From NCBI GenBank assembly GCA_020724365.1, contig DYHD01000002.1, forward strand, positions 393-64,392: DNA of 64,000 bases, in the 5' to 3' direction. Position numbers and translations under genes: made by a program. The stretch comes from Thermodesulfovibrio yellowstonii. Its GTDB lineage: Bacteria; Nitrospirota; Thermodesulfovibrionia; Thermodesulfovibrionales; Dissulfurispiraceae. Shown here piece by piece: positions 1 to 64,000 of this stretch (within the stretch, counting starts at the first letter, position 1; each line of letters begins with the position of its first letter). The notes beneath the pieces are model-generated. The model did not search any database, was not told where the DNA came from, and saw only the letters and a list, made by a program, of their open reading frames with translations.

Positions 1-1
1 C

Positions 2-1210
2 ATAGAAACACCAGGACTTCAAACAGCAATAGCCTTATCCAATTTTGACATTAATAATTACTCAGACTCTATGAATAAGATTTCTTCTGAGCTAAAGAAG
101 AACAAAAACATCTATCATTGCCAGACAATCACCCCCCGTCATGGCATGACAGCAGAATGCACTCACAGCGGCTTTTCTATGGAGACTTATAATGAAACAG
201 AGCAAGCTTATGTATCTTCCGTCGTTAACGCAAAGATTCTGGCAGCCAAAGATACTGAAAAGAAACTGAACAAAGATTTTGGGGATTTATTAAGCGATGA
301 ATATTGTTTTACTGACCAATTGGATAAATTAGGTCAAAAAAAACATGAAGATAGCCATATTGCAGTTGTGCATATAGACGGTAACAATATGGCAGATAGA
401 TTCAGAGAGATTAAAACACTACCATCTGCAAGAGAGCTTTCAAAATCAGTGAAAAAAGCTACAATCTTTGCTGTAAGGGGTATGATTGAAGCAACCATCA
501 AAGAGCAAAAAACTTTACTCAATTTTCTCGATATTGAAACCTTCAACATTCAGGATAAAAAACAGATTTTACCCTTCAGACCAATCATAATAGGTGGTGA
601 TGATATAGCTTTTGTATCAGAAGGCAGGCTTGGCATTTGGCTTGCTGAAAAATTCCTTCAATCTTTTGCCAAAGAACAGGTTTCTGATAACAAACCGCTT
701 AGTGCATGTGCTGGAATAGCTATAACGAAAACCAAATACCCATTCTACAGGGGCTATACCCTCGCAGAAGAACTCTGCAGAAATGCTAAAAATAAGAGGA
801 AAGAGGCAGATTCACCTGGTTCATGGCTAGATTTTCATATTTCTTTTGGTGGTATATCAGGTTCATTAAATCATATCAGAAATTCGCAATATAAGGCTGA
901 ACAAGGCAGTCTTTTGATGAGACCTTATTCATTAGATGAAACAAAGAATAGAATAAGCCTTGAAACAATAAAGACTAAAGCAAGAGAACTTGGAAAAATA
1001 CCCAACAATAAACTCAAAGATATGAGAAATATTATGACATTGGGCGAACCACAGAGAAAGATTTTTGTTAATGAACTAAGCGTAAGGGGTTACTCTTTGC
1101 CTAAGTTTGATGGTAAAGACTATCACGCCTCTTTATTCGAGAATGCTCAGACTCCTTACTTTGATATGATTGAACTCATGGAATTTCATCATGAAATAAA
1201 GGAGGTTTAA
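2..1210 (+). CDS. cas10: Cas10 (type III CRISPR large subunit), C-terminal ~400 aa; the 5' end lies outside the window
   Basis: The frame of ORF 71..1210 stays open back to nt 2, so the gene is cut by the window edge. Palm/cyclase motifs 'AVVHIDGNNM' and 'IIIGGDDIAFVSEG' (GGDD), then 'CAGIAITKTKYPF'. Followed directly by five RAMP/Csx-type genes. Confidence 0.85.
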   Translation: METPGLQTAIALSNFDINNYSDSMNKISSELKKNKNIYHCQTITPRHGMTAECTHSGFSMETYNETEQAYVSSVVNAKILAAKDTEKKLNKDFGDLLSDEYCFTDQLDKLGQKKHEDSHIAVVHIDGNNMADRFREIKTLPSARELSKSVKKATIFAVRGMIEATIKEQKTLLNFLDIETFNIQDKKQILPFRPIIIGGDDIAFVSEGRLGIWLAEKFLQSFAKEQVSDNKPLSACAGIAITKTKYPFYRGYTLAEELCRNAKNKRKEADSPGSWLDFHISFGGISGSLNHIRNSQYKAEQGSLLMRPYSLDETKNRISLETIKTKARELGKIPNNKLKDMRNIMTLGEPQRKIFVNELSVRGYSLPKFDGKDYHASLFENAQTPYFDMIELMEFHHEIKEV

Positions 1211-1213
1211 ATT

Positions 1214-1903
1214 ATGAATAGGACATTAACAATCACAATGCGTCTAAAGTCAAAGACAATAATCGGCTCTGCTGAAGGCTATGGAGCTATAATTGATACA
1301 GATGTAATCTTTGATGAACTTGGTATTCCATACATACCTGCCAGAAGGGTCAAGGGCTGTCTGAGAGAGTCAGCCATCGAAGTGCTTGATATGTTTAGCA
1401 TGTCAGGGATTAACAACTTCATAGAACTTACAAAAGAAGATAAAGAAAAATATAAATATGAGATTGTTAACAAGATATTTGGCAAACCCGGCATGATTGA
1501 TTCTTCACCAGTAAGTTTTGGCAATCTATATTTGGATGATTATGAAGTACTAAATAATTGGCTATTCTATTTAAAGACAGAACTTCAAGGACTCATATCA
1601 AAAGAGTCAATCACTTCATATTATACCGACATTGCACAGCAAACAGCCATTGAGGGTGGCATTGCAAAAAGACATAGCTTAAGGACATGCCGTTTTCTCA
1701 AGGAAGGTCTATATTTTAAGGGCATTATAAACATTTCCGTTTCAGATAATGCAGATGAATATATTAAACTGCTTTATCTATCAGCTAAAAACACTCGTTA
1801 CATAGGATCGAGCCGCACAAGAGGCTTTGGCAAAGTAGAATTTAATATTGAAGGAATTGATGGCAGCAATATCCTCAATAGATTGGAGGTATTATGCACT
1901 TAA
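1214..1903 (+). CDS. Cas7-family RAMP protein (Csm3/Cmr4-like), 229 aa
   Basis: RAMP core 'GIPYIPARRVKGCLRES' and C-terminal glycine-rich loop 'GSSRTRGFGKVEF'. Starts 4 nt after the cas10 stop and overlaps the next gene by 10 nt. Confidence 0.75.
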   Translation: MNRTLTITMRLKSKTIIGSAEGYGAIIDTDVIFDELGIPYIPARRVKGCLRESAIEVLDMFSMSGINNFIELTKEDKEKYKYEIVNKIFGKPGMIDSSPVSFGNLYLDDYEVLNNWLFYLKTELQGLISKESITSYYTDIAQQTAIEGGIAKRHSLRTCRFLKEGLYFKGIINISVSDNADEYIKLLYLSAKNTRYIGSSRTRGFGKVEFNIEGIDGSNILNRLEVLCT

Positions 1904-3408
1904 TTAATTATAGATTAACTACCCTCAGTCCTATAATAATTAGCAAAAATGCAGGAGACCCTAATATGGTTGCTACAGATGACTATATACCAGGGGTTGC
2001 CTTACTTGGTGCTTTTGCAACAGAATTTATCAAGTGGAAAAAGATAGGTTCTTCGGCTCATACAGATGAAGCATTTTGTAACTGGTTTCTTAAAGGCAAG
2101 ATATTTTTTGATAACTGCTATATCAGCTATAGTGAATATGATAAGGAGTTTCCTACCCATCCACTGCCTCTCTGTCTTTGTGAGCTGAAATCAGATTCTG
2201 CCAATAAAGATGCAGTTATATTACATAACCTATTTAATTATGAAGACGATGAAATGCCTGTTACAGCATACAGACAACGATATGTTAATCTGGAAGAAAA
2301 AAGATTCTGTTTCCCCAAGAAATCTCTTAGTTTTCATCACGAAAGAGACTACCACAAAGGCTCATCAAAAGAGAGGATTATCTTCAATTATGAGCAGTTA
2401 GATAAGGCACAGACATTCAGAGGAGTCATAAAATCTGCCGAAAGCAAATATTTAGAGGATTTTATTACATTCTTTGGCAATGAGGTTGAACTCAGAATCG
2501 GAAAATCAAGAGCAACACAGTATGGACAAGTTAAGATTACTTTTGATACCTATCCCACCCAAAAACAAATTCAAAAACCACCAGATTCTGATGAGATAAT
2601 ACTTTTCTTCACATCTCCTGCAATATTTTTGAATGAATACGGGTTTTCTGCCGCAGACCTTCCAGTTATAACTAAATATCTTGACGCTGGTGTTGAAATC
2701 CAAAAGGCATTTTTAAAACAAGAGGAAATTGAGGGATATAGTGCAGTTTGGAAGACAAAGAAATCTCTTTTTAATGCAGTATTTGCAGGTTCTTGTTTAA
2801 AGCTAAATATCACTGAAAAAACTGCTCTTGAAACACTTGCCAAAATGCAAGCAACAGGCATAGGCGAAAAGACAAATGAAGGTTTTGGGCAGTTTCAAAT
2901 CATGCCTTCTGATATGGGGTGTCAGAAAACAATAACTATCAGAGATAATAAGCCCAAATATACAAGACCTAATGGAGATATCCCCCAAACAGTCTCAGAA
3001 GTAGTTAAAGAGATTGTTATAAAACACCTTATCTCCGAGGTAAAAGACAAAGCTATCAACGATTGCAATGAATTTTATAGGGCATCTTCACAATCAATTA
3101 CAAAATTTTTACTAAGCAGACTCGAATCTATGGTGTCTGCAACAGGCAATCTCGATATATCAACACTCCGCAAACCTGCAAGAGATCAATTAGAAAGCAT
3201 TCACAATGAAGAACAGACTCTTAAAGGATTGATTGACAAAAGAATTTCACTTACAGATGTCTATCAGAATACACAAAAACTATCTAAAGAGATTAATTAT
3301 AACCCAAATGCAGATAAAGATTTAACTAAAAAGCTCGAACGAGAGTATTGGCTTACATTCTTTGCATTCATGAGAAAGAGGCTTAAAGGAGGAGGTGACA
3401 GCATATGA
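1894..3408 (+). CDS. Cas5-family RAMP (Csx10-like), 504 aa, with a ~160-aa helical C-terminal extension (possible fused Cas11 small subunit)
   Basis: 'DYIPGVALLGAF' near the N-terminus and two G-rich loops 'RIGKSRATQYGQVKI' and 'GIGEKTNEGFGQFQI'. The tail from about aa 345 is rich in charged and helical-looking residues. There is no separate small-subunit ORF in the operon. Confidence 0.6.
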   Translation: MHLINYRLTTLSPIIISKNAGDPNMVATDDYIPGVALLGAFATEFIKWKKIGSSAHTDEAFCNWFLKGKIFFDNCYISYSEYDKEFPTHPLPLCLCELKSDSANKDAVILHNLFNYEDDEMPVTAYRQRYVNLEEKRFCFPKKSLSFHHERDYHKGSSKERIIFNYEQLDKAQTFRGVIKSAESKYLEDFITFFGNEVELRIGKSRATQYGQVKITFDTYPTQKQIQKPPDSDEIILFFTSPAIFLNEYGFSAADLPVITKYLDAGVEIQKAFLKQEEIEGYSAVWKTKKSLFNAVFAGSCLKLNITEKTALETLAKMQATGIGEKTNEGFGQFQIMPSDMGCQKTITIRDNKPKYTRPNGDIPQTVSEVVKEIVIKHLISEVKDKAINDCNEFYRASSQSITKFLLSRLESMVSATGNLDISTLRKPARDQLESIHNEEQTLKGLIDKRISLTDVYQNTQKLSKEINYNPNADKDLTKKLEREYWLTFFAFMRKRLKGGGDSI

Positions 3409-4760
3409 TAGAAAATATCATAGTATTGAAAGGAACTATCGAACTTCAATCACCAGCCTTGATAGGCTGCGGCAAAGATGACCATACTGATATTGATCTT
3501 ATAAAAGACTCAAAGGGTATCCCTTACATACCTGCCACCTCTCTGGTGGGGGTCTTAAGAGACTTTATAAAACCATCTTCAATGAATGAAGGTGTGCTTA
3601 AAGAATTTTGGGGCTACTCCGTCGATGAAAATTCACAACAGAGTTCTATTACTTGTGATGACCTAAAGGCAATTAATGGTGATGCTAAGCAATCACTTGT
3701 AGAGATAAGAGATGGCGTAGCCATTGATCCAAAGAAAAGCATTGTAGAGGATAAATCTAAATATGATTTCGAGATAATTAAAAAAGGAACAAGATTTTCC
3801 CTCTATTTAGAGGCAAGATGCAAACAAGGTAGAATAAATGAATATTCAAGATTTATTAGAACTATTGAAGCATCCCTCAACAATGGATTGATTAGAGTTG
3901 GGGCAAAGACAAACAGCGGTCTCGGCAGGCTCAAACTAAAGGATGACGCCATCTATATATTTGATTTCAAGGATAAAAAAGATGTTCTTTCATGGCTTAA
4001 GCAAGATTTTACAAATAAAAAACCTGCTGATGAAATCTTGCCATTGAATATTAAATCTAATGACTTCATAATTGAAGCAAGCTTAAGATTGAAAAACTCA
4101 TTTATCATTCGTTCATATCCATCTCTGCCAGAAGACCCAGATGCAGTGCATATCACATCCGCAGATGATTATGTCATACCAGGTTCCTCTCTTAAAGGAG
4201 CTTTAAGGTCAAGAGCTTTGAGAATTGTAAATACCATTGAAAAACCCTATTCGATAATCGAAAATCTCTTTGGAGATGTGTATAACGATGAACAGCAAGC
4301 AAAACAGAAAGGCAGGAAAAAAGGTGATGCCTTTAAGGGCAGGGTTACAGTCGAGGAAGTAATCTTGCCGAGATTTATCTCAGAGCTACAGACTCGTATA
4401 AAAGTTGACCGTTTCACAGGTGGGACGATTGCGTCTGCCCTGTTTGAGACAAAACCACTTTTCAGTTCAAATAATGAAGATATAAAACATCTCAAGATAA
4501 CGATAAAGAACTGCGAACCATACGAGGCAGGACTTATGCTTCTCACCCTAAAAGATCTCTTCACAGGAGACCTTGTAGTAGGTGGCGAAAAGAACATAGG
4601 AAGAGGAGTATTTGAAGGGTTGGGTGCAGAGATTAGTTATGACGGTAAGACAATCTCCATTGATGGCAGTCTCTCAAAATTGGAGCAAGACAAAATACTT
4701 ACACTTAATAATCTTGTAAAAGCCTTTGCAAATTTCAGTGGTGGAGGTGCATCGTGTTAG
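3405..4760 (+). CDS. Tandem Cas7-Cas7 RAMP fusion (Cas7-2x-like), 451 aa
   Basis: Two complete RAMP units: 'GIPYIPATSLVGVLRD' ... 'GAKTNSGLGRLKL' and 'IPGSSLKGALRSRALR' ... 'VVGGEKNIGRGVFEG'. 4-nt overlap with the upstream gene. Confidence 0.75.
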   Translation: MIENIIVLKGTIELQSPALIGCGKDDHTDIDLIKDSKGIPYIPATSLVGVLRDFIKPSSMNEGVLKEFWGYSVDENSQQSSITCDDLKAINGDAKQSLVEIRDGVAIDPKKSIVEDKSKYDFEIIKKGTRFSLYLEARCKQGRINEYSRFIRTIEASLNNGLIRVGAKTNSGLGRLKLKDDAIYIFDFKDKKDVLSWLKQDFTNKKPADEILPLNIKSNDFIIEASLRLKNSFIIRSYPSLPEDPDAVHITSADDYVIPGSSLKGALRSRALRIVNTIEKPYSIIENLFGDVYNDEQQAKQKGRKKGDAFKGRVTVEEVILPRFISELQTRIKVDRFTGGTIASALFETKPLFSSNNEDIKHLKITIKNCEPYEAGLMLLTLKDLFTGDLVVGGEKNIGRGVFEGLGAEISYDGKTISIDGSLSKLEQDKILTLNNLVKAFANFSGGGASC

Positions 4761-5305
4761 AGAACAATGGCTTAAAGCTGAAAAAAATTAAAAGCACTGT
4801 TTTGCCAGTAAATATTACTAAATCCCTAAAACAAGAGATTTCAGAAAGAATAAAATCTGATGCCTATGTTGTAGCCTATCTTGATTATGCAGTACTTATT
4901 GGAAAATTCAAAAACGACGAATTTCAATTTTACAATAATGAGCAGTTCCAAGACAGATTTGCCCAGAGAATTCGTATATTCCAAAATGATCGTGAACTGC
5001 ATATATGGCGTTGTAATGACAATAACTTCAAAGGGCGTCTGAGGATTGATGACGAAACAGGTGAAGAGACAGTTGCAGTTGATGCATATCAGGTAATGCT
5101 TGGTACTAATACAGAAAGACTCGGTGAATACACAAAGCTAATAGAAGAAAGAGGGGCTGAGTTAATCCTGCCATTGAAAAATATCTCAGTTGATGACAAA
5201 AAGAAAAGGCTTTTTCTAAAGACGAGGAACTACATCGGCTATAATCCAATACAGCAGGCAGGATATGTGGACTGCAGATTTGTAGAAATTACAGATAAAG
5301 CTTAG
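4754..5305 (+). CDS. Small non-RAMP type III subunit, Csx19-like by size and position (183 aa)
   Basis: No RAMP motifs. It overlaps the preceding gene by 7 nt and sits between the double Cas7 and the Cas7-insertion gene, as csx19 does in III-D loci (assignment by context only). Confidence 0.45.
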   Translation: MLENNGLKLKKIKSTVLPVNITKSLKQEISERIKSDAYVVAYLDYAVLIGKFKNDEFQFYNNEQFQDRFAQRIRIFQNDRELHIWRCNDNNFKGRLRIDDETGEETVAVDAYQVMLGTNTERLGEYTKLIEERGAELILPLKNISVDDKKKRLFLKTRNYIGYNPIQQAGYVDCRFVEITDKA

Positions 5306-5320
5306 AAGGAGTAAGAGAAA

Positions 5321-7318
5321 ATGGAAAAAGCAATAATATTTATAAAAGAAGTTAATAAAGGAAAATACAGTTGTAATATTCAATTCAAATCTTCAAACAA
5401 GACTATGCCTCTATCTGACTTTAAGCATTCAGACCCAATGTCTTTCAATGAAAAAGAAGTTGAGGTGCTTAGAGAGAAAGGACAGATTATGAAAATAGTC
5501 TGTGAAGGCAAAGAGATATACAATAAACATTCACCTAAAGGACTAACAAAGCTTCAAAAAGCACAAAGAAGTGCTTCTATTCAAAACCACAACCATTCAC
5601 CTGCAATCGCGCCATATAACTTTATCCCTCTTAACACAAAAGTAGTCCAAGCTGAGCGAATACCTGACTTTGATATTTATCATGCAGACAGATTTACAGG
5701 CTATATTGACCTCGATATAGAGAGCCTTACGCCATTATATATCAGAGACACACTGATGGATGAGGAGATTAAGCAAAGAGATGAAAATGATAGACAGAGA
5801 CAAAATGATGCAACTTGCTCAGTATATGCAAACCCCGATTTTTTCTCACCCGCTGGGCGCCTCCGCATACCCGGCAGTTCCTTGAGAGGCATGATAAGAA
5901 CAATGGTTGAGATAACGAGCTATGGCAAATTTGGATTTTATAATGATAAGAGGTTGTATTATAGGGGATTGGCTGATAAGAGTGAACTTAGAATAGAATA
6001 TCAGAAGAATATGTCATCCTTTGATAAAAATAGCAATAAAAATATCTATAAAATGTCAGCAGGCTATATATTCAAGAAAAATCTTAAATATTTCATAGTC
6101 CCAGCAAAAAATTATCGTCAGATTACTAAAGACGAAGCTAAAAAATTGATAAAAGAAATTGGTGGCAAATATAAAGAGTTCAGGTTCTATGATGTCAAAA
6201 CAGGCTTTATTGTAGTTTCTGGAGATATGAATAATAAAAAGAGAGATTGGTTTATTGAATATAAGGACACAGATCAAAAACCCATTGAGATTAATAGAAA
6301 AGACATCCAAGATTACAGAGATGACATTAACAGAAATAAAGATGTTCCAAACTTGCTCGAATTATCAAGAAAAGGTGAAGTGCCGTGTTTTTATACCAGA
6401 TATTTTGATAACAAAAGTATTCAAAGGGTCTCCTTTGGTCACACAGGCATGTTCAGGCTCGCTTATCGTCAGACAATAGGAGACCATATCCCTGCAAATC
6501 TTAAAGATGAACAAATTATTGACATTGCTGGAGCCATCTTTGGCAATGAAAAGACTTTTGCTGGTAGAGTATTTTTTGAGGATGCCTTTTGTTCAAGCAG
6601 TAAAGAAGATGCCCTCATGGGTGAGAGGACTCCTAATATCCTTGCAGGACCTAAACCCACGACATTTCAGCACTATCTTGAACAGGGTAGCAATAACCTC
6701 GAAAATCACCCTAAAAATCTTGCCCATTATAATTCCAATACCAACATCAGAGGCTATAAGCTCTATTGGCATAAGGGCGGAAATGAGTGGGAACAGCAAA
6801 ATCAACAAGAACTCAGAGAGCACCAGAGTCAATATACGAAGATTAACCCTGTAAAAGAAGGAGTTATGTTCAAGGGTCGGATAAGATTTGAAAACCTCTC
6901 TGAGATTGAACTTGGTGCATTACTTTTTGCCATTGACCTACCCGAAGGACTTGCACACAAGCTTGGCATGGGCAAACCATTGGGATTAGGCTCAGTCAGG
7001 ATTACACCAAAGCTTTATATCTCAGATAGAAGCAGCCGTTATTCTGATTTATCAACCGAGTGGGCTGAACCTATTGAAGAATCTTCTGACATAGATAAAT
7101 TCAAAAAAGCTTTTTCAGATTATGTGATTAAAAAATTAGGTGAGACAGCAAATACGCTCTGGGAGACCAAAAGGCTCGGAGAACTCAGGATAATGCTCGA
7201 TTTTATAAGTAAGCCATCTAATAATAGCACTCGATATATGAAAATAGAAGCTGGCAATAATAAAGACAATGAATTTAAAAATCGAAATGTTCTGCCTCGA
7301 CCTTCTGAAGTCAGATAA
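5321..7318 (+). CDS. Large Cas7-family RAMP with a big internal insertion (TIGR03986/all1473-like), 665 aa
   Basis: 'APYNFIPLN', 'RIPGSSLRGMIRTMVEIT' and the distal G-rich loop 'KLGMGKPLGLGSVRI'. About 190 aa of non-RAMP sequence lies between the core motifs, plus a ~95-aa N-terminal extra region. RBS-like 'aaggag' lies upstream. Confidence 0.7.
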   Translation: MEKAIIFIKEVNKGKYSCNIQFKSSNKTMPLSDFKHSDPMSFNEKEVEVLREKGQIMKIVCEGKEIYNKHSPKGLTKLQKAQRSASIQNHNHSPAIAPYNFIPLNTKVVQAERIPDFDIYHADRFTGYIDLDIESLTPLYIRDTLMDEEIKQRDENDRQRQNDATCSVYANPDFFSPAGRLRIPGSSLRGMIRTMVEITSYGKFGFYNDKRLYYRGLADKSELRIEYQKNMSSFDKNSNKNIYKMSAGYIFKKNLKYFIVPAKNYRQITKDEAKKLIKEIGGKYKEFRFYDVKTGFIVVSGDMNNKKRDWFIEYKDTDQKPIEINRKDIQDYRDDINRNKDVPNLLELSRKGEVPCFYTRYFDNKSIQRVSFGHTGMFRLAYRQTIGDHIPANLKDEQIIDIAGAIFGNEKTFAGRVFFEDAFCSSSKEDALMGERTPNILAGPKPTTFQHYLEQGSNNLENHPKNLAHYNSNTNIRGYKLYWHKGGNEWEQQNQQELREHQSQYTKINPVKEGVMFKGRIRFENLSEIELGALLFAIDLPEGLAHKLGMGKPLGLGSVRITPKLYISDRSSRYSDLSTEWAEPIEESSDIDKFKKAFSDYVIKKLGETANTLWETKRLGELRIMLDFISKPSNNSTRYMKIEAGNNKDNEFKNRNVLPRPSEVR

Positions 7319-7364
7319 AAATTTGCTTATTAGGTGGTTTGAGTGTTCAGTCCATAATCCGTAG

Positions 7365-7440
7365 TCATTGCGAGTGAAACGAAGCAATCTCGCCTTTTTC
7401 TTTAATATTGCCACGCATCCTTCGGATGCTCGCAATGACA
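7365..7440. repeat. Palindromic MITE/REP-like element with termini GTCATTGCGAG ... CTCGCAATGAC
   Basis: 11-nt perfect terminal inverted repeats at 7365-7375 and 7430-7440. Related 'GTCATTCC..' / 'GTCACACTGAGC' motifs occur at about 15.79, 17.98 and 22.35 kb. The spurious ORFs 7368..7634 and 7136..7459 translate it ('ARNDRK', 'RFTRND'). Confidence 0.7.
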
Positions 7441-7606
7441 GGAAGTCTGGGGACATCATACTTATTTCTTTTTACCACATTTCTTTCTGCATGGTTTTTG
7501 TTTTTGCAAAACCCTTCCCAAGTTTACTTCAAGGAAAAAGGTCTGCTGTCTGCGGTTTCTACTTTGCGTTATATGGTGTGGACAGCCATATGTTGAGAAA
7601 TTTATT

Positions 7607-8029
7607 TCAAAAGGTTAGATTCATATCAGCCTGAACAACGGTCTCCTTATAATAAACAGCAGGATTAGCCAGTTTGACACCATCGACAAAATCATCTTTT
7701 GACATCCCAAATAGAGGGACATTGAGAGGACAGGCAAGCATTTGAGCTCCCTCTTTATATAGCATAAAGAGAAGTTCTTCAACAGAAGGCAATTCCATCT
7801 CTTCCATCCTCTTCATTACTGCATCGCTTATTTCCTCCGACTGATCTGGCAGACACTTAAGTTCTTTCAGCCTTCCTTTATGGACAGCATTAACCCCTCT
7901 TGAGCCAAAAAATATTGTAACCCTTGAACCTTCTCTTAGAAGACTCAAAGCCGTCATAAGTGCGTTATATACCTGACATAGTTCATCATGAAAACACATT
8001 ATAGATACATTTTTGGTTATCTTCGCCAT
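7607..8029 (-). CDS. DsrE/DsrF-like family protein (COG2210, DsrE2/3-like), 140 aa
   Basis: Size and pattern of DsrE-fold proteins, with a conserved-looking Cys in 'MLACPLNVPLFGM'. 'aggag' RBS. Last gene of the DsrE-type operon. Confidence 0.6.
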   Translation of the reverse strand: MAKITKNVSIMCFHDELCQVYNALMTALSLLREGSRVTIFFGSRGVNAVHKGRLKELKCLPDQSEEISDAVMKRMEEMELPSVEELLFMLYKEGAQMLACPLNVPLFGMSKDDFVDGVKLANPAVYYKETVVQADMNLTF

Positions 8030-8071
8030 ATTTTGCTCCTTTCGAATCCGACTTACATCTTTTTTTTTAAA

Positions 8072-9223
8072 CTATGTGGATGCTGAGTTAGCCTTTACAG
8101 CCTCCCTCTTTTCCTCAGATCTTATTTTATTAATCATGAGAAAAGCATACATAGCTACGGCCATAACTATACTTGCATAGTTTACAGACGCTAACAAAGA
8201 ACTTGGATAATAGTTTCCATAAACATAAACTCCCAGAACCTGGGAGCCAACAAAGGCTCATATCATCCCCCACTTAGTAGGTGAAAATCTACTCTTCACA
8301 AAATCTTTTCTTAAATAATCACTGAGCAGATATATGCAAAAAATACCCCATGAGACTGCTGTCACATAAGACAAGTTGATTGAAAGAAATAATGAAGCAT
8401 CAACATTAATTGCAAAGTATTTTTGCAAATATAACATAAGCCTATAAAAACTCACCCCAAAAAGGCAAATAATTGGGATAACCATAAAATAAGCGGGCAA
8501 CAACGGAATGTCGGGTAATCTTGAGGATTTTATTTGGAGGTAAACCAAATATGATAGTTTAGTAACAAACAAGAAAACGCCGATACCTAACACAAATAAT
8601 GTTCCAAAGGCTGCAATCGAGGCTATTTCACTATTTATTGCAGTGGCTGCGATTCCTGAACCGGTTAAACAAACAAGGCCGAATGCAAAAACATCAAGCA
8701 GCCATGTAAAGTTTAATTTGTCGGTATCTACAGGGTTAGTGAGCCATATTTTGAGCACCTTGAATTCAAGTTTGAGAATAATGAGCCAAAGAGCCCCGAA
8801 GAAAAGCAAAGAAGGCAGCATCAGGGACTGTAAAATTGAAGACAATTGAGGCAAAAAAAATGCGAGAGGACCCCAAATTATATTTGCAGTCATAGATAAA
8901 GAAGCAATGGGCGAAAAAACCCCTATGTTGATTTTGGGATCATTTATAAAGGTATTATACTCTTCCTTATTTGCCAGCCACATTACAAGACTTTTAAGAA
9001 AAACCAATGTAAAAAGCAGATGGGTAACGGTAAATACGAGCATGATCCCAACTAAGGGAAAAAGGTGAATGTTTTGAGCTATGGTCAACTCAGACCATGG
9101 AATATCGAATAGCATAACCGGCTTACCCCAGCGTGGCTCTACAAACTGCAAATAAACAAAAGGCATTAAGGCAACGCCTCCAGCGGCTACTGATGTCTGA
9201 AAAATTATTGGTGTGAATTTCAT
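8072..9223 (-). CDS. TDT/TehA-like polytopic membrane protein with in-frame TGA at 8258-8260 (candidate Sec; the conventional ORF is 8258..9223)
   Basis: The 321-aa ORF is almost entirely hydrophobic helices and ends 'FSPTKWGMI' + TGA. The same frame continues for 61 stop-free codons ('AFVGSQVLGVYVYGNYYPSSLLASVNYASIVMAVAMYAFLMINKIRSEEKRE..') encoding further TM-like sequence. It ends at TAG 8072-8074, 42 nt before the next gene. The family call rests on overall topology and a 'W..F.G' C-terminal motif and is tentative. Confidence 0.5.
8230..8246 (-). promoter_or_regulatory. SECIS-like hairpin 11 nt downstream of the TGA at 8258-8260
   Basis: mRNA sense CUCCCAG-GUU-CUGGGAG, a perfect 7-bp stem. 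If the closing pair opens, the loop reads GGUUC. Confidence 0.4.
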
Positions 9224-9318
9224 GATTTATCCTCGTATAGTAGTCTTTTGGTGCGAGTTTTTAGGCAAAATGTTCAAAATATTTATAGAGCAATATGGTT
9301 TAAATAAGCCTCCTTCTT

Positions 9319-9600
9319 TCAAAATGCCCCTATTACATTATCTTCCTTTATCATCAGGTCAACGAGCATATCATAATCAATTTTTTTGATATCTTTTTCT
9401 ATGTCTCCTTCGCCAAGCCCTCTGAGCCTTCTATCCTCATCAAGCAGATAAACCGTTCCGCAGAAACCCTCAAGGCGGTCTTTCACTGCGAAGTAAACCG
9501 CATTCTGGATAAGGCATATATCAGCAGCCATATCACGGGCTATTTTTATGCCCCTTTTACCTTCTGTTGTATCAGGGGCGGTTTTTATTATCACGAGCAT
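9319..9600 (-). CDS. DsrH/TusB-like protein, 93 aa
   Basis: Size, an 'MLVIIKTAP' type N-terminus and its position as third gene after DsrE- and DsrF-like ORFs. Confidence 0.55.
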   Translation of the reverse strand: MLVIIKTAPDTTEGKRGIKIARDMAADICLIQNAVYFAVKDRLEGFCGTVYLLDEDRRLRGLGEGDIEKDIKKIDYDMLVDLMIKEDNVIGAF

Positions 9601-9614
9601 CTTTACCTCCAGAC

Positions 9615-9968
9615 TTAAAATATCATCGTTACATCTGTAGAGCTTAATATTTCAGCAATCTCAGAACTGCCTAACACCTTTACCCCGTCTATAAGATGTG
9701 TAGTCTCCATGCCTTCTTCCTTCAAAGAAGCCCTCTCTGCATATATTTCAACATTCATATCAATGCAGTCCTTTATCCCTTCTTCAATGCTTAAATATTC
9801 AGTATTGCTCGTATCCTGTCCCTTTCTTGCAGCATTAACACCGCCGTCAATTAAAATAAGATTAACTGAAATCCCCTCAGTTATGCCTCCAAGCGCATGC
9901 CTTATCGCCTCAGATGCGTCAATGGTGCCGTATGGTGGTTTTCTTAAAATAATATTTATACTCTCCAT
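9615..9968 (-). CDS. DsrF/TusC-like protein, 117 aa
   Basis: DsrE-fold pattern 'INIILRKPPYGT..A.EA.R.ALG' and 'LILIDGGVNAA'. Second gene of the E-F-H triplet. Confidence 0.6.
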   Translation of the reverse strand: MESINIILRKPPYGTIDASEAIRHALGGITEGISVNLILIDGGVNAARKGQDTSNTEYLSIEEGIKDCIDMNVEIYAERASLKEEGMETTHLIDGVKVLGSSEIAEILSSTDVTMIF

Positions 9969-9979
9969 AAAAAATCCCC

Positions 9980-10324
9980 TTATACACCAAAATTCAAAAA
10001 AATCGGTCGAGACTTTATCACATTAAAAAGCCCTTTCAAAGAACTCATCTCTCCACCTTTGACTGAATCCTCGCCCGCAAGACCGCGGTTCATCATACAC
10101 CCTGTTCATATATCAACCTTCAGTCCCCGCTCTACAAGGTCTTCCAAAGCCGATAATGATTTAGGAAGCTGCCCTTTTACAATTGAGAAGACGCCGTCAC
10201 CAGAGGCAATAAGCCTCACCTTTAGCCCCTTCTTTATTGCGATATCAGCAAGATTAAATATTGTGTGTGTATTTTCAAAACTATAGGGCGTTGTTGTAAG
10301 AAACATCACTATCTCCTTTTGCAT
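9980..10324 (-). CDS. DsrE/TusD-like protein with in-frame TGA at 10106-10108 (candidate selenocysteine); 114 aa if read through
   Basis: The listed ORF 10106..10324 (72 aa) stops at TGA. The same frame continues for 41 codons ('TGCMMNRGLAGEDSVKGGEMSSLKGLFNVIKSRPIFLNFGV') to TAA at 9980-9982, 11 nt before the next start. The result has normal DsrE/TusD length, and the TGA sits where the active-site Cys lies in the 'h-h-C-x5-RG' motif. Confidence 0.65.
10075..10088 (-). promoter_or_regulatory. Small hairpin with GGUCUU loop 17 nt downstream of the TGA at 10106-10108 (weak SECIS candidate)
   Basis: mRNA sense CCGC-GGUCUU-GCGG. It is only a 4-bp stem. The loop contains the GGUC that I recall from the E. 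coli fdhF SECIS apical loop. Confidence 0.3.
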
Positions 10325-10325
10325 T

Positions 10326-10667
10326 TTAATGCCTCCTTTGTCCGGGATATACTCCCTTTTTTGTTACAGGACAACAAGCAGGGGGTGGCAATTCTTCCTG
10401 ATAATCTTTCCTGAGAATCTCCAGTATATCAGGCACTAAGGGGTCTCTGAGGAAATAACATCTGAGCCTTCCATCCATATAATAGTCAATTAAGCCGTGC
10501 GTTCTTAAAATAGTGAGGTGTTGCGAGGTATTAGACTGGCTGATTTCAAGGAATTCCTCAAAATCGCTTACACATTTTACCCCTTTGGTTAGTTCCTCCA
10601 GTATTTGTATCCTTACAGGATGTGCAATTACTTTTAGTAGTTCTGCTTTTTTCCCTAAAGAAAGCAT
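10326..10667 (-). CDS. ArsR/SmtB-family transcriptional regulator, 113 aa
   Basis: wHTH 'HPVRIQILEEL...CVSDFEEFLEISQSNTSQHLTILRTHGLI' and a C-terminal 'PPPACCP' cysteine pair. Its stop lies 1 nt from the DsrE-like start. Confidence 0.8.
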   Translation of the reverse strand: MLSLGKKAELLKVIAHPVRIQILEELTKGVKCVSDFEEFLEISQSNTSQHLTILRTHGLIDYYMDGRLRCYFLRDPLVPDILEILRKDYQEELPPPACCPVTKKGVYPGQRRH

Positions 10668-10869
10668 ATCTCAAATACCCTTTTATTTATGACTACCAAA
10701 TATTATGTTTTAGGCTGTAAAAATGGCTTATAATTATTCCCTGCTTATGGAGATTATATTTTGAAACTTGAATTTTCTTATGTTAGAATATCTTAATATT
10801 TTAATATATTGTTTTGTCAATGTAAAAAATTACTCCATTTTGGAAATTTTGATTCATAAAGGAGGAATT

Positions 10870-12009
10870 ATGCGTAAGCCTGTCTATCTCGATTATAATG
10901 CAACAACCCCTCATGATGCTGAGGTTATCTCTGCAATGCGACCATATTTAGAGGAACATTTCGGCAACCCCTCAAGCTCTCACCAATATGGGCTAATCTC
11001 AAGAGAAGCCATAGAATTAGCTAGAAGACAGATTGCATCATTGTTAAACTCTTACCCTGAAGAGATTGTGTTTACAAGTGGTGGGACTGAATCTAATAAT
11101 CATGCTATAAAAGGCATTGCCTATGCTAATTTACATCGAGGCAATCATATAATCACATCTCAGATTGAACATCCTTCGGTAACAGATGTTTGTGAATACC
11201 TTCGTAAAAATGGTTTTGAGATTACATATATACCTGTAGATGAATCAGGGCTTGTGAATCCCACTGATATCGAAAAGGCAATTACAAACAGGACAATTTT
11301 AATAACTATCATGCATGCCAATAATGAAGTGGGCACAATTCAACCAATAGAAGAGATTGCTGAAATAGCTTCAAAAAATGGCATAATTTTTCATACAGAT
11401 GCAGCTCAGTCTCTTGGAAAGATCTTAGCGGATATCAATTCATTGAGAGTTGACCTCCTTACCATAGCCGGTCATAAATTATATGCACCAAAAGGAGTCG
11501 GTGCCCTTTATATTAAACAAGGCACTGTCCTAACAAAGTTAATGCATGGAGCAGGTCAGGAAAGAGGCATAAGAGCTGGAACGGAGAATGTCCTTGAGAT
11601 TGTCGGGCTGGGCAAGGCATGTGAGATAGCAAAAAGAGATTTTGATAAAAATTATATGCAGATGCAACAGACAAGAGACATGCTATATCTTACACTCAAA
11701 GAAAAGATAAAAGATTTGAGACTTAACGGGCATCCTGAAAAAAGACTTCCAAACACCTTGAGTATCAGCTTTAAAGGTATAAATGCTAATTCCCTTATTT
11801 CAAAAATCAAGGACTATGTAGCGGTCTCTGCTGGTGCTGCGTGTCATTCTGGTGTGGAAAAAATATCTTCCGTCTTGACGGCTATGAGAGTCCCATATGA
11901 GTGGGCTAAAGGCACAATACGATTTTCAACAGGCAAGATGACCACCGATGAAGAGATTCAATATGCTATTGGAGTTATCTCGGAAACTATAAATTCACCT
12001 CATCTCTAA
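10870..12009 (+). CDS. Cysteine desulfurase (NifS/IscS class V aminotransferase)
   Basis: 'VYLDYNATTP', 'FTSGGTESNN', 'TIAGHKLYAPKGVGALY' (PLP-Lys), 'SAGAACHSG' (active-site Cys). I place the start at the ATG 10870 preceded by 'aaggagg'. The ORF-track start 10768 (TTG) adds an implausible AT-rich leader. Confidence 0.85.
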   Translation: MRKPVYLDYNATTPHDAEVISAMRPYLEEHFGNPSSSHQYGLISREAIELARRQIASLLNSYPEEIVFTSGGTESNNHAIKGIAYANLHRGNHIITSQIEHPSVTDVCEYLRKNGFEITYIPVDESGLVNPTDIEKAITNRTILITIMHANNEVGTIQPIEEIAEIASKNGIIFHTDAAQSLGKILADINSLRVDLLTIAGHKLYAPKGVGALYIKQGTVLTKLMHGAGQERGIRAGTENVLEIVGLGKACEIAKRDFDKNYMQMQQTRDMLYLTLKEKIKDLRLNGHPEKRLPNTLSISFKGINANSLISKIKDYVAVSAGAACHSGVEKISSVLTAMRVPYEWAKGTIRFSTGKMTTDEEIQYAIGVISETINSPHL

Positions 12010-12027
12010 AATATGGGAAAAGATATA

Positions 12028-12801
12028 TTATTTCACCTCGTGGCTAAGTCCAATATAATAAACCTGAGGCTTTGAGTTGTAACCAGGACTTAATACTGTA
12101 ACCCTATTGGTTTTGACGATCTTAGTAACTGGATCATCAGGATTATGGATGTTTCCTATCTTTCTGGCGCCGAAGGCACATGCATCAACACAAGCGGGTT
12201 GCAAGCCTCGAGTTATGCGATGATAGCAAAAGTTGCATTTCTCTGCGACATGTAAAATAGGATGTATAAATCTTATGCTGTATGGACAATTTGAAATGCA
12301 GGCTGAGCAGCCAATACACCATTTTCTATCGACTAGAACAACGCCATCGCTTGTTTTGTAAGTTGCTCCAACAGGGCAAACTTCTACGCAAAGAGGGCGA
12401 TCGCATTGATTACATAGTTTAGGTACAAACATTCCTTTAGCTATATCTACATTGGGGACTTCTATCCCAAGCGGATTATTTCTAATAAACCCGTCACGTC
12501 CCTGTTTTGGGGAGTCAACAATCATTTTGCCATCTTTTTTGATTATATATCTTTCTATCCATGTTCGGGCTAAATTTATATGATAGGGAAGCTCATTTTC
12601 AATCTGACATGCCTTGACGCACATACCGCATCCAATACATTTAGTTGAATCTACGAGGAATATCCACCTGATGTTAGATTGTTTTGCAATATCTGCTTTG
12701 GCTTCTGAAGCTAAAAACTCTATGGCACCTAGTGGCAGTGACATGCCAGCTATAGTTATAATTCCAGCCTTTAAAAAATCTCTTCTGGAGTGTTTATTCA
12801 T
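12028..12801 (-). CDS. Periplasmic 4x[4Fe-4S] ferredoxin-type subunit (NrfC/PsrB/DsrO-like) with Tat signal
   Basis: 'SRRDFLKAG' twin-arginine motif. Cys clusters 'CIGCGMCVKAC', 'CNQCDRPLCVEVCP', 'CIGCSACISNCP', 'CNFC....PACVDAC'. Confidence 0.8.
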   Translation of the reverse strand: MNKHSRRDFLKAGIITIAGMSLPLGAIEFLASEAKADIAKQSNIRWIFLVDSTKCIGCGMCVKACQIENELPYHINLARTWIERYIIKKDGKMIVDSPKQGRDGFIRNNPLGIEVPNVDIAKGMFVPKLCNQCDRPLCVEVCPVGATYKTSDGVVLVDRKWCIGCSACISNCPYSIRFIHPILHVAEKCNFCYHRITRGLQPACVDACAFGARKIGNIHNPDDPVTKIVKTNRVTVLSPGYNSKPQVYYIGLSHEVK

Positions 12802-12811
12802 ATTCGTATCC

Positions 12812-13312
12812 TCACTTAATATTAGCCTTATGGGGGTTATGACACGCTATACATTCCATTTCTGGATTATGGTTATCAGGGTCTATCAACTTGAGTTTAA
12901 TATCCCCTTTTGGCAATTCGGAGTATTGTGTCGGACGATAGGGAAGGTCTGAATGACATCTTAGGCAAAGCCCTCTGCCCTTATCGATAGCAAGTTTAGT
13001 GGGATTGTCGGGGTGATCAATTGCAGGTCCATGACAGCTCTCGCAAGAAACTTTTGCATGCAAAGATGCCTCTACTTGTTTAAACTCATTTGCGTGGCAG
13101 TCCATGCAATATGAATTGCCGCGATATTTCACCTTGAAGTCTTTCCACTCCTGCTGGTTTGCAAAACGGTGCCATTGATATCTGTAATCATTATTAGCAG
13201 CCTTGAAGGATGGAGCTATAATCATTCTGGCTCCGACAATACCCGCTACCCCTATAATGGTAATAAGAACTAAGGCAATTAATATTTTTCCAAGTCCAAT
13301 TTGACCTTTCAT
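12812..13312 (-). CDS. Membrane-anchored tetrahaem c-type cytochrome, 166 aa
   Basis: N-terminal TM helix plus four CXXCH motifs (CMDCH, CESCH, CLRCH, CIACH). Confidence 0.8.
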   Translation of the reverse strand: MKGQIGLGKILIALVLITIIGVAGIVGARMIIAPSFKAANNDYRYQWHRFANQQEWKDFKVKYRGNSYCMDCHANEFKQVEASLHAKVSCESCHGPAIDHPDNPTKLAIDKGRGLCLRCHSDLPYRPTQYSELPKGDIKLKLIDPDNHNPEMECIACHNPHKANIK

Positions 13313-13332
13313 TTATATAATCTCCTCACAAA

Positions 13333-14520
13333 TCATTCTTCATCCCTTTCGTCTTTATCAAGGGGTAGATATTTTATGCCGAGCATATATCCTGTCCAAA
13401 TAAAACCAAGTAAACCAATGCTGTAAGCAATTTCTACAAGACTGGGGGTATAAGATGCAAGTTCATAGAGAGAGCCTCCAAGCTCATTGTCAAAAGGAGT
13501 GAAGGCAAGAAAAGGAACAAGCTGACCTACGATAATAAAATCATATCGTCCAATATAAAGCCCTACTACCACTAGAAGACCGGCTAACGCCATCTTATTG
13601 ATATCCTTGAATCTTGAATAGACCAATAATGCAATTGGTATCAAATAAGTCATTAAAACTTCGCCGACCCAGAAATTCAAAGAGAATTTGCCTGTCAAGA
13701 GTATGAAAGCCTCTTTTTTGTGTGCATAATGACTTGAGACCACCTTCCAATATAAAAAGAAAAGGGCGATCACGAGAAGATAAACCAGCATCTTGCCAAT
13801 TATCCGAAGTGACTCTTTAAGCTTTTCACTCATTTGTGCGCCTGTCATCTTATATGTGTATGTGGTTATAAATATAATCATAGCTGAAGATGTAAAAAGA
13901 GCTGATAGAAGGAAATATATGGGATAGTATGGTCCAAACCATAAAGATCTTGAATAGTTGAGCCCAAAGATAGCACCATGGTAGCTGTGCACTACAACAG
14001 CTGCAACAAATGCCACTATTGCTACAACCTTGACAAGCAAGTCATGATGTCCCCTTTTTATAACAAGATATAGTTCAAGTGAGATTAAAAGTATATAAAG
14101 CGTGATGCTCATTGCTACTACTCCCATAGGAGCCGTGAAATGAGTGGTCAATAACAAAAAAGGCGCCCTAAGCGGTGAAGCCAAATCTGCTGCTACGCTT
14201 AAGACGCCTGCCACAACGATAATTACTGCAAGATAAAGAGCCCTGCGGCTGATGACATCAAATTGTTTAAAGCCTAAAACTATACCGAATGAGGAAATAT
14301 AACTTAATCCGATGCTGGAGATAGCAAAAGCATAATTTACAATAAAAATACCCCATGGAACTTCTTTGCTGGTAGCGAGTGCGTGATGACCGAAAATCGC
14401 TATATGGACTCCGCCATATAAGAACCCTGCCAGCATAATCAAACCCGCTACCAAGCTTAGCATAAACCATCTAGATTGAGGCTCAGCCTGAGAAGCAGTC
14501 AAAAGCTGTTCTGTTCGCAT
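13333..14520 (-). CDS. NrfD/PsrC-family integral membrane quinone-interacting subunit, 395 aa
   Basis: Polytopic hydrophobic protein of NrfD size, immediately upstream of the cytochrome c and FeS subunits (typical NrfD-type module). Confidence 0.65.
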   Translation of the reverse strand: MRTEQLLTASQAEPQSRWFMLSLVAGLIMLAGFLYGGVHIAIFGHHALATSKEVPWGIFIVNYAFAISSIGLSYISSFGIVLGFKQFDVISRRALYLAVIIVVAGVLSVAADLASPLRAPFLLLTTHFTAPMGVVAMSITLYILLISLELYLVIKRGHHDLLVKVVAIVAFVAAVVVHSYHGAIFGLNYSRSLWFGPYYPIYFLLSALFTSSAMIIFITTYTYKMTGAQMSEKLKESLRIIGKMLVYLLVIALFFLYWKVVSSHYAHKKEAFILLTGKFSLNFWVGEVLMTYLIPIALLVYSRFKDINKMALAGLLVVVGLYIGRYDFIIVGQLVPFLAFTPFDNELGGSLYELASYTPSLVEIAYSIGLLGFIWTGYMLGIKYLPLDKDERDEE

Positions 14521-14546
14521 AATTTCTATTAGCCTCCTATAGAATG

Positions 14547-14906
14547 TTAGTTAGAATTTTTGGCTGTCCGAAGGGAGTCGAGAATTTCATTAGTCTCCTT
14601 TTGTGTGGCTGTTGCATGTGCTTGAGAATAATCTTTCTTTTTTTTAAGTGAATCGATTATCGTTCCACATATCCATCCAAAGATAAAACCTAAAGCAATA
14701 AATAATGAACTAGCAACTATAATCCCGATTATCATTGATATCGCTGTTACTATAATATTAGCATTTCCGAAGATATATTTGCCAATATTTGTACCTACTA
14801 CACCAGTTAAATATGAAACTGGTAGCAGCCACACGAGCAAATAAATAATCAAAGCACCCATTGCTCCTAAATAGGACCCAATTTTTGGAAAGTTAACAGT
14901 TCTCAT
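14547..14906 (-). CDS. Small membrane protein (about 3 TM), unknown function
   Basis: Hydrophobic ORF with 'gaggaggg' RBS; first gene of the NrfD operon. Confidence 0.5.
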   Translation of the reverse strand: MRTVNFPKIGSYLGAMGALIIYLLVWLLPVSYLTGVVGTNIGKYIFGNANIIVTAISMIIGIIVASSLFIALGFIFGWICGTIIDSLKKKKDYSQAHATATQKETNEILDSLRTAKNSN

Positions 14907-14948
14907 AACTCCCTCCTCATAATTATTTGTTTACATTATTGTTATGCT

Positions 14949-15235
14949 CAATTGTAGCATACTTCAATGTAGGATGCAAGTAGTATATTTTTGAAAATTA
15001 ATATTTATGAAATACTACAAATGAGTATTAGAATTTTAAAGAAAAAAAGCATTATTTTATACTTATAAGATTAATATATCAATAATATCAATAACTTATA
15101 AATTATTGTCAGCATGAATTATATGGACGATTTAAACATCATAATATTTATAATCCTACAATGTAGCATCCTACTAAGTAGGATTAAAGTTTTTTATTCT
15201 TAGATTAATAAACTTAAAGTGCTACAATGTAGGAA
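14949..15235. promoter_or_regulatory. Cluster of CTACAATGTAG-type palindromic half-sites (putative operators) in a divergent promoter region
   Basis: 'caattgtagcat' 14949-14960, 'caatgtaggat' 14965-14975, 'cctacaatgtagcat' 15155-15169, the perfect palindrome 'atcctactaagtaggat' 15168-15184, and 'gctacaatgtaggaag' 15220-15235. Confidence 0.45.
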
Positions 15236-15341
15236 GTGTGAACTCTTAAATTAAAGTTATTTTTGATCTAAGTTTTTGGGTAGGTTACCAATATATACAT
15301 TGTTGTGATATAATAAAGAACTATATTTGCTCAGGGAGTAA

Positions 15342-15728
15342 ATGATATTGAAAAAAGAGGAATTGATAAAAATTCGAAACTATTTGGGTAAAAGCCAAAA
15401 TGAGTTGGCTCAACTATTAGGCTGTTCCCTTAAATCTATACAGAGCTTTGAACAAGGCAGAAGACATATCCCCATTTATATTGAACGTCAGGCTCTGATG
15501 CTTTTGCATCTCGCAAAACCACCAGAAAAAAGATGGCAACCTTGCTGGGCTATTATTGAATGCTGCACGGAGAAAAGAAGCCAATGTCCTGCATGGGAAT
15601 TTCAGGCAGGGTATATTTGTTGGTTTATCAATGGAACAATATGTCATGGCAAGGTACAAGAAAGCTGGCAAAAGAAGATGGAAATGTGCCGGGAATGTAA
15701 GGTTTTTAAAGGTCTGCTTCCCGATTAG
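15342..15728 (+). CDS. XRE-family HTH regulator fused to a Cys/Trp-rich C-terminal domain (two-CW-like), 128 aa
   Basis: N-terminus 'LGKSQNELAQLLGCSLKSIQSFEQGRR' (HTH_XRE). The C-terminus 'PCWAIIECCTEKRSQCPAWEF..YICWFINGTICHG....CRECKVF' has 9 Cys and two CW pairs. Confidence 0.65.
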   Translation: MILKKEELIKIRNYLGKSQNELAQLLGCSLKSIQSFEQGRRHIPIYIERQALMLLHLAKPPEKRWQPCWAIIECCTEKRSQCPAWEFQAGYICWFINGTICHGKVQESWQKKMEMCRECKVFKGLLPD

Positions 15729-15753
15729 TGTCTGTCTATAAATATACCAATTA

Positions 15754-15886
15754 GAGCTTGTCTAAAAACTACGATTTCACTCGACTGTCATTCCCCGACT
15801 TGATCGGGGAATCCAGTCTTTTCAATAGGTTCTGGATTGTCCGGTCAAGCCGGACAATGACAACATGCGAGTTTTTAGACAGGCTC
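15754..15886. repeat. 133-bp composite palindromic element (MITE-like or structured RNA)
   Basis: Termini 'gagcttgtctaaaaact' / 'agtttttagacaggctc' (16/17 complementary). Internal hairpins 'ccccgacttgatcgggg' and 'tccggtcaagccgga'. 'gtcattcc' / 'ggacaatgac' arms. Confidence 0.65.
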
Positions 15887-16021
15887 ATTATCTCATACTT
15901 ATCTGAGGGGGTGTCTATATAAAAAGAAAGGCTTACTTAAAACAAAAGCTTGCTAAGCTAATTTTAAAAGCGTTAAGATTATTAACTGTTGATAATATTA
16001 ATCACAAAAATGGAGGTTATC

Positions 16022-16327
16022 ATGCCTGATAGACCGAGCGAGAAAGAAGATGAATATTTTGCTAAGAAAGAATTTGAGAGACTAAGGAAGATTGAGCAGG
16101 AAAAACATGCAAAGTTAGCTCAAGATGAAAAGAAGAAATTGCAAGAAACTCATTACATGAAATGCCCGAAGTGTGGAATGGAATTGATCGAGATCGATTT
16201 TAAAGGGATTAAGGTTGACAAATGTTCAGAATGTGAAGGGTTGTGGTTCGATACAGGTGAATTTGAGGCCGCATCAAAGCTTGAAAAAGGTGGTCTGGAT
16301 AAATTATTCAGTGTGTTTAAGAAATAG
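16022..16327 (+). CDS. TFIIB-type zinc-ribbon protein (zf-TFIIB/PF13453-like), 101 aa
   Basis: 'CPKCGMELIEIDFKGIKVDKCSECEGLWFDTGEF'. Start placed at ATG 16022 after 'ggagg'. Confidence 0.65.
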   Translation: MPDRPSEKEDEYFAKKEFERLRKIEQEKHAKLAQDEKKKLQETHYMKCPKCGMELIEIDFKGIKVDKCSECEGLWFDTGEFEAASKLEKGGLDKLFSVFKK

Positions 16328-16403
16328 TTTATGAGGCAGCAAATATTAAGTAGCTTGGTAAAGCATTCCAGCTTATAATCATTTGCTGCCTCTTTTTTAA
16401 GTT

Positions 16404-17948
16404 TTAAGACGATATCCTTTTAAATGCATCGTTTAAATACTCAATAATATCAGATGCTATCATACTTTGCTGGGTTCTTTTAGCAGATGCGATATCGCCT
16501 GCCACTCCATGTAAATAAACACCTGCAATGGCTGAATTTAGTGGTGACATTTTTTGCCCTACAAAAGATACTATAATGCCAGTTAAGACATCTCCTGAGC
16601 CTGCGGTAGCCATTCCTGGATTGCCTGTAGGATTAATGAAAGCTTCTTCGGATGGTGCAGCAATTATCGTTGGTACACCTTTTAATACAACATAGATATT
16701 GAATTCACCAGCAAAATTTTTAGCTATGTCGAGCCTGTTTCTTTCTATATCGGCTATTTTAAATTCTTGTTTAAATGCAGCATTATATAATCTTGCCATT
16801 TCGCCAGGGTGTGGAGTGATTATAATCGGGGATTTAGCATCATTTAAAGATTTAGGATTAGCACAGAGCGAGTTGACCCCATCAGCATCTATAATTAATG
16901 GCACATTTGAATTTGCAACGAGCAAAGAGAGCATTATTTGAGTATCATAAGTAATGCCGATACCTGGTCCTATAGCTATAGCATCAATTTTGTCAGATGC
17001 AAAAGTAAGTATCTCATCGATTGCTTTTGACGATAATACCCCATCACCATTATCTGCTAGTGGGAATGTCATTTCTTCCGTAACCCTGCTTTGTATTATG
17101 TCAATCAATGATTCTGGAACAGCAAGAGTTACAAGCCCAGAACCGCTTCTCAAACATGCTCTCGCACTTAATAGTGCAGCCCCAGTCTTGCCTTTTGAAC
17201 CTGCTACTATTAAAACATGCCCATAATCCCCTTTATGAGAATAACTTTGCCTTGTAGAGAGAAAACCTGAGAACATAGCTTTTTCAATTAGATAGTTCTT
17301 TAGTTCTTCACCTCTGAGAAGCTTTGAGTCAAATCCAATATCATCGACGAAAAGTTTACCAGCGAAAAAAGCACCCGGATGGAGGAAATGTCCTATCTTA
17401 GGTAGTCCGAATGTGATTGTATAATTAGCCCTTATAGCACTTCCCATTATCTGTCCTGTATCTGAAGAAATACCCGATGGGATATCTACTGACACAACAG
17501 GAGCTTGAGAATTGTTAACTTGTGTAAAAATATTTATAAACTCATCATTGACAGCTTTATTAATACCCGTCCCGAAAATGGCGTCTATTATAATGGCTCC
17601 GTGAAATTCAGAACCGCTGATTGTTAATGTAAAGATTATATTTATGTTGAACTTTTTGGTAATTTCATATTGAATTGCACAGTCGTTGCTAAGTTCATCA
17701 ATATTTGCAAGAATAAGAACTTTGACCCTGTATCCCCAGTTGTGTAGAATCCTAGCTATAACCAAGCCGTCTCCACCATTGTTGCCCTTGCCTGCTAAAA
17801 CAATAACCTTTTGAGGTGGGAATAACTCCCTAACTTTTGATGCTACTGCAAAACCAGCTCTTTCCATAAGCACAAGAGATGGCACACCATAGTCATCAAT
17901 AGTGAGTCTATCAATTCTTCTCATCTCGTTAGAACTAACTATTTTCAC
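16404..17948 (-). CDS. nnr: Bifunctional NAD(P)H-hydrate repair enzyme (epimerase + ADP-dependent dehydratase)
   Basis: N-terminal YjeF_N 'LMERAG.AVA......VLAGKGNNGGDG' and C-terminal carbohydrate-kinase domain 'GHVLIVAGS.GKTGAA.L.A.A..RSG.GLV' ... 'GNPGMATAGSGDVLTG'. Confidence 0.9.
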   Translation of the reverse strand: MKIVSSNEMRRIDRLTIDDYGVPSLVLMERAGFAVASKVRELFPPQKVIVLAGKGNNGGDGLVIARILHNWGYRVKVLILANIDELSNDCAIQYEITKKFNINIIFTLTISGSEFHGAIIIDAIFGTGINKAVNDEFINIFTQVNNSQAPVVSVDIPSGISSDTGQIMGSAIRANYTITFGLPKIGHFLHPGAFFAGKLFVDDIGFDSKLLRGEELKNYLIEKAMFSGFLSTRQSYSHKGDYGHVLIVAGSKGKTGAALLSARACLRSGSGLVTLAVPESLIDIIQSRVTEEMTFPLADNGDGVLSSKAIDEILTFASDKIDAIAIGPGIGITYDTQIMLSLLVANSNVPLIIDADGVNSLCANPKSLNDAKSPIIITPHPGEMARLYNAAFKQEFKIADIERNRLDIAKNFAGEFNIYVVLKGVPTIIAAPSEEAFINPTGNPGMATAGSGDVLTGIIVSFVGQKMSPLNSAIAGVYLHGVAGDIASAKRTQQSMIASDIIEYLNDAFKRISS

Positions 17949-18099
17949 CTTAAAATACCTCTAACTATTTGATTAATAATGAGTTTGTCATTCCGAGACC
18001 TTTGCTCTATCATTCCGAACAATAGTTATATCTTCTGACTTGATAAAGAGGTTGAGGAATAACGGAGATAAACATGAACATTTTTTAAACAGCCATTGA

Positions 18100-18441
18100 T
18101 TAGAAAGCCTCTTTTATATGTTCTATCTTACTTAACCCATTTTCTGAGCTAATACTTATAACATCAAATCTTATTTTAGTTGGATAGTTTGCGACCTTCA
18201 AATAATTAAGGGCTATTCTTTTAAGTCTTTCCTGTTTCTTTAAGTTGACAGATTCAAATGGATAGCCGAATGATAAATTAGACCGTGTTTTTACCTCAAC
18301 AAAGACTACTGTATCATTATCTTTAGCTATAATATCAGCTTCGCCATATGGTGTCTTGTAGTTGCGGTATAAAATATAATAACCTTTTTCTTTAAGGAAT
18401 TTTGCAGCGATATCTTCGCCTCTTAAGCCAATCTTTGTCAT
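18100..18441 (-). CDS. yraN: YraN-family (UPF0102) endonuclease-like protein, 113 aa
   Basis: 'GEDIAAKFLKEKGY.IL.RNY....GEADIIA.D.DT.VFVEVK.R' PD-(D/E)xK-type core. Confidence 0.8.
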   Translation of the reverse strand: MTKIGLRGEDIAAKFLKEKGYYILYRNYKTPYGEADIIAKDNDTVVFVEVKTRSNLSFGYPFESVNLKKQERLKRIALNYLKVANYPTKIRFDVISISSENGLSKIEHIKEAF

Positions 18442-19022
18442 AATTCAATATTGTCCGGGTCTTCAATTTTCACTTCGATTCCACTAAGTCGTTTAAGAAG
18501 AATTGGTATATCTTCAATGCCCCTGATATCTTTTTGGCACAGCATCTTAATAATCTCTCTTAAAGAGGAAAATTCCTCCCATAAGCCCTTCAAATGGGAT
18601 GCGAGTTTCTTAAAAAGGATATCGCCCTTTTCATCCCAGTCCATTAATAATATTATCCTATTAAATCTCTCTGATATATTATGAGAGAACTCATATAATC
18701 CCTCTCCTGCATGAACTATTATAATCTCACCAATAAACCCAAGCTTTCTTAAGGCTACTACATCTCTTTTGCCCTCAACTATTATTGGAACCATCTTATT
18801 TATCTCATATAATGATACTAAAAATTCTTTCAGTCTCTCAGCCCTCTCGATATCAGGTATATAGTAATCTTTTGAATTATTTTCTCTATCAAAAGCTGAA
18901 ATAAACTTTTCCTTTCTTCTCAGTTTTATGTTATTTGTTTTTCGATATTTTTTTGTGTAATCTCTTGACATACGCAAAATAATGCCTAATCTCGTGATTA
19001 AAAATATGGATAAGATTTGCAT
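18438..19022 (-). CDS. Toprim-domain protein (small primase-like / RNase M5-like), up to 194 aa
   Basis: 'PIIVEGKRDVVALRKLGF' and 'ILLMDWDEKGD' Toprim acidic motifs. Overlaps yraN by 4 nt (ATGA). The start is uncertain (alternative ATG at 18971). Confidence 0.6.
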   Translation of the reverse strand: MQILSIFLITRLGIILRMSRDYTKKYRKTNNIKLRRKEKFISAFDRENNSKDYYIPDIERAERLKEFLVSLYEINKMVPIIVEGKRDVVALRKLGFIGEIIIVHAGEGLYEFSHNISERFNRIILLMDWDEKGDILFKKLASHLKGLWEEFSSLREIIKMLCQKDIRGIEDIPILLKRLSGIEVKIEDPDNIEL

Positions 19023-19364
19023 ATCAAGATTGAACAGCCGTATCGTCTGTCCAAAATGATAAAATCTTTGGACAGACGAGTGGTCTCTCGTACTTGATAT
19101 TTTTCATTTTTGATACTTTCTATCTTTAATTTTTATACCTTATAAAATAATTATGTTAATGAATAATTTTTTTTATGGGTTGTATAATATACTTCTGAAA
19201 TTATAATGAAAAAAAATATTCTGAGCAATAATTATTATTTACCGAAATCATAATTGAACCAATTCAATTAATGTATTAATTACTGCGGAGATAAATATGA
19301 AACATTCATGCCGACTTATCAGCACAAAAAGGGATGATATTGTTATAAATTTGATTATATTAAG

Positions 19365-20258
19365 GTGAGAGATATGTATTTATATTTAAATAATGAAATT
19401 GTAAAGGCATCTGATGCTAAGATATCAGTCTTTGATCATGGTTTTTTGTATGGTGACGGGATATTTGAGACTATGAGGGCTTATGATGGAGTCATCTTTA
19501 TGTTTGATGAACATTTAATTCGTCTATACAGATCGGCATCATTAATAGGGCTTGATATCAACAGGAATTTTGCGGATATAAAAATAGCTGTTTATGAAAC
19601 TCTTAAGGCAAACTCGCTTTCTAATGCATATGTTAGACTAAGCATTTCAAGAGGATTCGGGCCAATTGGCATCGATCCAGATCTGTGTAAAGAAAACACA
19701 TTTGTTATTATAGCGAATGAATTCAAGAATTATCCCAATTCATATTATCTCGAAGGCATTGAAACCATAGTTTCATCTATAAAAAGAAATCCTATTGAAG
19801 CTTTGAATCCACTGATAAAATCCTTCAATTTTCTCAATAACATTCTCGCCAAAATAGAGGCAAAGAAAATGCAAGCTGTGGAAGCTATAATGCTTAATAT
19901 GGAGGGTTTTATTGCCGAAGGCACTATCAGTAATGTTTTTTTTGTGAAGGATGAAATCCTTTGCACCCCTTCTATAAGTTGCGGGATACTTGATGGAATA
20001 ACAAGGGGGGTTGTGATAGAGCTTGCCAGAAGGAATGGTATCGAGGTTATAGAAGGACGATTCAGCGTGGAAGAATTATATACTGCCTCAGAGGTTTTTT
20101 TAACAAACTCTTCGATGGAACTTATGCCTATAAAGCGAATTAATGATAAGAGATTTTCTACGGGCAAGATTTATACATTATTGCGTAAACAATATAAAAA
20201 AGAAGTGGAAGCCTATGTTTTAGAGAAGAAAGAAGAAGGCTCATCTCTATGGAAATAA
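19365..20258 (+). CDS. Class IV aminotransferase (branched-chain amino-acid aminotransferase / ADC lyase family)
   Basis: 'VFDHGFLYGDGIFETMRAY.G' and 'NFLNNILAKIEAKK.....AIMLN..G.IAEGT.SN.F' fold-type IV signatures. Confidence 0.8.
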   Translation: MRDMYLYLNNEIVKASDAKISVFDHGFLYGDGIFETMRAYDGVIFMFDEHLIRLYRSASLIGLDINRNFADIKIAVYETLKANSLSNAYVRLSISRGFGPIGIDPDLCKENTFVIIANEFKNYPNSYYLEGIETIVSSIKRNPIEALNPLIKSFNFLNNILAKIEAKKMQAVEAIMLNMEGFIAEGTISNVFFVKDEILCTPSISCGILDGITRGVVIELARRNGIEVIEGRFSVEELYTASEVFLTNSSMELMPIKRINDKRFSTGKIYTLLRKQYKKEVEAYVLEKKEEGSSLWK

Positions 20259-20305
20259 GATTATTATCAATCTGGTAACCCAAAAATGCAATTGAAAAAT
20301 ATGTT

Positions 20306-20327
20306 TAGTAGGCACTCATGCCTACTA
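20306..20327. terminator. Hairpin between the convergent aminotransferase and LysR genes
   Basis: 'tagtaggca-ctca-tgcctacta' is a 9-bp perfect stem. A T-rich run follows on the minus strand only. Confidence 0.4.
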
Positions 20328-20368
20328 TCTTGAAGTCAACTCATTTTTCGGATAAAAGGTTTAAAGAT

Positions 20369-21304
20369 TTAGGAGTTTAGAAGGTCATCATAAGGATATT
20401 CCCTTAAAAATGTGAGGAATTCAGTAACTGCATGTGATATGATTGCATTTTTATTCATGACAAGATAAAAGTTTCTATTAAGTCTGCCTTCTTTGATGCT
20501 CAATGCCACCAGACTACCATATTTAATCTCTTTTCTTATAACCCATTTCGATACAATAGAGATGCCCATACCACTTTCTACAGCTTCCTTAATAGATTCT
20601 GTGCTGCCAATAGTTATTGCAAGGTTTATATCTTTAAATTTAAGACCTTTTGATGAGAAATATTTTTCAGTTACTTGTCTCGTTCCAGATCCATCTTCTC
20701 TTGTTATAAAAGGTTCCTTTGTAATCTCTGCAAGCGAAACCACCTTTCTTTTTACCCATGGATGATTTTGGGGGATAATAAGAAAAAGCTCATCCTGTAT
20801 TATAGGTTCAAGCGTCACCTTATATTTTGACATTTCTCCTTCAACAAGCCCAAATTCAATTGCACCTGTATTAAGAAGTTCCATAATTTTTCTGGTGTTT
20901 TCTATGTATATATTCATCTTAACTTTGGGATGCATTTTCTTGAAATCGAAGATAACGGTTGGAAGGATATGATTACCAATGGTTGTGCTAGCTCCAATAG
21001 TTACATTACCTTTGGTATGTCCTGTTATTTTAGCAATCTCTTTTTCAGCAGCCGAGTAAAGCGCAAGGATATATTTTGCATATTTATAAAGAACCTCGCC
21101 TGAAGGAGAAAGACTAATAGTGTTGCTTGTTCTATCGAAAAGTTTAGTCTCATAATATTCTTCCAGAGCTTGAATCTGCAGACTTACGGCAGGTTGTGTG
21201 AGATGGACAATCTCTGATGTCTTTGAGAAACTTTTGGTTTCAGCAACGGTGCAGAAAACTTTTAATTTATGATCTTCTAAGCTCATAATGAGTAATAATA
21301 ACAT
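20369..21304 (-). CDS. LysR-family transcriptional regulator
   Basis: N-terminal HTH 'LKVFCTVAETKSFSKTSEIVHLTQPAVSLQIQALE' plus a substrate-binding domain. The true start is possibly ATG 21286. Confidence 0.85.
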   Translation of the reverse strand: MLLLLIMSLEDHKLKVFCTVAETKSFSKTSEIVHLTQPAVSLQIQALEEYYETKLFDRTSNTISLSPSGEVLYKYAKYILALYSAAEKEIAKITGHTKGNVTIGASTTIGNHILPTVIFDFKKMHPKVKMNIYIENTRKIMELLNTGAIEFGLVEGEMSKYKVTLEPIIQDELFLIIPQNHPWVKRKVVSLAEITKEPFITREDGSGTRQVTEKYFSSKGLKFKDINLAITIGSTESIKEAVESGMGISIVSKWVIRKEIKYGSLVALSIKEGRLNRNFYLVMNKNAIISHAVTEFLTFLREYPYDDLLNS

Positions 21305-21439
21305 AAAAATTATTTATAAATCATCAATTATTTTAATCCAAAAAAGCGATAGAAATTTTTTAAAAAGTCCTACCAGTGTTTGATATATCTAAATCGGGAT
21401 TTAGGTGTGAAAAAAGACTTGATGACTGTACTTATAAAA

Positions 21440-22294
21440 CTATTTTAGAAAATGGTTCATTAATGTTCGCCTCATAATCTCAACAGGAGGCTGAATACCA
21501 GTCCATTTTTCAAAAGCCAAAACCCCCTGCCATAAAAGCATTCCCATCCCATTTATTGTTTTACAACCAATAGTTGAAGCTATATGTAAGAGATTTGTTT
21601 GTTTATAAATAAGGTCGCATACAACTTGATGCTTTTTAAGCATATCGGCGTTTAAAGGGAGTGGGTCATCTGATTTTAAGCCAAGAGGTGTTGTATTAAT
21701 GATAATGTCTAAATCAGAGAAAAATTCTTTGCTGCAAATTAAACTTTCTTTTGCTACTAAAACATTATTTTTGAAATGGGCTAAGTGATTCTGGAGCATT
21801 TCAGCTCTTTTAATACTTCTATTATAAATGTATAGTTTATCAGCTTCTTGGCAAAGGTAAAATCCTATAGCCCTTGCAGCCCCGCCAGCTCCAATCATGA
21901 GAATTTTTTTATTATCAATCTTGATATTTGCTTCTTCAAGCGATTTTATAAAACCTTTACCATCGGTATTGAAACCAATAAGCTTACCATCAAAATTCTT
22001 GATTGTATTGACAGAGCCAATAAACCTTGCCTCATCGCTGATATCATCTAAAAATGCAATGACAGCTTCTTTGTGGGGAATGGTTATATTTACCCCAACA
22101 ATGTTAAGGGCTCTGATGCCCTTTATGGCATTTTCGAGCATCTCAGGGCGGACAGAAAAGGGGACATAGCAAAAATCGAGATTAAGATGTTTAAATGCAG
22201 AATTGTGCATTACTGGGGAAAGTGTATGTTCTACAGGATAGCCAAAAATGCCGACAATTTTTGTTTTTCCGCTTATGTTCATAGATGTGCTCAC
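21440..22294 (-). CDS. aroE: Shikimate dehydrogenase
   Basis: 'GYPVEHTLSPVMHN.AF', 'NITIPHKE', 'NTDG.GF', 'MIGAGGAARA'. Confidence 0.9.
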   Translation of the reverse strand: MSTSMNISGKTKIVGIFGYPVEHTLSPVMHNSAFKHLNLDFCYVPFSVRPEMLENAIKGIRALNIVGVNITIPHKEAVIAFLDDISDEARFIGSVNTIKNFDGKLIGFNTDGKGFIKSLEEANIKIDNKKILMIGAGGAARAIGFYLCQEADKLYIYNRSIKRAEMLQNHLAHFKNNVLVAKESLICSKEFFSDLDIIINTTPLGLKSDDPLPLNADMLKKHQVVCDLIYKQTNLLHIASTIGCKTINGMGMLLWQGVLAFEKWTGIQPPVEIMRRTLMNHFLK

Positions 22295-22543
22295 CTAATG
22301 AAAACTTTTTTAGTTAGTACTTGTTTATAAACTGATTATTTGTCACACTGAGCCTGCTGAAGTGGACATATCTAATTGTCTTTGTGTCATAGTTTAGCAA
22401 GCTCACCATAGACATAAGTTAACCAGAAAAAATGTATTTAATTTATTTGATTCTTTATATTTTACATAATTATAACATTTGATAGATAAATCAGGCATGT
22501 ATTTTGCCTTTACAAGACCTGCAAAGTATGTTAAAATTGCATT

Positions 22544-23047
22544 ATGAATAGGATGATCCTAATTGTTATTTCTTTCCTTCTTTTTATTATAATCTTAGCA
22601 GTCTATTCTCTCCAATATAAAGATATAAATATAAACCTTGTTTATAGCGAGTCGCCCTACATGGATGAGATAAGAATCAAGCACAGAAAAGATGGCTCAG
22701 TTAAGTGGAGCGTTGATGCAAAAAAGGCGGTTTTTACAAATTCAAATGAGATAACCCTAAAAGATTTAAAAATCTCCTTTCCTGAAAAAGAGCTTATTTT
22801 AACCTCTGATTCGGGTATGTATATTCCTACAAATCAAAGTATAAAAATAGAAGGAAACATAAAGGCTCTTACAAAGAATTTTTTTATTAATGCATCAACT
22901 TTATCATGGGACCCTCAGAAAAGCGAACTTTCGTCAGACAAAAAGATACAGATTGTGGGCAATGAGTTCTATATCGAAGGAGATGAGCTTACAGCGTCTG
23001 CTGATAAGGCAAGGCTTAATAGCAATGTGAGGGCAATTTTTAAGTAA
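22544..23047 (+). CDS. lptC: LPS export protein LptC-like (N-terminal anchor), 167 aa
   Basis: A single N-terminal TM helix followed by a beta-rich domain. Located immediately upstream of lptA-lptB-rpoN. Confidence 0.55.
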   Translation: MNRMILIVISFLLFIIILAVYSLQYKDININLVYSESPYMDEIRIKHRKDGSVKWSVDAKKAVFTNSNEITLKDLKISFPEKELILTSDSGMYIPTNQSIKIEGNIKALTKNFFINASTLSWDPQKSELSSDKKIQIVGNEFYIEGDELTASADKARLNSNVRAIFK

Positions 23048-23163
23048 TATTTGTTATGGTAAAGTCATATCTATCAGGGATTATACCAAAAAATATACAT
23101 AGAATTTATAAAACTTGGCAGGACAGCCATCTCGGCTGCCCAAATTAGAGGAGCATTAATTTT

Positions 23164-23673
23164 ATGATTAATAATAATTTAAGTTTATTATTTTATATTT
23201 GCATTATATTTTTTCTGCTTTCTATTAGCAATGATTCTTTTGCAGAACAGAAAAAGAATTTGAAAGATCCTGTTACTATTACATCTCATATGCTCACAGC
23301 CGATAATAAAGCTAAGACAGCAGTTTTTGAGGGTTCGGTAAAGGCTGTAAAGGGTGATATAATCTTATATGCTGATAAGATGACCGTATATTATCAAGAC
23401 GAAAAGTCAGTCGGCAGCATAAAAAGGATTGATGCTGAAGGGAATATAAAGCTAATTAGGGGTGAGAGAGTGGTTATATCAAACTTTGCACAATACTTTC
23501 CAGAAAACGAAGAAAGGGTTATATTCGCTGGAGAACCAAAAGCAACAGATGGAGAGAATATGATAACAGGCTCCAAGATGACATATTATTTTAAAAATGA
23601 CCGTTATGTTGTTGAAAATAGCAAGGTTTTCATGCAAGATAGTTCTACTAAAGTTCAGAAGAAAAAGGATTAA
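23164..23673 (+). CDS. lptA: LPS transport periplasmic protein LptA (OstA-like)
   Basis: Signal peptide, then 'ITSHMLTADNKAKTAVFEGSVKAVKGDIILYADKMTVYY' OstA-N repeats; conserved locus context. Confidence 0.7.
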   Translation: MINNNLSLLFYICIIFFLLSISNDSFAEQKKNLKDPVTITSHMLTADNKAKTAVFEGSVKAVKGDIILYADKMTVYYQDEKSVGSIKRIDAEGNIKLIRGERVVISNFAQYFPENEERVIFAGEPKATDGENMITGSKMTYYFKNDRYVVENSKVFMQDSSTKVQKKKD

Positions 23674-23678
23674 AGAGC

Positions 23679-24434
23679 TTGTTGAAACAAAAAATCCTTC
23701 TGACAAAAGACCTTTCTAAGTCATACAGTAAGAGATTTGTTGTAAAAGATGTGAATATAATGGTTAGGTCAGGAGAAATAGTTGGATTGCTTGGTCCAAA
23801 TGGGGCTGGCAAGACCACTACTTTTTACATGATAGTGGGCATGATATCACCTGACCAAGGGAGTATATTATTTGACGGTGAAGATATTGTAAAGCTTCCA
23901 ATGTATGAAAGAGCGAATAGAGGAATCGGTTACCTTCCACAAGAGCCTTCCCTTTTCAGAAGATTAACTGTGAGAGATAATCTGAGAGCGGTCTTAGAGA
24001 TTCGTCAAATGGTTAAGAATAACGATAAGAAAGGCAAACTTGAAGATTTAGAATTAGAAGTCAATAGCTTGATTGATGAGTTTAGTTTGAAGGAATTTTC
24101 TGAAAGGAATAGTTATATGCTATCAGGCGGAGAAAGAAGGAGGGCAGAGATTGCAAGAGCTATAGCTATGAAGCCCTCCATTATCCTTTTTGATGAACCT
24201 TTTGCAGGGATTGACCCCATAGCTGTTAATGATTTAAAAAAGATGTTGATTTATCTCAAAACTAAGGGTATAGGGATATTGATTACTGATCATAATGTTA
24301 GAGAGACCCTTTCTATTACTGATAATGCTTACATAATTAACAAAGGGTCTGTTTTGGCTCAGGGCAAACCCGAAGAAATTGTCGCAAATATATCTGTAAA
24401 AGAAGCCTATCTCGGAGAGGAGTTTAGATTATAA
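23679..24434 (+). CDS. lptB: LPS export ABC transporter ATP-binding protein LptB
   Basis: Walker A 'GPNGAGKTT', signature 'LSGGERRR', Walker B 'ILFDEP'. Its stop overlaps the rpoN start (TAATG). Confidence 0.9.
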   Translation: MLKQKILLTKDLSKSYSKRFVVKDVNIMVRSGEIVGLLGPNGAGKTTTFYMIVGMISPDQGSILFDGEDIVKLPMYERANRGIGYLPQEPSLFRRLTVRDNLRAVLEIRQMVKNNDKKGKLEDLELEVNSLIDEFSLKEFSERNSYMLSGGERRRAEIARAIAMKPSIILFDEPFAGIDPIAVNDLKKMLIYLKTKGIGILITDHNVRETLSITDNAYIINKGSVLAQGKPEEIVANISVKEAYLGEEFRL

Positions 24435-25876
24435 TGCCATTAGAACATAGATTAGATCTCAGATTAACACAGAAACTGATTCTTACGCCGCAATTGCAGC
24501 TCGCAATCAAGCTGTTACAATTAACCCAGTTAGAATTGTCACAACTTCTAACGCAAGAACTTGCTGAAAATCCATTACTCGAAGAAATGGAAGAAGAACA
24601 AGAAATCCTTGATATCAATGATAGAGAGTCAGAAGATGTAATTGAAGAAGATGAAAATATTGAGCCTCCATTTGAGAGCCTTTATAAATTTTCTATTGAT
24701 GATTATTTTGAAGAGAGAAGCAGTGATGGCAGAGATCTCGGCTATTTCTCTCATGGTTTGGAAGATCAACCTTCCTTTGAACTTTTTCAAGCAAAAAAGC
24801 TGAGCCTTCATGATCACCTGTTATGGCAGTTAATGCTTACTGAAGCAAGTGATGCAGTCAAAAATGTAGCCGAAATGTTGATAGGCAATATAGATGATGA
24901 CGGCTATCTCAAGTTATCAGAAGAAGAGATGATTACATTATCAGGGGGGGATAAGCATACTTTAAACAGAGCTTTAGCAATGATTCATGAATTTGATCCC
25001 TCAGGTGTAGGAGCAAGGGATTTAAAGGAATGTTTGCTGCTGCAGATAAAGGCTTTGCAGTTATGTGGTTCTGTAGTTGAAAAAATTGTAGTTAATAATC
25101 TTGATGACCTCTGCAAAAAGAAATACACTCAAATAGCCAAACAATATGAGTTGACTACTGATGATTTGTCTGCAGCCATTAAAATTATCAAGGGTCTTAA
25201 TCCTCATCCTGGAAGGACATTTTCGAGGGATGAAATTGTTTATATTACCCCTGATGTCTCTATATTTAAGGTTGAGGGCGAATATCATATAATATTAAAT
25301 GATGAGGGGCTGCCCAAGATAAGGCTCAATAATAAATATCGCAGATTATTGACGCAGAAAGAATTGCTCTCAAAAGATGACAAGATTTTTTTTAAGGAAA
25401 AAATGAAATCTGCTATAGAACTTATGAAAAGTTTAGAACAAAGAAACAGGACTGTTTATAAGGTTTCAGAGAGCATTCTTAAATTTCAGAGAGAGTTTTT
25501 TGATAAAGGAGTGCAATATATTAAGCCTCTCACTCTCAAAGACATTGCTGCTGATATTAATATGCATGAAAGCACAATAAGCAGGGTAACTTCAAGTAAA
25601 TTTCTTGCCTGTAGCCAGGGTATTTTCAGCTTCAAGTATTTTTTCAGCAGCTCTATTCAATCCCTTACAGGAGAGGTCTCATCTACATCAGTGAAGGACA
25701 TGATTAAAAAAATAATTACCGAGGAGGATGCTAACAAACCTTTAAGTGATAAAGCTATTGTAGATAAATTAAGAGGATTTGACATCAAGATAGCAAGAAG
25801 AACTGTTGCAAAGTATAGAGAAGATTTAAAGATCCAACAGCAAAGCCTTAGAAAGAGAGGGATACTTTCAGTATAG
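24434..25876 (+). CDS. rpoN: RNA polymerase sigma-54 factor
   Basis: N-terminal Gln/Leu-rich region I 'LTQKLILTPQLQLAIKLLQL', C-terminal HTH and RpoN box 'ARRTVAKYRE'. Confidence 0.95.
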   Translation: MPLEHRLDLRLTQKLILTPQLQLAIKLLQLTQLELSQLLTQELAENPLLEEMEEEQEILDINDRESEDVIEEDENIEPPFESLYKFSIDDYFEERSSDGRDLGYFSHGLEDQPSFELFQAKKLSLHDHLLWQLMLTEASDAVKNVAEMLIGNIDDDGYLKLSEEEMITLSGGDKHTLNRALAMIHEFDPSGVGARDLKECLLLQIKALQLCGSVVEKIVVNNLDDLCKKKYTQIAKQYELTTDDLSAAIKIIKGLNPHPGRTFSRDEIVYITPDVSIFKVEGEYHIILNDEGLPKIRLNNKYRRLLTQKELLSKDDKIFFKEKMKSAIELMKSLEQRNRTVYKVSESILKFQREFFDKGVQYIKPLTLKDIAADINMHESTISRVTSSKFLACSQGIFSFKYFFSSSIQSLTGEVSSTSVKDMIKKIITEEDANKPLSDKAIVDKLRGFDIKIARRTVAKYREDLKIQQQSLRKRGILSV

Positions 25877-25915
25877 ATTGTTGTATAACAACTAAATGGT
25901 AATTGGAGGATAGAG

Positions 25916-26434
25916 ATGAATATTATAGTAAATGGTCGTCATCTTGAGATTACACCCGCATTAAAAAATTATGCTGAGGAGAAAATAAGCAAATTTGAAA
26001 AGTATATAACAAATATTACTGAGGCTGTTATAACTTTAAGTGTGGAGAAATATAGACATAAAGCAGAGGTGCTTCTTAAGGTCAACGGTTATCTAATACA
26101 GGCTGAAGGAGTTACGGGAGAGATATATTCTTCTGTAGATGAGGTTGTAGAAAAACTCGAAAAACAGGTAAAAAAATATAAGGAAAAACTCCATACATAT
26201 AGAAAACCAGATAAACGTTTAATGGAAACAATTGCTTCAAGAATCCCTGAAAAGGGCAGGATAATCAAATATAAAAGATTCGATATGAAACCCATGAATC
26301 CAGAAGAAGCAGTGGATCAAATGGAGCTTCTTGATAAGGACTTTTATGTCTTTATAAATGAAAAGACGAGTTCAATAAATCTGGTTTACCGCAGGAAAGA
26401 TGGTAATTACGGTTTGATTGAACCCATAACTTAG
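25916..26434 (+). CDS. hpf: Ribosome hibernation promoting factor (long HPF)
   Basis: 'GRHLEITPALKNYAEEKISK' S30AE N-domain plus C-terminal dimerisation domain 'FYVF.N......N..YRRKDGNYGLIEP'. Confidence 0.9.
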   Translation: MNIIVNGRHLEITPALKNYAEEKISKFEKYITNITEAVITLSVEKYRHKAEVLLKVNGYLIQAEGVTGEIYSSVDEVVEKLEKQVKKYKEKLHTYRKPDKRLMETIASRIPEKGRIIKYKRFDMKPMNPEEAVDQMELLDKDFYVFINEKTSSINLVYRRKDGNYGLIEPIT

Positions 26435-26575
26435 TGATTTAAAGTGTATTTCCAAAGCCAGCGGTAATTTAACCAAAATATTAATTGCCCCTTTCCCGCG
26501 AAAATGAGAAGTTGGAGCATTAACCCAAATATTTAGCGCCATTATTTGCGTGAATGTTTGGGTTAATATTTTATT

Positions 26576-27460
26576 ATGAAAATGGATAATGAGATAAAAC
26601 CAATACAGGCTGATATAATCATTATTACAGGTCTTTCTGGCGCCGGCAAGACCGTTGCTTTAAGGTCTTTAGAAGATATAGGCTTTTTTTGTGTTGATAA
26701 TCTTCCCATAGGACTTTTGAACACTTTTCTCTCTAACATCCATGCTACATACACTAAGATTGGGGTAGGAATAGATATAAGGGAAGGAGTATATCTCGAT
26801 AATGTTTATAATCTTTTATGTTCACTTAAAGCTAAATATAAGGTAAATATACTTTTTTTTGAGGCAGATGAACAAGTTCTTGTGCGGCGATATAAAGAAA
26901 CGAGGAGGCCCCACCCACTCGTATTTCTTAAGGGACAATTAAGCCTTCAAGACGCTATTAAAGAAGAAAAGGGTTTGCTTTTAAGTATAAGGGATGCTTC
27001 AGATAAGATAATAGATACATCAAATTATTCGCCTCATCAACTAAGAAAATATTTAATGGTTAATTTTGGTGCAGGCGGGGCTGAGAAAGGCTTATCTATT
27101 TTGCTTATATCCTTTGGTTTTAAGTATGGAGTTCCAGAAAATCTCGATTTACTCTTTGATGTAAGATTTATGCCTAATCCATATTTTATTCCTGAACTCA
27201 AAGCCTTGAGCGGATTAGATATTGAAGTCTCTGAGTTTGTATTGAAGCAGCCTGTAACGGTTGAATTTCTTGAGCTTACATATAGCTTTCTTGATTTCTT
27301 ACTCCCTAAATATATTGAGGAAGGTAGAACTTATCTTGTTATAGGATTTGGATGCACTGGAGGCAGGCACCGCTCACCAGTGATTATTGAGGAGATTTGT
27401 AAACATATAAAAAGTATTCATAATATAAAGTCTGAGATAGTGCATAGAGATTTGGGGTAA
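26576..27460 (+). CDS. rapZ: RNase adapter protein RapZ (P-loop NTPase)
   Basis: 'ITGLSGAGKT.AL..LED.G.FCVDNLP' and 'GCTGGRHRS'. Confidence 0.9.
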   Translation: MKMDNEIKPIQADIIIITGLSGAGKTVALRSLEDIGFFCVDNLPIGLLNTFLSNIHATYTKIGVGIDIREGVYLDNVYNLLCSLKAKYKVNILFFEADEQVLVRRYKETRRPHPLVFLKGQLSLQDAIKEEKGLLLSIRDASDKIIDTSNYSPHQLRKYLMVNFGAGGAEKGLSILLISFGFKYGVPENLDLLFDVRFMPNPYFIPELKALSGLDIEVSEFVLKQPVTVEFLELTYSFLDFLLPKYIEEGRTYLVIGFGCTGGRHRSPVIIEEICKHIKSIHNIKSEIVHRDLG

Positions 27461-27681
27461 GTTATTGTTTGAGATTATTTAGAGTCTGGTTGTTTATAGT
27501 TATTTAAATGTTTGTAAGATAATTATTAAATAATGCTATTGAGTTATAAAGTATTGGTGCAAAAAATAATGCAGGATTTAAAACTCAAGATTCAATAGCC
27601 TGTCAATATTTAAAATTGAAGATTTAAGATTAAAGATTTGAAAATCAAGATAATTTAAAATTCAAGGTAAGGAGAAGCCTT

Positions 27682-27885
27682 ATGCCATATGTTAATATAA
27701 AGATAACAAAAGAAGGCGTTACTGCTGATAAAAAAGCTGAGCTTATAAAAGGGGTTACAGAACTTCTGGTAAATGTTCTGGGAAAGAATCCCCAAACCAC
27801 AGTTGTAGTTATTGATGAAGTGGATATGGATAATTGGGGGATAGGCGGAGAGTCTGTATCAGTGCGCCGTAGTAAAGGTCTTTAA
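27682..27885 (+). CDS. 4-oxalocrotonate tautomerase family protein, 67 aa
   Basis: 'MPYVNIKITKEG' (catalytic Pro1 after Met removal), typical length, 'aaggag' RBS. Confidence 0.8.
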   Translation: MPYVNIKITKEGVTADKKAELIKGVTELLVNVLGKNPQTTVVVIDEVDMDNWGIGGESVSVRRSKGL

Positions 27886-27933
27886 AGAATAATTTTATAA
27901 TAAAATCAAATTCGATTAGGAGGTTTTAGATTA

Positions 27934-28707
27934 ATGGCTTATACGATTGCATTTGCTGGTAAGGGCGGGACTGGCAAGACGAGCCTTGCCAGTTTGACAA
28001 TAAAATATCTTTTAAATAAAAGAAGGGGTCCCGTGCTTGCTATTGATGCAGATAGTAACGCATGCCTAAATGAATCTCTTGGGGTTGAAGTCCATACCAC
28101 TATAGGAAAAATAAGAGAAGAATCCCTTGAGGCAGTTAGGGTAACCGGAGACAGACCAGGTGGTATGCCTATGGAGCAGTTATTTGATTATCAGGTTCAA
28201 CAATCGCTCGTAGAAGCTAAAGGCTTTGACCTTTTAGTCATGGGCAGACCAGAAGGACCTGGCTGCTACTGTGCTGCAAATCATATTATTAGGAAATATA
28301 CAGATAAGTTATCAGAAGGCTATCCTTATGTGGTTATTGATAATGAAGCAGGAATGGAACATTTAAGCAGAAGAACCACTAATAAAGTGAATCTGCTTTT
28401 GATTATAAGCGACCCTACCTTTAAGGGTATTTTAGCGGCTAAGAGAATAATGGAATTAATTACGGAATTAAATCTTGAGATTGATAGGAATGCTCTTATT
28501 ATAAATAGATTGCACGGTGCCGAATTAGATGAACTAAGGGAGCTTGCTGAGAATTCAGGGCTAATTTTTGGCGGTACAGTGCCTCAGGATAATTTGATAT
28601 TTAAGTTTGATCTTATAGGCAAACCAGTTTATGAATTGCCGGAGGACTCAGTTTCTGTTCAGGCATTCTGGGGTATTCTTGATTCTATGCAAATTCCGCG
28701 GTTCTGA
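27934..28707 (+). CDS. CooC-type P-loop ATPase (MinD/ParA superfamily nickel-insertion accessory-like)
   Basis: Deviant Walker A 'GKGGTGKTS', 'DADSNA', and the 'GPGCYCAANH' CxC motif typical of CooC. Confidence 0.7.
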   Translation: MAYTIAFAGKGGTGKTSLASLTIKYLLNKRRGPVLAIDADSNACLNESLGVEVHTTIGKIREESLEAVRVTGDRPGGMPMEQLFDYQVQQSLVEAKGFDLLVMGRPEGPGCYCAANHIIRKYTDKLSEGYPYVVIDNEAGMEHLSRRTTNKVNLLLIISDPTFKGILAAKRIMELITELNLEIDRNALIINRLHGAELDELRELAENSGLIFGGTVPQDNLIFKFDLIGKPVYELPEDSVSVQAFWGILDSMQIPRF

Positions 28708-28742
28708 TTCAAATATAATGCATACTCCTTACGCCGTTTCCC

Positions 28743-29384
28743 TTAAAACTTTAATGATAATTCTGGGATAAAATGAACTGAAAAAGCTATAAAATCATCA
28801 GGAGAAGTTGTATTTATAATTTTTAAAGCTTCCTCAGGATCTGTTGATCTACTATTTAAAAGTATTGCAGAGGAATATTTAAGAATCTGCTTTTTCATTA
28901 GATAATCAGCTAATATTGAGGTTTTAAGGAATATTCCTTTTTCCATAACCTTTTTCCCTATTTCATTTATTAATAGATTAAAAAGCTTCAGAAATATAAA
29001 TCCTTTTTTAAGATTTTTTTGCTTAACTTTTTTATAAGTAATATCCTCTCTCATCATTGCATAAGGGCTTCCTTTTCGTAATATTGCACCGACTAATCCC
29101 GGCATAGAAGATGATAGGGCAATCTTTGCATCATGCTCAATGGTTGCTGAAAAAAGGTCGTCTATAGGCATGTTATTAAGAAAGATTGTGTTTATTTTGT
29201 TATTGATAAACTCATCATCAAGGCTTAATTCACTTTTTAAAAACTCATAAAGGCTTTTGCCAATTAGGTGAGTTTCGATATAAACACCTGAAATAAGAAG
29301 TTCTGTAAATACACCAAGCCTATTTGAAGGAAATTCAAGATGTAAAAAATTAGTGTTTTTAGTTTTTTGCTTGTGTATATTCAC
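28743..29384 (-). CDS. Hypothetical protein, 213 aa, Cys-free; last gene of the aor operon
   Basis: ORF only. It starts 30 nt downstream of the ThiF-like gene. No motif recognised. Confidence 0.4.
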   Translation of the reverse strand: MNIHKQKTKNTNFLHLEFPSNRLGVFTELLISGVYIETHLIGKSLYEFLKSELSLDDEFINNKINTIFLNNMPIDDLFSATIEHDAKIALSSSMPGLVGAILRKGSPYAMMREDITYKKVKQKNLKKGFIFLKLFNLLINEIGKKVMEKGIFLKTSILADYLMKKQILKYSSAILLNSRSTDPEEALKIINTTSPDDFIAFSVHFIPELSLKF

Positions 29385-29414
29385 CTGATTAATATTTTAG
29401 AATAAAACTATAAG

Positions 29415-30239
29415 TTAAATATTCCCCGATTCTAATGAAAGTGAAAGAAGATCAACAAAAAATAGTTTATCAAAATCGCCTATATTTCTTTTCAAAAGTA
29501 TTTTAACAGTTTCTGCTACCTGAACTGCAGAAATAACAGCAGGCATAAATGAAGGCGTTCCAATATCATGTTGAATTTCTTTCTTTCCTTGAGCAGAAAG
29601 GAATAATTTTAAGAATTTAATAGAGTTTTCCGCCTGAATACCAACCTGCCCAAACCATCCAGCAATTGCTCCGTGAACAAGGGGTAATCTTAAAATATAA
29701 CATGAGGCAGCAAGTTCTGAGCGAGTCTTGAAGGAATCGAGGGCATCAATTACCACATCAACACCTGAAAATATTTCAGTCCCCGAGTCTATTGAAAAAG
29801 GTTCAATTTTTGGAATAACCCTTGAGGCAGGGTTAATCTTTGGAATCTCTTCGGCTAAGACAATAGCTTTCGGTCTGCCAAGTGTATGTATATTGCAGAA
29901 AAATTGGCGATTTAAATTTTGCTCAACAAAGTAGTCATGGTCAATACAGACCAGCAAACCAATACCAATCCTTGCAAGAAGCTCTGAAACACGTCCGCCA
30001 AGACCTCCGCACCCAACAATGGCAACAGATGAGCGGAGAAGTTTAAGTTGCTCAGAAATAGATAAAATACCCCTATTCCGTTCATATCTCTGAGGCAATA
30101 AGCCTGATTCCATGGCGCATTCTTCAATATCATAGAAAGACAGACCTGTTTCTTTCATGCAATCATAGATATCGCAAAGAGATATTAAGCCATCCTTTGC
30201 TCGCGCTAAAAGAAAAAACATTATTTCTTTTTTATCCAT
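29415..30239 (-). CDS. ThiF/MoeB/HesA-family E1-like adenylyltransferase, 274 aa
   Basis: Nucleotide-binding loop 'VAIVGCGGLGGRVSELLARIGIG.L..ID.D.....NLNRQ'. About 60-aa N-terminal extension. Confidence 0.75.
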   Translation of the reverse strand: MDKKEIMFFLLARAKDGLISLCDIYDCMKETGLSFYDIEECAMESGLLPQRYERNRGILSISEQLKLLRSSVAIVGCGGLGGRVSELLARIGIGLLVCIDHDYFVEQNLNRQFFCNIHTLGRPKAIVLAEEIPKINPASRVIPKIEPFSIDSGTEIFSGVDVVIDALDSFKTRSELAASCYILRLPLVHGAIAGWFGQVGIQAENSIKFLKLFLSAQGKKEIQHDIGTPSFMPAVISAVQVAETVKILLKRNIGDFDKLFFVDLLSLSLESGNI

Positions 30240-30252
30240 TGACCTGAAAATC

Positions 30253-30335
30253 CCCCCTCACCCTGCCCTCTCCGCAAGGGGAGAGAGGAACTATAATCCC
30301 CCCTCCCTTGTGAGGAAGAGTTGGGAGGAGTTATT
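30253..30335. repeat. G/C-rich palindromic intergenic element ('CCTCTCCGCAAGGGGAGAGG' type)
   Basis: Hairpin 'cctctcc-gcaag-gggagagg' (30267-30286), followed by 'cctcccttgtgagg' and 'gggaggag'. Lies between the MoaD-like and ThiF-like genes. Confidence 0.6.
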
Positions 30336-30400
30336 TTCATGCTCCTTTGTAAGCCAGAGGCTTGCGTCGATTCCTATGTTTATGCTCTTTTAATAAAAGC

Positions 30401-30625
30401 TTATCCACCACCGATAGGGGGAAAGATGCTAACTATATCTCCGTCATAAAGAACTTGGTCAAATTCAGCATGGCGTCCATTGACGAATATAATAGCAGCT
30501 TCTTGAGATGTTATTCCTATTTCTTTAAGGGTATCTGAGATGGTAATATTATTTGAGAATTGAATTACCTTTTCATCAAAACGACCTGTTCTTAATGTTG
30601 CAAAAAGCTTAACTGTTATTTTCAT
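30401..30625 (-). CDS. MoaD/ThiS-family ubiquitin-like sulfur-carrier protein, 74 aa, C-terminal GGG
   Basis: Beta-grasp-size ORF ending 'DIVSIFPPIGGG'. Confidence 0.75.
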   Translation of the reverse strand: MKITVKLFATLRTGRFDEKVIQFSNNITISDTLKEIGITSQEAAIIFVNGRHAEFDQVLYDGDIVSIFPPIGGG

Positions 30626-30682
30626 GATTTTTTCAGAAAATGAACGAGAGCCACTTTATGATAGGCTCTCGTATATTCATTT

Positions 30683-32425
30683 TTATGGATTGAATACCTT
30701 ATCCAGATCTTCATCTTTAATATCAAAGACTACCTGATGCGGCAGTAGTTTTTCCTGTGAAAAGAATCGAGGCAGGCGGTCATGTTCTTTAGTAAATCCT
30801 GCACGGCTATTAAAATCCCTTTCCATTGCAAGTATGTTCTTGCCTAATTCAACTACACTATCAGCAGTTAAATTCAGCCCATAGCAAGCATTGAGCAGAT
30901 CTAATAATGCCTGAAATGTCTCTGGTTGATCAAGCACTGCAAAAGCTATAAATAAACACATGCCTGTTGAATCAACCGCTGCAGTTGCGATCTGAAGATT
31001 TCGGGAAAGCTCTATCTGCCCTTCGGATTTAAGGGGGTCAACAAAACCTCCCACCTTAAGAATATTAGTTGCAACAGCATATCCAGCAGTATGGTCAGCT
31101 CCCATCGGAGATGTAGCATAAGTTACCCCAATACCCTTCACAGCTCTGGGGTCATATGCTGGCATTGCCTGTCCTTTGACCACTGGAACTCTCTCAACAC
31201 CGAAAACCTTGCCAGTGATAGCTGCGCCCCCACCTAAAATCCTTCCCAGATAACTGCCTTTGCCTACTTCCTTTACAAGATTTATTGCTGCTTCAGCATC
31301 TCCAAATTTTGCAATCCCTGCATCCATTGCAACTGCGATGGTTGCTCCCATTTCGATTGTATCAACCCCATAATTATCATCCAGATAATCAAGCATTGCT
31401 ATTGCATCCATATCGTCAATTCCGCAATTGCCACCATGTGCCCAAACCGTCTCATATTCAGGCTGTTTAGTCAGGTAGTGCCCATCTTTATCATTATAAA
31501 TGCCTGAGCATCTGATTACACAGCCGCGATGACAGCCATGAGTAGGGTTGCCTCCTCTTTGTTTTTCCAATTCAGCCTCTACTTCACCACTTATCTTTGA
31601 TGCCCCTGCAAAGCTACCTTCCTTGAAATTGTATGTAGGATATCCGCCTGCTTCGCTTAATATATTAGTCAATACATTTGTTCCATAAGCAGGAAGCGCC
31701 TTACCTGTAACAGGATGCTTCATTAAACCATCAACAAAACGCTTATTTGCATCCTTGAATCTTTCTTTATCTTTAGGTGCTCTCATGGACATGCCAGTAT
31801 CATCCAGGATTATTACCTTTACTCCCTTTGAACCCATAACTGCACCAACACCGCCCCTGCCGCAATGCCGAGTGGGACGTAGTTCCATATCTGTGCAGGC
31901 AACAGAGGCAACATTCATCTTCATTTCCCCTGCTGTGCCAATAGAAATGCACGCAATTTTATCACCATATTCATCTCTCATTTTAGCAATAAGTTCATAA
32001 TTGGGAAGCATCTTCAGACTATTATCAGGTGATATTTTTATTCCATTTTTGTTTATATAAATTTTATAGAGAGTATCATCAACTGGTTTACCTTCTAAAA
32101 CAATCGCAGCATACCCAAGTCTTGCAAGAACTTGGGCTGGCTGACCTCCTGCATTTGCTTCTTTAATGCCTCCGGTTAAAGGACTCTTACATCCAACTGA
32201 AATCCTTCCAGACATAGCAGAAGCAGTGCCGCTCAGAAGCCCTGGTGCAATAACAAATTTATTCTCACTGCTCAAAGGATGGCAAAGAGGCGGAACTTCC
32301 TTAGAAACAATAGCGGATGTCATACCTCTCCCACCAAGTCCTGCGTAATCTCCAAGTTCCGTAATAGTTATCTTAGGATTTCCATTAGCTCCCATATCAA
32401 TTCGCAATATTTTATCCATATTCAT
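30683..32425 (-). CDS. aor: Aldehyde:ferredoxin oxidoreductase (tungsten/molybdopterin AOR family), 580 aa
   Basis: N-terminus 'ILRIDMG......E.....GLGGRG......' and 'GCKSPLTGG', the [4Fe-4S] Cys region 'HGCHRGCVIRC', and 'GADHTAGY'. Confidence 0.9.
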   Translation of the reverse strand: MNMDKILRIDMGANGNPKITITELGDYAGLGGRGMTSAIVSKEVPPLCHPLSSENKFVIAPGLLSGTASAMSGRISVGCKSPLTGGIKEANAGGQPAQVLARLGYAAIVLEGKPVDDTLYKIYINKNGIKISPDNSLKMLPNYELIAKMRDEYGDKIACISIGTAGEMKMNVASVACTDMELRPTRHCGRGGVGAVMGSKGVKVIILDDTGMSMRAPKDKERFKDANKRFVDGLMKHPVTGKALPAYGTNVLTNILSEAGGYPTYNFKEGSFAGASKISGEVEAELEKQRGGNPTHGCHRGCVIRCSGIYNDKDGHYLTKQPEYETVWAHGGNCGIDDMDAIAMLDYLDDNYGVDTIEMGATIAVAMDAGIAKFGDAEAAINLVKEVGKGSYLGRILGGGAAITGKVFGVERVPVVKGQAMPAYDPRAVKGIGVTYATSPMGADHTAGYAVATNILKVGGFVDPLKSEGQIELSRNLQIATAAVDSTGMCLFIAFAVLDQPETFQALLDLLNACYGLNLTADSVVELGKNILAMERDFNSRAGFTKEHDRLPRFFSQEKLLPHQVVFDIKDEDLDKVFNP

Positions 32426-32444
32426 CCCTCCTTATATTAATTTG

Positions 32445-32597
32445 CGTATTGTCAAAATTAACCACAGAGAACACAGAGAAAATATTAAATATTAATAAGT
32501 TAAGAGGAATTCTGTTGCATCCCCTCTGTGATCTCTGTGGTGAAATTATGTGGTTTCATATCTTTCTCTCTTTTTTCATAAAACTTTTGACATTACC
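32445..32597 (-). repeat. CACAGAG-hairpin element, copy A (153 bp), abutting the aor RBS
   Basis: Reverse complement of 32445-32531 is identical (87/87) to 56043-56129. Reverse complement of 32549-32597 matches 55875-55923 at 47/49. Internal 18-bp stem ACCACAGAGATCACAGAG / CTCTGTGTTCTCTGTGGT (1 mismatch). Confidence 0.85.
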
Positions 32598-32736
32598 TAT
32601 TAATTTGATTTAAATATCATTCGGTATATAAAATGCTTTAGTCAACCCCGTTAGAAAACTGAATTGGGCTTGACCACCGACCAATTATATTTTTATACCC
32701 CATCATAAATGACAGAGCTTGTTTTCTAACTGGGGC

Positions 32737-32762
32737 AAGGCAGGGAAACATTCCCCTGCCTT
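32737..32762 (-). terminator. Hairpin just downstream of the Fe-ADH stop (weak terminator candidate)
   Basis: 'aaggcaggg-aaacattc-ccctgcctt' is a 9-bp stem, but no clear U-tract follows on the minus strand. Confidence 0.3.
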
Positions 32763-32785
32763 CAAGCCATCTGAGATTATTTGTC

Positions 32786-33952
32786 TTACAAAGCATCTCT
32801 ATAAATTTCAATGACATCTTGCAAAGACGGGCATCTAGGATTTGTAAAACCACAGGCATCCTTTTGTGCATTTTGTGCCATGATTTCGAGGTCTTGTTCC
32901 TTAACACCTAATTCCTTCAAACCTCTTGGTATTCCAATATCAGCAGAAAGGGTCTTGATTGCTTCAAGGGCTTTTTCAGCGGCCTGACGCTTTGATAGTC
33001 CATCTATATTCTCACCCATAGCCTTAGCCATTTCAACAAAACGATCAACTTTGGCAATCATATTGAAACGTTCTACATGGGGCAATAATATGGCATTGCA
33101 TACCCCATGCGGGAGATCATAGAATCCGCCCAACTGATGAGCCATTGCATGAACATGTCCTAAGCTTGCATTATTAAATGCCATACCAGCAAGGTATTCT
33201 GCATATGCCATATTGTCGCGGGCTTTCATGTCCCCACCATTTGCTACGGCTGCCCTGAGGTTTCCAAAGATTAATTCTATAGCCTTAAGTGCGCATGCAT
33301 CAGTTACAGGGGTTGCTATTGTCGAGACATATGCCTCAACTGCATGTGCTAATGCATCCATTCCAGTAGCTGCAGTAAGGGCAGGAGGCATGCCCGCCAT
33401 GAGAAGTGGGTCATTAATAGCCAAGTTTGGTGTTGTTCTCCAGTCAACAATAGCCATTTTAACCTTCCTACTGGTATCTGTAATTATACAAAAACGGGTC
33501 ATCTCGCTGGCTGTTCCAGCAGTGGTATTAACTGCAATAAAAGGCGGCATTGCCTTGGTGGATTTATCAACACCCTCATAATCACGAATATTGCCCCCAT
33601 TAGTCGCCACTATGCCGATTCCTTTTCCACAATCATGTGAGCTGCCACCACCAACTGAGATAATCATGTCGCACTCTTTGTCTTTGAAAATCTTCAACCC
33701 TGCGTGTACATTGTCATCAGTTGGGTTTGGAATAGTCTCATCAAAAACTACACAATCTGTCTTTGCATCTTTCTTGATAATATCTACTAATTTGTCAATA
33801 ATGCCAGCCTTTACAATGCCCTTATCTGTGCAGATAAAAGGCTTTTTACCTCCAAGCACTTTTACCTGTTCACCTATTTGCTTATGCGCTCCGACACCCA
33901 TCAGTGTCACTGTGGGGATATAAAATCCATAAACTTGCTCTGCTACTGCCAT
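32786..33952 (-). CDS. Iron-containing (group III) alcohol dehydrogenase, 388 aa
   Basis: 'VGGGSSHDCGKG' NAD site and metal ligands in 'GMDALAHAVEAY' and 'HVHAMAHQLGGFYDLPHGVCNAILLPHV'. Confidence 0.9.
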   Translation of the reverse strand: MAVAEQVYGFYIPTVTLMGVGAHKQIGEQVKVLGGKKPFICTDKGIVKAGIIDKLVDIIKKDAKTDCVVFDETIPNPTDDNVHAGLKIFKDKECDMIISVGGGSSHDCGKGIGIVATNGGNIRDYEGVDKSTKAMPPFIAVNTTAGTASEMTRFCIITDTSRKVKMAIVDWRTTPNLAINDPLLMAGMPPALTAATGMDALAHAVEAYVSTIATPVTDACALKAIELIFGNLRAAVANGGDMKARDNMAYAEYLAGMAFNNASLGHVHAMAHQLGGFYDLPHGVCNAILLPHVERFNMIAKVDRFVEMAKAMGENIDGLSKRQAAEKALEAIKTLSADIGIPRGLKELGVKEQDLEIMAQNAQKDACGFTNPRCPSLQDVIEIYRDAL

Positions 33953-34079
33953 TTTAAACTCCTTATAAATGTGATTAAGTGAAACTTCACGTCCATGACG
34001 CTATAGTTTCATCTAAATCCTTATTTACTTTTTCAAAAATAATTGAAAAAATGTTGTTCATTCAATTGATTTAATAATA

Positions 34080-34095
34080 AGCAAATAGCAAGCCA
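34080..34095 (-). promoter_or_regulatory. Sigma-54 (-24/-12) promoter upstream of the Fe-ADH gene
   Basis: The minus-strand sequence TGGCTT-GCTAT-TTGCT fits TGGCAC-N5-TTGCW with exact GG/GC spacing. It lies ~130 nt upstream of the ADH start and directly downstream of a sigma-54 activator gene. rpoN is present in the window. Confidence 0.6.
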
Positions 34096-34327
34096 CAATA
34101 GGCATTTGATATAAACATCAATAAAAAGCTTGTATTTTTGAGAGATTATCTTGATGAATACAAAGGGTTTAAGGGTATTTATGCCTACTATGCACATTTT
34201 TCAACTGCATTTTAGGGTTAATGAAATTAAGAGGCAATATAGAGTTAAGTATTTTTTGATTGTGTCATTTTGTTAGGCTTAATATTGAGTGGGTCATAAA
34301 GATACAATTATAAATTATAGTAAAAAA

Positions 34328-35686
34328 CTATGCGAGATTATATTCCTTTAATTTACGATAAAGGGTCTTACGGCTTATTCCCAATATCTCTGCTGCCTGC
34401 GACCTATTTCCCGAGACGGAGTCTAATACATGAATGATATGACGCCTTTCTACAATTTGAATCGGTAAATGCTCAAAGTCTATAGAAATTCCTTTGAACG
34501 AAGATGGCAATTCTTTAACAATTTCTATTGGCAAGCACTGCTCAGTTATTATTCCATCTTCTGCGAGTATGATAGCCCGCTCGATTACATTTCGTAACTC
34601 TCTGATATTTCCGAACCAATGATAATTCAGCAAATGATGCATTACATCTTTAGACAAAATATAGGGGGTTTGAGAACGACTCAGTTGCGATACAAAATGT
34701 TCGACCAGTAAGGGTATATCTTCGAGGCGATCTCTGAGAGGGGGTATATCTATATTGAAGACATTTACACGATGAAAAAGGGCTTCATTAAAGCGTCCAG
34801 ACTTAACCTCTCTTGATAAATCGCGATTTGTGGCGAATAAGAACCTTACATCAGCGAATCTCTCATGTTTTTCTCCGACACGGCGATAGGTGCGATATTC
34901 TAATAACCGCAAAAGTGCAGACTGAGAGTCCATAGGGAGTTCGCCTATCTCATCAAGAAAGAGAGTTCCGAATTGGGCAAGCATTATCAAGCCTTCATGT
35001 GATTGTATAGCGCCTGTAAATGCACCTTTTACATACCCGAAGAGTTCGCTTCTGATGAGTTCTTTTTGAAGAGTCCCACAGTTTTTTATTACTAAGTGTC
35101 TATCCTTTCTTGAACTTTGCGAATGGATCATTTTTGCAATAACCTCTTTCCCTGTCCCGCTTTCTCCTGTTATCAGCACCGGAGCATCAGTAGGAGCTAC
35201 TTTTTGAATCAAATATTTTATTCGCTTAATACTCGGTGATTTGCCAATTAAAATAGGTTGCTTATAGTCAATTTGAGAATGTTTAAGGATACGATTTTCC
35301 CTTTGAAGGCAGACCTTTTGAAATGCTTTGTCAACAACAAGCTCGAGCCTTTCTAAAGAGAAAGGTTTAGTGATATAGTCATATGCCCCTTTCTTCATAG
35401 CTGTAACGGCACTCTCAATATCACCATGACCTGTTATTATAATAATTTCACAATCAGCATTACTTGCGTGAAGCCTTTCCAAAAGCTCAAGTCCATCGCC
35501 ATCAGGCAAGCGAATATCCAAGATAACGATATCGAAGCTATGTTTTTGGAATAGAGCTATTCCTTCTTTTGCTGAGGAAGCCGTCAATATAGTTCTATGA
35601 CTGCCTGACAATTCTTTTTTTGCAAGCAGTCTTATGGATTCTTCGTCATCAACTACCAGGATGAGAATTGGACTATTTGATGTCAT
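34328..35686 (-). CDS. Sigma-54-dependent response regulator (NtrC family)
   Basis: REC '[13 protein letters not shown]...[14 protein letters not shown]', AAA+ 'GESGTGKEV' and 'GAFTGA', C-terminal Fis-type HTH '[19 protein letters not shown]'. Confidence 0.9.
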
Positions 35687-36914
35687 TAGAATTTTCTCCT
35701 GTGAACTCCCAAGTCGTCAGGGAGTATGCAGGCAATCGTACTGTGAAAGTTGACCCCTTGCCTGATTCACTCGAGGCAAAAATCTCGCCCCCATGGTTTT
35801 TTATTATGTTATAGCATGTTGATAAGCCTATCCCCGTACCCTTACCAGGTGGTTTAGTTGTAAAAAATGGTTCAAATAGCTTGTCAAGATGATGAGGTGC
35901 AATTCCGATACCAGAATCAATTATAGAAACCTCGATCCATTTGTTATCTGTTTCTGATGTAATGATGGTTATTTTGCCTCGCTTCTCAGTGGCATCGAGT
36001 GCATTAAAAAGTAGATTTAATATTACTTGCTTTAGTTGAGATAAATCTCCATATACAGCAGATAATGACTTTGAAAGTTTGAGTTCAATAAAATTAACCC
36101 TTCTTTTTTTTAAACGGCTTCTTATTAATTGAAGGGTATCTATAATAATAGAATTGAGATCTAAAGGACTAAATTTTTGGCTTTTAGGTCGCCCCAAATC
36201 GAGCAGATTCTGAACAATTTCCTTACAACGTTTGCACTCTTTGAGGATAATAGTAAGATACTCATCAATCTCCTCAGAGAGCGGTTTTTCAAGACTTTTT
36301 TTAATAGTTGGGAGCCTGCGCTTTAATCCTTGTGCAAAACCTGATATAGCAGTTAATGGGTTATTTATCTCATGAGCTATCCCTGCTGATAGCAAACCAA
36401 TAGTGGACATCTTCTCAGCTTGATAAAATTTTGCTTGATATTCCTTTTCAAGAGTTACATCTCTCTTTAAAAGCAGAACACTAATTGGATATCCATCTGA
36501 TTTTCTAAGTGGAGATGCGGTGATCTCAAAGTGTCTGATTTTGCCTGCAATAGGAATCATTTCTATCTGTCTTTGAACTTGATTGGTCTGAATAGCAGTA
36601 AAAACTATGCACTCAGGGCAAATAGTTTCCCTTTGCCTGAAAACCTTATAACAAAGTTTATCAATAGGTTCTTTCTCTTCAAATACATCAAAGTAAAAAT
36701 GATTTACAGATATGATGCGCAGATCGAGCGACACAATAGCCATAACATCTGTAATACCATCTAGTATGCTCTGTATGTGCTGTTGTTTTATCTCAAGTTG
36801 AGTGTTAGAAGCCTCGAGTTCAGTTATCTTGTCTTGTAGCTCTCTGTAAAATCCAAGCTTAATGTATTCTATACCAATAAGGTCTTGCAGAGAGGGTTTA
36901 CTTTGCTTCACCAT
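35673..36914 (-). CDS. Cytoplasmic PAS-domain sensor histidine kinase
   Basis: No TM segment. A PAS region contains 'CYKVF....ICPEC', H-box 'AGIAHEINNPL', and an HATPase with 'IDSGIGI' and 'GTGIGLS'. Overlaps the regulator gene by 14 nt. Confidence 0.85.
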   Translation of the reverse strand: MVKQSKPSLQDLIGIEYIKLGFYRELQDKITELEASNTQLEIKQQHIQSILDGITDVMAIVSLDLRIISVNHFYFDVFEEKEPIDKLCYKVFRQRETICPECIVFTAIQTNQVQRQIEMIPIAGKIRHFEITASPLRKSDGYPISVLLLKRDVTLEKEYQAKFYQAEKMSTIGLLSAGIAHEINNPLTAISGFAQGLKRRLPTIKKSLEKPLSEEIDEYLTIILKECKRCKEIVQNLLDLGRPKSQKFSPLDLNSIIIDTLQLIRSRLKKRRVNFIELKLSKSLSAVYGDLSQLKQVILNLLFNALDATEKRGKITIITSETDNKWIEVSIIDSGIGIAPHHLDKLFEPFFTTKPPGKGTGIGLSTCYNIIKNHGGEIFASSESGKGSTFTVRLPAYSLTTWEFTGENSNDIK

Positions 36915-38050
36915 GCCTCCTTACATATCATTAAAAGGTCTTCCCATGTAGCATGGCGAGGATTTGTCAAAAGACAAGCATCATTGTAAGCCATCTTGCA
37001 AAGGGTCTCTAACTTTGAATCATCTTTTACTATCTCGCTTAGTTTCTGGTTAATATTAAATGAATCAAAAAATTTCTCGATAGCTCTTATACAAGATAAA
37101 GCCGTATCGTAAGTTGATCCAAGCTGAGGAGCCATAAATATTTCTCCAATTTGGGAAATCTTTTCAGGACATGATGGAAGATTGAACCTTAATACATGGG
37201 GCAAAAGGACAGGATGGACTAAGCCGTGCATAGTATCGAACATCCCACCCAGTGCATGAGCCAAAGCATGAACCGCTCCCAAGCTAGCATTGCTAAAAGC
37301 CATTGCTGCTGCAGTACTGGCTATGCTGAGCTGGCAAAGATGCTTAAGAGTTTTGGTCTCAACTGCTGGCTTAAGATGTTGAAATATCAATCGTATGGCG
37401 AGTAATGATTGGGATTCAGTAAATGGAGATGCTATCTTCGACAGATATGATTCAATAGCATGACACAAGGCGTCAATAGCAGAAGAGATAATTAATTCCT
37501 CGCCTTTAGTTGTCAATAGATATGGGTCTATAATTGAGATATTAGGCACAAGAGTACGGCTTATTATAGACATCTTTATGTGACGCTTTACATCAGTTAT
37601 AATTGCGAACTGTGATATGTCTGAACCACTCCCTGCTGTAGAAGGAATGAAAAGCATTGGTGGGAGAGGTTTTTGTATTCGATTTGCTCCCTCATAATCT
37701 CTTATTTGACCACCATTGCTTGCTATAATAGCAATACCCTTTGCGGCATCCATAGGGCTGCCACCTCCTAAAGCCACTATCACATCGGCATCTTCTGAAA
37801 GATATCTCTCACCTCCATGGTGAATCTGATAGTCTCTTGGATTAGATGTAATATCAGAATAATATGACCAATGTAAATGGTCTCTTTCGAACAAATCAAT
37901 TAAGCGTGAAACCCATCCAGCCTTTTCCAATCCAGAATCGCTGACTATAAAAACCTTCTCAGCTCCAAGCTGTCTGGCACATAATCCGACATAACTAATA
38001 CTGCCGCTGCCGAAAATAATCTCGGGGATAGAAAACTTAATGACACTCAT
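36908..38050 (-). CDS. Second iron-containing alcohol dehydrogenase paralogue, 380 aa
   Basis: 'LGGGSPMDAAKG', 'AIDALCHAIESY', 'AVHALAHALGGMFDTMHGLVHPVLLPHV'. Its stop overlaps the kinase start (ATGGTGA). Confidence 0.85.
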   Translation of the reverse strand: MSVIKFSIPEIIFGSGSISYVGLCARQLGAEKVFIVSDSGLEKAGWVSRLIDLFERDHLHWSYYSDITSNPRDYQIHHGGERYLSEDADVIVALGGGSPMDAAKGIAIIASNGGQIRDYEGANRIQKPLPPMLFIPSTAGSGSDISQFAIITDVKRHIKMSIISRTLVPNISIIDPYLLTTKGEELIISSAIDALCHAIESYLSKIASPFTESQSLLAIRLIFQHLKPAVETKTLKHLCQLSIASTAAAMAFSNASLGAVHALAHALGGMFDTMHGLVHPVLLPHVLRFNLPSCPEKISQIGEIFMAPQLGSTYDTALSCIRAIEKFFDSFNINQKLSEIVKDDSKLETLCKMAYNDACLLTNPRHATWEDLLMICKEAW

Positions 38051-38183
38051 AAGACATCCTGTTTTATTGATGAACCTTGGTTCACAAAAGGTTATAATAA
38101 TAAATAAATACTCATTATAAAAATAAGTTGAAAAACCTCTTATAAATTACTAAACTATCGAACTCTTAAAAAAAATAACCTTT

Positions 38184-38705
38184 ATGGAATATAAAACCTA
38201 CATTTTTAAAAATGGCTTGTATGAAATTCATTGTGTTTTTGAAGGTCATTTTTTAGTTAAGTTATCCTTTATAATTATAAAGGATGATAAGAGCATAAAT
38301 TCAAATGCCTTGATGAAAAATTTAGATCTGAAATCAGCCAATTTAGATGAAGACTTTTTATTATTATCCAACGAACTATATCTATATTTTAGAGGTTCAA
38401 TCAAGCAATTCAGTCAGCCTATAAGATTTACTACCGGCACTGAGTTTGAGCAAGACATATGGCTTACCCTCAATGAAATTCCCTACGGAGAAACAAGATC
38501 CTATAAATGGATCGCACAAAAAATTGGTCGTATCGGGGCTTATAGAGCAGTTGGGAATGCTTTAAGAAAAAATCCATTACCATTAATTTTGCCATGTCAT
38601 AGGGTAATCGCATCTGATGGTTCACTTTGCGGTTTTTCAGGAGGAATAAAGTTGAAAAGATGGCTTTTGGAGCATGAAAAGAGACATAATATTAAAGTTC
38701 TTTAG
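38184..38705 (+). CDS. ogt: Methylated-DNA--protein-cysteine methyltransferase
   Basis: 'IPYGETRSY..IA......A.RAVG.A...NP....LPCHRVI..DGSL.GF.GG'. Confidence 0.9.
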   Translation: MEYKTYIFKNGLYEIHCVFEGHFLVKLSFIIIKDDKSINSNALMKNLDLKSANLDEDFLLLSNELYLYFRGSIKQFSQPIRFTTGTEFEQDIWLTLNEIPYGETRSYKWIAQKIGRIGAYRAVGNALRKNPLPLILPCHRVIASDGSLCGFSGGIKLKRWLLEHEKRHNIKVL

Positions 38706-40651
38706 CAATCTTTCATCTCAGTTATAAAATATTTTATATCGCTCAGTGAATTTGTTATCTTGCACTCTGGAAGGGATTTAAGAAATTCTTTGCCGTATCC
38801 CTTTGTAATTATCCTTGAATCTAATATTGCTACAATTCCTCTATCTTTTTTAGTTCTGATAAGCCTTCCGAATCCCTGCTTTAGGAGTATTGCTGCCTGA
38901 GGCACCTGATAATCATGAAAAGGGTTTTTCCCAGATGCTGAAAGAGCCTCCATACGAGCTTGTATTATGGGTTCATCAGGAACTGCAAATGGGAGTTTCG
39001 TAATTATCACACATTGTAAATCATCTCCTGGAATATCTATTCCCTGCCAGAAAGTATATGTGCCAAATAAGACTGAATTATTGTTATTTCGGAATTCATT
39101 GAGTAAGCTATAATTATCCATTTCACCCTGCCTCAGAAGCCTCAACCCAGATATTTGTATCCCTTCATATGCCATTTTCAAAAGCCTGTAATTTGTAAAA
39201 AGAACTAAAGTCCTTCCCATCATTATATCTAAAATGCCTCTTAGCCGATTAATAAGGCTTATCTCAAAATCTTTATCATTAGGGTCAACAATATCATCAG
39301 GAATATAAATTAATGACTGCTCTTTATAATTAAATGGTGAATTGAGCAGGAGAGATTTAGCATCAGGCAATCCGAGACGCTCCTTTATATAATCAAATCT
39401 ACCATTAGTCGCAAGGGTTGCTGATGATAATATAGCAGGACAAACAACATCAAATACCTGCTTCTTTAAAATGGATGCTACATCAACAGGTGTGGCAACT
39501 ATCCTGAATCGCCTGCCATCCCTCTCAGCCCAATATACATGCTCTTCTAATTCCTGCTCAATTATGTATTTCAGAGATAAACTAATGTTGTCAAACCTTA
39601 AAGCATGAGCATGTATATCCTTCTGTTCATCTTCTTCCGAAGAGCATTCTTTGAGCTTCTTTAAGTAACTAGATAGATATGAGAGCGTTTCTGTAATATT
39701 ATCCTGTATAAATCCCCTTTTATAAATCCTCTTCGTTGTTGCTTCACCAAGCAATCTATGGATCTCATTAAAAAATGCCTCACCATGCAGCCTAACTGCA
39801 CTGACCATATTTCCAATCTCTGTCATGGTATCCTGCTTAAGCCATTTAAGCTGATAGAGTAAGCCTTTCCCTGATGGGCTTATAATGGAGTCGAGTAGAT
39901 ATTTAAGGCTCATATTTGAGACCTCTACCCCAAGATAATCAGCGGCTACATCCTCAATCTCGTGTGCCTCATCAAAGACACAGGCATTAAAATGTGGTAT
40001 CACATTCCAGCCTGATACAACATTAGCAAAAAAGAGGTGGTGGTTAGTAACGAGTATATGAGATATCCTCTCTTTAGCCTTTGCCTTCTGGTAAAAACAG
40101 ATATTATATTGCTTACATTTTTTCCCGTAACAGGTATCACTTTCTCTGCATATCTTTTGCCACATATAGGCTGGGATATCTATCTCGGACTTGATGCCTG
40201 TTGTTGTCTTTTTAGCCCATCTTAAAAGCTTATTTATCTGTATATCAGGCTCATCAAAAAGCCCGAGCTTGACCGTCTTATCAAGCCTTCTCATGCAAAG
40301 ATAATTTTCACTACCCAGACAGAGAGCGTAACGAAGTTCGTTAAAGACTCTATCTTTTAGAAAAGGTAGTTCTTTTTCAACGAGCTGTCTTTGCAATGCC
40401 TTAGTATAAGTCGAGACGACAGCTTTTCTGTATTCTGTCTCACTGCTTAAAACCCATTTGATCAGAGGCAGAAGATATGCGAGGCTTTTGCCAACACCCG
40501 TGCCAGCTTCGACGATTAGATGGTTTTTACTATTAATCGCATTATCAACAGCTATAGCCATTTCAATCTGCTCTGGTCTTGACTCATAACCTTCGAGTGC
40601 CTGTGAAATTTCTTGATATTCTTTTGAAAAATTTGTCTTGTTATTATTCAT
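38702..40651 (-). CDS. dinG: DinG/XPD-family ATP-dependent DNA helicase with Fe-S domain
   Basis: Motif I 'EAGTGVGKSLAYLLP', Cys cluster 'CLGSENYLC...C....CYGKKC', DEAH box 'VFDEAHEI', C-terminal 'GFGRLIR...D.G.V.ILD.R'. Confidence 0.85.
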   Translation of the reverse strand: MNNNKTNFSKEYQEISQALEGYESRPEQIEMAIAVDNAINSKNHLIVEAGTGVGKSLAYLLPLIKWVLSSETEYRKAVVSTYTKALQRQLVEKELPFLKDRVFNELRYALCLGSENYLCMRRLDKTVKLGLFDEPDIQINKLLRWAKKTTTGIKSEIDIPAYMWQKICRESDTCYGKKCKQYNICFYQKAKAKERISHILVTNHHLFFANVVSGWNVIPHFNACVFDEAHEIEDVAADYLGVEVSNMSLKYLLDSIISPSGKGLLYQLKWLKQDTMTEIGNMVSAVRLHGEAFFNEIHRLLGEATTKRIYKRGFIQDNITETLSYLSSYLKKLKECSSEEDEQKDIHAHALRFDNISLSLKYIIEQELEEHVYWAERDGRRFRIVATPVDVASILKKQVFDVVCPAILSSATLATNGRFDYIKERLGLPDAKSLLLNSPFNYKEQSLIYIPDDIVDPNDKDFEISLINRLRGILDIMMGRTLVLFTNYRLLKMAYEGIQISGLRLLRQGEMDNYSLLNEFRNNNNSVLFGTYTFWQGIDIPGDDLQCVIITKLPFAVPDEPIIQARMEALSASGKNPFHDYQVPQAAILLKQGFGRLIRTKKDRGIVAILDSRIITKGYGKEFLKSLPECKITNSLSDIKYFITEMKDC

Positions 40652-40848
40652 AATATAAGGTCTTCTTAGTCAGTTTAAAAAATATTTAATACAATAATAT
40701 ATCAAAAATGGAACATTGTAATGAATACAATTGCACCAAAAGATTAAGGGATATACAATTGATAATCGTAAATTTCTATAAGAGTTAATAATCAGTATCT
40801 GTTTTTTTACCCTATAAAAAATTTTCATTTTCTGGTATCATCAAGTTC

Positions 40849-41244
40849 ATGTTTAAAAGAGTAGTTTGTGCAGGCACATTTGACCACCTTCATCCAGGTC
40901 ATCTTGATTTCTTAAGGCAGGCTAAAGAGCTTGGAGATGAACTCGTGGTCATAGTTGCCCGTGATGAAACCGTCTATAGAATCAAGGGTTTCCTGCCAAC
41001 TTATAATGAAGAAGTCAGGAAAAAGGGAGTTGAAGATACAAAAATTGCAGATGTAGTGATATTGGGCAATTACAATTCTGATATCTTTATGATACTCGAA
41101 GATATTAAACCTGATATCGTTGCACTCGGCTATGATCAGAGGGTTAAGGAATCTGAGATTTTGAAAAGATTTCCAGCATTAAAAATAATAAGGCTGCAAC
41201 CATATCAGGCTGATAAATACAAATCATCTTTTTATAGGAAATAG
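40849..41244 (+). CDS. Cytidylyltransferase-family nucleotidyltransferase (RibL/FAD synthase- or PPAT-like), 131 aa
   Basis: 'VCAGTFDHLHPGHLDFL' (T/H)xGH motif. Specific substrate not assignable. Confidence 0.6.
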   Translation: MFKRVVCAGTFDHLHPGHLDFLRQAKELGDELVVIVARDETVYRIKGFLPTYNEEVRKKGVEDTKIADVVILGNYNSDIFMILEDIKPDIVALGYDQRVKESEILKRFPALKIIRLQPYQADKYKSSFYRK

Positions 41245-41268
41245 GCATCTCGAATTAATATCACTTTA

Positions 41269-43782
41269 ATGTTTATTAAATTAAATAAGATTTTATTTAA
41301 GCTTATCTTTTTATTTTTGTCCGTTGTACTTCTTTTTATACTTGGCTTCAAGTTTTTTACTCTACATGAAAAAACAAGACTATACACCCTGCTTGAGTTG
41401 AGGGCAAGCGAGAAAAAGATATTCTTTGACAAAGTATTGGAGCTAAAGAGCTCGTCTCTCAAAACATTTGCTAACGATTATACTGTTTATGACGGGATGG
41501 TGAATTTCATTATAAGAGAAGACAAAAAGTGGGCTAAAGAGAACATAGAAATCGGATTAGAGACATTTAAAGTAAATGCTATATGGATTTATAAACCTGA
41601 CCAATCTTTGATTTATTTTGTCAATAACCTGAATTCTGATGTTTTAAAACAGATTCCCATCCCTAAATCATCATTTAAAGATATTTTTGAAAAAGATAAG
41701 CTTCCTGTTTTTTATATTGAAACTGAAGCTGGATTGATAGAGATAGTAGGAGCCACAATACATCCAACTACTGATAAGGAGAGAAAAACAAAGACGAGAG
41801 GATATTTTTTCGTGGGACGGCTCTTGGATTCTGAATATCTCAAAGAAATTTCAAAGCTGACTGAGAGCAAAGCGGAAATATTACCATATACGAGCCAAAA
41901 ATCTTTAAGCGCTTATGACAGGAATTCAAAAACAATTATTGTTTCAAAGATATTACAGAAATGGGATGGCATACCTATTGCTCTATTACATACAGAAAGC
42001 GATACATCTATATATCAGGAGTATGCTCATTTATTCGATATCACTCTGCACTCATTTCTATTATTCGCACTATTAATATTATCATCTATGGCATTTTTTC
42101 TTGTCAGATGGATTGTAGTGCCTCTTGACTTGATTTCTAAGAGCCTCGCTGCGAGTGATCCATTACCTCTTAAGGACATAAAAGACAATAGCTCCGAATT
42201 CAGCATTATATCAAAGCTCATCAAGAGGTTTTTTGCTCAAAAGGAAAAGCTTTTAAGGGAAATAAAAGAACATGAAGGAACTAACAAAGCGATGCTACAA
42301 AGCCAAACCAGATTAAAAGCACTTTTTGAACTCTCACCAGAAGCTATTTATCTTACAACTGTAAGCGGAAAGGTCATTGACTGCAATCCTGCAGCATCAG
42401 AAATGTCAGGATATACAAAAGATGAGTTGCTTCAAATGACCACATGCGATCTGATTACAGAAGAAAGCGTTAAACAAATTTCTGCAGCAATTAATGAAAA
42501 GATGCTTTCTAATATTTATTTTGCCGAGCATTTCTGCAAAAGAAAAGGCGGTGTGGTCTTTCCTGTTGAAATGATTGCCCGATTAATAGAGATTGACAAG
42601 GAAAGTTTTTTTATTGTAATCATCAGGAATATGACTGAAAAAAGAAAGATGGAAAAAGAGATTCTTAAGTCTCGACAACTTGAATCTCTTGGGATTCTTG
42701 CTGGAGGAATTGCACATGACTTCAATAATATTCTGACTGGAATTATGGGGAATGTATCTCTGGCAAAGATGTTCACAAAACCGAATGATAAGATATATGA
42801 AAGACTTACTTTAGCAGAAAAAGCTTCTCTGAAGGCGAAGGACTTGACCCAACAGTTGCTTACCTTTTCAAAGGGTGGAGCGCCCCTTAAAGAGGTGGTT
42901 TCTATGAAAGAATTGTTGACTGAATCAGTAAAATTTCTATTAAGCGGTAAGGCAATAAGATGTGATTACAAATTGCATGAAGATCTTTGGATGGTCGAAA
43001 CAGATATCGGGCAGCTCAATCAAGTTATTAATAATCTTATAATTAATGCCTTAGAGGCGATGCCTGATAGCGGAAAGATTGATATAGCCGCCGAAAATGA
43101 GGAAATCATTATAGAAAATGATTTACCTCTATCTCTGGGCAGGTATGTCAAGGTATCAATAAGGGATTATGGGGGCGGTATTGAAGAAGAACATTTACCA
43201 AGAATTTTCGAGCCTTACTACACTACCAAGCAAACAGGAAGCGGTCTTGGACTTGCAGTGGTTTATTCAATCATCAAGAGGCATAAGGGGCATATAATAG
43301 TCGAATCAAAACAGGATAAAGGGACAACCTTTACTTTCTATTTACCTGCAACTGATAAGATTGAAAAAGAAATAGGAATTGATGAAAAAAAGAGCAGGCA
43401 TGCAAAAGGAAAGATTCTAGTTATGGACGATGAGGATATTATTAGAGATATACTTGTTAGTTCATTAAGCTATCTTGGATTTGAGGTTAAATGTGCCAAA
43501 GACGGAGCTGAAACAATAGAATTATATAAAAAAGCCATGATCACCGGTAAGCCTTTTGACGCTTTAATAATGGACTTGACCATTCCTGGTGGACTGGGAG
43601 GGAAGGAAACAATTAAAACCCTATTGGAAATAGACCCTAATGTAAAGGCAATCGTAGCAAGCGGTTATTCAAATGATCCAATCATGGCTGATTTTAGCAG
43701 TTATGGCTTCAAAGCCGCAATAACAAAGCCTTTTAAGCTCGAAGCCCTGAACGATATCTTATCGAAGATGCTTTATCAATAA
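41269..43782 (+). CDS. Hybrid sensor histidine kinase (TM-flanked N-terminal sensor, PAS, HisKA/HATPase, receiver)
   Basis: Two TM helices flank a ~240-aa extracytoplasmic region. PAS 'LFELSPEAIYL', H-box 'GGIAHDFNNIL', 'GSGLGLA', and C-terminal REC 'ILVMDDE...DALIMDLTIPGG'. Confidence 0.85.
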   Translation: MFIKLNKILFKLIFLFLSVVLLFILGFKFFTLHEKTRLYTLLELRASEKKIFFDKVLELKSSSLKTFANDYTVYDGMVNFIIREDKKWAKENIEIGLETFKVNAIWIYKPDQSLIYFVNNLNSDVLKQIPIPKSSFKDIFEKDKLPVFYIETEAGLIEIVGATIHPTTDKERKTKTRGYFFVGRLLDSEYLKEISKLTESKAEILPYTSQKSLSAYDRNSKTIIVSKILQKWDGIPIALLHTESDTSIYQEYAHLFDITLHSFLLFALLILSSMAFFLVRWIVVPLDLISKSLAASDPLPLKDIKDNSSEFSIISKLIKRFFAQKEKLLREIKEHEGTNKAMLQSQTRLKALFELSPEAIYLTTVSGKVIDCNPAASEMSGYTKDELLQMTTCDLITEESVKQISAAINEKMLSNIYFAEHFCKRKGGVVFPVEMIARLIEIDKESFFIVIIRNMTEKRKMEKEILKSRQLESLGILAGGIAHDFNNILTGIMGNVSLAKMFTKPNDKIYERLTLAEKASLKAKDLTQQLLTFSKGGAPLKEVVSMKELLTESVKFLLSGKAIRCDYKLHEDLWMVETDIGQLNQVINNLIINALEAMPDSGKIDIAAENEEIIIENDLPLSLGRYVKVSIRDYGGGIEEEHLPRIFEPYYTTKQTGSGLGLAVVYSIIKRHKGHIIVESKQDKGTTFTFYLPATDKIEKEIGIDEKKSRHAKGKILVMDDEDIIRDILVSSLSYLGFEVKCAKDGAETIELYKKAMITGKPFDALIMDLTIPGGLGGKETIKTLLEIDPNVKAIVASGYSNDPIMADFSSYGFKAAITKPFKLEALNDILSKMLYQ

Positions 43783-43953
43783 AATATCGCAAATATAATT
43801 CATAATTCAAAACTTAATAGCCTGTTAATTTTTCTTTGATGAGTTCAAGCTTACAATTCAACTTTAGCAGTTTTTTTGTAATAGTTCCATGCTTGATTAG
43901 GACATACACTATTTACCAAGATAATATTTTGAATCTTGAATTTCTTATATTTC

Positions 43954-44907
43954 TCAGGATTTAGCTGTTAGAATAATGCAGTCATCAAACATTTTTTCAT
44001 CAATTCTTTTAAGTCCTGATTTTTTAAACCATTTTTTAATCTCATCCGGACTATAGCATCTGCCGCTTTCAGTGTTTACGAGCATATTTACAGAAAAAAT
44101 AGCACTCTTAACAGGATTTGCATGGGTATTATCAATATAGAACTCTTGAACCACTATCTTCCCATTTTGATTGAGGGCTTTAGCAGATTTATTAATAATT
44201 TTAATGTTATCTTCATCTGAAAATGCATGTAATACTTGGCTGATAAATATTAGGTCATATCCGTTACCTATATCATCAGATAGAAAATCACCTGCAATAA
44301 AATCAATTGAACTTACTTCAGATTCTTTTATAATATCTTTGGCAACATCAATAGTTTCTGGAAGGTCAAATAGAGCAACTGAGATACCTTTTTTTGCCAT
44401 TTCAATAGAATATGTGCCTGGACCGCCACCTAAATCGAGTGCTTTTTTAACTCCCTTGAGATTGATTTTCTTAATAATATTTTCAGCCTTGAGCTTTGAT
44501 ATATCGTGCATCCCCTTTATAAAAGATATATGATCTTGTGCCTTGCGAGCAGGCTTGCCAGTCTTAACGATTTCATCGAGTTCTGACCAATTTTTCCATA
44601 AGGTATTTAAATGCTTAACTATATTGCCATGATAATAAGGGCTACCACTCACCAAAAAACGGTTAGCGATAGAACTATTTTTATATTTATTAGTAATCTT
44701 TTTTAGAAGCATCAGCCCTGTTAAGGCATCAAGCAATATTTCAGTTGCCCGCAAATCAGTTTTTATTGCTGAAGCAATATTTTCTGCCGTTTGGGGTATT
44801 TTCAGGTATTCGAATATTCCTAAATTATTGGCAGTCAGTAAAATTCTTGAAGACCAGTAATTGCCCCATAAAATCTTTACTGTATTCAGTTCATCTTGAA
44901 TTTTCAT
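43954..44907 (-). CDS. Class I SAM-dependent O-methyltransferase (family 2 type with N-terminal winged-helix dimerisation domain)
   Basis: SAM motif I 'ALDLGGGPGTYSIEMAKK' and 'DLIFISQVLH'. I place the start at ATG 44907 (RBS 'gggagga'). The longer ORF-track start 44964 would run into the riboswitch. Confidence 0.75.
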   Translation of the reverse strand: MKIQDELNTVKILWGNYWSSRILLTANNLGIFEYLKIPQTAENIASAIKTDLRATEILLDALTGLMLLKKITNKYKNSSIANRFLVSGSPYYHGNIVKHLNTLWKNWSELDEIVKTGKPARKAQDHISFIKGMHDISKLKAENIIKKINLKGVKKALDLGGGPGTYSIEMAKKGISVALFDLPETIDVAKDIIKESEVSSIDFIAGDFLSDDIGNGYDLIFISQVLHAFSDEDNIKIINKSAKALNQNGKIVVQEFYIDNTHANPVKSAIFSVNMLVNTESGRCYSPDEIKKWFKKSGLKRIDEKMFDDCIILTAKS

Positions 44908-44961
44908 ATGCTGTTCCTCCCAAAAATTGATTTTTTTATTTATCTTTTGTTTATAATACCA

Positions 44962-45200
44962 CATTAGGTGCCATATGGCTTAATAGGGAATCCCGTGAGG
45001 CTTTTAATTATAGTCCGAGTCGGGAGCGGTCCCGCCGCTGTAACCGGTACGAAAGCCCACAAAGGCAGTCGTTAGTTGTTAGTATATTAGGTAAACGATT
45101 AAAACTGTCATCGCCACTGAAAAGGTTTACTTTTTGGGAAGGCGGGTGAGTAGGGAATTAAATATTAGAAACCGGAAGCCAGAAGACCTGCCTGATAAAG
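44962..45200 (+). promoter_or_regulatory. Cobalamin (B12) riboswitch aptamer
   Basis: Conserved blocks 'aatagggaa', 'ggtcccgccgctgtaaccgg', 'cgccactg....gggaaggcg' and the B12 box 'agccagaagacctgcc'. Upstream of the cob operon on the same strand. Confidence 0.85.
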
Positions 45201-45345
45201 ACAGTGAATAGTTGTTGAGTTTGAATGTAAAAACTGAATGCTCTTATTCCTCACCATTCATTACATAATACTGACTATATACTGTTCACTAGTGTAAATC
45301 CTTCACGCGGAGGAAGGCAGAGGATGAAGTAAAACAGGGTGCAAT

Positions 45346-45382
45346 CCTCAGGGCATTATGCTCTGAGGTTTTTTTATTTTTT
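45346..45382 (+). terminator. Intrinsic terminator of the riboswitch expression platform
   Basis: 'cctcagggc-atta-tgctctgagg' stem followed by 'tttttttatttttt'. It ends 10 nt before the ATG at 45393. Confidence 0.75.
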
Positions 45383-45392
45383 GGAGGTTTAT

Positions 45393-46694
45393 ATGACACA
45401 GCTTCAAATGGCATTAAATAGTGAATTGACCTATGAGATTCAGAAGGTAGCTCAAGATGAAGGGATAGAGCCCGAAATCATCAGAAGACGAGTTGCATCT
45501 GGAAAGATAGTAATTCCAGCAAATAACAACAGAAAGTCAAAGGTTATCGGGATTGGCAAAGGATTAAGAACAAAGATAAATGCATCTATCGGCACATCCA
45601 CCGATATTGCTGATATTGATATGGAGGTCAAAAAGGCACAAATAGCTGAAAGATATGGTGCAGACACATTAATGGACTTGAGCGTTGGGGGCAATATAGA
45701 AGCTGTAAGAAAAGCTGTAATGAGTTCAATAAATCTGCCTGTGGGCACTGTGCCTCTATATGAAGCCTTTGCTATTGCAATCGAGAAATATGGTGCAGCA
45801 GTTAAAATGCCTGAAGAGCTTCTTTTTGAGATCACAGAAAAACAATGCTCAGAAGGAGTTTCTTTCATGGCAATCCATTGCGGTATAAATAGAAGAACCG
45901 TAGAAATGCTCAGGAGACAGCACTATCGTTATGGCGGTTTGGTCTCTAAAGGCGGTTCATATATGGTTGCGTGGATGGAGCATAATAATAAGGAAAATCC
46001 TTTATATGAACATTTTGACAGGGTGGTGGAGATACTGAGAAAATATGATGTCGTCCTTAGCCTCGGCAATGGCTTCAGGGCAGGCGCAATTCATGATGCC
46101 AATGACAGGGTACAGATTCAAGAATTGATTATAAATTGCGAACTGGCAGAATTAGGCAGGGAAGCTGGATGCCAGACTATGGTCGAAGGTCCTGGACATA
46201 TTCCTATAAATGAGATAGAAGCTAATATCATCCTTGAAAAAAAGATGAGCGGAGAATCACCCTTCTATATGTTAGGACCCATAACGACTGACATTGCTCC
46301 AGGCTATGACCACATTACATCTGCAATAGGAGCAGCCCTGTCATCGGCTTATGGAGCGGACTTTATATGTTATGTCACGCCTGCAGAACATCTTGGACTT
46401 CCCTTCCCAGAGGATGTTAGAGAGGGCGTTATTGCTGCGAAGATAGCCGCCCATGTTGGGGATATGATTAAACGGAAGGATATGGAGACTGATAAGTTAA
46501 TGTCAAAATCAAGAAGGGATATGCAGTGGGAGAGGCAGTTTGATTATGCAATAGACCCTGAACGGGCTGAGGAGATTAAGTCTAAGAGAGGAAATGGGGA
46601 TGATTCAACATGCACAATGTGCGGTAAATTCTGTGCAAATGGCATATTGAAGGGCATGTTTGAGAAAGACATGGAAGCCCATGATAAAAAATAA
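45393..46694 (+). CDS. bzaF: ThiC-family radical-SAM enzyme; by context probably 5-hydroxybenzimidazole synthase (BzaF-type), 433 aa
   Basis: ThiC-like throughout ('NASIGTS', 'GADT.MDLS.GG', 'VGTVP.YEA', 'GPGH.P', C-terminal 'CTMCGKFCA'). It is controlled by a B12 (not TPP) riboswitch and fused into a cobU-cobT-cobS operon. Start is at ATG 45393 after 'ggagg'. Confidence 0.65.
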   Translation: MTQLQMALNSELTYEIQKVAQDEGIEPEIIRRRVASGKIVIPANNNRKSKVIGIGKGLRTKINASIGTSTDIADIDMEVKKAQIAERYGADTLMDLSVGGNIEAVRKAVMSSINLPVGTVPLYEAFAIAIEKYGAAVKMPEELLFEITEKQCSEGVSFMAIHCGINRRTVEMLRRQHYRYGGLVSKGGSYMVAWMEHNNKENPLYEHFDRVVEILRKYDVVLSLGNGFRAGAIHDANDRVQIQELIINCELAELGREAGCQTMVEGPGHIPINEIEANIILEKKMSGESPFYMLGPITTDIAPGYDHITSAIGAALSSAYGADFICYVTPAEHLGLPFPEDVREGVIAAKIAAHVGDMIKRKDMETDKLMSKSRRDMQWERQFDYAIDPERAEEIKSKRGNGDDSTCTMCGKFCANGILKGMFEKDMEAHDKK

Positions 46695-46695
46695 G

Positions 46696-47241
46696 ATGTC
46701 AAACCATAAAAATAAGATTATCTTTATAACTGGTGGGGCAAAAAGTGGCAAAAGCTCTCTCGCCTTGAAGCCCGCATCTCTCTATTCAGTTAAAAAAGCT
46801 TATATCGCAACTGCTGAGCCTCTTGATGCCGAAATGCTTGAGAGGATTGACAGGCATAAAAGACAGAGAGGACTGGATTGGGATGTATTTGAGGAACCGC
46901 TAAAAATTGGCGATTCCATCAAAAAGATAATGGGCGAATATCCTTTTATCATTATTGACTGCCTGACGCTGTGGGTTTCAAACCTTCTGACAAGACAGGA
47001 TAATGAGAGGTTTATTGAAAAAGAACTGCAAAAGCTTATCACTGTTTTAGATCTTTTTCATAATAACTATGGTTCTCAGCTTATAATTGTATCTAATGAA
47101 GTGGGCATGGGGATAGTGCCTGACAATACCCTATCGAGAAGGTTCATGGATATTGCAGGGATGCTAAATCAGAAGGTGGCTGAGATTGCAGACGAAGTGT
47201 ATCTGACGGTATCAGGAATTCCTGTTAAGATAAAAGGTTAA
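46696..47241 (+). CDS. cobU: Adenosylcobinamide kinase / adenosylcobinamide-phosphate guanylyltransferase
   Basis: 'FITGGAKSGKS', 'IATAEPLDAEMLERIDRHK', 'IIDCLTLWVSN', 'SNEVGMGIVP'. Start chosen just after the upstream stop (the ORF track allows 46660). Confidence 0.85.
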   Translation: MSNHKNKIIFITGGAKSGKSSLALKPASLYSVKKAYIATAEPLDAEMLERIDRHKRQRGLDWDVFEEPLKIGDSIKKIMGEYPFIIIDCLTLWVSNLLTRQDNERFIEKELQKLITVLDLFHNNYGSQLIIVSNEVGMGIVPDNTLSRRFMDIAGMLNQKVAEIADEVYLTVSGIPVKIKG

Positions 47242-47250
47242 ATAAGGCAG

Positions 47251-47305
47251 GAGTTAAAAGTTAGGAGTTAAGAGTAGGGAGTTTAACTCCTAACTCCCTA
47301 CTCCC
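47251..47305. repeat. Heptamer-repeat hairpin (GGAGTTA/AACTCCY units) between cobU and cobT
   Basis: 'gagttaaaagttaggagttaagagtagggagtt' faces 'taactcctaactccctactccc'. For example, 47274-47283 'gtagggagtt' pairs with 47292-47301 'aactccctac'. Confidence 0.65.
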
Positions 47306-47321
47306 ATCGAAAGGGGAAAGC

Positions 47322-48383
47322 ATGAGTTTGTTAAAAGAGACTGTAAATAAAATTAAACCTATTGATAAAAGTCTTTATGACATTGCCCAGAGGCATCTGG
47401 ATAATCTCACGAAACCACCAGGAAGCTTGGGAATGCTTGAAGAGTTTGCAAGAAGGCTTGTTGCCATAAGAGGGAATAAAAATCCCTCAATCGATAAAAA
47501 GGCTATATTCACATTTGCAGGCGACCATGGTGTAACTGAAGAAGGCGTTTCAGCATATCCAAAAGAAGTCACCAAACAGATGGTTTTTAATTTCCTAAGA
47601 GGCGGGGCTGGAATAAATGTGCTTGCAAGACATGCTGGAGCGGATGTGGTTGTGATTGATATAGGTGTTGACTATGATTTTGAAAATGTTGAAGGACTTG
47701 AAAACAAAAAGGTAATAAACGGAACATACAATTTTATAAAGACAGCAGCTATGTCAAGACAGCAGGCAATAGAGTGCGTAGAGGTTGGAATAAAACTCGC
47801 TAATGAATATGCTAATAAAGACTATAATATATTCGGGACAGGAGATATGGGCATTGGCAATACCACTCCCTCAAGTGCAATTGCCTCCATTCTAACTGGC
47901 AAAGCTGTTTCGGATGTTACAGGTAAAGGCACAGGAATAACGGATGAATCTTTACAAAGAAAGATAAGTATAATTAAAGCTGGTATAAAACTGAATAACC
48001 CTGATCCACAGGATCCTTTGGATGTCCTTGCGAAGGTGGGGGGTGCAGAGATAGGCGGCATAGCAGGGATTGTTCTTGGAGGGGCAGCAAATAGAATACC
48101 TGTTGTAATTGATGGATTTATTTCTACAGCAGGTGCTTTGATAGCTTACTGTATTGAACCAAAGGTGAGCGATTACATATTTGCAGCACACAATTCAGTG
48201 GAAAAAGGTCATACCGTAATGCTCCAAAAGCTCGGATTAAAACCAATCCTCAATCTCGACTTGAGGCTTGGTGAAGGCACAGGAGCTGCCCTCGCAATGC
48301 TGATGATAGAAGCAGGGCTAAAGATATATAAAGAGATGGCAACATTTGTAGATGCAGGCGTCTCAAATGAGGTTCAAAATTAG
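47322..48383 (+). CDS. cobT: Nicotinate-nucleotide--dimethylbenzimidazole phosphoribosyltransferase
   Basis: '[13 protein letters not shown]', 'AGDHGV', 'GDMGIGNTT', 'LRLGEGTGA'. Confidence 0.95.
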
Positions 48384-48404
48384 AGATTTAAAATAGCATA
48401 TCTT

Positions 48405-49214
48405 ATGAAAAGTTTTATGATTGCATTACAATTCTTGACGATTATACCCTTTAATATAAAGGCTGTTTATAATGAAACAGATATAGCAAAAAGCTCTTCT
48501 GCCTTTATTTTTGTAGGTTTTCTGCAGGGCTTATTTCTAATACTAATCAGCTTTATATTAAACCTCATCTTTCATGAAGAGCTTGTTATAGCATTACTGC
48601 TTCTGTTTCTCGTCATCTTAAACGGCGGTTTCCACCTTGACGGACTCTCCGATACATTTGATGCACTTTCTGTAAAGTCATCTGGAGATATCGGAAAAGA
48701 CAGACAAAAGAGGCTTGCGGTAATGAAGGATTCAACTGCAGGACCTATTGGTATTACTGCAATCATCTTTGTCCTTGCCCTAAAATATCTATCCTTGAAA
48801 GGAATAACTCATATGTCTTACTTTAGTTTATATTCGACACTTCTTTTTATGCCTGTAATATCAAAATGGACGATGATAACCGCTATGTTTCATGGCACAT
48901 CGGCAAGAAAAGATGGGCTTGGGAGGATATTTATAGAAGGTGTTAAGGGCAGGGAGTATGCAATCTCAACAATAGTTCTTATTATCTCATTGGTAGCATT
49001 ATATTTGATATTTATCCGTTTTGCCCCTGAGGCTCAGTATATTTTTAATATACTTCTTTTAGTTACAATGTATTATTTCAGCCGTCTCTGGATAGTATTA
49101 TGCAATAACAAATTCGGCGGGCTCACAGGCGATACCCTCGGTGCTCTAAGTGAGCTAACAGAACTAATATTTCTTTTTATGGTGATAATATGGTCACGAC
49201 TTTATACCTTATAA
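48405..49214 (+). CDS. cobS: Adenosylcobinamide-GDP ribazoletransferase (cobalamin synthase)
   Basis: 'LQFLTIIP', 'GGFHLDGLSDTFDAL', polytopic membrane protein. Confidence 0.9.
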   Translation: MKSFMIALQFLTIIPFNIKAVYNETDIAKSSSAFIFVGFLQGLFLILISFILNLIFHEELVIALLLLFLVILNGGFHLDGLSDTFDALSVKSSGDIGKDRQKRLAVMKDSTAGPIGITAIIFVLALKYLSLKGITHMSYFSLYSTLLFMPVISKWTMITAMFHGTSARKDGLGRIFIEGVKGREYAISTIVLIISLVALYLIFIRFAPEAQYIFNILLLVTMYYFSRLWIVLCNNKFGGLTGDTLGALSELTELIFLFMVIIWSRLYTL

Positions 49215-49882
49215 GACACGGGGCAACTGCTGGCGATGATGTAAAAAGATACAAAGGCAGTATTGATGTGCCTCTCTCCCAAAAGGGCATCCAGCAGATA
49301 AGCAAATCATTAAACTTTATAGTAGAGCATGTTCGTAAATCCGCTCTTTTTAAACAGCAAAATTATCTTATTGATATACACGGTAACACATCTAATCGAG
49401 ATGATGGTAAAATGGCTTTGAAAGCTGTATATTGTTCTCCTCTTAGTAGAGCAGTGAGCAGTGCTGAGATTATAGCAAGCCATTTTGGCTTAAAGCCTAT
49501 TGAAGTGCCCAATCTCACAGAAAGAAATTTTGGTGAGTGGGAAGGCATGACTTATCTTGAGATTAAAGAAAAATACCCCGATGAATTCAATAAATGGGCT
49601 AACAATCCACTTAAATATTGTCCGCCCAAAGGGGAGAGCACCATTGAGGTGAGAGATAGGGTTGTAACTGCTATAGAAAAGACTATTGATAATCACCGAA
49701 CTATCGGAGAAAATATTGCCATTGTAGCGCATGGCGGTGTCAATAGGATTATATTATGCCATCTAATGGGGATTCCCCTCGAAAATATTTTTAGAATCGA
49801 GCAAGATCATGCATCTATAAATATAATTGAATTTTGGGAGAGATATCCTGTAGTGAAACTGGTTAACGGGATATTTTATTAG
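49190..49882 (+). CDS. cobC: Alpha-ribazole phosphatase (histidine phosphatase family)
   Basis: 'LYLIRHGAT' RHG motif, 'ERNFGEWEG', 'VAHGGV'. Position within the cob operon. Confidence 0.8.
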   Translation: MVTTLYLIRHGATAGDDVKRYKGSIDVPLSQKGIQQISKSLNFIVEHVRKSALFKQQNYLIDIHGNTSNRDDGKMALKAVYCSPLSRAVSSAEIIASHFGLKPIEVPNLTERNFGEWEGMTYLEIKEKYPDEFNKWANNPLKYCPPKGESTIEVRDRVVTAIEKTIDNHRTIGENIAIVAHGGVNRIILCHLMGIPLENIFRIEQDHASINIIEFWERYPVVKLVNGIFY

Positions 49883-49893
49883 GAGAGAATCTT

Positions 49894-51453
49894 ATGAGTA
49901 AAGCTTTAATGATACAAGGAACCGGCTCAGGCGTTGGGAAGAGTCTTATTGTTGCAGGACTGTGCAGATACTTCAATAACAAAGGGATGAATGTAGCTCC
50001 ATTTAAGGCGCAGAATATGGCTTTAAATTCATTTATAACCATTGATGGCGGTGAAATAGGCAGGGCACAGGCACTTCAGGCTGAGGCAGCAAGGGTTGAG
50101 CCAGTTGTTGATATGAATCCTGTCCTTTTGAAGGCATCTGGAGAGATGGGTTCACAGGTAATAATACACGGCAAGGCAATTGGGCACATGAAGCCTCGCC
50201 AGTATTACGCCAATAAGAAATTTACATGGGATGCTGTTAAATCTTCATATAAGAGACTTTCAAAAAAATACGATCTTATTATTATTGAAGGAGCTGGTAG
50301 CCCTGCAGAAATAAACCTTATGGATGCAGATATCGTTAATATGGCAGTTGCTCGTCATGTCAAATCACCTGTTCTTTTGGTTGGCGATATTGATAAAGGC
50401 GGTGTGTTTGCATCTCTATATGGGACATTAAAACTGCTTGGCAGATACAGCAATTATATCAAGGCTTTTATAATAAATAAATTCAGGGGAGACCCTGAGA
50501 TATTAAGTCCTGGCTTAAAGACGATTGAACAGAAGACAGGTAAGCCTGTGATAGGTGTAGTGCCTTACATATCCGATATTGGACTGCCTGAGGAAGACGG
50601 TCTTGCCCTCTCAAGAAATACCTTTTCAATCAAGCCTGTTAACTTGGGAAAAACATATGAAAAGATAAAGATAGTAGTTGTGAGACTAAAATTCATGTCT
50701 AATTTCACAGATTTTGACCCCTTCTTTTATGAGCCAGATGTTGACATAACATATTCTCAAAGTTCCTCCGATATAGAAAATGCCGATATGATAATCATAC
50801 CGGGGACAAAAAGCACTATCAGGGATTTGCTTTTTTTGAAAGAGTTGAAACTTGATGAGAGCATAAAAAGGGCTTTCAGTAATGGAGTTTATATAATGGG
50901 TATGTGCGGTGGATATCAAATATTGGGCAGAAAAATCTTCGATCCTTACTCTGTCGAGAGCCAACAGAAGGAAATAGATGGATTAGGGCTTTTGGACATA
51001 GAGACGAAATTTCAGAAGGCTAAGATAACATCTCGGGTGAATGCTGAATTTAATGGCAAGAGAGGGGATATCTTCCCATTTTTGCCTCTTTTAGCTCAAA
51101 ACAGCCTATCACAGGAATTAAAAGGTTATGAAATACATATGGGCATGAGTAAAGGTGATATTGGTCTTTTTAAATTGAGAAGGGTTTCTGAGGGATATTC
51201 AGATAATCCTGCAAAGTGTTATCTTGATGGTTCGCAAAATGGTAATTGTTGGGGGACTTATATTCACGGCATATTTGAAAACGATTATTTCAGGAGAGGA
51301 ATTATTGATTATATAAGGCAGATCAAAGGATTGACACCGCTTAAATTCACATTTAATTATGCTCAAATTAAGGATAATGCGTTAGAGAATCTATCAGATA
51401 CTATTTCAGACAATCTTGATATGGATTTTATTGAAGGGGTTTTAAAGCTATGA
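49894..51453 (+). CDS. cobQ: Cobyric acid synthase
   Basis: 'MIQGTGSGVGKS', 'EGAGSPAEINL', C-terminal GATase 'GMCGGYQILG' and 'GTYIHGIFEN'. Confidence 0.95.
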   Translation: MSKALMIQGTGSGVGKSLIVAGLCRYFNNKGMNVAPFKAQNMALNSFITIDGGEIGRAQALQAEAARVEPVVDMNPVLLKASGEMGSQVIIHGKAIGHMKPRQYYANKKFTWDAVKSSYKRLSKKYDLIIIEGAGSPAEINLMDADIVNMAVARHVKSPVLLVGDIDKGGVFASLYGTLKLLGRYSNYIKAFIINKFRGDPEILSPGLKTIEQKTGKPVIGVVPYISDIGLPEEDGLALSRNTFSIKPVNLGKTYEKIKIVVVRLKFMSNFTDFDPFFYEPDVDITYSQSSSDIENADMIIIPGTKSTIRDLLFLKELKLDESIKRAFSNGVYIMGMCGGYQILGRKIFDPYSVESQQKEIDGLGLLDIETKFQKAKITSRVNAEFNGKRGDIFPFLPLLAQNSLSQELKGYEIHMGMSKGDIGLFKLRRVSEGYSDNPAKCYLDGSQNGNCWGTYIHGIFENDYFRRGIIDYIRQIKGLTPLKFTFNYAQIKDNALENLSDTISDNLDMDFIEGVLKL

Positions 51454-52466
51454 ATGACTTGATACCATTGTCGCCTTTCAGCATACCCCCTGTTGTGCTG
51501 ATTCTTGCCTTTATTGTGGACTCAGTGATAGGCGACCCGCGATGGCTGCCCCATCCTGTTCGCATGTTCGGCTTAGCAATAACATGGCTCGAAAGAATCT
51601 TAAGAAGTTTTTTTAAGACGCCCACAGCAGAAAAATTTGCTGGTATTATCCTTGTAATAATCATTGTTATACCTATCTTTGCAGTAGTGTATTTTTTATT
51701 AGAAAATGCACATTCATTTTCTTCTGGTTTAATCATCTTTTTAACGATAATCTTTATAATCTATTTAACATCAACGACTATTGCCATACGAGAATTAATA
51801 GGCTCTACGAAATTAGTCATCCAAGCCGTTCATGACGGCAAACTTGATTATGCGAGGGCAAAGCTAAGCATGATTGTGGGCAGAGATACCCACAATCTAT
51901 CAGAAGAGCAAGTCTTAAAAGCAGCTATTGAGTCTGTATCTGAAAACCTCTCAGACGGCGTTGTAGCACCGCTTTTTTATCTCGTATTGGGCGGACTCCC
52001 TTTTGCATTAGCATATAAAGCTATCAATACACTCGACTCGATGGTCGGCTATAGGAATCAGAAATATATCAATTTTGGGTGGGCATCTGCACGACTTGAT
52101 GATTGTGTCAACTATATCCCTTCAAGGATTACAGGCATACTTATTGTCATTTCTGTCTTAATTGTTCTTAGATCAATCTCCATTGCCAAAATATCGCTAC
52201 AAACAATGCTCCGAGATGGAGGCAACCATATCAGTCCTAACAGTGGAGTCCCGGAGGCGGCTATGGCTGGAGGATTGGGCGTAAGGCTTGGAGGTCCTTC
52301 AACTTACGGCGGTGTTATTATGCAAAAGCCATATATCGGAGAAGCAAGACATAAAAACTATCTGGCTGCATCAAAAGTTGCATTGAATGTTGTCTGGTAT
52401 TCATCTATAATTAGCATCGCAATATCTTCGATAATTTTATATTTTATATATTACAAGGTTTCCTAA
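51450..52466 (+). CDS. cbiB: Adenosylcobinamide-phosphate synthase
   Basis: 'GDPRWLPHPVRMFG', 'ESVSENLSDGVVAPLFY', 'SPNSG.PEAAMAG.LG..LGG'. Confidence 0.95.
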   Translation: MNDLIPLSPFSIPPVVLILAFIVDSVIGDPRWLPHPVRMFGLAITWLERILRSFFKTPTAEKFAGIILVIIIVIPIFAVVYFLLENAHSFSSGLIIFLTIIFIIYLTSTTIAIRELIGSTKLVIQAVHDGKLDYARAKLSMIVGRDTHNLSEEQVLKAAIESVSENLSDGVVAPLFYLVLGGLPFALAYKAINTLDSMVGYRNQKYINFGWASARLDDCVNYIPSRITGILIVISVLIVLRSISIAKISLQTMLRDGGNHISPNSGVPEAAMAGGLGVRLGGPSTYGGVIMQKPYIGEARHKNYLAASKVALNVVWYSSIISIAISSIILYFIYYKVS

Positions 52467-52467
52467 G

Positions 52468-53529
52468 ATGTCTGAACACGGCGGCAATATATATAGATTT
52501 GCTGAGAGATTCAATGTCCCTGAAGAACAGATTTGCGACTTCAGCGCCTCTATTAACCCATTAGGGGTGCCTCAATCCGTCATAAAGGTAATACAGACAA
52601 TAGATAGCTCCATGTATCACTACCCCGACCCTGATACGAGCCAACTTAAGAAAGCCTTTTCCGCCTATTATGGCATAGATCCAGCATCAATTGTATGTGG
52701 AAATGGAAGCACTGAATTAATCTATCTCTGTGCGATGGCGTTGAAGCCAAAGACTGTGATGATACCTGCTCCGACATTCTCTGAATATGAAAGAGCAAGT
52801 TTGTTATCAGGAGCAAAAATAAAATATACCTTTTTAAAAAAAGAAAATAATTTCGATCTCGACCCCATGGAATTCATAAACAATATGAAGGGCTGCGAGA
52901 TGGCTTTTATCTGCAATCCAAATAATCCTACAGGCAGATTAATAAATATTGATGATATCTTGAAGATAGCCGACATTGCGAGGCATTTTAAGTGTTATCT
53001 GGTTATAGATGAGGCATTCATTGATTTTCTTCCCGAATACTCAATTATAAGAGAAGTTCAAAATAATCCATATCTTATAGTGTTAAGGTCAATGACAAAG
53101 TTTTATGCCCTTTCAGCCATAAGGCTTGGTTTTGGGGTGTTCCATCAGTCTATAACTGATGTAATCCTTCAGAATAAAGAACCATGGACTGTCAACACAA
53201 TTGCACAGAAAGCAGGCATAGCGGCTCTGTATGATGAGGATTACAAAAAAGACACCTTCAGAATAATTAATGAAGGCAAATCTTTGATGGAAGAAGGGTT
53301 AAGAAGGCTTTCAATTGAATATATACCTTCTTCAGTTAATTTTTATCTTTTGAAGATGAAAAATGCCCAACAAGTTATATCATCTCTATATAAATCATGT
53401 ATTTTAACAAGGAACTGTTCCAATTTCAGGGGATTGGACAGGACTTTTATAAGAGTAGCTGTTAAGTCTCCTGAAGATATCATAAGACTTTTAAAGGAGT
53501 TATCGGCTCAATGCATGCAGTTATCGTAG
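52468..53529 (+). CDS. cobD: L-threonine-O-3-phosphate decarboxylase (class I/II aminotransferase fold)
   Basis: 'HGGNIY', 'DFSASINPLG', 'NPNNPTG', 'SMTKFYAL.A.RLGF' (PLP-Lys). cob operon context. Confidence 0.85.
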   Translation: MSEHGGNIYRFAERFNVPEEQICDFSASINPLGVPQSVIKVIQTIDSSMYHYPDPDTSQLKKAFSAYYGIDPASIVCGNGSTELIYLCAMALKPKTVMIPAPTFSEYERASLLSGAKIKYTFLKKENNFDLDPMEFINNMKGCEMAFICNPNNPTGRLINIDDILKIADIARHFKCYLVIDEAFIDFLPEYSIIREVQNNPYLIVLRSMTKFYALSAIRLGFGVFHQSITDVILQNKEPWTVNTIAQKAGIAALYDEDYKKDTFRIINEGKSLMEEGLRRLSIEYIPSSVNFYLLKMKNAQQVISSLYKSCILTRNCSNFRGLDRTFIRVAVKSPEDIIRLLKELSAQCMQLS

Positions 53530-54878
53530 CAGGCACACACAGCGGTTGCGGCAAGACAACGATAGCACTTGGGCTTATGGCTGCGTTTAGGGCAATGGGG
53601 CTTAAAGCTCAACCCTTCAAATGCGGACCAGACTTTATTGATGCTGGCATTCACAGACTTATAACGGGAATACCTTCCAGAAATCTTGATATCTGGATGT
53701 GCAGTGAGGATTATGTAAGAGAATGTTTTTATAAACATTCCGAAAAGGCAGATATATCTGTAATTGAAGGCGTGATGGGGATTTATGACGGCAGATATAG
53801 CACTGCATCTATTGCAAGACTCCTCAACCTGCCTGTTATTCTTGTTGTAGATGCTTACGGAATGGCTGAAAGCGCAGGCGCACTTGTAAAAGGTTACAAA
53901 GATTGGGCAGATGAGGCTAATATCAACCTCAAGTGGATAATATTTAATCGTGTAGGCTCTGAAAGGCATTTTTTAAGATTGAAAAACAGTATAAAAGATG
54001 TGGATATAGCAGGCTATCTTCCAAGAAGTCTCAATTTTCAGATACCCCACAGACACTTAGGTCTCTTGGTTGCTGAAGAAAACCCGATAGATACAGAAGA
54101 CATAAATAGGCTTGCAGAAGCAGTGCATAAAAACATTGAGATAAAGGCTTTGATATCAGGCAGCGAGTTAAAGTCAGTTGTTCCAGACAAGTTTCTCAAT
54201 ATGAATAACCTTGAAATGGCTAATTGCCAGCCCCAATTCAAAAAAATTGGTGTGGCTTATGATAAATCCTTCTGTTTTTACTATGAAGATAACCTCGATA
54301 TGCTTAGAAATAGCTGTGCAGAAATCGTCCAATTCAGCCCTCTTGCAGACTCATCACTGCCTGATGGGATTGATGTTCTTTATCTTGGCGGCGGCTACCC
54401 AGAGCTTTATGCTGAAAGCCTATCGAGCAATAAAAGGATGCTCAAAGAAATCCATGACTGGTCTCAATCTGGGATGCCTGTGTATGCTGAATGTGGCGGT
54501 CTGATGTATCTTTCAAAAGGTATTTATGTTCAGGATGGCAGGTTCTTTGATATGACAGGAGTTTTCCCATTTGAGACATCAATAAGTTTGAACAGAAGGG
54601 CATTTCTTGGTTATCGAGAGGCTATGCTCAAAAAAGAATGCTTTCTCGGCTATAAAGGCGATTTTTTAAGAGGTCATGAATTTCATTACTCGGAGATTAA
54701 AGACAAAAGCAAAATTTCAGACATTGATAAACTTTATTCAGTCAAAGATAGCGATGGGGAAGCTCGAGATGATGAGGGTTATTCATATAAAAACACCCTT
54801 GCAAGTTATATACATCTACATTTTGGGAGCAATCCTCAGATAGCAAGTAATTTTATAAATTTCATTAGGAGAGTTTAA
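53511..54878 (+). CDS. cbiA: Cobyrinic acid a,c-diamide synthase
   Basis: 'AGTHSGCGKTT', 'GPDFID', C-terminal GATase 'YAECGGLMYL', 'GHEFHYS'. Confidence 0.95.
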   Translation: MHAVIVAGTHSGCGKTTIALGLMAAFRAMGLKAQPFKCGPDFIDAGIHRLITGIPSRNLDIWMCSEDYVRECFYKHSEKADISVIEGVMGIYDGRYSTASIARLLNLPVILVVDAYGMAESAGALVKGYKDWADEANINLKWIIFNRVGSERHFLRLKNSIKDVDIAGYLPRSLNFQIPHRHLGLLVAEENPIDTEDINRLAEAVHKNIEIKALISGSELKSVVPDKFLNMNNLEMANCQPQFKKIGVAYDKSFCFYYEDNLDMLRNSCAEIVQFSPLADSSLPDGIDVLYLGGGYPELYAESLSSNKRMLKEIHDWSQSGMPVYAECGGLMYLSKGIYVQDGRFFDMTGVFPFETSISLNRRAFLGYREAMLKKECFLGYKGDFLRGHEFHYSEIKDKSKISDIDKLYSVKDSDGEARDDEGYSYKNTLASYIHLHFGSNPQIASNFINFIRRV

Positions 54879-54881
54879 TAG

Positions 54882-55904
54882 ATGCTTAATAACAATGATA
54901 GGATTTTATTAATAGGGCATGGTAGCCCAAAAAAAGAGGCAAATAATATAGAAGTGGTGGGGAAACTGCTTCATCAGGCTATCCATCCTATATGCACAGG
55001 CGATTGCGTGAGGGTTGCATATCTTCAGTTTGTAAAACCTGACCTTATGTCTGCAATAAAAGATTGCATTAATGAAGGTGCAGAAAGGGTTATAATCCAT
55101 CCATTTTTCCTAAGTTCGGGTATGCATGTAACAAAAGATATTCCTGAGCTAATTGAGGAGGCAAGAAATATTTATACTGATGTTAAATTTTACTATTCAG
55201 AGCCGCTCGGCGTTCATGAAAAGCTTGTAGATATAGTTTTGGACAGGGTGAACTCAATCGAAGGGTTAAAGGGTTCAGAAATTGAAAGAAAGAGCTTTGA
55301 GATTATCAGCCAAGAAGATGATTTCAGTGGCATCCCTGCTGAACAACTGCCGATTATAAAAAGGGTAATCCATGCAACCGCTGATTTTGAATTTAAAAAG
55401 ACCCTGATCTTCCATCCTGATGCAATAAAAACAGGGCTTCAGGCAATCAGGGCTGGCAAAGACATACTTACAGATGTTGAGATGGTCAGAACAGGTATAA
55501 ACAAGAGTCTTCTTGAAAAATGGGAAGGGAGGATTGTTTGTGAAATTCAAAATTCAAAATTCAAAATTCAAAATTCAGAAAATCGAACAAGGGCAGAAAT
55601 AGGGATTGAACATGCCTTAAAAGAGAATAACAATATTGGAATTATAGTAATCGGCAATGCGCCTACAGCTTTGCTTAAGACAATTGAGCTTTTAAACTCC
55701 AAACTCCAAACTCCAAACTCTGAACTATTAGTTATCGGCGTACCAGTCGGTTTTGTAAATGCTATTGAATCTAAGATGCTTCTTTCAAATCAAGAATTTC
55801 CTTTTATAACTAACCTGAGCCGTAAGGGCGGCACGCCTGTAGCAGTAGCTATAGTAAATGCCTTGTTGAAAATGGGTAATGTCAATAGTTTTATGAAAAA
55901 ATAG
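54882..55904 (+). CDS. Fusion of a small CbiX-type sirohydrochlorin cobaltochelatase (aa ~1-125) with precorrin-8X methylmutase CbiC (aa ~130-340)
   Basis: N-terminal 'LLIGHGSP' and 'IIHPFFLSSGMHV'. C-terminal 'SFEIISQ', 'IIKRVIHATADFEF', 'VIGNAPTAL', 'IGVPVGFVNAIESK', 'RKGGTPVAVAIVNALL'. Confidence 0.8.
   Translation: MLNNNDRILLIGHGSPKKEANNIEVVGKLLHQAIHPICTGDCVRVAYLQFVKPDLMSAIKDCINEGAERVIIHPFFLSSGMHVTKDIPELIEEARNIYTDVKFYYSEPLGVHEKLVDIVLDRVNSIEGLKGSEIERKSFEIISQEDDFSGIPAEQLPIIKRVIHATADFEFKKTLIFHPDAIKTGLQAIRAGKDILTDVEMVRTGINKSLLEKWEGRIVCEIQNSKFKIQNSENRTRAEIGIEHALKENNNIGIIVIGNAPTALLKTIELLNSKLQTPNSELLVIGVPVGFVNAIESKMLLSNQEFPFITNLSRKGGTPVAVAIVNALLKMGNVNSFMKK
55543..55577 (+). repeat. (AAATTCA)x5 perfect tandem heptanucleotide repeat inside the CbiC-coding part
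   Basis: Five exact units are read directly. They are translated as 'IQNSKFKIQNS'. Confidence 0.95.
55694..55721 (+). repeat. (AAACTCC)x3 plus an imperfect AAACTCT unit, inside the CbiC-coding part
   Basis: Read directly; translated as 'NSKLQTPNS'. The same heptamer family as the hairpin at 47284-47305. Confidence 0.9.
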
Positions 55905-56129
55905 AGAAAGATATGAAACCACAGAGGGCACAGAGAAAAGAATTTTAAGGTTTAAAAACTCTGTGAACTCTCAAGTTTCTCTTGCTCCGAAAGAATTCCC
56001 ATTAAAAGGTATAACGGAATAAAACGATTAATAATTTAGAGGTCACAGAGGGGATGCAACAGAATTCCTCTTAACTTATTAATATTTAATATTTTCTCTG
56101 TGTTCTCTGTGGTTAATTTTGACAATACG
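55875..56129 (+). repeat. CACAGAG-hairpin element, copy B (255 bp, with a 119-bp internal insert), overlapping the cbiX-cbiC stop and abutting the cbiM RBS
   Basis: See copy A. The left arm 55875-55923 includes the last 10 codons plus the TAG of the upstream gene. The right arm 56043-56129 is identical to copy A. Confidence 0.85.
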
Positions 56130-56151
56130 TGAAAATGGCAAAGGAGGAGAT

Positions 56152-56925
56152 ATGAATTTAAGATTGAAAATTCAAGATTCAAAATTAAAAAATTTATCGC
56201 TATTCACTATTGCTTTCTCACTGTTTACTGCTAATAATGCCCATGCAATGCACCTTGCTGAGGGAATACTCCCTCTCACATGGTCATTAATATGGTACGC
56301 AATAGCTATTCCTTTTGTCCTGTATGGGATATGGAGGATAAAGGTTATATCAAAACATGATTTATCCTTCAAACCCCTTGTAGGTCTCTTGGCAGCGGTG
56401 GTATTTATAATCTCATGCATGCCCGTGCCAGTCCCCACGGCAGGCACATGCTCACATCCAACCGGTATTGGGATTACAGCTGTGATACTTGGGCCTGCAA
56501 TAAGTGCCCTCGTTGCAGCAGTGGCTCTTTTCATTCAGGCACTTTTCCTTGCCCACGGCGGAATAAGCACACTTGGTGCAAACATCGTCTCTATGGGAGT
56601 AATGGGTTCATTAGCAGGATATATAACCTTCAAACTTTTCCGCTCTATACGGATGAATCTTATGATATCAGGCTTTTTTGCTGGTCTTTTTGCTGATTGG
56701 GCTACATACTTAATGACCTCTGTGGAGCTTGCTGCCGGGATAAGGGGAGAAGCTCCTTTTTTACCACTTTTGACACAGATAATCATCGCATTTGCGCCTA
56801 CTCAGATACCGCTCGGGATATTAGAAGGGGCTATGACTGCAGGCGTTGTAATGCTTCTTTATAAGAAGAGACCAGACCTACTTGTAAAAATGATGGTAAT
56901 AAGACCGTCGGAGGTTAAGGCATGA
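56152..56925 (+). CDS. cbiM: Cobalt ECF-transporter substrate-capture component CbiM (with signal peptide)
   Basis: After the predicted signal cleavage 'ANNAHA|MHLAEGILP' comes the canonical metal-binding N-terminus. Start at ATG 56152 after 'aaggaggag'. Confidence 0.9.
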   Translation: MNLRLKIQDSKLKNLSLFTIAFSLFTANNAHAMHLAEGILPLTWSLIWYAIAIPFVLYGIWRIKVISKHDLSFKPLVGLLAAVVFIISCMPVPVPTAGTCSHPTGIGITAVILGPAISALVAAVALFIQALFLAHGGISTLGANIVSMGVMGSLAGYITFKLFRSIRMNLMISGFFAGLFADWATYLMTSVELAAGIRGEAPFLPLLTQIIIAFAPTQIPLGILEGAMTAGVVMLLYKKRPDLLVKMMVIRPSEVKA

Positions 56926-57245
56926 AAATAAATGTAAAAAATAAAAGGTTATTTTTGTTAGTTTTTTTCCTACTATTCGCTATTCACTTTTCACTTTTCA
57001 CCGATGTTAATGCATCTGAAAAGTGGCAGGGTGTAGATGAGTCAGTCATCGAGAAATTTGCTAAAGAGCATGGCATTGAACCAAAAGAACCTTTGATAAA
57101 TACCGACCAAGGAGATTTGCTCCTATTTGTGTTTTTGATTGCAGGAGTAGCAGGCGGCTTTATTGCAGGCTATTACTGGAGGGAATTGATAAATTATAAA
57201 GATAGAAATATCGAAAAGGCATATCTTAGGAGCAAAAAACTATAA
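56922..57245 (+). CDS. cbiN: Cobalt transport protein CbiN
   Basis: ~100 aa with two TM helices, 'EKWQGVDE' and 'GDLLLFVFLIAGVAGGFIAGYYW'. Located between cbiM and cbiQ. Confidence 0.85.
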   Translation: MKINVKNKRLFLLVFFLLFAIHFSLFTDVNASEKWQGVDESVIEKFAKEHGIEPKEPLINTDQGDLLLFVFLIAGVAGGFIAGYYWRELINYKDRNIEKAYLRSKKL

Positions 57246-57246
57246 G

Positions 57247-57999
57247 ATGGAATTTTTTACTGAACATTTCAGCAAGAGACATTTTCTCTCAGGAGTTGAT
57301 GCAAGAATCAAGATTGTTGCTGCAGCATTCACTTTGCTTTTGGTTCTGAGCTATAAAGGCTTTGTCTTTCCCTTATTCATTATTCTTGGATGCTCTGTCT
57401 TATGCATAAAGATGAGAGTGCCATTTAAGGCATTTATTGTCAGGTATTCAGAGCCAGTATTTATCGCTTCTATTTTAGTGTTGTTGAAACTATTCTTTTC
57501 AGGGACAGACACCCTTTTTTCATTCAATATGAAAATTTTTACTTTGATAGGATATAGAGATGGACTTTTAGATGGATTAATGCTTGCAGTAAGGATTATT
57601 GCCGCTGTTTCAGTTATAATCGTTCTGGGTTTTTCAACCCCATTTACAGGTATAATGGCAGGGCTTTCATGGTTGAAAGTTCCGAAAACCCTTATAGAAA
57701 TTACTATATTTGCTTATAGATATATCTTTGTCCTATTAGAAGACGCAATGGTTATTTATAATGCTCAAAAAAATCGTCTTGGTTATTCAAGCATTAGAAG
57801 GGGTATAAGCTCATTTTCTACCCTTGCAGGCTCTCTCATCCTAAAGGCATTCGAACATAGTCAGAAGACAACTACTGCAATGCTACAGAGAGGATACGAT
57901 GGCAATATACCTCTTGTCAGACAGAAGCCATTTAAATCCTCTGAGATTATAATCTCAATCCTCTTTATGATAACGCTTGGAGCTATATGGAGGATATAA
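57247..57999 (+). CDS. cbiQ: ECF transporter transmembrane (T) component CbiQ
   Basis: Polytopic protein with 'A...RG' motifs ('NAQKNRLG', 'MLQRGYDG'); operon position. Confidence 0.85.
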   Translation: MEFFTEHFSKRHFLSGVDARIKIVAAAFTLLLVLSYKGFVFPLFIILGCSVLCIKMRVPFKAFIVRYSEPVFIASILVLLKLFFSGTDTLFSFNMKIFTLIGYRDGLLDGLMLAVRIIAAVSVIIVLGFSTPFTGIMAGLSWLKVPKTLIEITIFAYRYIFVLLEDAMVIYNAQKNRLGYSSIRRGISSFSTLAGSLILKAFEHSQKTTTAMLQRGYDGNIPLVRQKPFKSSEIIISILFMITLGAIWRI

Positions 58000-58829
58000 C
58001 CCGATTATCAGTAAATCTCACTTCATTCAAATATCCTGACGGAACGATAGCCATTTCCAATATATCAATGAGTATCAAAAAAGGTGATTTTGTTGGTATT
58101 CTAGGCTCTAACGGTTCTGGTAAAACCACCCTTTTGAAGATTATGGACGGACTGCTTAAGGATTTTCAAGGCAATGTCTGTCTTGACGGCGCTGACATCA
58201 GAAAACTATCCCCCAAGGAAATCTATAAAAAAATGGGTCTAATTTTTCAGAACCCTGATGAACAGTTATTTGCCCCGACTGTCTTTGATGATGTCTCTTT
58301 CGGACCAATAAATATGGGATTTGATGAGAAAGAGGTTGTCAGAAGGGTTAATAAAGCCCTCAAAGCTGTCGAAATGGATGAATATGCTGGTAAATCTATT
58401 CATAGCTTGAGTTATGGGCAGAAAAAGAGGATTTGCATTGCTGGTCTTTTGTCTATGGGACATGAGATATTGCTACTTGATGAACCTACTGCTGGATTAG
58501 ACCCAATGGGTGAGTATAAAATGATGAATCTCTTAATGAATCTTAATAGAGAAAATGAGGTTACCATTGTGATGGCAACCCATAGCGTTGATCTTATTCC
58601 TTTATTTCTCAACTGGCTATATATACTTAGCAAAGGAAAGGTTATAAGATGCGGGACGCCAGAAGATGTCTTCACCGCTCCTGATGAAATGTCAAGCATA
58701 AAGCTAAGACTTCCACAGATTGCAGAACTTATATACAGACTGAAAAATGAAGACAAGCTCCCATTTGATAAGATACCCCTCACTATCGGAGAGGCAAGAA
58801 GGGAGATTATTAAAACATTTAAGGTATAA
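57987..58829 (+). CDS. cbiO: ECF transporter ATPase CbiO
   Basis: Walker A 'GSNGSGKTT', 'QNPDEQLF', signature 'LSYGQKKR', Walker B 'LLLDEPTAGLD'. Confidence 0.9.
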   Translation: MEDITRLSVNLTSFKYPDGTIAISNISMSIKKGDFVGILGSNGSGKTTLLKIMDGLLKDFQGNVCLDGADIRKLSPKEIYKKMGLIFQNPDEQLFAPTVFDDVSFGPINMGFDEKEVVRRVNKALKAVEMDEYAGKSIHSLSYGQKKRICIAGLLSMGHEILLLDEPTAGLDPMGEYKMMNLLMNLNRENEVTIVMATHSVDLIPLFLNWLYILSKGKVIRCGTPEDVFTAPDEMSSIKLRLPQIAELIYRLKNEDKLPFDKIPLTIGEARREIIKTFKV

Positions 58830-58957
58830 TAATGTGTTCTTCAGACAATATGTTAACCCAAAAATGCAATCTGATTTCATTCAATATGAAAATTTTTACC
58901 TGCTAGATTAGGGATGTTTAAAAAATTCCATATTGGGATTTGGGTTAGCTATGTTGT

Positions 58958-58987
58958 TTGACAAAGATGTAAACTTGAAAGTATAAT
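58958..58987 (+). promoter_or_regulatory. Sigma-70-type promoter candidate for trxA
   Basis: TTGACA (58958-58963), an 18-nt spacer, then TATAAT (58982-58987), ~36 nt upstream of the trxA ATG. Confidence 0.5.
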
Positions 58988-59023
58988 TTTTAGTCATTAA
59001 TTTAAAAGCGGAGGTCACATATT

Positions 59024-59350
59024 ATGGCTGAAGGTGTTGCGGTCTTCACAAGTGATTCATGGGATAATGAGGTCTTAAAGGCGAGTGGCGTTGTTGTTGT
59101 TGATTTCTGGGCTGTATGGTGCGGACCTTGTAGGATGGTAGCTCCCACAATTGAAGAACTCGCAAAGGAATATGCAGGGAAGGTGAAGGTTGGAAAGCTT
59201 AATACAGATGAAAATTCTGATATTGCCAGCAAATACAAGATTATGGGAATTCCTACTATAATGTTTTTCAAAAATGGACAGAAGGTTGATCAGATTGTTG
59301 GAGCAGTTCCAAAACAGCAAATAAAAGCAAAGATAGATTCTCTTTTATAA
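59024..59350 (+). CDS. trxA: Thioredoxin
   Basis: 'VVDFWAVWCGPCRM', 'MGIPT...F.NG'. Confidence 0.95.
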   Translation: MAEGVAVFTSDSWDNEVLKASGVVVVDFWAVWCGPCRMVAPTIEELAKEYAGKVKVGKLNTDENSDIASKYKIMGIPTIMFFKNGQKVDQIVGAVPKQQIKAKIDSLL

Positions 59351-59611
59351 AAGATTTTTATATTTAAACTTAAAGCCAGCATGATTTGTTGTTTTTTTCT
59401 AATTTATCCACAGCTATTTATTAACAAAGATTCATGCCAACTGTTTAGCACAAAAGATTCTAAGGTATTTCATTGCAGACTTCATGTGCATCCTCACTTG
59501 TCAGATCTATAAAAAGCATGGGGATTTTCTGAACAGTTAGTAAATAACATGACATTTTTTTGGTAAATACAATAATAAAATATGGGTTAGTAAAATATAG
59601 GAGAGCATTAG

Positions 59612-60943
59612 ATGTTTGAGAGTTTAGCAGAAAAACTTGATGGAATTTTTAAAAAATTAAAGGGCAAAGGAATACTTAAAGAAGAAGATGTTGATGTAGC
59701 CCTTAAAGAAATAAGGATGGCTCTCCTTGAAGCTGATGTTAATTTCAAAGTCGTAAAAGAGTTTATTCAGAGCATAAGGGAAAAAGCAATCGGCAAAGAA
59801 GTGCTCGAAAGCCTCTCACCAGGACAGCAAGTTATAAAGATAGTCTATGACGAATTATGTCTTCTTTTGGGTGAAACAAATGAACGTATTCAATTATCTC
59901 CTAATCCACCTACGATTATCATGATGGTTGGGCTTCACGGCTCGGGTAAAACAACCACATCTGCAAAGCTTGCCAGAATCTTTAAAAAAGAAGGTAGGAG
60001 GCCTATGCTCGTTGCTGCTGACCTGCAAAGACCCGCAGCTATTGACCAATTAATAACTCTTGGCAAACAGCTCGATATCCCCGTGCATTTCTCTAAGGAG
60101 GTTAAAAATCCCTCTATCCTTTGTGAAGATGCCATAAAAAGGTCAAAACTTGACGGTAGAGACATCATAATCATTGATACAGCTGGCAGGCTGCATATTG
60201 ATGCTGGACTTATGGAACAGCTAAAAGAGATAAGAACAAAGGTCAATCCAAAAGAAATATTGCTAGTTGCCGATGCTATGACAGGTCAGGATGCGGTTAC
60301 TATGGCTAAGAGTTTTAATGAACAGATTAATATCAGCGGTATTATTCTTACTAAGATGGATGGTGATGCAAGAGGCGGTGCAGCATTATCTATAAGAAAT
60401 GTTACAGGCAAGCCGATTAAATTCATAGGTGTCGGCGAAAAGATAGATATGCTTGAGCCATTTCACCCTGACAGGATTGCCAAAAAGATACTTGGCATGG
60501 GAGATATCCTCACATTAATAGAACAGGCTCAACAGACATTCGATCAAAAGGAAGCTGAGAGGCTCCGCAAGACCTTGCTTGAGGACAGCTTCACCTTTGA
60601 AGACCTGAGAGAGCAATTAAAAAAGATACGGAACATGGGGCCTCTTGAGAATCTGCTTAGCATGATACCAGGCATGAATAAGGCATTAAAAGATACGAAG
60701 GTTGATGAAAAAGAGTTTGTTAAAATAGAGGCAATTATTAATTCAATGACACCTCTTGAGAGAACTAATCACTCAATAATTAACGGAAGCAGAAGAAGAA
60801 GGATAGCTATGGGAAGCGGCACTTCTGTTTCTGATATTAACAGGTTGATTAAGCAATATCTCGAGATGAAAAAGATGATGAAGATGTTCAAAAAAGGCGG
60901 GGGTAAGAAGGGCTTTAGGCTGCCTGATATACTACCATTTTAG
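59612..60943 (+). CDS. ffh: Signal recognition particle protein Ffh
   Basis: NG domain 'MVGLHGSGKTTT', 'DTAGRL', 'TKMDGDARGGAALS', and the Met-rich M domain. Confidence 0.95.
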   Translation: MFESLAEKLDGIFKKLKGKGILKEEDVDVALKEIRMALLEADVNFKVVKEFIQSIREKAIGKEVLESLSPGQQVIKIVYDELCLLLGETNERIQLSPNPPTIIMMVGLHGSGKTTTSAKLARIFKKEGRRPMLVAADLQRPAAIDQLITLGKQLDIPVHFSKEVKNPSILCEDAIKRSKLDGRDIIIIDTAGRLHIDAGLMEQLKEIRTKVNPKEILLVADAMTGQDAVTMAKSFNEQINISGIILTKMDGDARGGAALSIRNVTGKPIKFIGVGEKIDMLEPFHPDRIAKKILGMGDILTLIEQAQQTFDQKEAERLRKTLLEDSFTFEDLREQLKKIRNMGPLENLLSMIPGMNKALKDTKVDEKEFVKIEAIINSMTPLERTNHSIINGSRRRRIAMGSGTSVSDINRLIKQYLEMKKMMKMFKKGGGKKGFRLPDILPF

Positions 60944-60948
60944 AGCTT

Positions 60949-61704
60949 TCAGTCATATCTAATTGATGTTTTGCCGTTATTATAATGAAGCACTTTTATA
61001 TCAATATCGAAAATCATCTGAAGATTATACTCATTAAGCACATTTTCGGGCTTACCGTCTCCGATTATCTTACCGTCTTTGATTAATATAACCCTATCAA
61101 ACTGAAGTGCAAGATTAAGGTCATGGATAGCCATCAAAACAGTTATATCCCTCTTTTTGACTATTCCTCTCAGCAATTTAATAATCTCTATCTGATATTT
61201 TATATCAAGATTTGCGAGCGGCTCATCGAGCAAGACTATGCCAGCTCCTTGCACAAGTGTCATAGCAAAAAAGACTCGTCTCACCTCTCCACCACTCAAT
61301 TGGTTTATATACATCTCTTTTTTATCCAAAAGCCCAACCATATCGAGTGCCTTGTCTATATCTAATTCAGGAGGGATGTCATATGGGTAAAAACCCATCT
61401 GGACAATATCTTTAACCTTAAGAGGTATGCTTATGTCAAGCATCTGAGGAAGATAGCTTATGAGCTTTGCCCTATCTTTGCCTTTATATTGATGTATATT
61501 ATTGCCCCAGAGCATTATACTGCCAGACAAAGGCTTTATCATCCCTGCTGATATTTTTAATAAAGTGGATTTCCCCGATGCATTTGGTCCCATAATGCAG
61601 ACAAATTCTCCATTGTTCAATATGAGCGAGAGTTCTTCGATAAATGGTGATTTATTGTATGAAAAACTAACTTTATTTAATTCAAGAGTCGTGACAGGAT
61701 TCAC
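60949..61704 (-). CDS. Iron-siderophore/cobalamin-type ABC transporter ATP-binding protein (FecE/BtuD-like)
   Basis: Walker A 'GPNASGKST', signature 'LSGGEVRR', Walker B 'VLLDEP'. Confidence 0.85.
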   Translation of the reverse strand: MNPVTTLELNKVSFSYNKSPFIEELSLILNNGEFVCIMGPNASGKSTLLKISAGMIKPLSGSIMLWGNNIHQYKGKDRAKLISYLPQMLDISIPLKVKDIVQMGFYPYDIPPELDIDKALDMVGLLDKKEMYINQLSGGEVRRVFFAMTLVQGAGIVLLDEPLANLDIKYQIEIIKLLRGIVKKRDITVLMAIHDLNLALQFDRVILIKDGKIIGDGKPENVLNEYNLQMIFDIDIKVLHYNNGKTSIRYD

Positions 61705-61710
61705 CTTGAT

Positions 61711-62673
61711 TTAACCCCCAATTATATCCTTCTTTCTTAGAAGATACAGAAAATATGGCGCCCCAAGCAAGGCAGTTATTATCCCTGCAGGCAGTTCCAT
61801 AGGAGAAAAAAGGGTTCTTCCTATAAGGTCTGCAAAGCACAACAGAGCCCCGCCTACAAGAGAAGAAAGCGGAATAAGAAATCTGTTGTCCGTTCCTATA
61901 GACATTCTGATAATATGAGGCATCAAAAGACCCACAAAACCAATTGTGCCTCCGAGACTGACTGAAGCAGCTACCATCAAGCAGACAGATATAAATAAAA
62001 TAATCCTTTCTTTTGATGGATTAAATCCAAGATTCCATGCAAGTTCATCCCCGAGCATTAGAGCATTCAACCCCTTTGATCTTGATAAGGAAATTAATAA
62101 ACCTATGAGAATAAAGAAAAACCCATAAGGTATATTATTCCAATCAGACATTGAAAGCTCTCCAAACATCCAAAGCATAGCCCTTCTCAACCCTTCATTG
62201 GTTGATATGCCGAGTATTAGCATGACAAGTGCAGAGAATAGAAATCCAATTCCTATTCCTGCAAGAAGGAGCCTGGTATGCCAGAAAATACCCCGTTTAT
62301 AACTAATTATCCCAACCACAGTCCCTGTTAGAATAGCACCAATAAAAGCAAGAAACGGGATAGAAAAGAAACCCCCATAGCCTACTCCGAAGACTATGCC
62401 GATTACAGCCATTAAAGACGCTCCGCCTGAAATACCTAGTATATAGGGGTCTGCCAGTGGATTTCTTAATATTCCCTGAAGTATAGCCCCAGATGCCCCT
62501 AATGCCATCCCAATAAGCATTGCAGTGAGCATCCTCGGTAATCTAATGGAAAGCAATATATCTTTATCTAATGCTTCCATACTAAAAGGATTAATGATTT
62601 TAGGTCCGATGTATAATGACGAGATACAGATAGCTAAAGAAATAAGGATTATGAATACCATTCGGAGCTTCAT
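61711..62673 (-). CDS. FecCD/BtuC-family ABC permease
   Basis: 'RLPRMLTAMLIG..LG.SGA.LQG.LRNPLADPYILGISGGAS', 'GGTIGFVGL..PHI.R'. Confidence 0.9.
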   Translation of the reverse strand: MKLRMVFIILISLAICISSLYIGPKIINPFSMEALDKDILLSIRLPRMLTAMLIGMALGASGAILQGILRNPLADPYILGISGGASLMAVIGIVFGVGYGGFFSIPFLAFIGAILTGTVVGIISYKRGIFWHTRLLLAGIGIGFLFSALVMLILGISTNEGLRRAMLWMFGELSMSDWNNIPYGFFFILIGLLISLSRSKGLNALMLGDELAWNLGFNPSKERIILFISVCLMVAASVSLGGTIGFVGLLMPHIIRMSIGTDNRFLIPLSSLVGGALLCFADLIGRTLFSPMELPAGIITALLGAPYFLYLLRKKDIIGG

Positions 62674-63485
62674 CTAATATGCTCTGACAGTTCTTTTATA
62701 CCATCAATTACCCTTGGACCAAGACGATAAAGATTATCACTGATGAAATAAACCTCGCCTTTTTTTACAGCATTTACCATATGAAGTTTTTTAAGCAATT
62801 TTTGTGATATAGCCCTCATATCTTCATGTCCTTTGCCAATAAAAATTATATCGGGGTTGTTCCTGATGACCTCCTCAATTGAGTATTGAGGATATCTTGT
62901 TTTTGCATTAGAAGCAATATTTTTGAAGCCCAGCAGGGTTAGTGCATCATCAATTGCAGTCTTTGGTCCTGCGACTAATAAAGGTTCAGGCCAAATAATA
63001 AAGAGGGTTTTTTTATATGGAAAGGAAGCCTTTTTTAGCCTCACTCGTTCCATTGCTGTGTTAATATTATGTGATAGAATATCTGCGTTCTTCTCTACGG
63101 CAAGCATCTTCCCGAGTTCATTTATTTCTTGAGGCAAATCAGCCATTTGGCGAGCCTTAAATACATATGTCTTAATCCCTTTACTTCTGAGTCTTTCTTC
63201 AAATATCTTCTGATTGCCGTCTTCTGTCATGATAACAATATCTGGTTTTAGCAATAATACAGCCTCAAAGGATGGGTTTGACATGCCACCGATATTTCTC
63301 TTTTTCTTAGCCTCAGGTGGATAGTCGCAAAAGGAGGTAACCCCAACAATCTTATCTTCTAGACCGAGTGAATAAAGAATCTCTGTTATATTAGGGGCGA
63401 GTGATATAATCCTTTCAGGCTGGTTAGCCCATGCAATGCCTGAAAGGATTATACATAGAATAACTAAGAGAGAGGACTTCTTCAT
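62670..63485 (-). CDS. Periplasmic substrate-binding protein (BtuF/cluster A class)
   Basis: Signal peptide, 'ERIISLAPNITEILYSLG...IVGVT.FCDYP'. Overlaps the permease gene by 4 nt. Confidence 0.8.
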   Translation of the reverse strand: MKKSSLLVILCIILSGIAWANQPERIISLAPNITEILYSLGLEDKIVGVTSFCDYPPEAKKKRNIGGMSNPSFEAVLLLKPDIVIMTEDGNQKIFEERLRSKGIKTYVFKARQMADLPQEINELGKMLAVEKNADILSHNINTAMERVRLKKASFPYKKTLFIIWPEPLLVAGPKTAIDDALTLLGFKNIASNAKTRYPQYSIEEVIRNNPDIIFIGKGHEDMRAISQKLLKKLHMVNAVKKGEVYFISDNLYRLGPRVIDGIKELSEHIR

Positions 63486-63486
63486 T

Positions 63487-64000
63487 TTAGAATTCTACTG
63501 ACATGCCAACAAGAAAGTTTCTCTTGGGTGAGGGATAATATGACTTCTCAAGTGGGAAGCCCCCTATCACACCATATTCAGAATACTCTTTATTAGTAAT
63601 ATTATTGATATCCACGAATAATAGAATGTTTCTCCACTGATATTTGAGCTTGGTATTTATTATGAAAAAGCTTTCTTGCTTATCATAATCATTTGAAAAA
63701 TCACTGATGAAAGGTCTTGCCCCTACATATAAGCCATTTGCTGAAATAGTGAAGCCTTTGCTTACAACAGCAGATGCTTCTATAGATGCCTTATGTCTTG
63801 GGACATTTGGGATATCTTTACCTGCAAAAGATCCGCTCTCAATAGAGGCATCGGTAAATGTATAACCACCTTTCAGAAATAGCCATTCAATAGGTTTTAT
63901 AAATAGTGTTGCTTCAATGCCTTCTCTTTTAGTACTGCCGTCAAGATTTTCATTATTATATGTTATAGGGTTGAATATAATCTCTTGTTTGGTATCTATT
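63487..64000 (-). CDS. TonB-dependent outer-membrane receptor, C-terminal ~170 aa; the 5' part lies beyond the window end
   Basis: Not in the ORF track (no Met in the window). I translated the minus frame by hand and it is stop-free from 63999 to TAA 63487-63489. It ends with '...NITNKEYSEYGVIGGFPLEKSYYPSPKRNFLVGMSVEF', an aromatic-terminal beta-barrel signature. The stop lies 1 nt from the binding-protein start. Confidence 0.75.
   Translation of the reverse strand, partial: IDTKQEIIFNPITYNNENLDGSTKREGIEATLFIKPIEWLFLKGGYTFTDASIESGSFAGKDIPNVPRHKASIEASAVVSKGFTISANGLYVGARPFISDFSNDYDKQESFFIINTKLKYQWRNILLFVDINNITNKEYSEYGVIGGFPLEKSYYPSPKRNFLVGMSVEF

What the first reader, a model, noticed from the sequence alone, without database searches (positions are those of the whole stretch)
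7607..10667. ArsR - DsrE(TGA) - DsrF - DsrH - TDT-like membrane protein(TGA) - DsrE2-like operon: candidate undescribed sulfur/selenium relay-transport system
Six co-directional minus-strand genes have gaps of 1 to 95 nt. They are an ArsR/SmtB regulator with a C-terminal Cys pair, a DsrE/TusD-F/TusC-H/TusB-like triplet, a polytopic TDT/TehA-like membrane protein and a COG2210 DsrE2/3-like protein. A cysteine desulfurase gene is divergent from it (10870-12009) and could donate persulfide or selenide. Two of the six genes carry in-frame TGA codons followed by stop-free, sensible coding sequence and a nearby hairpin (see the separate findings). DsrEFH/TusBCD is known from dsr sulfur oxidation and tRNA 2-thiolation. 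I do not know of a described system that couples a DsrEFH-like relay to a TehA-type channel under ArsR control with Sec in both relay and channel. Plausible roles are import, export or detoxification of a chalcogen species (polysulfide, thiosulfate, selenite, tellurite) with handover to a persulfide/perselenide relay.
Basis: partly seen in the sequence, partly recalled or inferred. Interest (0 to 1): 0.8.

Follow-up and report, generated by a model that had tools for sequence, protein, structure and literature searches.

The report
Two-selenoprotein chalcogen relay-and-channel operon
This is a real six-gene operon in which a repressor controls a small sulfur/selenium-carrier complex and a membrane channel-like protein, both made with the rare amino acid selenocysteine. 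The two selenoprotein families are already catalogued, but their widespread pairing, often next to the selenium-activating enzyme SelD, points to an untested selenium (or reactive-sulfur) uptake and handover pathway.

Summary
Six minus-strand genes (10667-7607) sit 1-95 nt apart: ArsR, DsrE(TGA), DsrF, DsrH, a TDT/SLAC1-fold membrane protein(TGA) and a DrsE_2 protein. A NifS-like cysteine desulfurase gene lies divergent to them.

Both TGAs are selenocysteine codons. The reading frame and peptide continue after the TGA in all relatives examined. Each TGA is followed by a conserved, covarying SECIS hairpin. The DsrE Sec aligns with TusD Cys78.

The claim of "undescribed" holds only in part. The membrane protein is NCBIfam "selenoprotein TsoY" (Haft & Tolstoy 2025), and DsrE-like UxxC selenoproteins have been listed since 2005.

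Three things appear new:
- In 49 of 80 genomes TsoY sits beside a DsrE/YchN-like CxxC or UxxC protein.
- In about 24 genomes it sits with selD and a selenium-type LysR regulator.
- In Nitrospirota an invariant ArsR-DsrE(U)FH module carries interchangeable cargo, either TsoY+DrsE_2 (here) or SQR-like/MMPL/rhodanese/YeeE-like genes.

My best reading is an ArsR-controlled chalcogen conduit with a cytoplasmic relay. The substrate is probably selenium and possibly reactive sulfur. I class it as a new variant of known kinds, with no experimental function yet.

The parts
10326..10667 (-). ArsR/SmtB-family repressor (113 aa). It has four invariant cysteines: Cys32 at the classic ArsR 'CVxD' position, Cys70 and the vicinal Cys98-Cys99 in the motif PACCP.
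   Evidence: Pfam HTH_5 and NCBIfam NF033788, 75.5 bits against a cut-off of 55. It is not TsoR (31 against 115) and not BigR (44 against 155). All four Cys are invariant in 16 orthologues from Nitrospirota and Desulfurivibrio.
10780..10826 (-). Promoter-like site (TTTACA-17-TAAAAT) overlapped by an AT-rich palindrome or half-site cluster. This is the candidate ArsR operator. It lies between the operon and the divergent nifS-like gene.
   Evidence: Promoter scan and palindrome 10788-10807. It holds the only local cluster of matches to ATATTCAAATAT in the window. Relatives carry a clear 12-4-12 palindrome, ATATTCAAATAT-N4-ATATTTGAATAT, overlapping TTGACA upstream of the orthologous ArsR. The window copy is degenerate.
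9980..10324 (-). DsrE/TusD-like selenoprotein (114 aa), with Sec73 in the motif VDI-U-TGC (UxxC).
   Evidence: Read-through translation. Pfam DsrE, 46 bits. U aligns with E. coli TusD Cys78 and with the first Cys of the YchN CxxC (1jx7, E=1.7e-12). The TGA and the 41-aa tail are conserved in all 24 loci. The top 120 database homologues are almost all cut to 72 aa at this codon.
10106..10108 (-). Sec codon (TGA) of DsrE.
10074..10089 (-). Core of the DsrE SECIS hairpin (CCGC-GGUCUU-GCGG plus one closing pair), starting 16-17 nt after the UGA.
   Evidence: Present in every locus. 86.7% of cells are paired, against 37-53% when the partners are slid. The fifth pair occurs as GC, UA, CG and UG, and one C-G changes to U-A. 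No shuffle out of 500 reaches the observed covariation score. The single-sequence fold is not significant on its own (z=0.75).
9615..9968 (-). DsrF/TusC-like subunit (117 aa). Cys68 is invariant.
   Evidence: Pfam DsrE, 54.6 bits. TIGR03010 TusC, 36.9 bits, below the cut-off of 94. 26% identity to E. coli TusC. Cys68 is conserved in 13 of 13 orthologues.
9319..9600 (-). DsrH/TusB-like subunit (93 aa).
   Evidence: Pfam DsrH, 39 bits. TIGR03011, 41.6 bits, just below the cut-off of 49.2. 32% identity to E. coli TusB.
8072..9223 (-). Selenoprotein TsoY (383 aa). It is a 10-helix membrane protein with a TDT/SLAC1/TehA-like fold. Sec322 lies in the motif GMI-U-AFV (UxxV).
   Evidence: NF047643, 522 bits against a cut-off of 250. 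Pfam SLAC1, 36 bits. The AF2 model has pLDDT 91.5 and pTM 0.90. Foldseek finds SLAC1 7en0 and TehA 3m72/3m73 with target-normalised TM 0.71-0.75. Sec/Cys alternation is shown, and the TGA is present in at least 68 of 80 loci.
8258..8260 (-). Sec codon (TGA) of TsoY.
8228..8248 (-). TsoY SECIS hairpin. It has a 9-bp stem (GGCUCCCAG/CUGGGAGUU) and a GUU loop, and starts 12 nt after the UGA.
   Evidence: Fold energy -16.7 kcal/mol, z=-1.67. Across 37 distinct sequences 91.6% of cells are paired and 3 pairs change on both sides. No shuffle out of 500 reaches the observed score. The terminator scan also flags it, which is an artefact of the hairpin.
7607..8029 (-). DrsE_2 (COG2210, DsrE2/3-like) protein (140 aa) with four conserved Cys, including the motif LACPLN.
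   Evidence: Pfam PF13686, 58 bits. NF047629 DsrE2, only 35 bits against 210. Orthologues (73-93% identity) lie behind TsoY in L087/L088 and behind the SQR-like gene in L092.
10870..12009 (+). Divergent NifS/IscS-type cysteine desulfurase-like gene (379 aa). It is a possible persulfide or selenide donor.
   Evidence: Aminotran_5, 270 bits. NifS model, 476 bits, below the cut-off of 531. 63% identical to a NifS-like gene 2.5 kb from TsoY in L041. NifS-like genes lie within 5 kb of TsoY in about 26-32 of 80 loci. This neighbour is absent from the closest relative, L087.
20369..21304 (-). Context only: a selenium-metabolism-associated LysR regulator, about 10 kb away.
   Evidence: NF040786, 292 bits against a cut-off of 250. 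It is the only direct hint in the window that the genome runs selenium metabolism. Its neighbours are housekeeping genes.

Best explanation
This is an ArsR-autoregulated operon for moving a chalcogen species across or at the membrane and handing it to a cytoplasmic covalent relay.

Shown:
- Six co-directional genes are present.
- Two of them are selenoproteins: DsrE with Sec at the TusD-Cys78 position, and TsoY.
- TsoY adopts a TehA/SLAC1-type fold.
- DsrE-family and TsoY genes are conserved neighbours across phyla.
- The ArsR subfamily has four invariant Cys and a conserved palindromic operator.

Inferred mechanism:
1. The repressor leaves its operator when its Cys32 and Cys98-99 thiols are modified or ligated by the chalcogen or metalloid species.
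2. TsoY conducts a small chalcogen anion, such as hydrogen selenite, selenide, polysulfide or sulfite. These are the kinds of substrates seen in other TDT-family members.
3. Sec322 lies at the cytoplasmic start of the short pore-side helix 9, just after a Lys/Arg-rich loop. There it captures the substrate as a Se-Se or Se-S adduct.
4. The DsrE(U)FH complex takes it over on Sec73 (UxxC) as a perselenide or persulfide.
5. It then passes to DrsE_2, the NifS-like enzyme or, elsewhere in the genome, SelD.

I consider selenium the most likely substrate (about 50%) and reactive sulfur the next (about 30%).
For: Gene anatomy and family assignments.

Sec decoding.

Fold.

Coupling of the relay and the channel:
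- A DsrE-like CxxC/UxxC gene lies a median 83 nt upstream of TsoY in 49 of 80 species-level genomes. About 23 of these are themselves Sec forms.
- A DsrE(U)FH triplet lies beside TsoY(U) in Thermodesulfovibrionia-like Nitrospirota (window, L087, L088) and in Desulfobacteraceae/Desulfotignum (L020, L021).

Lean towards selenium:
- The arrangement selD-(nifS)-dsrE-like-tsoY, next to a LysR_Sec_metab-like regulator, occurs in about 24 of 80 genomes, mostly Bacillota. Several of these are selenate or arsenate respirers.
- The DsrE-like partner best resembles the DsrE domain of the selenium protein YedF. That domain has a CGxC motif (PMC5322559).
- The window itself encodes a selenium-type LysR.

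Regulation:
- The same ArsR subfamily (66-94% identity, four invariant Cys) heads the DsrE(U)FH operons. In Desulfurivibrio it heads DsrE-like+TsoY.
- A 12-4-12 palindrome overlaps its promoter.
Against: - No experiment exists for any component.
- In most Nitrospirota the same ArsR-DsrE(U)FH module is followed by an SQR-like flavoprotein, MMPL, rhodanese and a YeeE/TsuA-like protein instead of TsoY. That gene set looks like sulfur handling.
- Cys forms of TsoY occur only in ArsR/NifS contexts and never with selD. The ArsR-type version therefore need not feed SelD.
- ArsR-family control more often marks detoxification or efflux than uptake.
- No selA, selB, selC, selD or TusA-like gene was found in the window.
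- The placement of Sec322 rests on a predicted model plus the positive-inside rule. I could not inspect coordinates.
- The window's operator copy is degenerate, and the NifS neighbour is missing in the closest relative.
Confidence: 0.55

Rival explanations
1. This is a reactive-sulfur-species module with no specific role in selenium. The ArsR senses persulfide or polysulfide. DsrE(U)FH is a high-reactivity persulfide relay, with Sec simply acting as a better nucleophile than Cys. TsoY moves sulfite, thiosulfate or polysulfide, much as the TDT member SSU1 exports sulfite.
For: In about 10 distinct Nitrospirota loci the same ArsR-DsrE(U)FH is followed by an SQR type III-like flavoprotein (108 bits), MMPL, rhodanese, a YeeE/TsuA-like transporter and sometimes DrsE_2. 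DsrEFH/TusBCD and DsrE2/3 are sulfur carriers by established knowledge. The best specific NCBIfam hit of the ArsR is the sulfite or persulfide sensor BigR, though far below its cut-off. Cys-form TsoY occurs without selD.
Against: TsoY is co-operonic with selD and a selenium-type LysR in about 24 of 80 genomes. The ArsR lacks a Cys at the SqrR Cys41 position. The SQR-like protein also weakly matches the 'N-terminal to SelD' oxidoreductase family, so that cargo is not unambiguously sulfur-related.
Confidence: 0.3
2. This is a metalloid detoxification or efflux system for tellurite, arsenite, antimonite or excess selenite. ArsR derepresses a TehA-like exporter, and the thiol/selenol proteins act as sacrificial binders or reductants.
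For: The regulator belongs to the ArsR/SmtB family, with Cys32 at the As(III)-binding 'CVxD' position and a vicinal C-terminal Cys pair. The fold is that of the tellurite-resistance protein TehA. Many carriers are arsenate or selenate respirers. NCBI names the related regulator TsoR a 'metalloregulator'.
Against: There are no ars, ter or teh genes, methyltransferase or efflux ATPase in the operon. The selD-dsrE-like-tsoY operons point to assimilation. TehA's own role in tellurite resistance is indirect, by established knowledge.
Confidence: 0.1
3. The TGAs are genuine stops or decay. The 72-aa and 321-aa products are the real proteins, or the genes are pseudogenes, and the block is a chance juxtaposition.
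For: Gene callers annotate the truncated forms almost everywhere. The DsrE hairpin alone folds no better than shuffled sequence. No Sec machinery is visible in the window.
Against: The frame and peptide sequence after the TGA are conserved at 72-93% identity in Nitrospirota, and the frame and the UxxC...RGL motif persist in a second phylum. Cys replaces U in full-length TsoY homologues. Both hairpins show compensatory changes. The tail of DsrE completes the YchN/TusD fold alignment. A truncated DsrE would lack its active site.
Confidence: 0.03

Closest known systems
Selenoprotein TsoY (NCBIfam NF047643/NF047644) of the Tso 'three selenoprotein operon' neighbourhoods (Haft & Tolstoy 2025, mSystems 10:e0141724; listed in PMC13188914)
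   Same: The membrane protein is a member. It scores 522 bits against a cut-off of 250, carries the UxxV motif, and has the same Sec position and SECIS as 68 or more other genomes.
   Different: The regulator here is not TsoR (31 against 115 bits). No TsoA/B/C/X match was found among the operon's proteins, and no further TGA-interrupted gene was seen in the window. Here TsoY follows a DsrE(U)FH triplet. I could not read the primary paper, so I do not know whether it reports the DsrE-like, NifS or SelD neighbours.
DsrEFH (Allochromatium vinosum, PDB 2HY5) / TusBCD (E. coli, PDB 2D1P) sulfur-relay heterohexamers
   Same: There are three adjacent genes in E/D-F/C-H/B order. The profile matches 2hy5_A and 2d1p_A. 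Identity to TusC and TusB is 26-32%. The catalytic residue lies at the TusD Cys78 position.
   Different: The catalytic Cys is Sec and is followed by a second Cys (UxxC), as in YchN. Scores are below the TusC/TusB equivalog cut-offs, and there is no NCBIfam hit for the E subunit. No dsrAB/dsrC, tusA/tusE or mnmA context is present. The operon is under ArsR control and is linked to membrane proteins.
'DsrE-like protein' selenoprotein family (UxxC; Zhang & Gladyshev 2005, PMC1088965; one in Desulfovibrio vulgaris, PMC1794560)
   Same: PF02635 domain with a UxxC redox motif.
   Different: Those papers list the family without function or partners. Here it is the E subunit of an E-F-H triplet, and it or its single-gene relatives are systematically paired with TsoY.
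YedE/YedF (FdhT/FdhU) candidate selenium transport system (Lin et al. 2015, PMC5322559)
   Same: The logic is the same. A polytopic membrane protein is paired with a small cytoplasmic protein carrying a DsrE-like CGxC domain, and both sit near selD, Sec-lyase-like and LysR_Se genes.
   Different: TsoY has a TDT/SLAC1 fold, not the YeeE/YedE fold, and is itself a selenoprotein. There is no SirA/TusA domain. This is an analogy, not membership.
TehA / SLAC1 / SSU1 / Mae1 (TDT family, Pfam PF03595)
   Same: Ten-helix fold with target-normalised TM 0.71-0.75. The Pfam score is above the gathering threshold. Family substrates include chalcogen oxyanions, by established knowledge.
   Different: Identity is only 11-16%, and a profile search found no sequence-level hit in the PDB. 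A conserved Sec sits in a helix break before helix 9, a feature unknown in TehA or SLAC1.
SqrR/BigR persulfide-sensing ArsR repressors (PDB 6O8K, 3PQJ)
   Same: ArsR fold. It is among the best PDB sequence matches and is Cys-based.
   Different: The window protein has no Cys at the position aligned with SqrR Cys41. Its Cys pattern is different (Cys32, Cys70, Cys98-99). The BigR model scores 44 against 155.

Membership tests
Selenoprotein TsoY (NF047643) | HMM score above the curated cut-off (250 bits) | tested here: met
   522.4 bits, E=7.5e-157, covering 2-363 of the protein.
Selenoprotein TsoY (NF047643) | Sec at the conserved UxxV site, with Cys in non-selenoprotein homologues | tested here: met
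   GMI-U-AFV. Cys forms read QWG[LIM]V-C-ALVGSQ. The TGA is present in at least 68 of 80 loci.
Selenoprotein TsoY (NF047643) | Bacterial SECIS hairpin downstream of the UGA | tested here: met
   9-bp stem and GUU loop, 12 nt after the UGA. 91.6% of cells are paired, three pairs show compensatory changes, and no shuffle out of 500 reaches the observed score.
Tso system (three-selenoprotein operon: TsoR, TsoA, TsoB, TsoC) | TsoR-type ArsR regulator (NF045707, cut-off 115) | tested here: not met
   The window ArsR scores 31.4 bits. A true TsoR (139.5 bits) precedes TsoY in L041 and similar loci.
Tso system (three-selenoprotein operon: TsoR, TsoA, TsoB, TsoC) | TsoA/TsoB/TsoC selenoprotein genes adjacent | tested here: not met
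   None of the six operon proteins matches them. No other plausible TGA-interrupted gene occurs in the 64-kb window. TsoA is adjacent to TsoY in about 11 other loci, including L020.
DsrEFH / TusBCD sulfur relay | Three paralogous subunits encoded in E(D)-F(C)-H(B) order | tested here: met
   Pfam DsrE, DsrE and DsrH, with alignments to TusD, TusC and TusB.
DsrEFH / TusBCD sulfur relay | Catalytic Cys78 of DsrE/TusD | tested here: inconclusive
   The position is occupied by Sec (TGA) rather than Cys. This is chemically equivalent or better, but it is not the defining residue.
DsrEFH / TusBCD sulfur relay | Equivalog-level similarity (TIGR03012/03010/03011 cut-offs) | tested here: not met
   E subunit: no NCBIfam hit at E<=0.01. 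F: 36.9 against 94. H: 41.6 against 49.2.
DsrEFH / TusBCD sulfur relay | Partner proteins (TusA donor, DsrC/TusE acceptor, dsrAB or mnmA pathway) | tested here: inconclusive
   No CPxP TusA-like small ORF occurs in the window, and none lies in the operon. The rest of the genome was not available.
DsrEFH / TusBCD sulfur relay | Heterohexamer (alpha2 beta2 gamma2) assembly and persulfide transfer | not testable with these tools
   This needs biochemistry or a multimer prediction.
DsrE-like selenoprotein (Zhang & Gladyshev) | PF02635 domain with a UxxC motif | tested here: met
   PF02635, 46 bits. The motif is U-T-G-C. The family is defined.
ArsR/SmtB metalloregulators | Winged-helix HTH_5 domain above the NF033788 cut-off | tested here: met
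   75.5 bits against 55.
SqrR/BigR persulfide sensors | Cys pair at the alpha2 (SqrR C41) and alpha5 (C107) positions, and a score above the BigR model cut-off | tested here: not met
   43.7 bits against 155. The residue aligned with SqrR Cys41 is not Cys.
DsrE2 sulfur carrier (NF047629) | HMM score above 210 bits | tested here: not met
   35.2 bits. Only the broad Pfam DrsE_2 family is met, at 58 bits.
TDT / SLAC1 family (PF03595) | Pfam gathering score and a ten-helix TehA-type fold | tested here: met
   36.2 bits against 27.9. Foldseek probability 1.00 to 7en0, 3m72 and 3m73, with target-normalised TM 0.71-0.75.

The most novel reading that the evidence does not exclude
TsoY and its DsrE-family partner, each in a Sec or a Cys form, would make up a widespread and so far unrecognised selenium acquisition and trafficking route. 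It would be analogous to, and an alternative to, YedE/YedF. The channel's own selenocysteine would catch incoming selenium covalently at the cytoplasmic mouth and pass it as a perselenide to the DsrE-type carrier, and from there via a NifS-like enzyme to SelD. Nitrospirota and some Desulfobacterota would have upgraded the carrier to a Sec-containing DsrEFH complex, placed under a dedicated thiol-based ArsR sensor that plugs the same relay into alternative cargo.
Probability: 0.3. Interest if true: 0.8.

Novelty: new variant of a known kind. Interest (0 to 1): 0.6.

Why it matters
How bacteria take up selenium specifically and deliver it safely to selenophosphate synthetase is still largely open. 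YedE/YedF are only candidates. A membrane selenoprotein and a DsrE-type carrier that sit in one operon with selD in many anaerobes give a concrete, testable alternative pathway.

A selenocysteine at the catalytic position of a DsrEFH/TusBCD-type relay would also be the first such relay built on selenium chemistry.

The modular ArsR-DsrE(U)FH cassette in sulfate- or sulfur-cycling Nitrospirota suggests a regulated chalcogen-trafficking hub. Current annotation misses it entirely because both genes are truncated at the TGA in almost all database entries.

Tried and rejected
- Single-sequence PDB search with DsrE gave spurious top hits to designer pentatricopeptide proteins. I rejected these as compositional or repeat artefacts. 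A profile search then found YchN, DsrE and TusD.
- Profile search of TsoY against PDB sequences found nothing. Only the fold comparison links it to TehA/SLAC1.
- tblastn with the window's DsrE, DsrF and DsrH against 80 TsoY loci suggested that DsrE neighbours are rare. That was a sensitivity artefact. Clustering the neighbours showed a divergent DsrE-like gene in 49 of 80 loci.
- The metagenome scan with DsrF returned only 7 loci. I used exact-protein look-ups for further loci instead.
- I looked for Sec machinery, other selenoprotein genes and TusA-like ORFs in the window and found none. Genes around the selenium-type LysR are housekeeping.
- Rfam has no match in the operon.
- The primary Tso paper (PMC12013261) is not in the library. 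Literature searches for TsoY/TsoR and for a TehA-selD link found nothing beyond one review table.
- I considered SqrR/BigR-type persulfide sensing for the ArsR and rejected membership.
- The terminator-like hit at 8248-8228 is the TsoY SECIS, not a terminator.
- Organism names could not be recovered for the source contig. The affiliation to Nitrospirota rests on the names attached to DsrE homologues.

Full report
**1. What is in the sequence**

The minus strand between 10667 and 7607 carries six ORFs:
- ArsR, 10667-10326.
- A DsrE-like gene, 10324-9980, interrupted by TGA at 10108-10106.
- A DsrF-like gene, 9968-9615.
- A DsrH-like gene, 9600-9319.
- A polytopic membrane protein, 9223-8072, interrupted by TGA at 8260-8258.
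- A 140-aa protein, 8029-7607.

The gaps are 1, 11, 14, 95 and 42 nt. Pfam assigns HTH_5, DsrE, DsrE, DsrH, SLAC1 and DrsE_2, all above their gathering scores. The divergent gene at 10870-12009 is a NifS/IscS-type class-V aminotransferase. No terminator-like site falls in an intergenic gap. The one strong hairpin flagged, at 8248-8228, is the SECIS described below.

**2. Both TGAs are selenocysteine codons**

*TsoY.* Most database homologues stop at 321 aa, exactly before the TGA. Homologues of 373-388 aa carry Cys there, followed by ALVGSQVLGVYVYG, which is also what follows the window's TGA. Among 80 species-representative genomes from many phyla, at least 68 have TGA at the site and about 6 have TGT or TGC. 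A 9-bp hairpin with a GUU loop starts 12 nt after the UGA. Across 37 distinct sequences 91.6% of cells pair, three pairs change on both sides, and none of 500 shuffles reaches the observed covariation.

*DsrE.* The top 120 homologues are nearly all 72-aa truncations. In all 24 loci I translated, from Nitrospirota and two Desulfobacterales, the TGA is retained in the motif [IL]-U-x-x-C. A conserved 41-aa tail follows. The U aligns with the catalytic Cys78 of E. coli TusD and with the first Cys of the CxxC of YchN, the best PDB match of the family profile (1jx7, E=1.7e-12). DsrE 2hy5_A and TusD 2d1p_A are matched more weakly. The hairpin CCGC-GGUCUU-GCGG lies 17 nt after the UGA. It is present everywhere and shows GC/UA/CG/UG variation at its closing pair and one C-G to U-A exchange. 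Folded alone it is not better than shuffled sequence, so the comparative evidence carries the argument.

Sec machinery itself is not in the window. There is no tRNA, no sel genes and no other plausible selenoprotein gene. A LysR at 20369-21304 does pass the curated cut-off of the 'selenium metabolism-associated LysR' model.

**3. What the parts are**

*Membrane protein.* It scores 522 bits (cut-off 250) on NCBIfam NF047643, 'selenoprotein TsoY'. A 2026 review lists that family with motif UxxV and attributes it to Haft & Tolstoy 2025, who defined the Tso 'three selenoprotein operon'. I could not obtain that paper. An AlphaFold2 model (pLDDT 91.5, pTM 0.90) matches SLAC1 and TehA structures with target-normalised TM 0.71-0.75 at 11-16% identity. 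No sequence-level PDB match exists.

In the model Sec322 lies in a break between a short helix (315-319) and helix 324-337. The loop before it is rich in Lys and Arg, and so is the C-terminal tail. By the positive-inside rule this places Sec322 at the cytoplasmic start of helix 9, which in TehA is a pore-lining helix. This is inference, because I could not inspect coordinates.

*DsrE(U), DsrF and DsrH.* These are a genuine TusD/C/B-like triplet, but they fall below the NCBI equivalog cut-offs. 'DsrE-like protein, UxxC' has been a listed selenoprotein family since 2005.

*DrsE_2.* The last gene is a broad DrsE_2 family member, not an equivalog of DsrE2.

*ArsR.* It is not TsoR and not BigR/SqrR. 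Its Cys32 (the classic ArsR CVxD position), Cys70 and the vicinal Cys98-99 (PACCP) are invariant in 16 orthologues.

**4. Comparative genomics of TsoY**

I clustered all ORFs within 5 kb of TsoY in the 80 genomes. The most frequent neighbours are:
- A divergent DsrE/YchN-like protein of about 106 aa with a CxxC motif, in 49 loci. It lies on the same strand, with its end a median 83 nt upstream of TsoY. In about 23 of these loci it is itself a selenoprotein (L-U-G-[ST]-C-M-D-A-R-G-L). Its best NCBIfam resemblance is the DsrE-like domain of the selenium protein YedF.
- An ArsR, in 46 loci. This is TsoR in the representative locus I scored (L041).
- A NifS-like desulfurase, in 26-32 loci.
- A LysR close to the selenium-metabolism LysR model, in 27 loci.
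- SelD, in 24 loci.
- A CGGC-domain protein, in 15 loci.
- TsoA, in 11 loci.

Two layouts dominate. In Bacillota (Desulfosporosinus, Desulfitobacterium, Thermincola, Mesobacillus selenatarsenatis and others) the order is LysR, divergent from selD-(nifS)-dsrE-like or CGGC-tsoY. In Desulfobacterota, Actinomycetota and others the order is ArsR-dsrE-like-tsoY or TsoR-TsoA-x-tsoY. Cys-form TsoY is found only in the ArsR/NifS type.

In the Desulfobacteraceae locus L020 the order is TsoR-TsoA-DsrE(U)-DsrF-DsrH-flavoprotein disulfide reductase-TsoY(U). In L021 TsoY is directly followed by DsrE(U)-DsrF. The coupling of a DsrE-family carrier to TsoY is therefore a conserved, cross-phylum feature. The DsrE(U)FH version occurs in two phyla.

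**5. Comparative genomics of the ArsR-DsrE(U)FH module**

The module is invariant in every Nitrospirota locus I retrieved, with the ArsR 66-94% identical. What follows it varies:
- In about ten distinct loci it is an SQR type III-like flavoprotein, usually with an MMPL transporter. Some also carry rhodanese, a YeeE/TsuA/YedE-like membrane protein or a DrsE_2 orthologue.
- In one pair of loci nothing follows.
- Only in the window and its closest relatives (L087 from GCA_037444245.1, and L088) is it TsoY plus DrsE_2.

The same ArsR subfamily heads DsrE-like+TsoY in Desulfurivibrio (L034, L036). It also lies directly upstream of TsoY in one MAG labelled Nitrospira (L032). Upstream of these ArsR genes a 12-4-12 palindrome, ATATTCAAATAT-N4-ATATTTGAATAT, overlaps a TTGACA promoter. 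In the window a degenerate copy overlaps the best promoter-like site at 10826-10798, in the region shared with the divergent nifS-like gene.

**6. Mechanism**

Shown: the gene content, Sec decoding, the fold, the synteny, the invariant regulator cysteines and the operator.

Inferred: the ArsR is released when its thiols react with or bind the substrate. TsoY conducts a small chalcogen anion, and Sec322 at the cytoplasmic mouth captures it covalently. DsrE(U)FH takes it over on Sec73 and passes it on to DrsE_2, the NifS-like enzyme or SelD.

Selenium is favoured by the selD/LysR_Se operons, by the resemblance to YedF, and by the parallel with the YedE/YedF proposal of Lin et al. 2015.

Reactive sulfur is favoured by the alternative cargo in Nitrospirota and by the established sulfur chemistry of DsrEFH and DsrE2/3.

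Metalloid detoxification is favoured only by the ArsR type and the TehA resemblance.

I put these at roughly 0.5, 0.3 and 0.1 within the relay-transport frame. The reading that the TGAs are true stops is effectively excluded.

**7. Comparison with known systems, and novelty**

The locus contains a bona fide TsoY and a DsrE-like UxxC selenoprotein, so neither selenoprotein is new. It is not a Tso system in the strict sense, because it has no TsoR and no TsoA/B/C. It is not an equivalog of DsrEFH/TusBCD. It works like YedE/YedF without being homologous in the membrane part.

Three things I could not find described in the accessible literature:
- The systematic pairing of TsoY with DsrE-family carriers.
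- Its operonic link to selD.
- The Sec-containing DsrEFH cassette with a dedicated ArsR and swappable cargo.

The primary Tso paper may cover some of this.

Verdict: a real feature, and a new variant of known kinds. It is of moderate to high interest because it makes selenium (or chalcogen) trafficking experimentally approachable.

Noticed in passing
window 71-7318 (+): A run of type III-D CRISPR-Cas effector genes ends convergently just before the operon. It comprises Csm3-like, Csx10-like, Csx7/Cmr4-like and Csx19 genes and a 665-aa TIGR03986-family RAMP protein with similarity to the C-terminal part of gRAMP Cas7-11. I did not look for a CRISPR array.
   Followed up: partly
window 12028-14906 (-): An operon is convergent with the nifS-like gene. 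It encodes an NrfD-like membrane protein (395 aa), a small multihaem cytochrome c (166 aa) and a TAT-signal 4Fe-4S NrfC/TtrB/DsrO-like protein (257 aa). No catalytic molybdopterin subunit is present. It is a quinone-linked electron module of unknown acceptor, and the cytochrome weakly resembles ExtN/ExtO selenite/tellurite-reduction proteins. The same neighbours occur on the related contigs L105/L106.
   Followed up: partly
window 20369-21304 (-): A LysR regulator passes the curated cut-off of the 'selenium metabolism-associated LysR' model (292 against 250 bits). It sits among housekeeping genes (aroE, ilvE-like, YraN, lptC/lptA), not next to sel genes.
   Followed up: partly
window 44949-45209 (+) and 45339-46694 (+): A cobalamin riboswitch (82 bits) lies upstream of a ThiC-family gene. 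That gene also scores highly on the BzaB model (B12 lower-ligand ThiC-like). This suggests B12-regulated benzimidazole synthesis rather than thiamine synthesis.
   Followed up: no
L082, L085, L096, L098, L102 (Nitrospirota relatives), downstream of DsrH: The same ArsR-DsrE(U)FH cassette is followed by a 395-aa SQR type III-like flavoprotein. That protein also weakly matches the 'N-terminal to SelD' oxidoreductase family. After it come an MMPL transporter, a TP_0789/LolA-like protein, and in L096 a rhodanese and a YeeE/TsuA/YedE-like protein. This alternative cargo set has no described function.
   Followed up: partly
L020 6386-11155 (Desulfobacteraceae MAG): One gene string reads TsoR - TsoA - DsrE(U) - DsrF - DsrH - 478-aa flavoprotein disulfide reductase (GGTCLNWGC) - TsoY(U). 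That is three selenoprotein genes plus a pyridine-nucleotide disulfide reductase that could recycle the relay.
   Followed up: partly
15 of the 80 TsoY loci (e.g. L007 1204-1536, L013, L030, L056): A 110-aa CGGC-domain protein rich in Cys (no NCBIfam hit) lies immediately upstream of TsoY where no DsrE-like gene does (e.g. L013, L030, L056), or between ArsR and the NifS-like gene (L007, L010, L018). It may be an alternative carrier.
   Followed up: no
window 9980-10324 (DsrE), PDB search: Residues of about 26-82 of DsrE(U) give strikingly good phmmer E-values (down to 6e-21) against designer pentatricopeptide-repeat proteins (5i9h and others). The shared motif resembles 'g.l.kal.l.edlve.G.k.D..T'. 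This is almost certainly a repeat-summed artefact, but it shows how such hits can mislead.
   Followed up: yes

What the first reader, a model, noticed from the sequence alone, without database searches (positions are those of the whole stretch)
8072..8260. TGA in a TDT/TehA-like membrane protein followed by 61 stop-free codons of TM-like sequence and a perfect 7-bp hairpin
The 321-aa membrane ORF stops at TGA (8258-8260) after '...RFSPTKWGMI'. The frame stays open for 61 more codons in AT-rich DNA. It encodes 'AFVGSQVLGVYVYGNYYPSSLLASVNYASIVMAVAMYAFLMINKIRSEEKREAVKANSAST', which looks like further transmembrane sequence plus a charged tail. It ends 42 nt before the next gene, whereas the conventional stop leaves an unexplained 228-nt gap inside a tight operon. 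Exactly 11 nt after the TGA lies CUCCCAG-GUU-CUGGGAG (8230-8246). The spacing and the GGUU(C) apex resemble a bacterial SECIS. I am not aware of a selenocysteine described inside a channel or transporter of this family.
Basis: partly seen in the sequence, partly recalled or inferred. Interest (0 to 1): 0.75.

Follow-up and report, generated by a model that had tools for sequence, protein, structure and literature searches.

The report
Known selenoprotein TsoY membrane channel gene
The in-frame TGA is almost certainly a genuine selenocysteine codon in a ten-helix membrane channel, but this selenoprotein family (TsoY) was described in 2025 and has a curated NCBI model, so this is a correct re-annotation, not a discovery.

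Summary
The read-through product scores 522 bits against NCBIfam NF047643 'selenoprotein TsoY' (cutoff 250) and carries the published UxxV motif (U-A-F-V). In 50 homologous genes from named genomes the codon is TGA in 45 and TGC/TGT in 5. All 14 full-length database homologues have Cys there, and the extension is conserved. The hairpin is present in 45 of 46 TGA forms and in none of the Cys forms, although both encode the same G-S-Q-V-L-G peptide. It shows compensatory changes, and its GGUUC apex sits at nt 21-25, against GGUC at nt 22-25 in the E. coli fdhF SECIS. A confident AlphaFold model (pLDDT 88.7) has the SLAC1/TehA ten-helix fold. The extension supplies the rest of TM9 and all of TM10, and Sec322 sits in the TM9 break. 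The same operon holds a second selenoprotein gene (DsrE-like, UxxC). Elsewhere TsoY neighbours DsrE-like proteins, SelD, NifS and ArsR/LysR regulators, which suggests selenium or sulfur trafficking. Verdict: real Sec recoding in an already known family. Function is untested, and the genome's Sec machinery could not be checked.

The parts
8072..9223 (-). Full tsoY gene: 383 codons including Sec322, ending at TAG 8074..8072
   Evidence: Translation. NF047643 'selenoprotein TsoY' scores 522.4 bits against a cutoff of 250, covering model positions 1-363 of 366. Pfam SLAC1 PF03595 scores 36.2 bits against 27.9. The AF2 model has pLDDT 88.7 and 10 TM helices.
8258..8260 (-). UGA selenocysteine codon (Sec322) in the motif U-A-F-V
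   Evidence: It aligns with an invariant Cys in 14 full-length homologues. The codon is TGA in 45 and TGY in 5 of 50 genome loci. The UxxV motif is listed for TsoY in PMC13188914.
8228..8248 (-). SECIS-like hairpin: 9-bp stem (7 Watson-Crick pairs at 8246..8230 plus 2 G-U pairs) with apex G-GUU-C
   Evidence: Fold. It is conserved in 45 of 46 Sec forms and absent from 5 Cys forms. On the alignment, 93.8% of cells are paired, 3 pairs show compensatory changes, and 0 of 500 shuffles reach the observed covariation score. The apex sits at nt 21-25 from the U of UGA, against 22-25 in E. coli fdhF.
8075..8257 (-). 61-codon C-terminal extension, encoding the second half of TM9 and all of TM10
   Evidence: A323, V325, G326, V329, L330, Y333 and A355 are invariant in A1. 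Helices H324-337 and H342-382 appear in the model. Foldseek aligns about 375 columns to SLAC1/TehA.
9980..10324 (-). Second selenoprotein gene of the operon: DsrE/TusD-like, 114 codons, UGA at 10108..10106, motif U-T-G-C (UxxC)
   Evidence: Translation. Pfam DsrE hit on the N-terminal part. The Nitrospiraceae locus L055 keeps the TGA and the downstream frame at 82% identity. Sec (KL-U-GSCMDARGL) and Cys (V-C-GSCMDARGM) forms occur next to TsoY in other genomes. 'DsrE-like protein, UxxC' is a listed selenoprotein family.
10075..10088 (-). Candidate SECIS of the DsrE-like gene: CCGC-GGUCUU-GCGG, 17 nt after the UGA
   Evidence: Sequence. The L055 orthologue forms a 7-bp version. Sec forms in 8 other loci carry a GGGUC-loop hairpin at the same place, and 3 Cys forms do not. 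In the window itself the hairpin is weak and is not part of the MFE structure.
9615..9968 (-). DsrF/TusC-like gene
   Evidence: Pfam DsrE PF02635 54.6 bits. TIGR03010 36.9 bits, below its cutoff.
9319..9600 (-). DsrH/TusB-like gene
   Evidence: Pfam DsrH PF04077 39.1 bits.
7607..8029 (-). DrsE_2 (DsrE2-like) gene, 42 nt downstream of the tsoY stop
   Evidence: Pfam PF13686 58.2 bits. It is also adjacent in L001.
10326..10667 (-). ArsR/SmtB-family regulator, first gene of the operon
   Evidence: NF033788 75.5 bits against a cutoff of 55. The TsoR model scores only 31.4 against 115. An ArsR gene lies next to tsoY in 28 loci.
10768..12009 (+). Divergently transcribed NifS/IscS-like cysteine desulfurase. 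The true start is probably the internal Met near 10870.
   Evidence: TIGR03402 475 bits, below its cutoff of 530. NF002806, the IscS subfamily model, scores 311 against 304. A NifS-like gene neighbours tsoY in 15-20 loci.
20369..21304 (-). Selenium-metabolism-associated LysR-family regulator, 11 kb from tsoY. It is context only and is not shown to act on this operon.
   Evidence: NF040786 291.9 bits against a cutoff of 250. A LysR gene lies near tsoY in 19 other loci.

Best explanation
The gene at 9223..8072 (minus strand) encodes a 383-residue member of the known selenoprotein family TsoY, a ten-helix inner-membrane protein with the SLAC1/TehA anion-channel fold. The UGA at 8260..8258 is recoded as selenocysteine. 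The hairpin that starts 9-11 nt downstream, inside the coding sequence, acts as a bacterial SECIS. It would recruit SelB with Sec-tRNA(Sec), so translation continues through TM9 and TM10.

Shown here: the Sec/Cys pairing, the conservation of the extension, selection on the hairpin at the RNA level, and the fold.

Inferred: Sec322 sits in the mid-membrane break of TM9, one of the five pore-lining helices. That places it at or within one helical turn of the gate residue of SLAC1/TehA (F450/F262). TsoY would therefore be a channel or transporter whose pore carries a reactive selenol. The protein probably moves or captures a chalcogen species (a selenium or sulfur compound, possibly an oxyanion as in the tellurite-linked TehA). 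It would hand the chalcogen to cytoplasmic DsrE-family carriers, one of them itself a UxxC selenoprotein encoded in the same operon. A NifS-like enzyme, and SelD in other genomes, act downstream. An ArsR-type regulator would control the operon.
For: Family membership:
- NF047643 scores 522 bits against a cutoff of 250, and the match covers the extension.
- The UxxV motif and the family are listed in PMC13188914.

Sec/Cys pairing:
- 14 of 14 full-length homologues have Cys at the aligned column, with conserved residues beyond it.
- Among 50 genome loci from Bacillota, Thermodesulfobacteriota, Actinomycetota, Coriobacteriia, Fusobacteria and Anaeromyxobacter, 45 have TGA and 5 have TGC/TGT. The frame stays open 41-65 codons beyond the TGA in all but one of the TGA loci (95 in L045).

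SECIS:
- Mean MFE is -12.2 kcal/mol for the 46 Sec forms and -6.4 for the 5 Cys forms (Mann-Whitney p = 4.6e-4). The hairpin is predicted in 45 of 46 Sec forms and 0 of 5 Cys forms.
- The Leu codon within the stem is YTG in 46 of 46 Sec forms and 0 of 5 Cys forms, for the same peptide.
- 93.8% of cells are paired, three pairs show compensatory changes (for example CAA..TTG to CAG..CTG), and 0 of 500 shuffles reach the observed covariation score.
- The GGUUC apex lies at nt 21-25, against GGUC at nt 22-25 in E. coli fdhF, computed from NC_000913.3.

Fold:
- The AF2 model has pLDDT 88.7 and pTM 0.89. U322 lies between H315-320 and H324-337.
- Foldseek top hits are SLAC1 (7en0, 8gw7) and TehA (3m73), with TM-scores of 0.56-0.74 over about 375 columns.
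- In SLAC1 the odd-numbered TMs line the pore, and gate F450 and kink P451 lie on TM9 (PMC10645844).

Context:
- Within 3.5 kb of tsoY, 26 loci have a DsrE-like small protein (Sec or Cys active site), 20 have SelD, 15 have NifS, 28 have ArsR and 19 have LysR.
- This operon contains a second UGA gene with a SECIS-like hairpin.
- A selenium-metabolism-associated LysR regulator lies in the window.
- TGA is otherwise an ordinary stop codon here.
Against: - No selA, selB, selC or selD was found in the 64-kb window. There is no tRNA at all, and no such hits appeared among the 46 distinct ORFs scanned against NCBIfam.
- The rest of the genome could not be reached. The source is not among the genome representatives; the best match is 68% identical.
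- Sec insertion is not shown at the protein level.
- The placement of Sec322 at the channel gate rests on helix order, the modelled helix break, and a W+4 pattern (TehA W258..F262, TsoY W318..U322). Sequence and profile alignments between TsoY and TehA fail, and Foldseek gave no residue-level alignment.
- The substrate is unknown, and the neighbourhood evidence cannot separate sulfur from selenium.
- The hairpin overlaps conserved coding sequence, so part of its conservation comes from protein-level constraint.
- Only 5 Cys forms, from about 4 lineages, serve as the control.
Confidence: 0.9

Rival explanations
1. The TGA is a true stop. The gene makes a 321-residue, eight-helix protein, and the downstream 183 nt is a decaying remnant (pseudogene tail) or untranslated spacer.
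For: Gene callers and the databases list the product as 321 aa (P0001 and about 100 of the 120 listed relatives, at 298-348 aa). No Sec machinery is seen in the window.
Against: - The tail is conserved at the amino-acid level across phyla, with invariant residues.
- It stays open in 45 independent TGA-containing genes.
- It matches the curated model through position 363 of 366.
- It is needed to complete TM9 and TM10 of the fold.
- A truncation at the same codon in 45 genomes, always TGA and never TAA or TAG, is not decay.
Confidence: 0.03
2. The TGA is read through, but by a standard amino acid (near-cognate Trp or Cys, or a suppressor tRNA) rather than by selenocysteine. The hairpin merely slows termination.
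For: Nothing here shows directly which residue is inserted. Stimulatory hairpins exist for SECIS-independent read-through.
Against: - The site pairs only with Cys in homologues, the signature of Sec.
- The hairpin has the apex sequence and spacing of the fdhF SECIS.
- The gene repeatedly sits beside selD and other selenoprotein genes.
- The family is curated as a selenoprotein.
Confidence: 0.04
3. The TGA is a sequencing or assembly error for TGC or TGG.
For: The window is a single assembly. Metagenome bins can carry errors.
Against: A Logan assembly contig has the identical sequence (L001), though it may come from the same sample as the window. Relatives at 96%, 93% and 79% identity from other collections have the same 321-aa call. 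The co-occurring SECIS hairpin is found only with TGA.
Confidence: 0.01

Closest known systems
Selenoprotein TsoY (NCBIfam NF047643; subfamily NF047644 'TsoY family (seleno)protein'). Attributed to Haft & Tolstoy, mSystems 2025, by the review PMC13188914.
   Same: The score is 522 bits against a cutoff of 250 over the whole model. There is one Sec, in a UxxV motif. The protein is a SLAC1/TehA-type membrane protein, and Cys-containing paralogous forms exist.
   Different: The family takes its name from the 'three selenoprotein operon' (tsoABC with tsoR, tsoX). Here no TsoA, B, C or X candidate is present, and the ArsR regulator fails the TsoR model at 31 bits against 115. The gene sits instead in an ArsR / DsrE(Sec) / DsrF / DsrH / TsoY / DrsE_2 operon that recurs in a Nitrospiraceae genome (L055). 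I could not read the original paper, so I do not know whether this context is already described.
TehA / SLAC1 (Pfam PF03595; PDB 3M71-3M7L, 7EN0, 8GW7)
   Same: It has the same ten-helix fold, with TM-scores up to 0.74 over about 375 aligned columns, and the Pfam match is above the gathering score. TehA is linked to a chalcogen oxyanion (tellurite).
   Different: Sequence identity is only 10-16%, and no hit appears in sequence or profile searches of the PDB. TsoY has Sec or Cys in the TM9 break, about where SLAC1/TehA have the gate Phe (an inference). No anion conductance or tellurite phenotype is known for TsoY.
YeeE/YedE with TusA/YedF (thiosulfate and putative selenium uptake). A Sec form of YeeE/YedE (GUxSG) is listed in PMC13188914.
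   Same: Each is a membrane transporter with reactive Cys or Sec residues, encoded beside a small sulfur- or selenium-carrier protein, often near selD. The 106-aa neighbours of TsoY weakly match the C-terminal domain of YedF (24-28 bits).
   Different: The fold and family are unrelated. The partner here belongs to the DsrE family rather than TusA. This is a functional analogy only and was not tested.
DsrE-like selenoprotein (PF02635, UxxC) and the TusBCD/DsrEFH sulfur relay
   Same: The operon's first structural gene is a DsrE-fold protein with U-x-x-C at the position of the catalytic Cys. DsrF-like and DsrH-like genes follow in the TusD-C-B order.
   Different: All three genes score far below the curated TusBCD/DsrEFH cutoffs, so they are not orthologues of the tRNA-thiolation or Dsr complexes.
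E. coli fdhF SECIS (the bacterial SECIS prototype)
   Same: A hairpin lies inside the coding sequence immediately 3' of the UGA. The apex GGU(U)C lies 21-25 nt from the U of UGA, against GGUC at 22-25 in fdhF.
   Different: The stem is shorter and perfect. It lacks the bulged U of fdhF (stated from my own knowledge of the fdhF literature). SelB binding was not tested. Rfam has no matching bacterial SECIS model.

Membership tests
Selenoprotein TsoY (NF047643) | Score at or above the curated equivalog cutoff over the full model | tested here: met
   522.4 bits against 250, covering model positions 1-363 of 366 and protein residues 2-363.
Selenoprotein TsoY (NF047643) | Single Sec in a UxxV motif | tested here: met
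   U322-A-F-V325. The motif is as listed in PMC13188914.
Selenoprotein TsoY (NF047643) | Genomic association with the tso operon (TsoA/B/C, TsoX, TsoR) | tested here: not met
   The ArsR regulator scores 31.4 bits against the TsoR cutoff of 115. The window contains only two plausible in-frame-TGA genes, tsoY and the DsrE-like gene. TsoA does lie beside TsoY in 6 Thermodesulfobacteriota-type loci. This is a context feature, not part of the HMM definition.
Bacterial selenoprotein gene (general) | In-frame UGA aligned with Cys in homologues, with conserved sequence on both sides | tested here: met
   14 of 14 full-length homologues have Cys. Of 50 genome loci, 45 have TGA and 5 have TGY.
Bacterial selenoprotein gene (general) | SECIS hairpin just 3' of the UGA, with a G/U-containing apical loop about 16-37 nt from the UGA | tested here: met
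   The 9-bp helix begins 9 nt after the UGA, and the apex GGUUC lies at nt 21-25. It is conserved with covariation and absent from the Cys forms. The spacing range comes from my own knowledge of bSECIS models.
Bacterial selenoprotein gene (general) | Genome encodes selA, selB, selC (tRNA-Sec) and selD | not testable with these tools
   None was found in the window. The rest of the genome is unavailable. Indirect support comes from a second SECIS-bearing UGA gene and a selenium-metabolism-associated LysR regulator.
Bacterial selenoprotein gene (general) | Selenium actually incorporated at the UGA | not testable with these tools
   This needs 75Se labelling or mass spectrometry.
TDT / TehA / SLAC1 family (PF03595) | Pfam match above the gathering threshold | tested here: met
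   36.2 bits against 27.9, covering residues 3-365 and profile positions 2-329 of 331.
TDT / TehA / SLAC1 family (PF03595) | Ten TM helices arranged as five hairpins, with the odd-numbered helices lining the pore | tested here: met
   The AF2 model has ten long helices. Foldseek finds SLAC1 and TehA as the only hits with E at or below 0.012. The inner and outer helix assignment is taken from PMC10645844 and was not measured on the model.
TDT / TehA / SLAC1 family (PF03595) | Gate phenylalanine on TM9 (HiTehA F262, AtSLAC1 F450) | tested here: inconclusive
   Sec322 lies in the TM9 break, four residues after the invariant W318, just as F262 follows W258 in HiTehA. No reliable residue-level alignment could be obtained.

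The most novel reading that the evidence does not exclude
TsoY is a 'reactive-pore' chalcogen channel. Its selenocysteine would replace the gate phenylalanine of the SLAC1/TehA fold on TM9 and transiently bond a selenium or sulfur species as it crosses the membrane. It would then pass the chalcogen to a DsrE-family Sec/Cys carrier and on to NifS and SelD. That would be a selenium-acquisition route analogous to, but evolutionarily unrelated to, YeeE/YedE with TusA/YedF. In this Nitrospirota-like lineage it is wired into a DsrE(Sec)FH-like relay rather than the tso operon. The family is known, but I found no evidence that its mechanism or substrate has been established.
Probability: 0.25. Interest if true: 0.6.

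Novelty: already known. Interest (0 to 1): 0.25.

Why it matters
For annotation, the database copy identical to this gene's 321-aa product (P0001, listed from NCBI and Logan), like most of its relatives, is recorded as a truncated 321-aa hypothetical protein. The correct product is a 383-aa selenoprotein, and the DsrE-like gene upstream is truncated in the same way.

For biology, TsoY has no assigned function. Several observations here point to a role in moving selenium or sulfur across the membrane, and they give concrete residues to mutate:
- The Sec lies in the break of a pore-lining helix.
- A DsrE-like Sec/Cys partner neighbours the gene in about half of the loci.
- SelD, NifS and selenium-associated regulators recur nearby.

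None of this changes the fact that the recoding event and the family are already described.

Tried and rejected
- I could not read the primary paper (Haft & Tolstoy 2025; PMC12013261, doi 10.1128/msystems.01417-24). It is not held. I relied on the 2026 review table instead.
- A first literature search for 'TsoY' alone returned only unrelated uses of the word.
- Rfam found nothing at either UGA, at gathering or permissive thresholds. Rfam appears to have no bacterial SECIS model, so this is uninformative.
- Sequence and profile searches of the PDB with the TsoY alignment found nothing, even at E = 10.
- I tried hhalign and hmmsearch of the TsoY profile against E. coli TehA to map Sec322 onto gate F262. 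They gave only a spurious TM5-to-TM9 match, consistent with the internal five-fold pseudo-symmetry. The gate equivalence therefore stays an inference.
- A PDB search with the DsrE-like protein returned designed PPR repeat proteins. These are summed low-complexity matches and I rejected them. The only family-consistent hit was YchN at E = 0.0085.
- I looked for the source genome to check for selABCD. The exact-protein look-up returned only a 2-kb Logan contig. The genome collection holds no close relative: the best match is 68% identical, plus a contig-end fragment from Nitrospiraceae UBA665.
- I scanned the whole window for other in-frame TGA genes. There were 41 raw candidates, and only the two in this operon look like coding sequence on both sides.
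- I considered genetic-code reassignment (TGA read as Trp or Gly). I rejected it because TGA terminates 10 of 43 long ORFs.
Full report
**Observation.** On the minus strand, an ORF runs from ATG 9223 to TGA 8260..8258 (321 codons, ending ...RFSPTKWGMI). The same frame stays open for 61 more codons (8257..8075) up to TAG 8074..8072, which lies 42 nt before the next start codon at 8029. CTCCCAG-GTT-CTGGGAG lies at 8246..8230, 11 nt after the TGA. With two flanking G-U pairs it forms a 9-bp helix at 8248..8228. Taken alone, the hairpin is not statistically remarkable: z = -1.67, and 11 of 200 shuffles fold as well. The case therefore rests on comparison with other genomes.

**Family.** I translated the read-through product with Cys in place of the stop and scanned it against NCBIfam. 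It scores 522.4 bits against NF047643 'selenoprotein TsoY' (curated cutoff 250), and the match runs through the extension to model position 363 of 366. It also matches the broader NF047644 'TsoY family (seleno)protein' and Pfam SLAC1 PF03595 (36.2 bits against 27.9). A 2026 review of prokaryotic selenoproteomes lists 'Selenoprotein TsoY, NF047643, motif UxxV, one Sec'. It attributes the family to Haft & Tolstoy, mSystems 2025, together with the 'Tso (three selenoprotein operon)' (PMC13188914). The window sequence reads U-A-F-V. I could not read the primary paper.

**Sec/Cys test.** A search of the large protein collection returned 209 relatives. Most are 319-325 aa and cover 84% of the query, so they are cut at the same place. 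A minority are 373-388 aa and cover 96-100%. In an alignment of 14 of these full-length proteins, every one has Cys opposite the TGA (...QWG(L/M/I)V-C-A(L/F)VGSQVLGVYV...). Residues A323, V325, G326, V329, L330, Y333 and A355 of the extension are invariant.

At the DNA level I recovered the site in 50 loci from named genomes. They include Desulfosporosinus, Thermincola, Mesobacillus selenatarsenatis, Anaerobacillus arseniciselenatis, several Thermodesulfobacteriota, Actinomycetota, Coriobacteriia, a Fusobacteria bin and Anaeromyxobacter. The codon is TGA in 45 and TGC/TGT in 5, never TAA or TAG. The frame stays open for 41-65 conserved codons beyond the TGA in all but one of the TGA loci (95 in L045). 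This is the classical signature of a selenoprotein gene.

**SECIS test.** The hairpin overlaps codons for the conserved peptide G-S-Q-V-L-G, so the Cys forms are a natural control: same peptide, no need for a SECIS.
- The hairpin is predicted in 45 of 46 Sec forms, including the window, and in none of the 5 Cys forms.
- Mean MFE of the 42 nt after the codon is -12.2 kcal/mol for Sec forms and -6.4 for Cys forms (Mann-Whitney p = 4.6e-4).
- Codon choice makes the difference. The Leu codon in the 3' arm is YTG in all 46 Sec forms. In the Cys forms it is CTT, TTA, CTA, TTA and TTA.
- On the 46-sequence alignment the 9-bp helix has 93.8% of cells paired.
- Three pairs show compensatory double changes, including the loop-closing pair A-U to G-C. 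In the window this is CAG..CTG where most genomes have CAA..TTG.
- None of 500 column shuffles reaches the observed covariation score, and sliding the partner by one column drops pairing to 65-70%.
- I extracted E. coli fdhF from NC_000913.3. Its UGA is codon 140, and its apical loop GGUC lies at nt 22-25 counted from the U of UGA. The TsoY apex GGUUC lies at nt 21-25.

Rfam has nothing to say, because it contains no matching bacterial SECIS model. Two caveats apply. There are only 5 Cys controls, from about four lineages. Part of the conservation also reflects protein-level constraint.

**Artefacts.** A Logan assembly contig carries the identical TGA and downstream sequence, though it may come from the same sample as the window (L001). 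Relatives at 96%, 93% and 79% identity from other collections are also 321-aa calls. TGA is an ordinary stop in this organism. It ends 10 of 43 ORFs of 200 aa or more in the window, and the DsrH-like and DrsE_2 genes of this very operon. So the TGA is neither an error nor a reassigned codon.

**Structure.** AlphaFold2, run on the 15-sequence alignment, gave a confident model (mean pLDDT 88.7, pTM 0.89) with ten long helices. Residue 322 falls in a three-residue break between H315-320 and H324-337, which together make TM9. H342-382 is TM10. Foldseek against the PDB finds only SLAC1 (7en0, 8gw7), SLAH complexes and TehA (3m73, 3m7b) as meaningful hits, with TM-scores of 0.56-0.74 over about 375 aligned columns. 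A 321-residue product would lack half of TM9 and all of TM10.

In SLAC1 and TehA the five odd-numbered helices line the pore, and TM9 carries the gate Phe (AtSLAC1 F450, HiTehA F262) next to a helix-breaking kink at P451 (PMC10645844). HiTehA reads W258-A-F-S-F262-G, and TsoY reads W318-G-M-I-U322-A, with W318 invariant. By helix order, the modelled break and this W+4 pattern, Sec322 sits at or within a turn of the gate position. This is an inference. Profile and HMM alignments between TsoY and TehA fail, and I had no residue-level structural alignment.

**Operon and context.** With the two read-throughs, the minus-strand genes are tightly packed:

| Gene | Coordinates | Gap to next gene |
|---|---|---|
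| ArsR regulator | 10667..10326 | 1 nt |
| DsrE-like | 10324..9980 | 11 nt |
| DsrF-like | 9968..9615 | 14 nt |
| DsrH-like | 9600..9319 | 95 nt |
| tsoY | 9223..8072 | 42 nt |
| DrsE_2 | 8029..7607 | (last gene) |

A NifS/IscS-like cysteine desulfurase is transcribed divergently at 10768..12009.

The DsrE-like gene also contains an in-frame TGA, at 10108..10106. It reads ...GLKVDI-U-TGCMMNRGL... and continues for 41 more codons. The Nitrospiraceae UBA665 locus L055 has the same ArsR, DsrE(U), DsrF, DsrH, TsoY order. It keeps that TGA at 82% protein identity and has a 7-bp CCCGCG-GUCU-UGCGGG hairpin after it. 'DsrE-like protein, UxxC' is a long-known selenoprotein family. So this operon encodes two selenoproteins, which supports the view that the organism decodes Sec.

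Across the 55 fetched loci, the recurrent neighbours within 3.5 kb of tsoY are as follows.

| Neighbour of tsoY | Loci | Notes |
|---|---|---|
| ArsR-family regulator | 28 | |
| Small DsrE-like protein | 26 | Often only 14-70 nt away; Sec form ...KVKL-U-GSCMDARGL in 8 loci, CxxC forms in the rest |
| SelD | 20 | 290-320 bits against a cutoff of 125 |
| LysR regulator | 19 | |
| NifS-like desulfurase | 15 | |
| TsoA | 6 | Thermodesulfobacteriota-type loci |

The Sec forms of the DsrE-like neighbour carry a GGGUC-loop hairpin that the Cys forms lack. In the window itself, a 'selenium metabolism-associated LysR family regulator' (292 bits against 250) lies 11 kb away at 20369..21304. No selA, selB, selC or selD was found in the window.

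**Mechanism.** Shown: the UGA is a conserved Sec/Cys site, an RNA hairpin selected only in the UGA forms follows it at fdhF-like spacing, and the product is a complete SLAC1/TehA-fold membrane protein. Inferred: SelB-dependent Sec insertion, with the selenol lying in the pore on TM9.

Proposed, from gene neighbourhoods and by analogy with YeeE/YedE plus TusA/YedF: TsoY conducts or captures a selenium or sulfur species. It hands this to the DsrE-family carriers encoded beside it, feeding NifS-type and SelD-type chemistry under ArsR/LysR control. The substrate is unknown, and sulfur cannot be separated from selenium on this evidence.

**Comparison and novelty.** This is a member of a described and curated family, and it passes every sequence-level membership test. 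The one feature not met is the tso-operon context. No TsoA, B, C or X candidate is present, and the regulator fails the TsoR model. That is a neighbourhood feature rather than a definition of the protein family. The DsrE(Sec)FH, TsoY, DrsE_2 arrangement, shared with a Nitrospiraceae genome, may or may not be in the original paper. I therefore rate the finding 'already known'. Its practical value is as an annotation correction. Its modest residual interest lies in the unexplored mechanism: a Sec at the putative gate of an anion-channel fold, paired with a DsrE-like Sec/Cys partner.

**Verdict.**

| Item | Rating |
|---|---|
| Observation | confirmed |
| Confidence that this is a genuine TsoY selenoprotein gene with a functional SECIS | about 0.9 |
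| Interest | 0.25 |

Noticed in passing
window 9980-10324 (-), TGA at 10106-10108: A second in-frame TGA lies in the same operon, in a DsrE/TusD-like gene. It reads ...KVDI-U-TGC... (UxxC) and continues for 41 codons to a TAA. A CCGC-GGUCUU-GCGG hairpin follows at 10075-10088. The TGA and the frame are conserved in Nitrospiraceae locus L055. Sec and Cys forms of similar DsrE-like genes sit next to tsoY in other genomes.
   Followed up: yes
window 20369-21304 (-): This ORF matches NF040786 'selenium metabolism-associated LysR family transcriptional regulator' above its cutoff (292 bits against 250). No selD, selA or selB lies next to it here; its immediate neighbour is aroE.
   Followed up: partly
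window 12028-14906 (-): Beside the NifS-like gene lies a cluster on the opposite (minus) strand. It encodes a TtrB/DsrO-like 4Fe-4S protein, a multihaem c-type cytochrome, an HmcC/NrfD-like membrane protein and a 119-aa ORF with no family match. It looks like a membrane redox module without an obvious catalytic subunit. It may be linked to the sulfur/selenium operon.
   Followed up: partly
window 71-7318 (+): Type III-D CRISPR-Cas effector genes are present (Csx10-like, Csx7-like, Csx19, and a TIGR03986 RAMP at 442 bits). They end just beside the tsoY operon. I did not look for a CRISPR array.
   Followed up: partly
window about 7360-7450 (-): The intergenic region downstream of the DrsE_2 gene contains an inverted repeat, GTCATTGCGAG ... 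CTCGCAATGAC, with arms about 50 nt apart. It could be a REP-like element or a terminator.
   Followed up: no
window 44949-45209 (+): A cobalamin riboswitch (Rfam RF00174, 82 bits) lies upstream of a ThiC/BzaB-like gene (45339-46694) and cobT (47322-48383). This suggests B12 lower-ligand biosynthesis under B12 control.
   Followed up: partly
L016 and L018 (Mesobacillus selenatarsenatis SF-1), L017: The selenate-respiring M. selenatarsenatis carries two tsoY loci on different contigs. In at least one of them (L016), and in the related MAG locus L017, tsoY is flanked by a 106-aa CxxC protein upstream and a TusD-like CxxC protein downstream, with selD and a LysR gene nearby. This organism is cultured and could be used to test TsoY function.
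   Followed up: partly
TsoY residues 174-190 compared with E. coli TehA residues 259-275: The only local sequence similarity between TsoY and TehA pairs TsoY TM5 (VFAFGLVSLTGTGI) with TehA TM9 (SFSFGVSALATTGL). This is consistent with the five-fold internal pseudo-symmetry of the fold. It also warns against naive alignment of these families.
   Followed up: no

What the first reader, a model, noticed from the sequence alone, without database searches (positions are those of the whole stretch)
9980..10324. In-frame TGA at the active-site cysteine position of a DsrE/TusD-like protein
The annotated 72-aa ORF ends '...ERGLKVDI' + TGA (10106-10108). The same frame then reads 'TGCMMNRGLAGEDSVKGGEMSSLKGLFNVIKSRPIFLNFGV' to TAA (9980-9982), giving a normal 114-aa DsrE/TusD-size protein that ends 11 nt before the next gene. 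The TGA falls in the 'hydrophobic-hydrophobic-C-x5-RG' motif. As I recall, the persulfide-carrying Cys (Cys78 of E. coli TusD / A. vinosum DsrE) sits there, which is the classic pattern for Cys/Sec exchange. A small hairpin CCGC-GGUCUU-GCGG lies 17 nt downstream. DsrE-like selenoproteins have been listed in metagenomic selenoproteome surveys (from memory), so the family-level idea is not new, but the operon context is.
Basis: partly seen in the sequence, partly recalled or inferred. Interest (0 to 1): 0.7.

Follow-up and report, generated by a model that had tools for sequence, protein, structure and literature searches.

The report
Selenocysteine DsrE subunit, Nitrospirota sulfur relay
The "stop" codon inside this small DsrE/TusD-type sulfur-carrier gene is almost certainly read as selenocysteine at the active-site position, as it is in at least 69 related Nitrospirota species whose genes are mis-annotated as 72-residue stubs; the protein family was already listed as a selenoprotein, so this is a solid new member rather than a new kind of thing.

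Summary
On the minus strand, a DsrE-family gene (9980-10324) has an in-frame TGA (10106-10108), and the same frame reads on to TAA, giving 114 aa.

It is a genuine selenoprotein gene, not a pseudogene:
- Codon 73 is TGA in 73 of 73 related sequences. The true terminator is only ever TAG or TAA.
- dN/dS is 0.054 before the TGA and 0.070 after it.
- U73 aligns with Cys78 of E. coli TusD. Full-length Cys-form homologues carry CxxC where this protein has U-T-G-C.
- The hairpin CCGC-GGUCUU-GCGG meets the published bacterial SECIS criteria. Its codons have about tenfold lower synonymous divergence, and its pairs covary.
- A paralogous clade has TGA at the same site and a different hairpin sequence in the same place.
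- Eight related loci carry SelD interrupted by an in-frame stop in its N-terminal motif.

The gene is the E subunit of a conserved ArsR-DsrE(U)-DsrF-DsrH operon. In this genome the next gene, TsoY, is a second selenoprotein.

"DsrE-like, UxxC" selenoproteins have been listed since 2004-2005, so the family is known. Its place in a DsrEFH-type operon across Nitrospirota was not described in any paper I could read, and NCBI annotation truncates it. The biochemical role (persulfide relay through Sec) is inferred, not shown.

The parts
9980..10324 (-). Full DsrE/TusD-type selenoprotein gene, 114 codons including U73, from ATG 10322-10324 to TAA 9980-9982
   Evidence: sequence, translation. Pfam PF02635 match to residues 6-104 spans the TGA. 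The same frame is conserved in 68 species loci. dN/dS is 0.054 upstream and 0.070 downstream.
10106..10108 (-). Sec codon UGA (U73)
   Evidence: TGA in 73/73 related sequences, while the real terminator is TAG (50) or TAA (23) and never TGA. Aligns with TusD Cys78 and with Cys of the Cys-form homologues.
10097..10108 (-). U-T-G-C (UxxC) motif, codons 73-76
   Evidence: T74, G75 and C76 are invariant as amino acids but vary synonymously (ACA/ACC/ACG/ACT; GGC/GGG/GGT/GGA; TGC/TGT), so they are translated in this frame. Cys forms have CGTC or CGSC. UxxC is the motif published for DsrE-like selenoproteins (PMC1088965, PMC13188914).
10075..10088 (-). bSECIS-like hairpin: stem CCGC/GCGG, loop GGUCUU (10079-10084). 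A fifth pair (10089/10074) forms in most relatives but is A.G in the window.
   Evidence: RNAalifold predicts it independently. Covariation score is 0.190 vs 0.086 in shuffles (0/500), and slid controls reach at most 0.029. Pair 23:38 is GC 26/CG 24/UA 3; pair 27:34 is CG 63/UA 2/AU 1/UG 1. Synonymous entropy of codons 79-84 is 0.11 vs 0.82 elsewhere, p=2e-5. dS is 0.167 vs about 1.7. There are 21 nt between the UGA and the loop, and constrained MFE is -9.5 kcal/mol. Criteria are from PMC13188914.
10326..10667 (-). ArsR/SmtB-family regulator, first gene of the operon; its stop lies 1 nt before the DsrE(U) start
   Evidence: Pfam HTH_5; NCBIfam HTH_metalloreg 75.5 bits; sub-threshold BigR and TsoR hits. 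Present upstream in 55-59 related loci.
9615..9968 (-). DsrF/TusC-like subunit (DsrE family, Glu instead of Cys in the active-site column)
   Evidence: Pfam DsrE E=1.4e-14. TIGR03010 36.9 bits, below cut-off. Follows DsrE(U) at about +355 nt in 72 loci. Alignment.
9319..9600 (-). DsrH/TusB-like subunit
   Evidence: Pfam DsrH E=8.7e-10. TIGR03011 41.6 bits, below cut-off. Present in 68 loci at about +720 nt.
8072..9223 (-). Second selenoprotein of the operon: TsoY (SLAC1/TehA-like membrane protein), Sec-UGA at 8258-8260 (motif U-A-F-V), hairpin at 8228-8248
   Evidence: NCBIfam NF047643 gives 449.5 bits on the truncated ORF (profile 1-321/366) and 522.4 bits (1-363/366) with read-through. Sequence. 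Hairpin is -15.9 kcal/mol with loop GUU, 18 nt after the UGA. Cys forms have Cys at the site. Beside DsrEFH only in this genome (0/72 loci).
7607..8029 (-). DrsE_2 / DsrE2-like protein, last gene of the cluster
   Evidence: Pfam PF13686 E=1.2e-15. NF047629 DsrE2 35 bits, far below cut-off. Found downstream in 7-8 related loci and in L075.
10768..12009 (+). Divergent NifS/IscS-type cysteine desulfurase ORF (real start probably near 10870, at MRKPVYLDYNATT)
   Evidence: Pfam Aminotran_5 E=6e-80. TIGR03402 NifS 475 bits, below its 530 cut-off; SclA 137 bits. Neighbour in 5-6 related loci.

Best explanation
The gene at 9980-10324(-) encodes a 114-residue DsrE/TusD-type protein. Its UGA at codon 73 is decoded as selenocysteine, directed by a small SECIS hairpin (CCGC-GGUCUU-GCGG) 17 nt downstream. 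Sec occupies the position of the persulfide-carrying Cys78 of TusD/DsrE and forms a U-x-x-C motif with Cys76. The protein is the E subunit of a DsrEFH/TusBCD-like complex, encoded by an ArsR-regulated operon (ArsR-DsrE(U)-DsrF-DsrH) that is conserved across uncultured Thermodesulfovibrionia-type Nitrospirota.

Shown here: conservation of the TGA, translation of the downstream part, Sec/Cys column identity, RNA-level constraint and covariation of the hairpin, operon conservation, and a SelD gene interrupted by an in-frame stop in related genomes.

Inferred from established TusBCD/DsrEFH biochemistry and from gene context: Sec73 accepts sulfane sulfur, forming a selenenyl-persulfide (Se-S), from a donor such as a cysteine desulfurase, a TusA-like or SQR-like partner, or polysulfide. 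It passes the sulfur on, or resolves it through Cys76, as part of persulfide/polysulfide handling. Usual partners are an SQR-like flavoprotein, DsrE2-like protein, RND exporter and BigR-like regulator. Sec would give faster attack and release than Cys.
For: - TGA in 73/73 sequences, and the terminator is never TGA.
- 120/120 listed database homologues end ...V(D/S)I, and 105 are exactly 72 aa.
- The downstream 41 codons are conserved in frame in 68 species, with dN/dS 0.070 vs 0.054 upstream. The other two frames are full of stops.
- Codons 74-76 are invariant as amino acids with free synonymous change.
- The Pfam DsrE match spans the TGA.
- U73 aligns with TusD Cys78, and Cys-form homologues carry CxxC.
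- Hairpin: RNAalifold, covariation, frozen synonymous sites, and bSECIS criteria met.
- The paralogous clade has TGA and UGGC with a different hairpin at the same distance.
- SelD carries an in-frame stop in ..CAG*A(S/A)KFSP.. in 8 related loci, read as TGA in L013.
- A second Sec gene, TsoY, sits in the same operon.
- TGA is an ordinary stop in 12/51 large window ORFs, so the code is not reassigned.
- Only these two of 15 TGA-terminated ORFs have long in-frame extensions.
- Operon conservation.
- An in vitro sulfur-transfer role of the homologous Cys in DsrEFH types I and II is reported in PMC13293266.
Against: - No direct evidence of selenium incorporation.
- No selA, selB or selC was seen in the 64-kb window or in the fetched flanks, so the Sec machinery of this particular genome is inferred.
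- In the window itself the hairpin has only 4 base pairs, and the unconstrained MFE fold of the region prefers another register.
- Rfam reported no matching family at gathering threshold.
- The protein misses the NCBIfam TusD/DsrE equivalog cut-off (0 hits for the window protein; 17-36 bits vs 89 for relatives), so it is not an orthologue of TusD or DsrE, and sulfur-relay activity is extrapolated.
- No tusA, dsrC/tusE or dsrAB lies next to the operon.
- The extra Cys76 (UxxC) is absent from TusD/DsrE and hints at redox chemistry rather than simple relay.
Confidence: 0.9

Rival explanations
1. The gene is a pseudogene or a genuinely truncated 72-residue DsrE fragment; the TGA is a real stop and the downstream frame is decaying remnant.
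For: Gene callers and NCBI/JGI annotation treat it this way: 72-aa 'DsrE family protein'. TGA is a normal stop elsewhere in the window.
Against: The same TGA is kept in 73/73 sequences from about 69 species at 71-93% protein identity, with no frameshift or second stop in the next 41 codons in 68 loci. Downstream dN/dS is 0.070. A 72-aa product would lack the active-site half of the DsrE fold.
Confidence: 0.01
2. Split gene: two separate polypeptides are made, 72 aa plus a 38-aa product re-initiated at Met77, and they reassemble into a DsrE fold.
For: Gene callers predict a 38-aa ORF starting at Met77 in relatives. Met77 is 97% conserved.
Against: Codons 74-76 (T-G-C), which lie between the TGA and Met77, are invariant as amino acids with free synonymous change, so they are translated. 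Two species have ATA (Ile) instead of ATG at codon 77 (L039, L043). The stop is always TGA, never TAA or TAG, which re-initiation would not require. A split does not explain the covarying hairpin or the Cys in that column of unsplit homologues.
Confidence: 0.02
3. Read-through without selenocysteine: the UGA is leaky or recoded by a near-cognate or suppressor tRNA (Trp, Cys, Arg or Gly), with the hairpin acting as a generic read-through stimulator.
For: Sequence alone cannot identify the inserted residue. No Sec machinery was seen in the window.
Against: The site is the catalytic Cys column, the classic Sec/Cys pattern. The hairpin fits the SelB-type bSECIS rules, including GG at the start of the loop and 21-nt spacing. 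Related genomes encode SelD, itself interrupted by an in-frame stop in its N-terminal motif. The adjacent TsoY is a curated selenoprotein family.
Confidence: 0.03
4. Functional rival: the complex is a selenium carrier rather than a sulfur carrier. It would take Se from a NifS/selenocysteine-lyase-type enzyme and hold it as Se-Se or S-Se on the UxxC motif for SelD, or for detoxification or export through TsoY or the RND pump.
For: SelD lies within 8 kb in 8/71 loci and a NifS-like gene in 6/71, including the window. YedF, a selenium-linked protein, contains a DsrE-like domain with a CGxC motif (PMC5322559). In the window the operon also holds the selenoprotein TsoY, of the TehA (tellurite-resistance)/SLAC1 fold.
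Against: Selenoprotein genes often sit near sel genes without a functional link. Most loci (about 60/71) have neither SelD nor NifS nearby. The commonest partners (SQR-like flavoprotein, DsrE2-like, BigR-like regulator) point to sulfur. The NifS-like protein scores far better as NifS/IscS than as SclA (475 vs 137 bits).
Confidence: 0.1

Closest known systems
'DsrE-like' selenoprotein family (PF02635, UxxC motif) of Kryukov & Gladyshev 2004 / Zhang et al. 2005-2008, reference WP_014524487.1 (Desulfovibrio vulgaris); 'DsrE 1' and 'DsrE 2' of the GOS survey
   Same: Same Pfam family and the same UxxC Sec motif. Sec/Cys pairing with CxxC homologues. A bacterial SECIS immediately downstream (PMC1088965, PMC1794560, PMC2398784, PMC13188914).
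   Different: The published entries are table rows with no operon, partner or function. Here the protein is the first subunit of a conserved E-F-H operon in Nitrospirota, a phylum not named for this family in the papers I could read. I could not compare directly with WP_014524487.1 because the sequence was not obtainable with these tools.
E. coli TusBCD (TusD Cys78) and Allochromatium vinosum DsrEFH type I (DsrE Cys78; PDB 2D1P, 2HY5)
   Same: Gene order E/D, then F/C, then H/B. Three small DsrE/DsrH-fold proteins. The reactive residue is in the same alignment column, followed by x6-RG. The F-like subunit lacks the reactive residue.
   Different: Sec instead of Cys, plus a second Cys three residues on (UxxC) that TusD/DsrE lack. 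All three subunits score below the NCBIfam equivalog cut-offs. No rpsL/tusA/tusE or dsrAB/dsrC context; instead an ArsR regulator, an SQR-like flavoprotein, DsrE2-like protein, an RND exporter or TsoY.
DsrEFH type II (Plum-Jensen et al., ISME J 2026, PMC13293266)
   Same: A divergent DsrEFH in sulfate reducers and disproportionators, including many Nitrospirota (subtype 1 is 57% Nitrospirota). Three syntenic genes. A conserved reactive residue in DsrE, shown to transfer sulfur in vitro.
   Different: Type II carries Cys (Cys67, conserved in 99.3% of operons) and sits with yeeE/yedE and tusA. The present operons carry Sec and sit with ArsR, SQR-like and RND genes, and no YeeE or TusA cluster appeared among the 22 most widespread clusters of the neighbourhood census. 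Type II was 'not recognised by sequence-based annotation', whereas these proteins hit Pfam DsrE/DsrH. Membership could not be tested because no type II sequences or HMMs were available.
Tso ('three selenoprotein operon') neighbourhood and selenoprotein TsoY (Haft & Tolstoy 2025; NCBIfam NF047643)
   Same: The window's operon contains a bona fide TsoY (522 bits, UxxV motif) and an ArsR-type regulator. It is a multi-selenoprotein operon (PMC13188914).
   Different: TsoA, TsoB, TsoC and TsoX were not found among the ORFs scanned. The ArsR misses the TsoR cut-off (31 vs 115 bits). TsoY accompanies DsrE(U)FH only in this genome. The primary paper could not be read.

Membership tests
Bacterial selenoprotein gene (Sec-UGA + bSECIS) | In-frame UGA conserved among orthologues, with the coding frame under purifying selection beyond it | tested here: met
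   TGA in 73/73. 68 loci are intact to the same end. dN/dS downstream is 0.070.
Bacterial selenoprotein gene (Sec-UGA + bSECIS) | Cys-containing homologues with Cys aligned to the UGA | tested here: met
   P0128, P0129, P0146, P0153 and E. coli TusD have Cys in the column.
Bacterial selenoprotein gene (Sec-UGA + bSECIS) | bSECIS model: 3-9 nt apical loop, at least 4 bp upper stem, G in the first two loop positions, 16-37 nt from UGA to loop, MFE of -7.5 kcal/mol or lower (PMC13188914 Fig. 2A) | tested here: met
   Loop GGUCUU (6 nt). Stem 4 bp in the window, 5-6 bp in most relatives. Spacing 21 nt. Constrained MFE is -9.5 in the window and -7.5 or lower in 67/67. The 4-bp core alone is only -6.8 kcal/mol.
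Bacterial selenoprotein gene (Sec-UGA + bSECIS) | Sec machinery (selA, selB, selC, selD) in the same genome | tested here: inconclusive
   No tRNA-Sec or SelD in the 64-kb window. SelD with an in-frame stop in its N-terminal motif is present in 8 related loci. The rest of the genome is not available.
Bacterial selenoprotein gene (Sec-UGA + bSECIS) | Selenium actually incorporated at the site | not testable with these tools
   Needs 75Se labelling or LC-MS/MS.
DsrE/DsrF-like family (Pfam PF02635) | Score above Pfam gathering threshold | tested here: met
   46.2 bits vs 22.7; residues 6-104 match profile 4-108/116.
TusD/DsrE equivalog (NCBIfam TIGR03012 / NF001237) | Score above the curated equivalog cut-off (89-92 bits) | tested here: not met
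   No hit for the window protein at E of 0.01 or lower. 17-36 bits for the clade-2 and Cys-form relatives. So it works like a DsrE but is not an orthologue of TusD or DsrE.
TusBCD / DsrEFH complex | Reactive Cys78-equivalent residue in the E/D subunit | tested here: met
   U73 is opposite TusD Cys78 in both MAFFT and hhalign. It is present as Sec, not Cys.
TusBCD / DsrEFH complex | Three adjacent genes for E/D, F/C and H/B subunits | tested here: met
   Pfam DsrE, DsrE and DsrH in that order. Conserved in 68-72 loci.
TusBCD / DsrEFH complex | Forms a heterohexamer and transfers sulfur from TusA to TusE/DsrC | not testable with these tools
   Biochemistry is needed. Structure prediction only accepts exact window sequences, and the exact sequences contain the stop.
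'DsrE-like' selenoprotein family (UxxC) | PF02635 domain with Sec in a UxxC motif | tested here: met
   U-T-G-C in the window, U-G-G-C in clade 2. Motif as listed in PMC1088965 and PMC13188914.
'DsrE-like' selenoprotein family (UxxC) | Direct sequence similarity to the reference WP_014524487.1 | not tested
   The reference sequence cannot be retrieved by accession with these tools.
DsrEFH type II (PMC13293266) | Synteny with yeeE/yedE and tusA | tested here: not met
   Neither appeared among the 22 most widespread clusters within about 7-8 kb of the TGA in 71 loci, nor among the genes flanking the operon in the window; the census reps were not searched against YeeE or TusA profiles.
DsrEFH type II (PMC13293266) | Score above 80 bits on the authors' type II HMMs | not testable with these tools
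   The HMMs and sequences are not in the paper or its held supplements.
Tso operon (Haft & Tolstoy 2025) | TsoA, TsoB and TsoC selenoproteins with regulator TsoR | tested here: not met
   Only TsoY passes its cut-off. The ArsR gives 31.4 bits vs 115 for TsoR. No TsoA/B/C hit among the 17 flanking ORFs scanned.

The most novel reading that the evidence does not exclude
In this genome, two selenoproteins encoded side by side form a Sec-to-Sec chalcogen relay: TsoY, a SLAC1/TehA-type membrane protein with Sec in its last helices, and the cytoplasmic DsrE(U)FH complex. A sulfur (or selenium/tellurium) species would be taken through or from the membrane protein on one selenol and handed to the selenol of DsrE. 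More generally, Nitrospirota would run a persulfide relay on selenium chemistry that gene surveys of the sulfur cycle currently miss, because dsrE is called as a 72-residue stub.
Probability: 0.15. Interest if true: 0.75.

Novelty: new member of a known kind. Interest (0 to 1): 0.5.

Why it matters
**Annotation.** At least 69 Nitrospirota species, and several hundred protein clusters in public databases, carry this gene as a 72- or 76-residue "DsrE family protein" stub lacking its active site. No NCBIfam model hits it, so automated pipelines will keep truncating it.

**Sulfur-cycle genomics.** DsrEFH is used as a marker of sulfur-oxidising capacity. A 2026 survey of DsrEFH in sulfate reducers and Nitrospirota scored operons by the presence of the active Cys. 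Sec-containing versions would be missed, or counted as "lacking the functional cysteine".

**Mechanism.** A sulfur-carrier protein with selenocysteine at the persulfide-carrying position offers a natural test of what Sec buys in sulfane-sulfur transfer, namely a selenenyl-persulfide intermediate.

**This operon.** The window's operon also carries a second, unrelated selenoprotein (TsoY). That makes it a compact case for studying co-expressed selenoproteins.

Tried and rejected
- **Single-sequence folding.** Folding the region after the UGA gave no signal (z=+0.94), and the MFE structure used a different register. I therefore relied on comparative evidence.
- **Rfam.** At gathering threshold it found only a cobalamin riboswitch in the window and nothing at this site.
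- **PDB sequence searches.** Both the single-sequence and profile searches were swamped by designer pentatricopeptide-repeat proteins. These are repeat-summed chance similarity to ...LEDLVERGLKVDI..., each repeat only about 8-13 bits. They are artefacts. YchN (1jx7) and DsrE (2hy5) appeared only weakly, and their alignments were not printed. I instead fetched genuine E. coli tusD from NC_000913.3 and aligned it.
- **Unproductive searches.** Plasmid collection: no match. tRNA-Sec: none in the window or in 60 loci. Source contig and organism name: not recovered.
- **Papers not held.** Haft & Tolstoy 2025 (the Tso/TsoY source) and Kryukov & Gladyshev 2004 could not be read. The DsrEFH type II supplements contain no sequences.
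- **Explanations rejected.** Pseudogene, split gene and code reassignment; see the rival explanations.
Full report
**1. The observation**

On the minus strand, an ATG at 10322-10324 opens a 72-codon ORF ending ...ERGLKVDI, followed by TGA at 10106-10108. The same frame continues TGCMMNRGLAGEDSVKGGEMSSLKGLFNVIKSRPIFLNFGV to TAA at 9980-9982. The next gene starts 11 nt later, at 9968. With the TGA read through, the 114-residue product matches Pfam DsrE (PF02635) over residues 6-104 at E=6e-12, so the domain spans the stop. The hairpin CCGC (10085-10088), GGUCUU (10079-10084), GCGG (10075-10078) begins 17 nt after the UGA.

**2. Not a pseudogene, not a split gene**

A protein search returned 261 clusters. 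Of the 120 listed, 105 are exactly 72 aa and all end ...V(D/S)I. They are labelled Nitrospirota, Thermodesulfovibrionales, Dissulfurispiraceae or Ca. Sulfobium.

A scan of one genome per species found 69 loci, all Nitrospirota MAGs. In 68 of them the frame runs through a stop at codon 73 and on to about the same end. The stop is TGA in 73/73 sequences, whereas the true terminator is TAG (50) or TAA (23) and never TGA.

Nei-Gojobori dN/dS is 0.054 for codons 2-72 and 0.070 for the downstream codons outside the hairpin. The two alternative frames are full of stops.

Codons 74-76 (T, G, C) lie between the TGA and the first downstream ATG. They are invariant as amino acids but vary synonymously. 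Two species have ATA instead of ATG at codon 77. Translation therefore continues directly across the TGA rather than restarting.

TGA is an ordinary terminator for 12 of 51 large ORFs in the window, so the genetic code is standard. Of 15 TGA-terminated ORFs, only this one and the TsoY gene have long in-frame extensions (41 and 61 codons; all others 15 or fewer).

**3. The TGA sits on the active-site cysteine column**

I took genuine E. coli K-12 tusD from NC_000913.3. MAFFT and hhalign both place U73 opposite Cys78 of TusD...ALNICVAAALRRG against ...KVDIUTGCMMNRG. The hhalign statistics against a single sequence are weak (E=0.099). Homology itself rests on the Pfam match.

An exhaustive HMMER search with the exact 72-aa ORF found full-length Cys-form homologues:
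- P0128: ...RVELCGTCLNFRG
- P0129: ...IELCGSCLRMRG
- P0146 and P0153

The exchange is therefore CxxC to UxxC. The window's second DsrE-family protein (F-like) has Glu in that column.

**4. The SECIS element**

On its own the hairpin is unremarkable. Across 65 unique genes, however, normalised synonymous entropy is 0.11 for codons 79-84 (ACC CGC GGT CTT GCG GCT) against 0.82 elsewhere. These six are the six lowest codons in the gene (Mann-Whitney p=2e-5). dS there is 0.167 against about 1.7.

RNAalifold on a gapless 67-sequence alignment predicts exactly this hairpin, with a fifth pair. For the named structure:
- Covariation score is 0.190 against 0.086 in shuffles (0/500 reach it), and slid controls reach at most 0.029.
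- Pair 23:38 is GC 26, CG 24, UA 3.
- The closing pair 27:34 is CG 63, UA 2, AU 1, UG 1. Some of these changes cost an A83T or A83S substitution.

The element meets the published bSECIS constraints (loop 3-9 nt, stem at least 4 bp, G in the first two loop positions, 16-37 nt spacing, MFE of -7.5 kcal/mol or lower; PMC13188914). It has a 6-nt loop starting GG, 21 nt of spacing, and a constrained MFE of -9.5 kcal/mol in the window and -7.5 or lower in 67/67 sequences. In the window itself the fifth pair is A.G, so only four pairs form.

A paralogous clade (76-aa truncations, 416 clusters, again Nitrospirota) has TGA at the same column, motif U-G-G-C, and a different hairpin sequence (CGCC-GGGC-GGCG) 22 nt after the UGA. 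The structure is conserved while the sequence is not.

**5. Sec trait in the lineage**

The window holds no tRNA-Sec or sel gene. Eight related loci carry selD (TIGR00476, 362 bits) within 8 kb of the operon. Each has an in-frame stop in ...CAG*A(S/A)KFSP..., read as TGA in L013. From my own knowledge, that is the position of SelD's N-terminal catalytic Cys.

**6. Context**

The core ArsR-DsrE(U)-DsrF-DsrH arrangement is conserved in essentially all loci. What follows varies:
- an SQR-like flavoprotein
- a DrsE_2/DsrE2-like protein
- an MMPL/HAE3 RND exporter with LolA-like and outer-membrane partners
- a second ArsR
- sometimes SelD, a NifS-like desulfurase or a TauE/SafE-like permease

The regulator gives sub-threshold hits to the sulfite/sulfide-sensing BigR.

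In the window, the gene after DsrH is TsoY, a SLAC1/TehA-like membrane protein and itself a selenoprotein. NCBIfam NF047643 scores 449.5 bits on the truncated ORF and 522.4 bits (profile 1-363/366) with read-through. Its TGA is at 8258-8260 in the motif U-A-F-V. A 9-bp hairpin with loop GUU lies 18 nt downstream (-15.9 kcal/mol). Cys forms have Cys at the site. TsoY accompanies DsrEFH only in this genome (0/72 loci), and its nearest relatives are Firmicutes and Desulfobacterota. It looks like a lateral insertion.

**7. Mechanism (inferred)**

In TusBCD and DsrEFH, the Cys78 residue carries sulfane sulfur between TusA and TusE/DsrC. The homologous Cys67 of DsrEFH type II was shown to be the active sulfur-transfer residue in vitro (PMC13293266). 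By homology and operon structure, Sec73 most likely does the same through a selenenyl-persulfide. Cys76 could act as a resolving or redox partner.

The partners suggest persulfide/polysulfide handling. A role in selenium trafficking is a minority alternative, prompted by SelD, NifS and the YedF precedent (PMC5322559).

**8. Comparison with what is known, and novelty**

"DsrE-like" selenoproteins with a UxxC motif have been listed since 2004-2005 (D. vulgaris, Sargasso Sea, GOS) and still appear in 2022 and 2026 reviews as uncharacterised. At family level this is known.

Several things I could not find described. These are its role as the E subunit of a DsrEFH-type operon, its fixation across about 69 Nitrospirota species and two paralogous clades, and its pairing with TsoY. 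No held paper combines selenocysteine, DsrE and DsrH. The 2026 DsrEFH type II paper does not mention Sec. NCBIfam has no model that hits the protein.

Two key papers could not be read, so priority is uncertain. I classify the finding as a new member of a known kind, with moderate interest.

Noticed in passing
window 8072-9223 (-): The gene after DsrH is a second selenoprotein, TsoY (SLAC1/TehA-like). It has an in-frame TGA at 8258-8260 (motif U-A-F-V), a 61-codon extension and a strong hairpin at 8228-8248. It sits next to DsrEFH only in this genome and is closest to Firmicutes/Desulfobacterota homologues, which suggests lateral acquisition.
   Followed up: yes
L013 about 9141-10200; also L019, L023, L038, L052, L059, L066, L071: selD (selenophosphate synthetase) lies within 8 kb of the DsrE(U)FH operon in 8 species. 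In each it carries an in-frame stop in ...CAG*A(S/A)KFSP... (read as TGA in L013), and gene callers cut off the N-terminus.
   Followed up: partly
L075 8001-8360 (also L076, L077): A second, paralogous clade of Sec-containing DsrE (76-aa truncations, 416 database clusters, motif UGGC). It has a different SECIS hairpin (CGCC-GGGC-GGCG) and the same operon (ArsR-E-F-H-SQR-like-DrsE_2-MMPL).
   Followed up: partly
L021 about 560 nt upstream of the TGA (and 4 other loci): A stand-alone Cys-form DsrE paralogue with the motif ...FACGTCLKLRN... is encoded just upstream of the Sec-containing operon in five species.
   Followed up: no
window 10326-10667 (-): The operon's ArsR regulator has a conserved C-terminal ...PACCPVTKKG... 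Cys pair plus Cys32. It gives sub-threshold hits to the sulfite/sulfide sensor BigR and to TsoR, so it may be a persulfide or metalloid sensor.
   Followed up: no
window 1-7318 (+): Type III-D CRISPR-Cas effector genes (Csm3/Cmr6-like RAMP, Csx10, Csx7-like, Csx19, TIGR03986-family RAMP) directly flank the sulfur-relay cluster.
   Followed up: no
window 44949-45209 (+): A cobalamin riboswitch (Rfam RF00174, 82.3 bits) lies upstream of a run of + strand ORFs starting at 45339.
   Followed up: no
window 12028-14520 (-): A three-gene membrane redox module: a NrfD/PsrC-like membrane subunit, a small multihaem cytochrome c and a TAT-signal 4Fe-4S protein. No obvious catalytic subunit lies beside it.
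   Followed up: no
window 9709-10026 (+) and 10059-10286 (+): Antisense ORFs of 105 and 75 aa overlap the DsrF and DsrE(U) genes. A similar antisense ORF recurs in 46 loci simply because the sense strand is conserved. They are almost certainly spurious, but they can displace the real genes in naive ORF picking.
   Followed up: partly
Genome-contig hits L005-L073: All 69 species carrying the Sec-type DsrE are uncultured (MAGs or environmental assemblies). No cultured Thermodesulfovibrio or Dissulfurispira genome was hit, so there is currently no isolate in which to test it.
   Followed up: no
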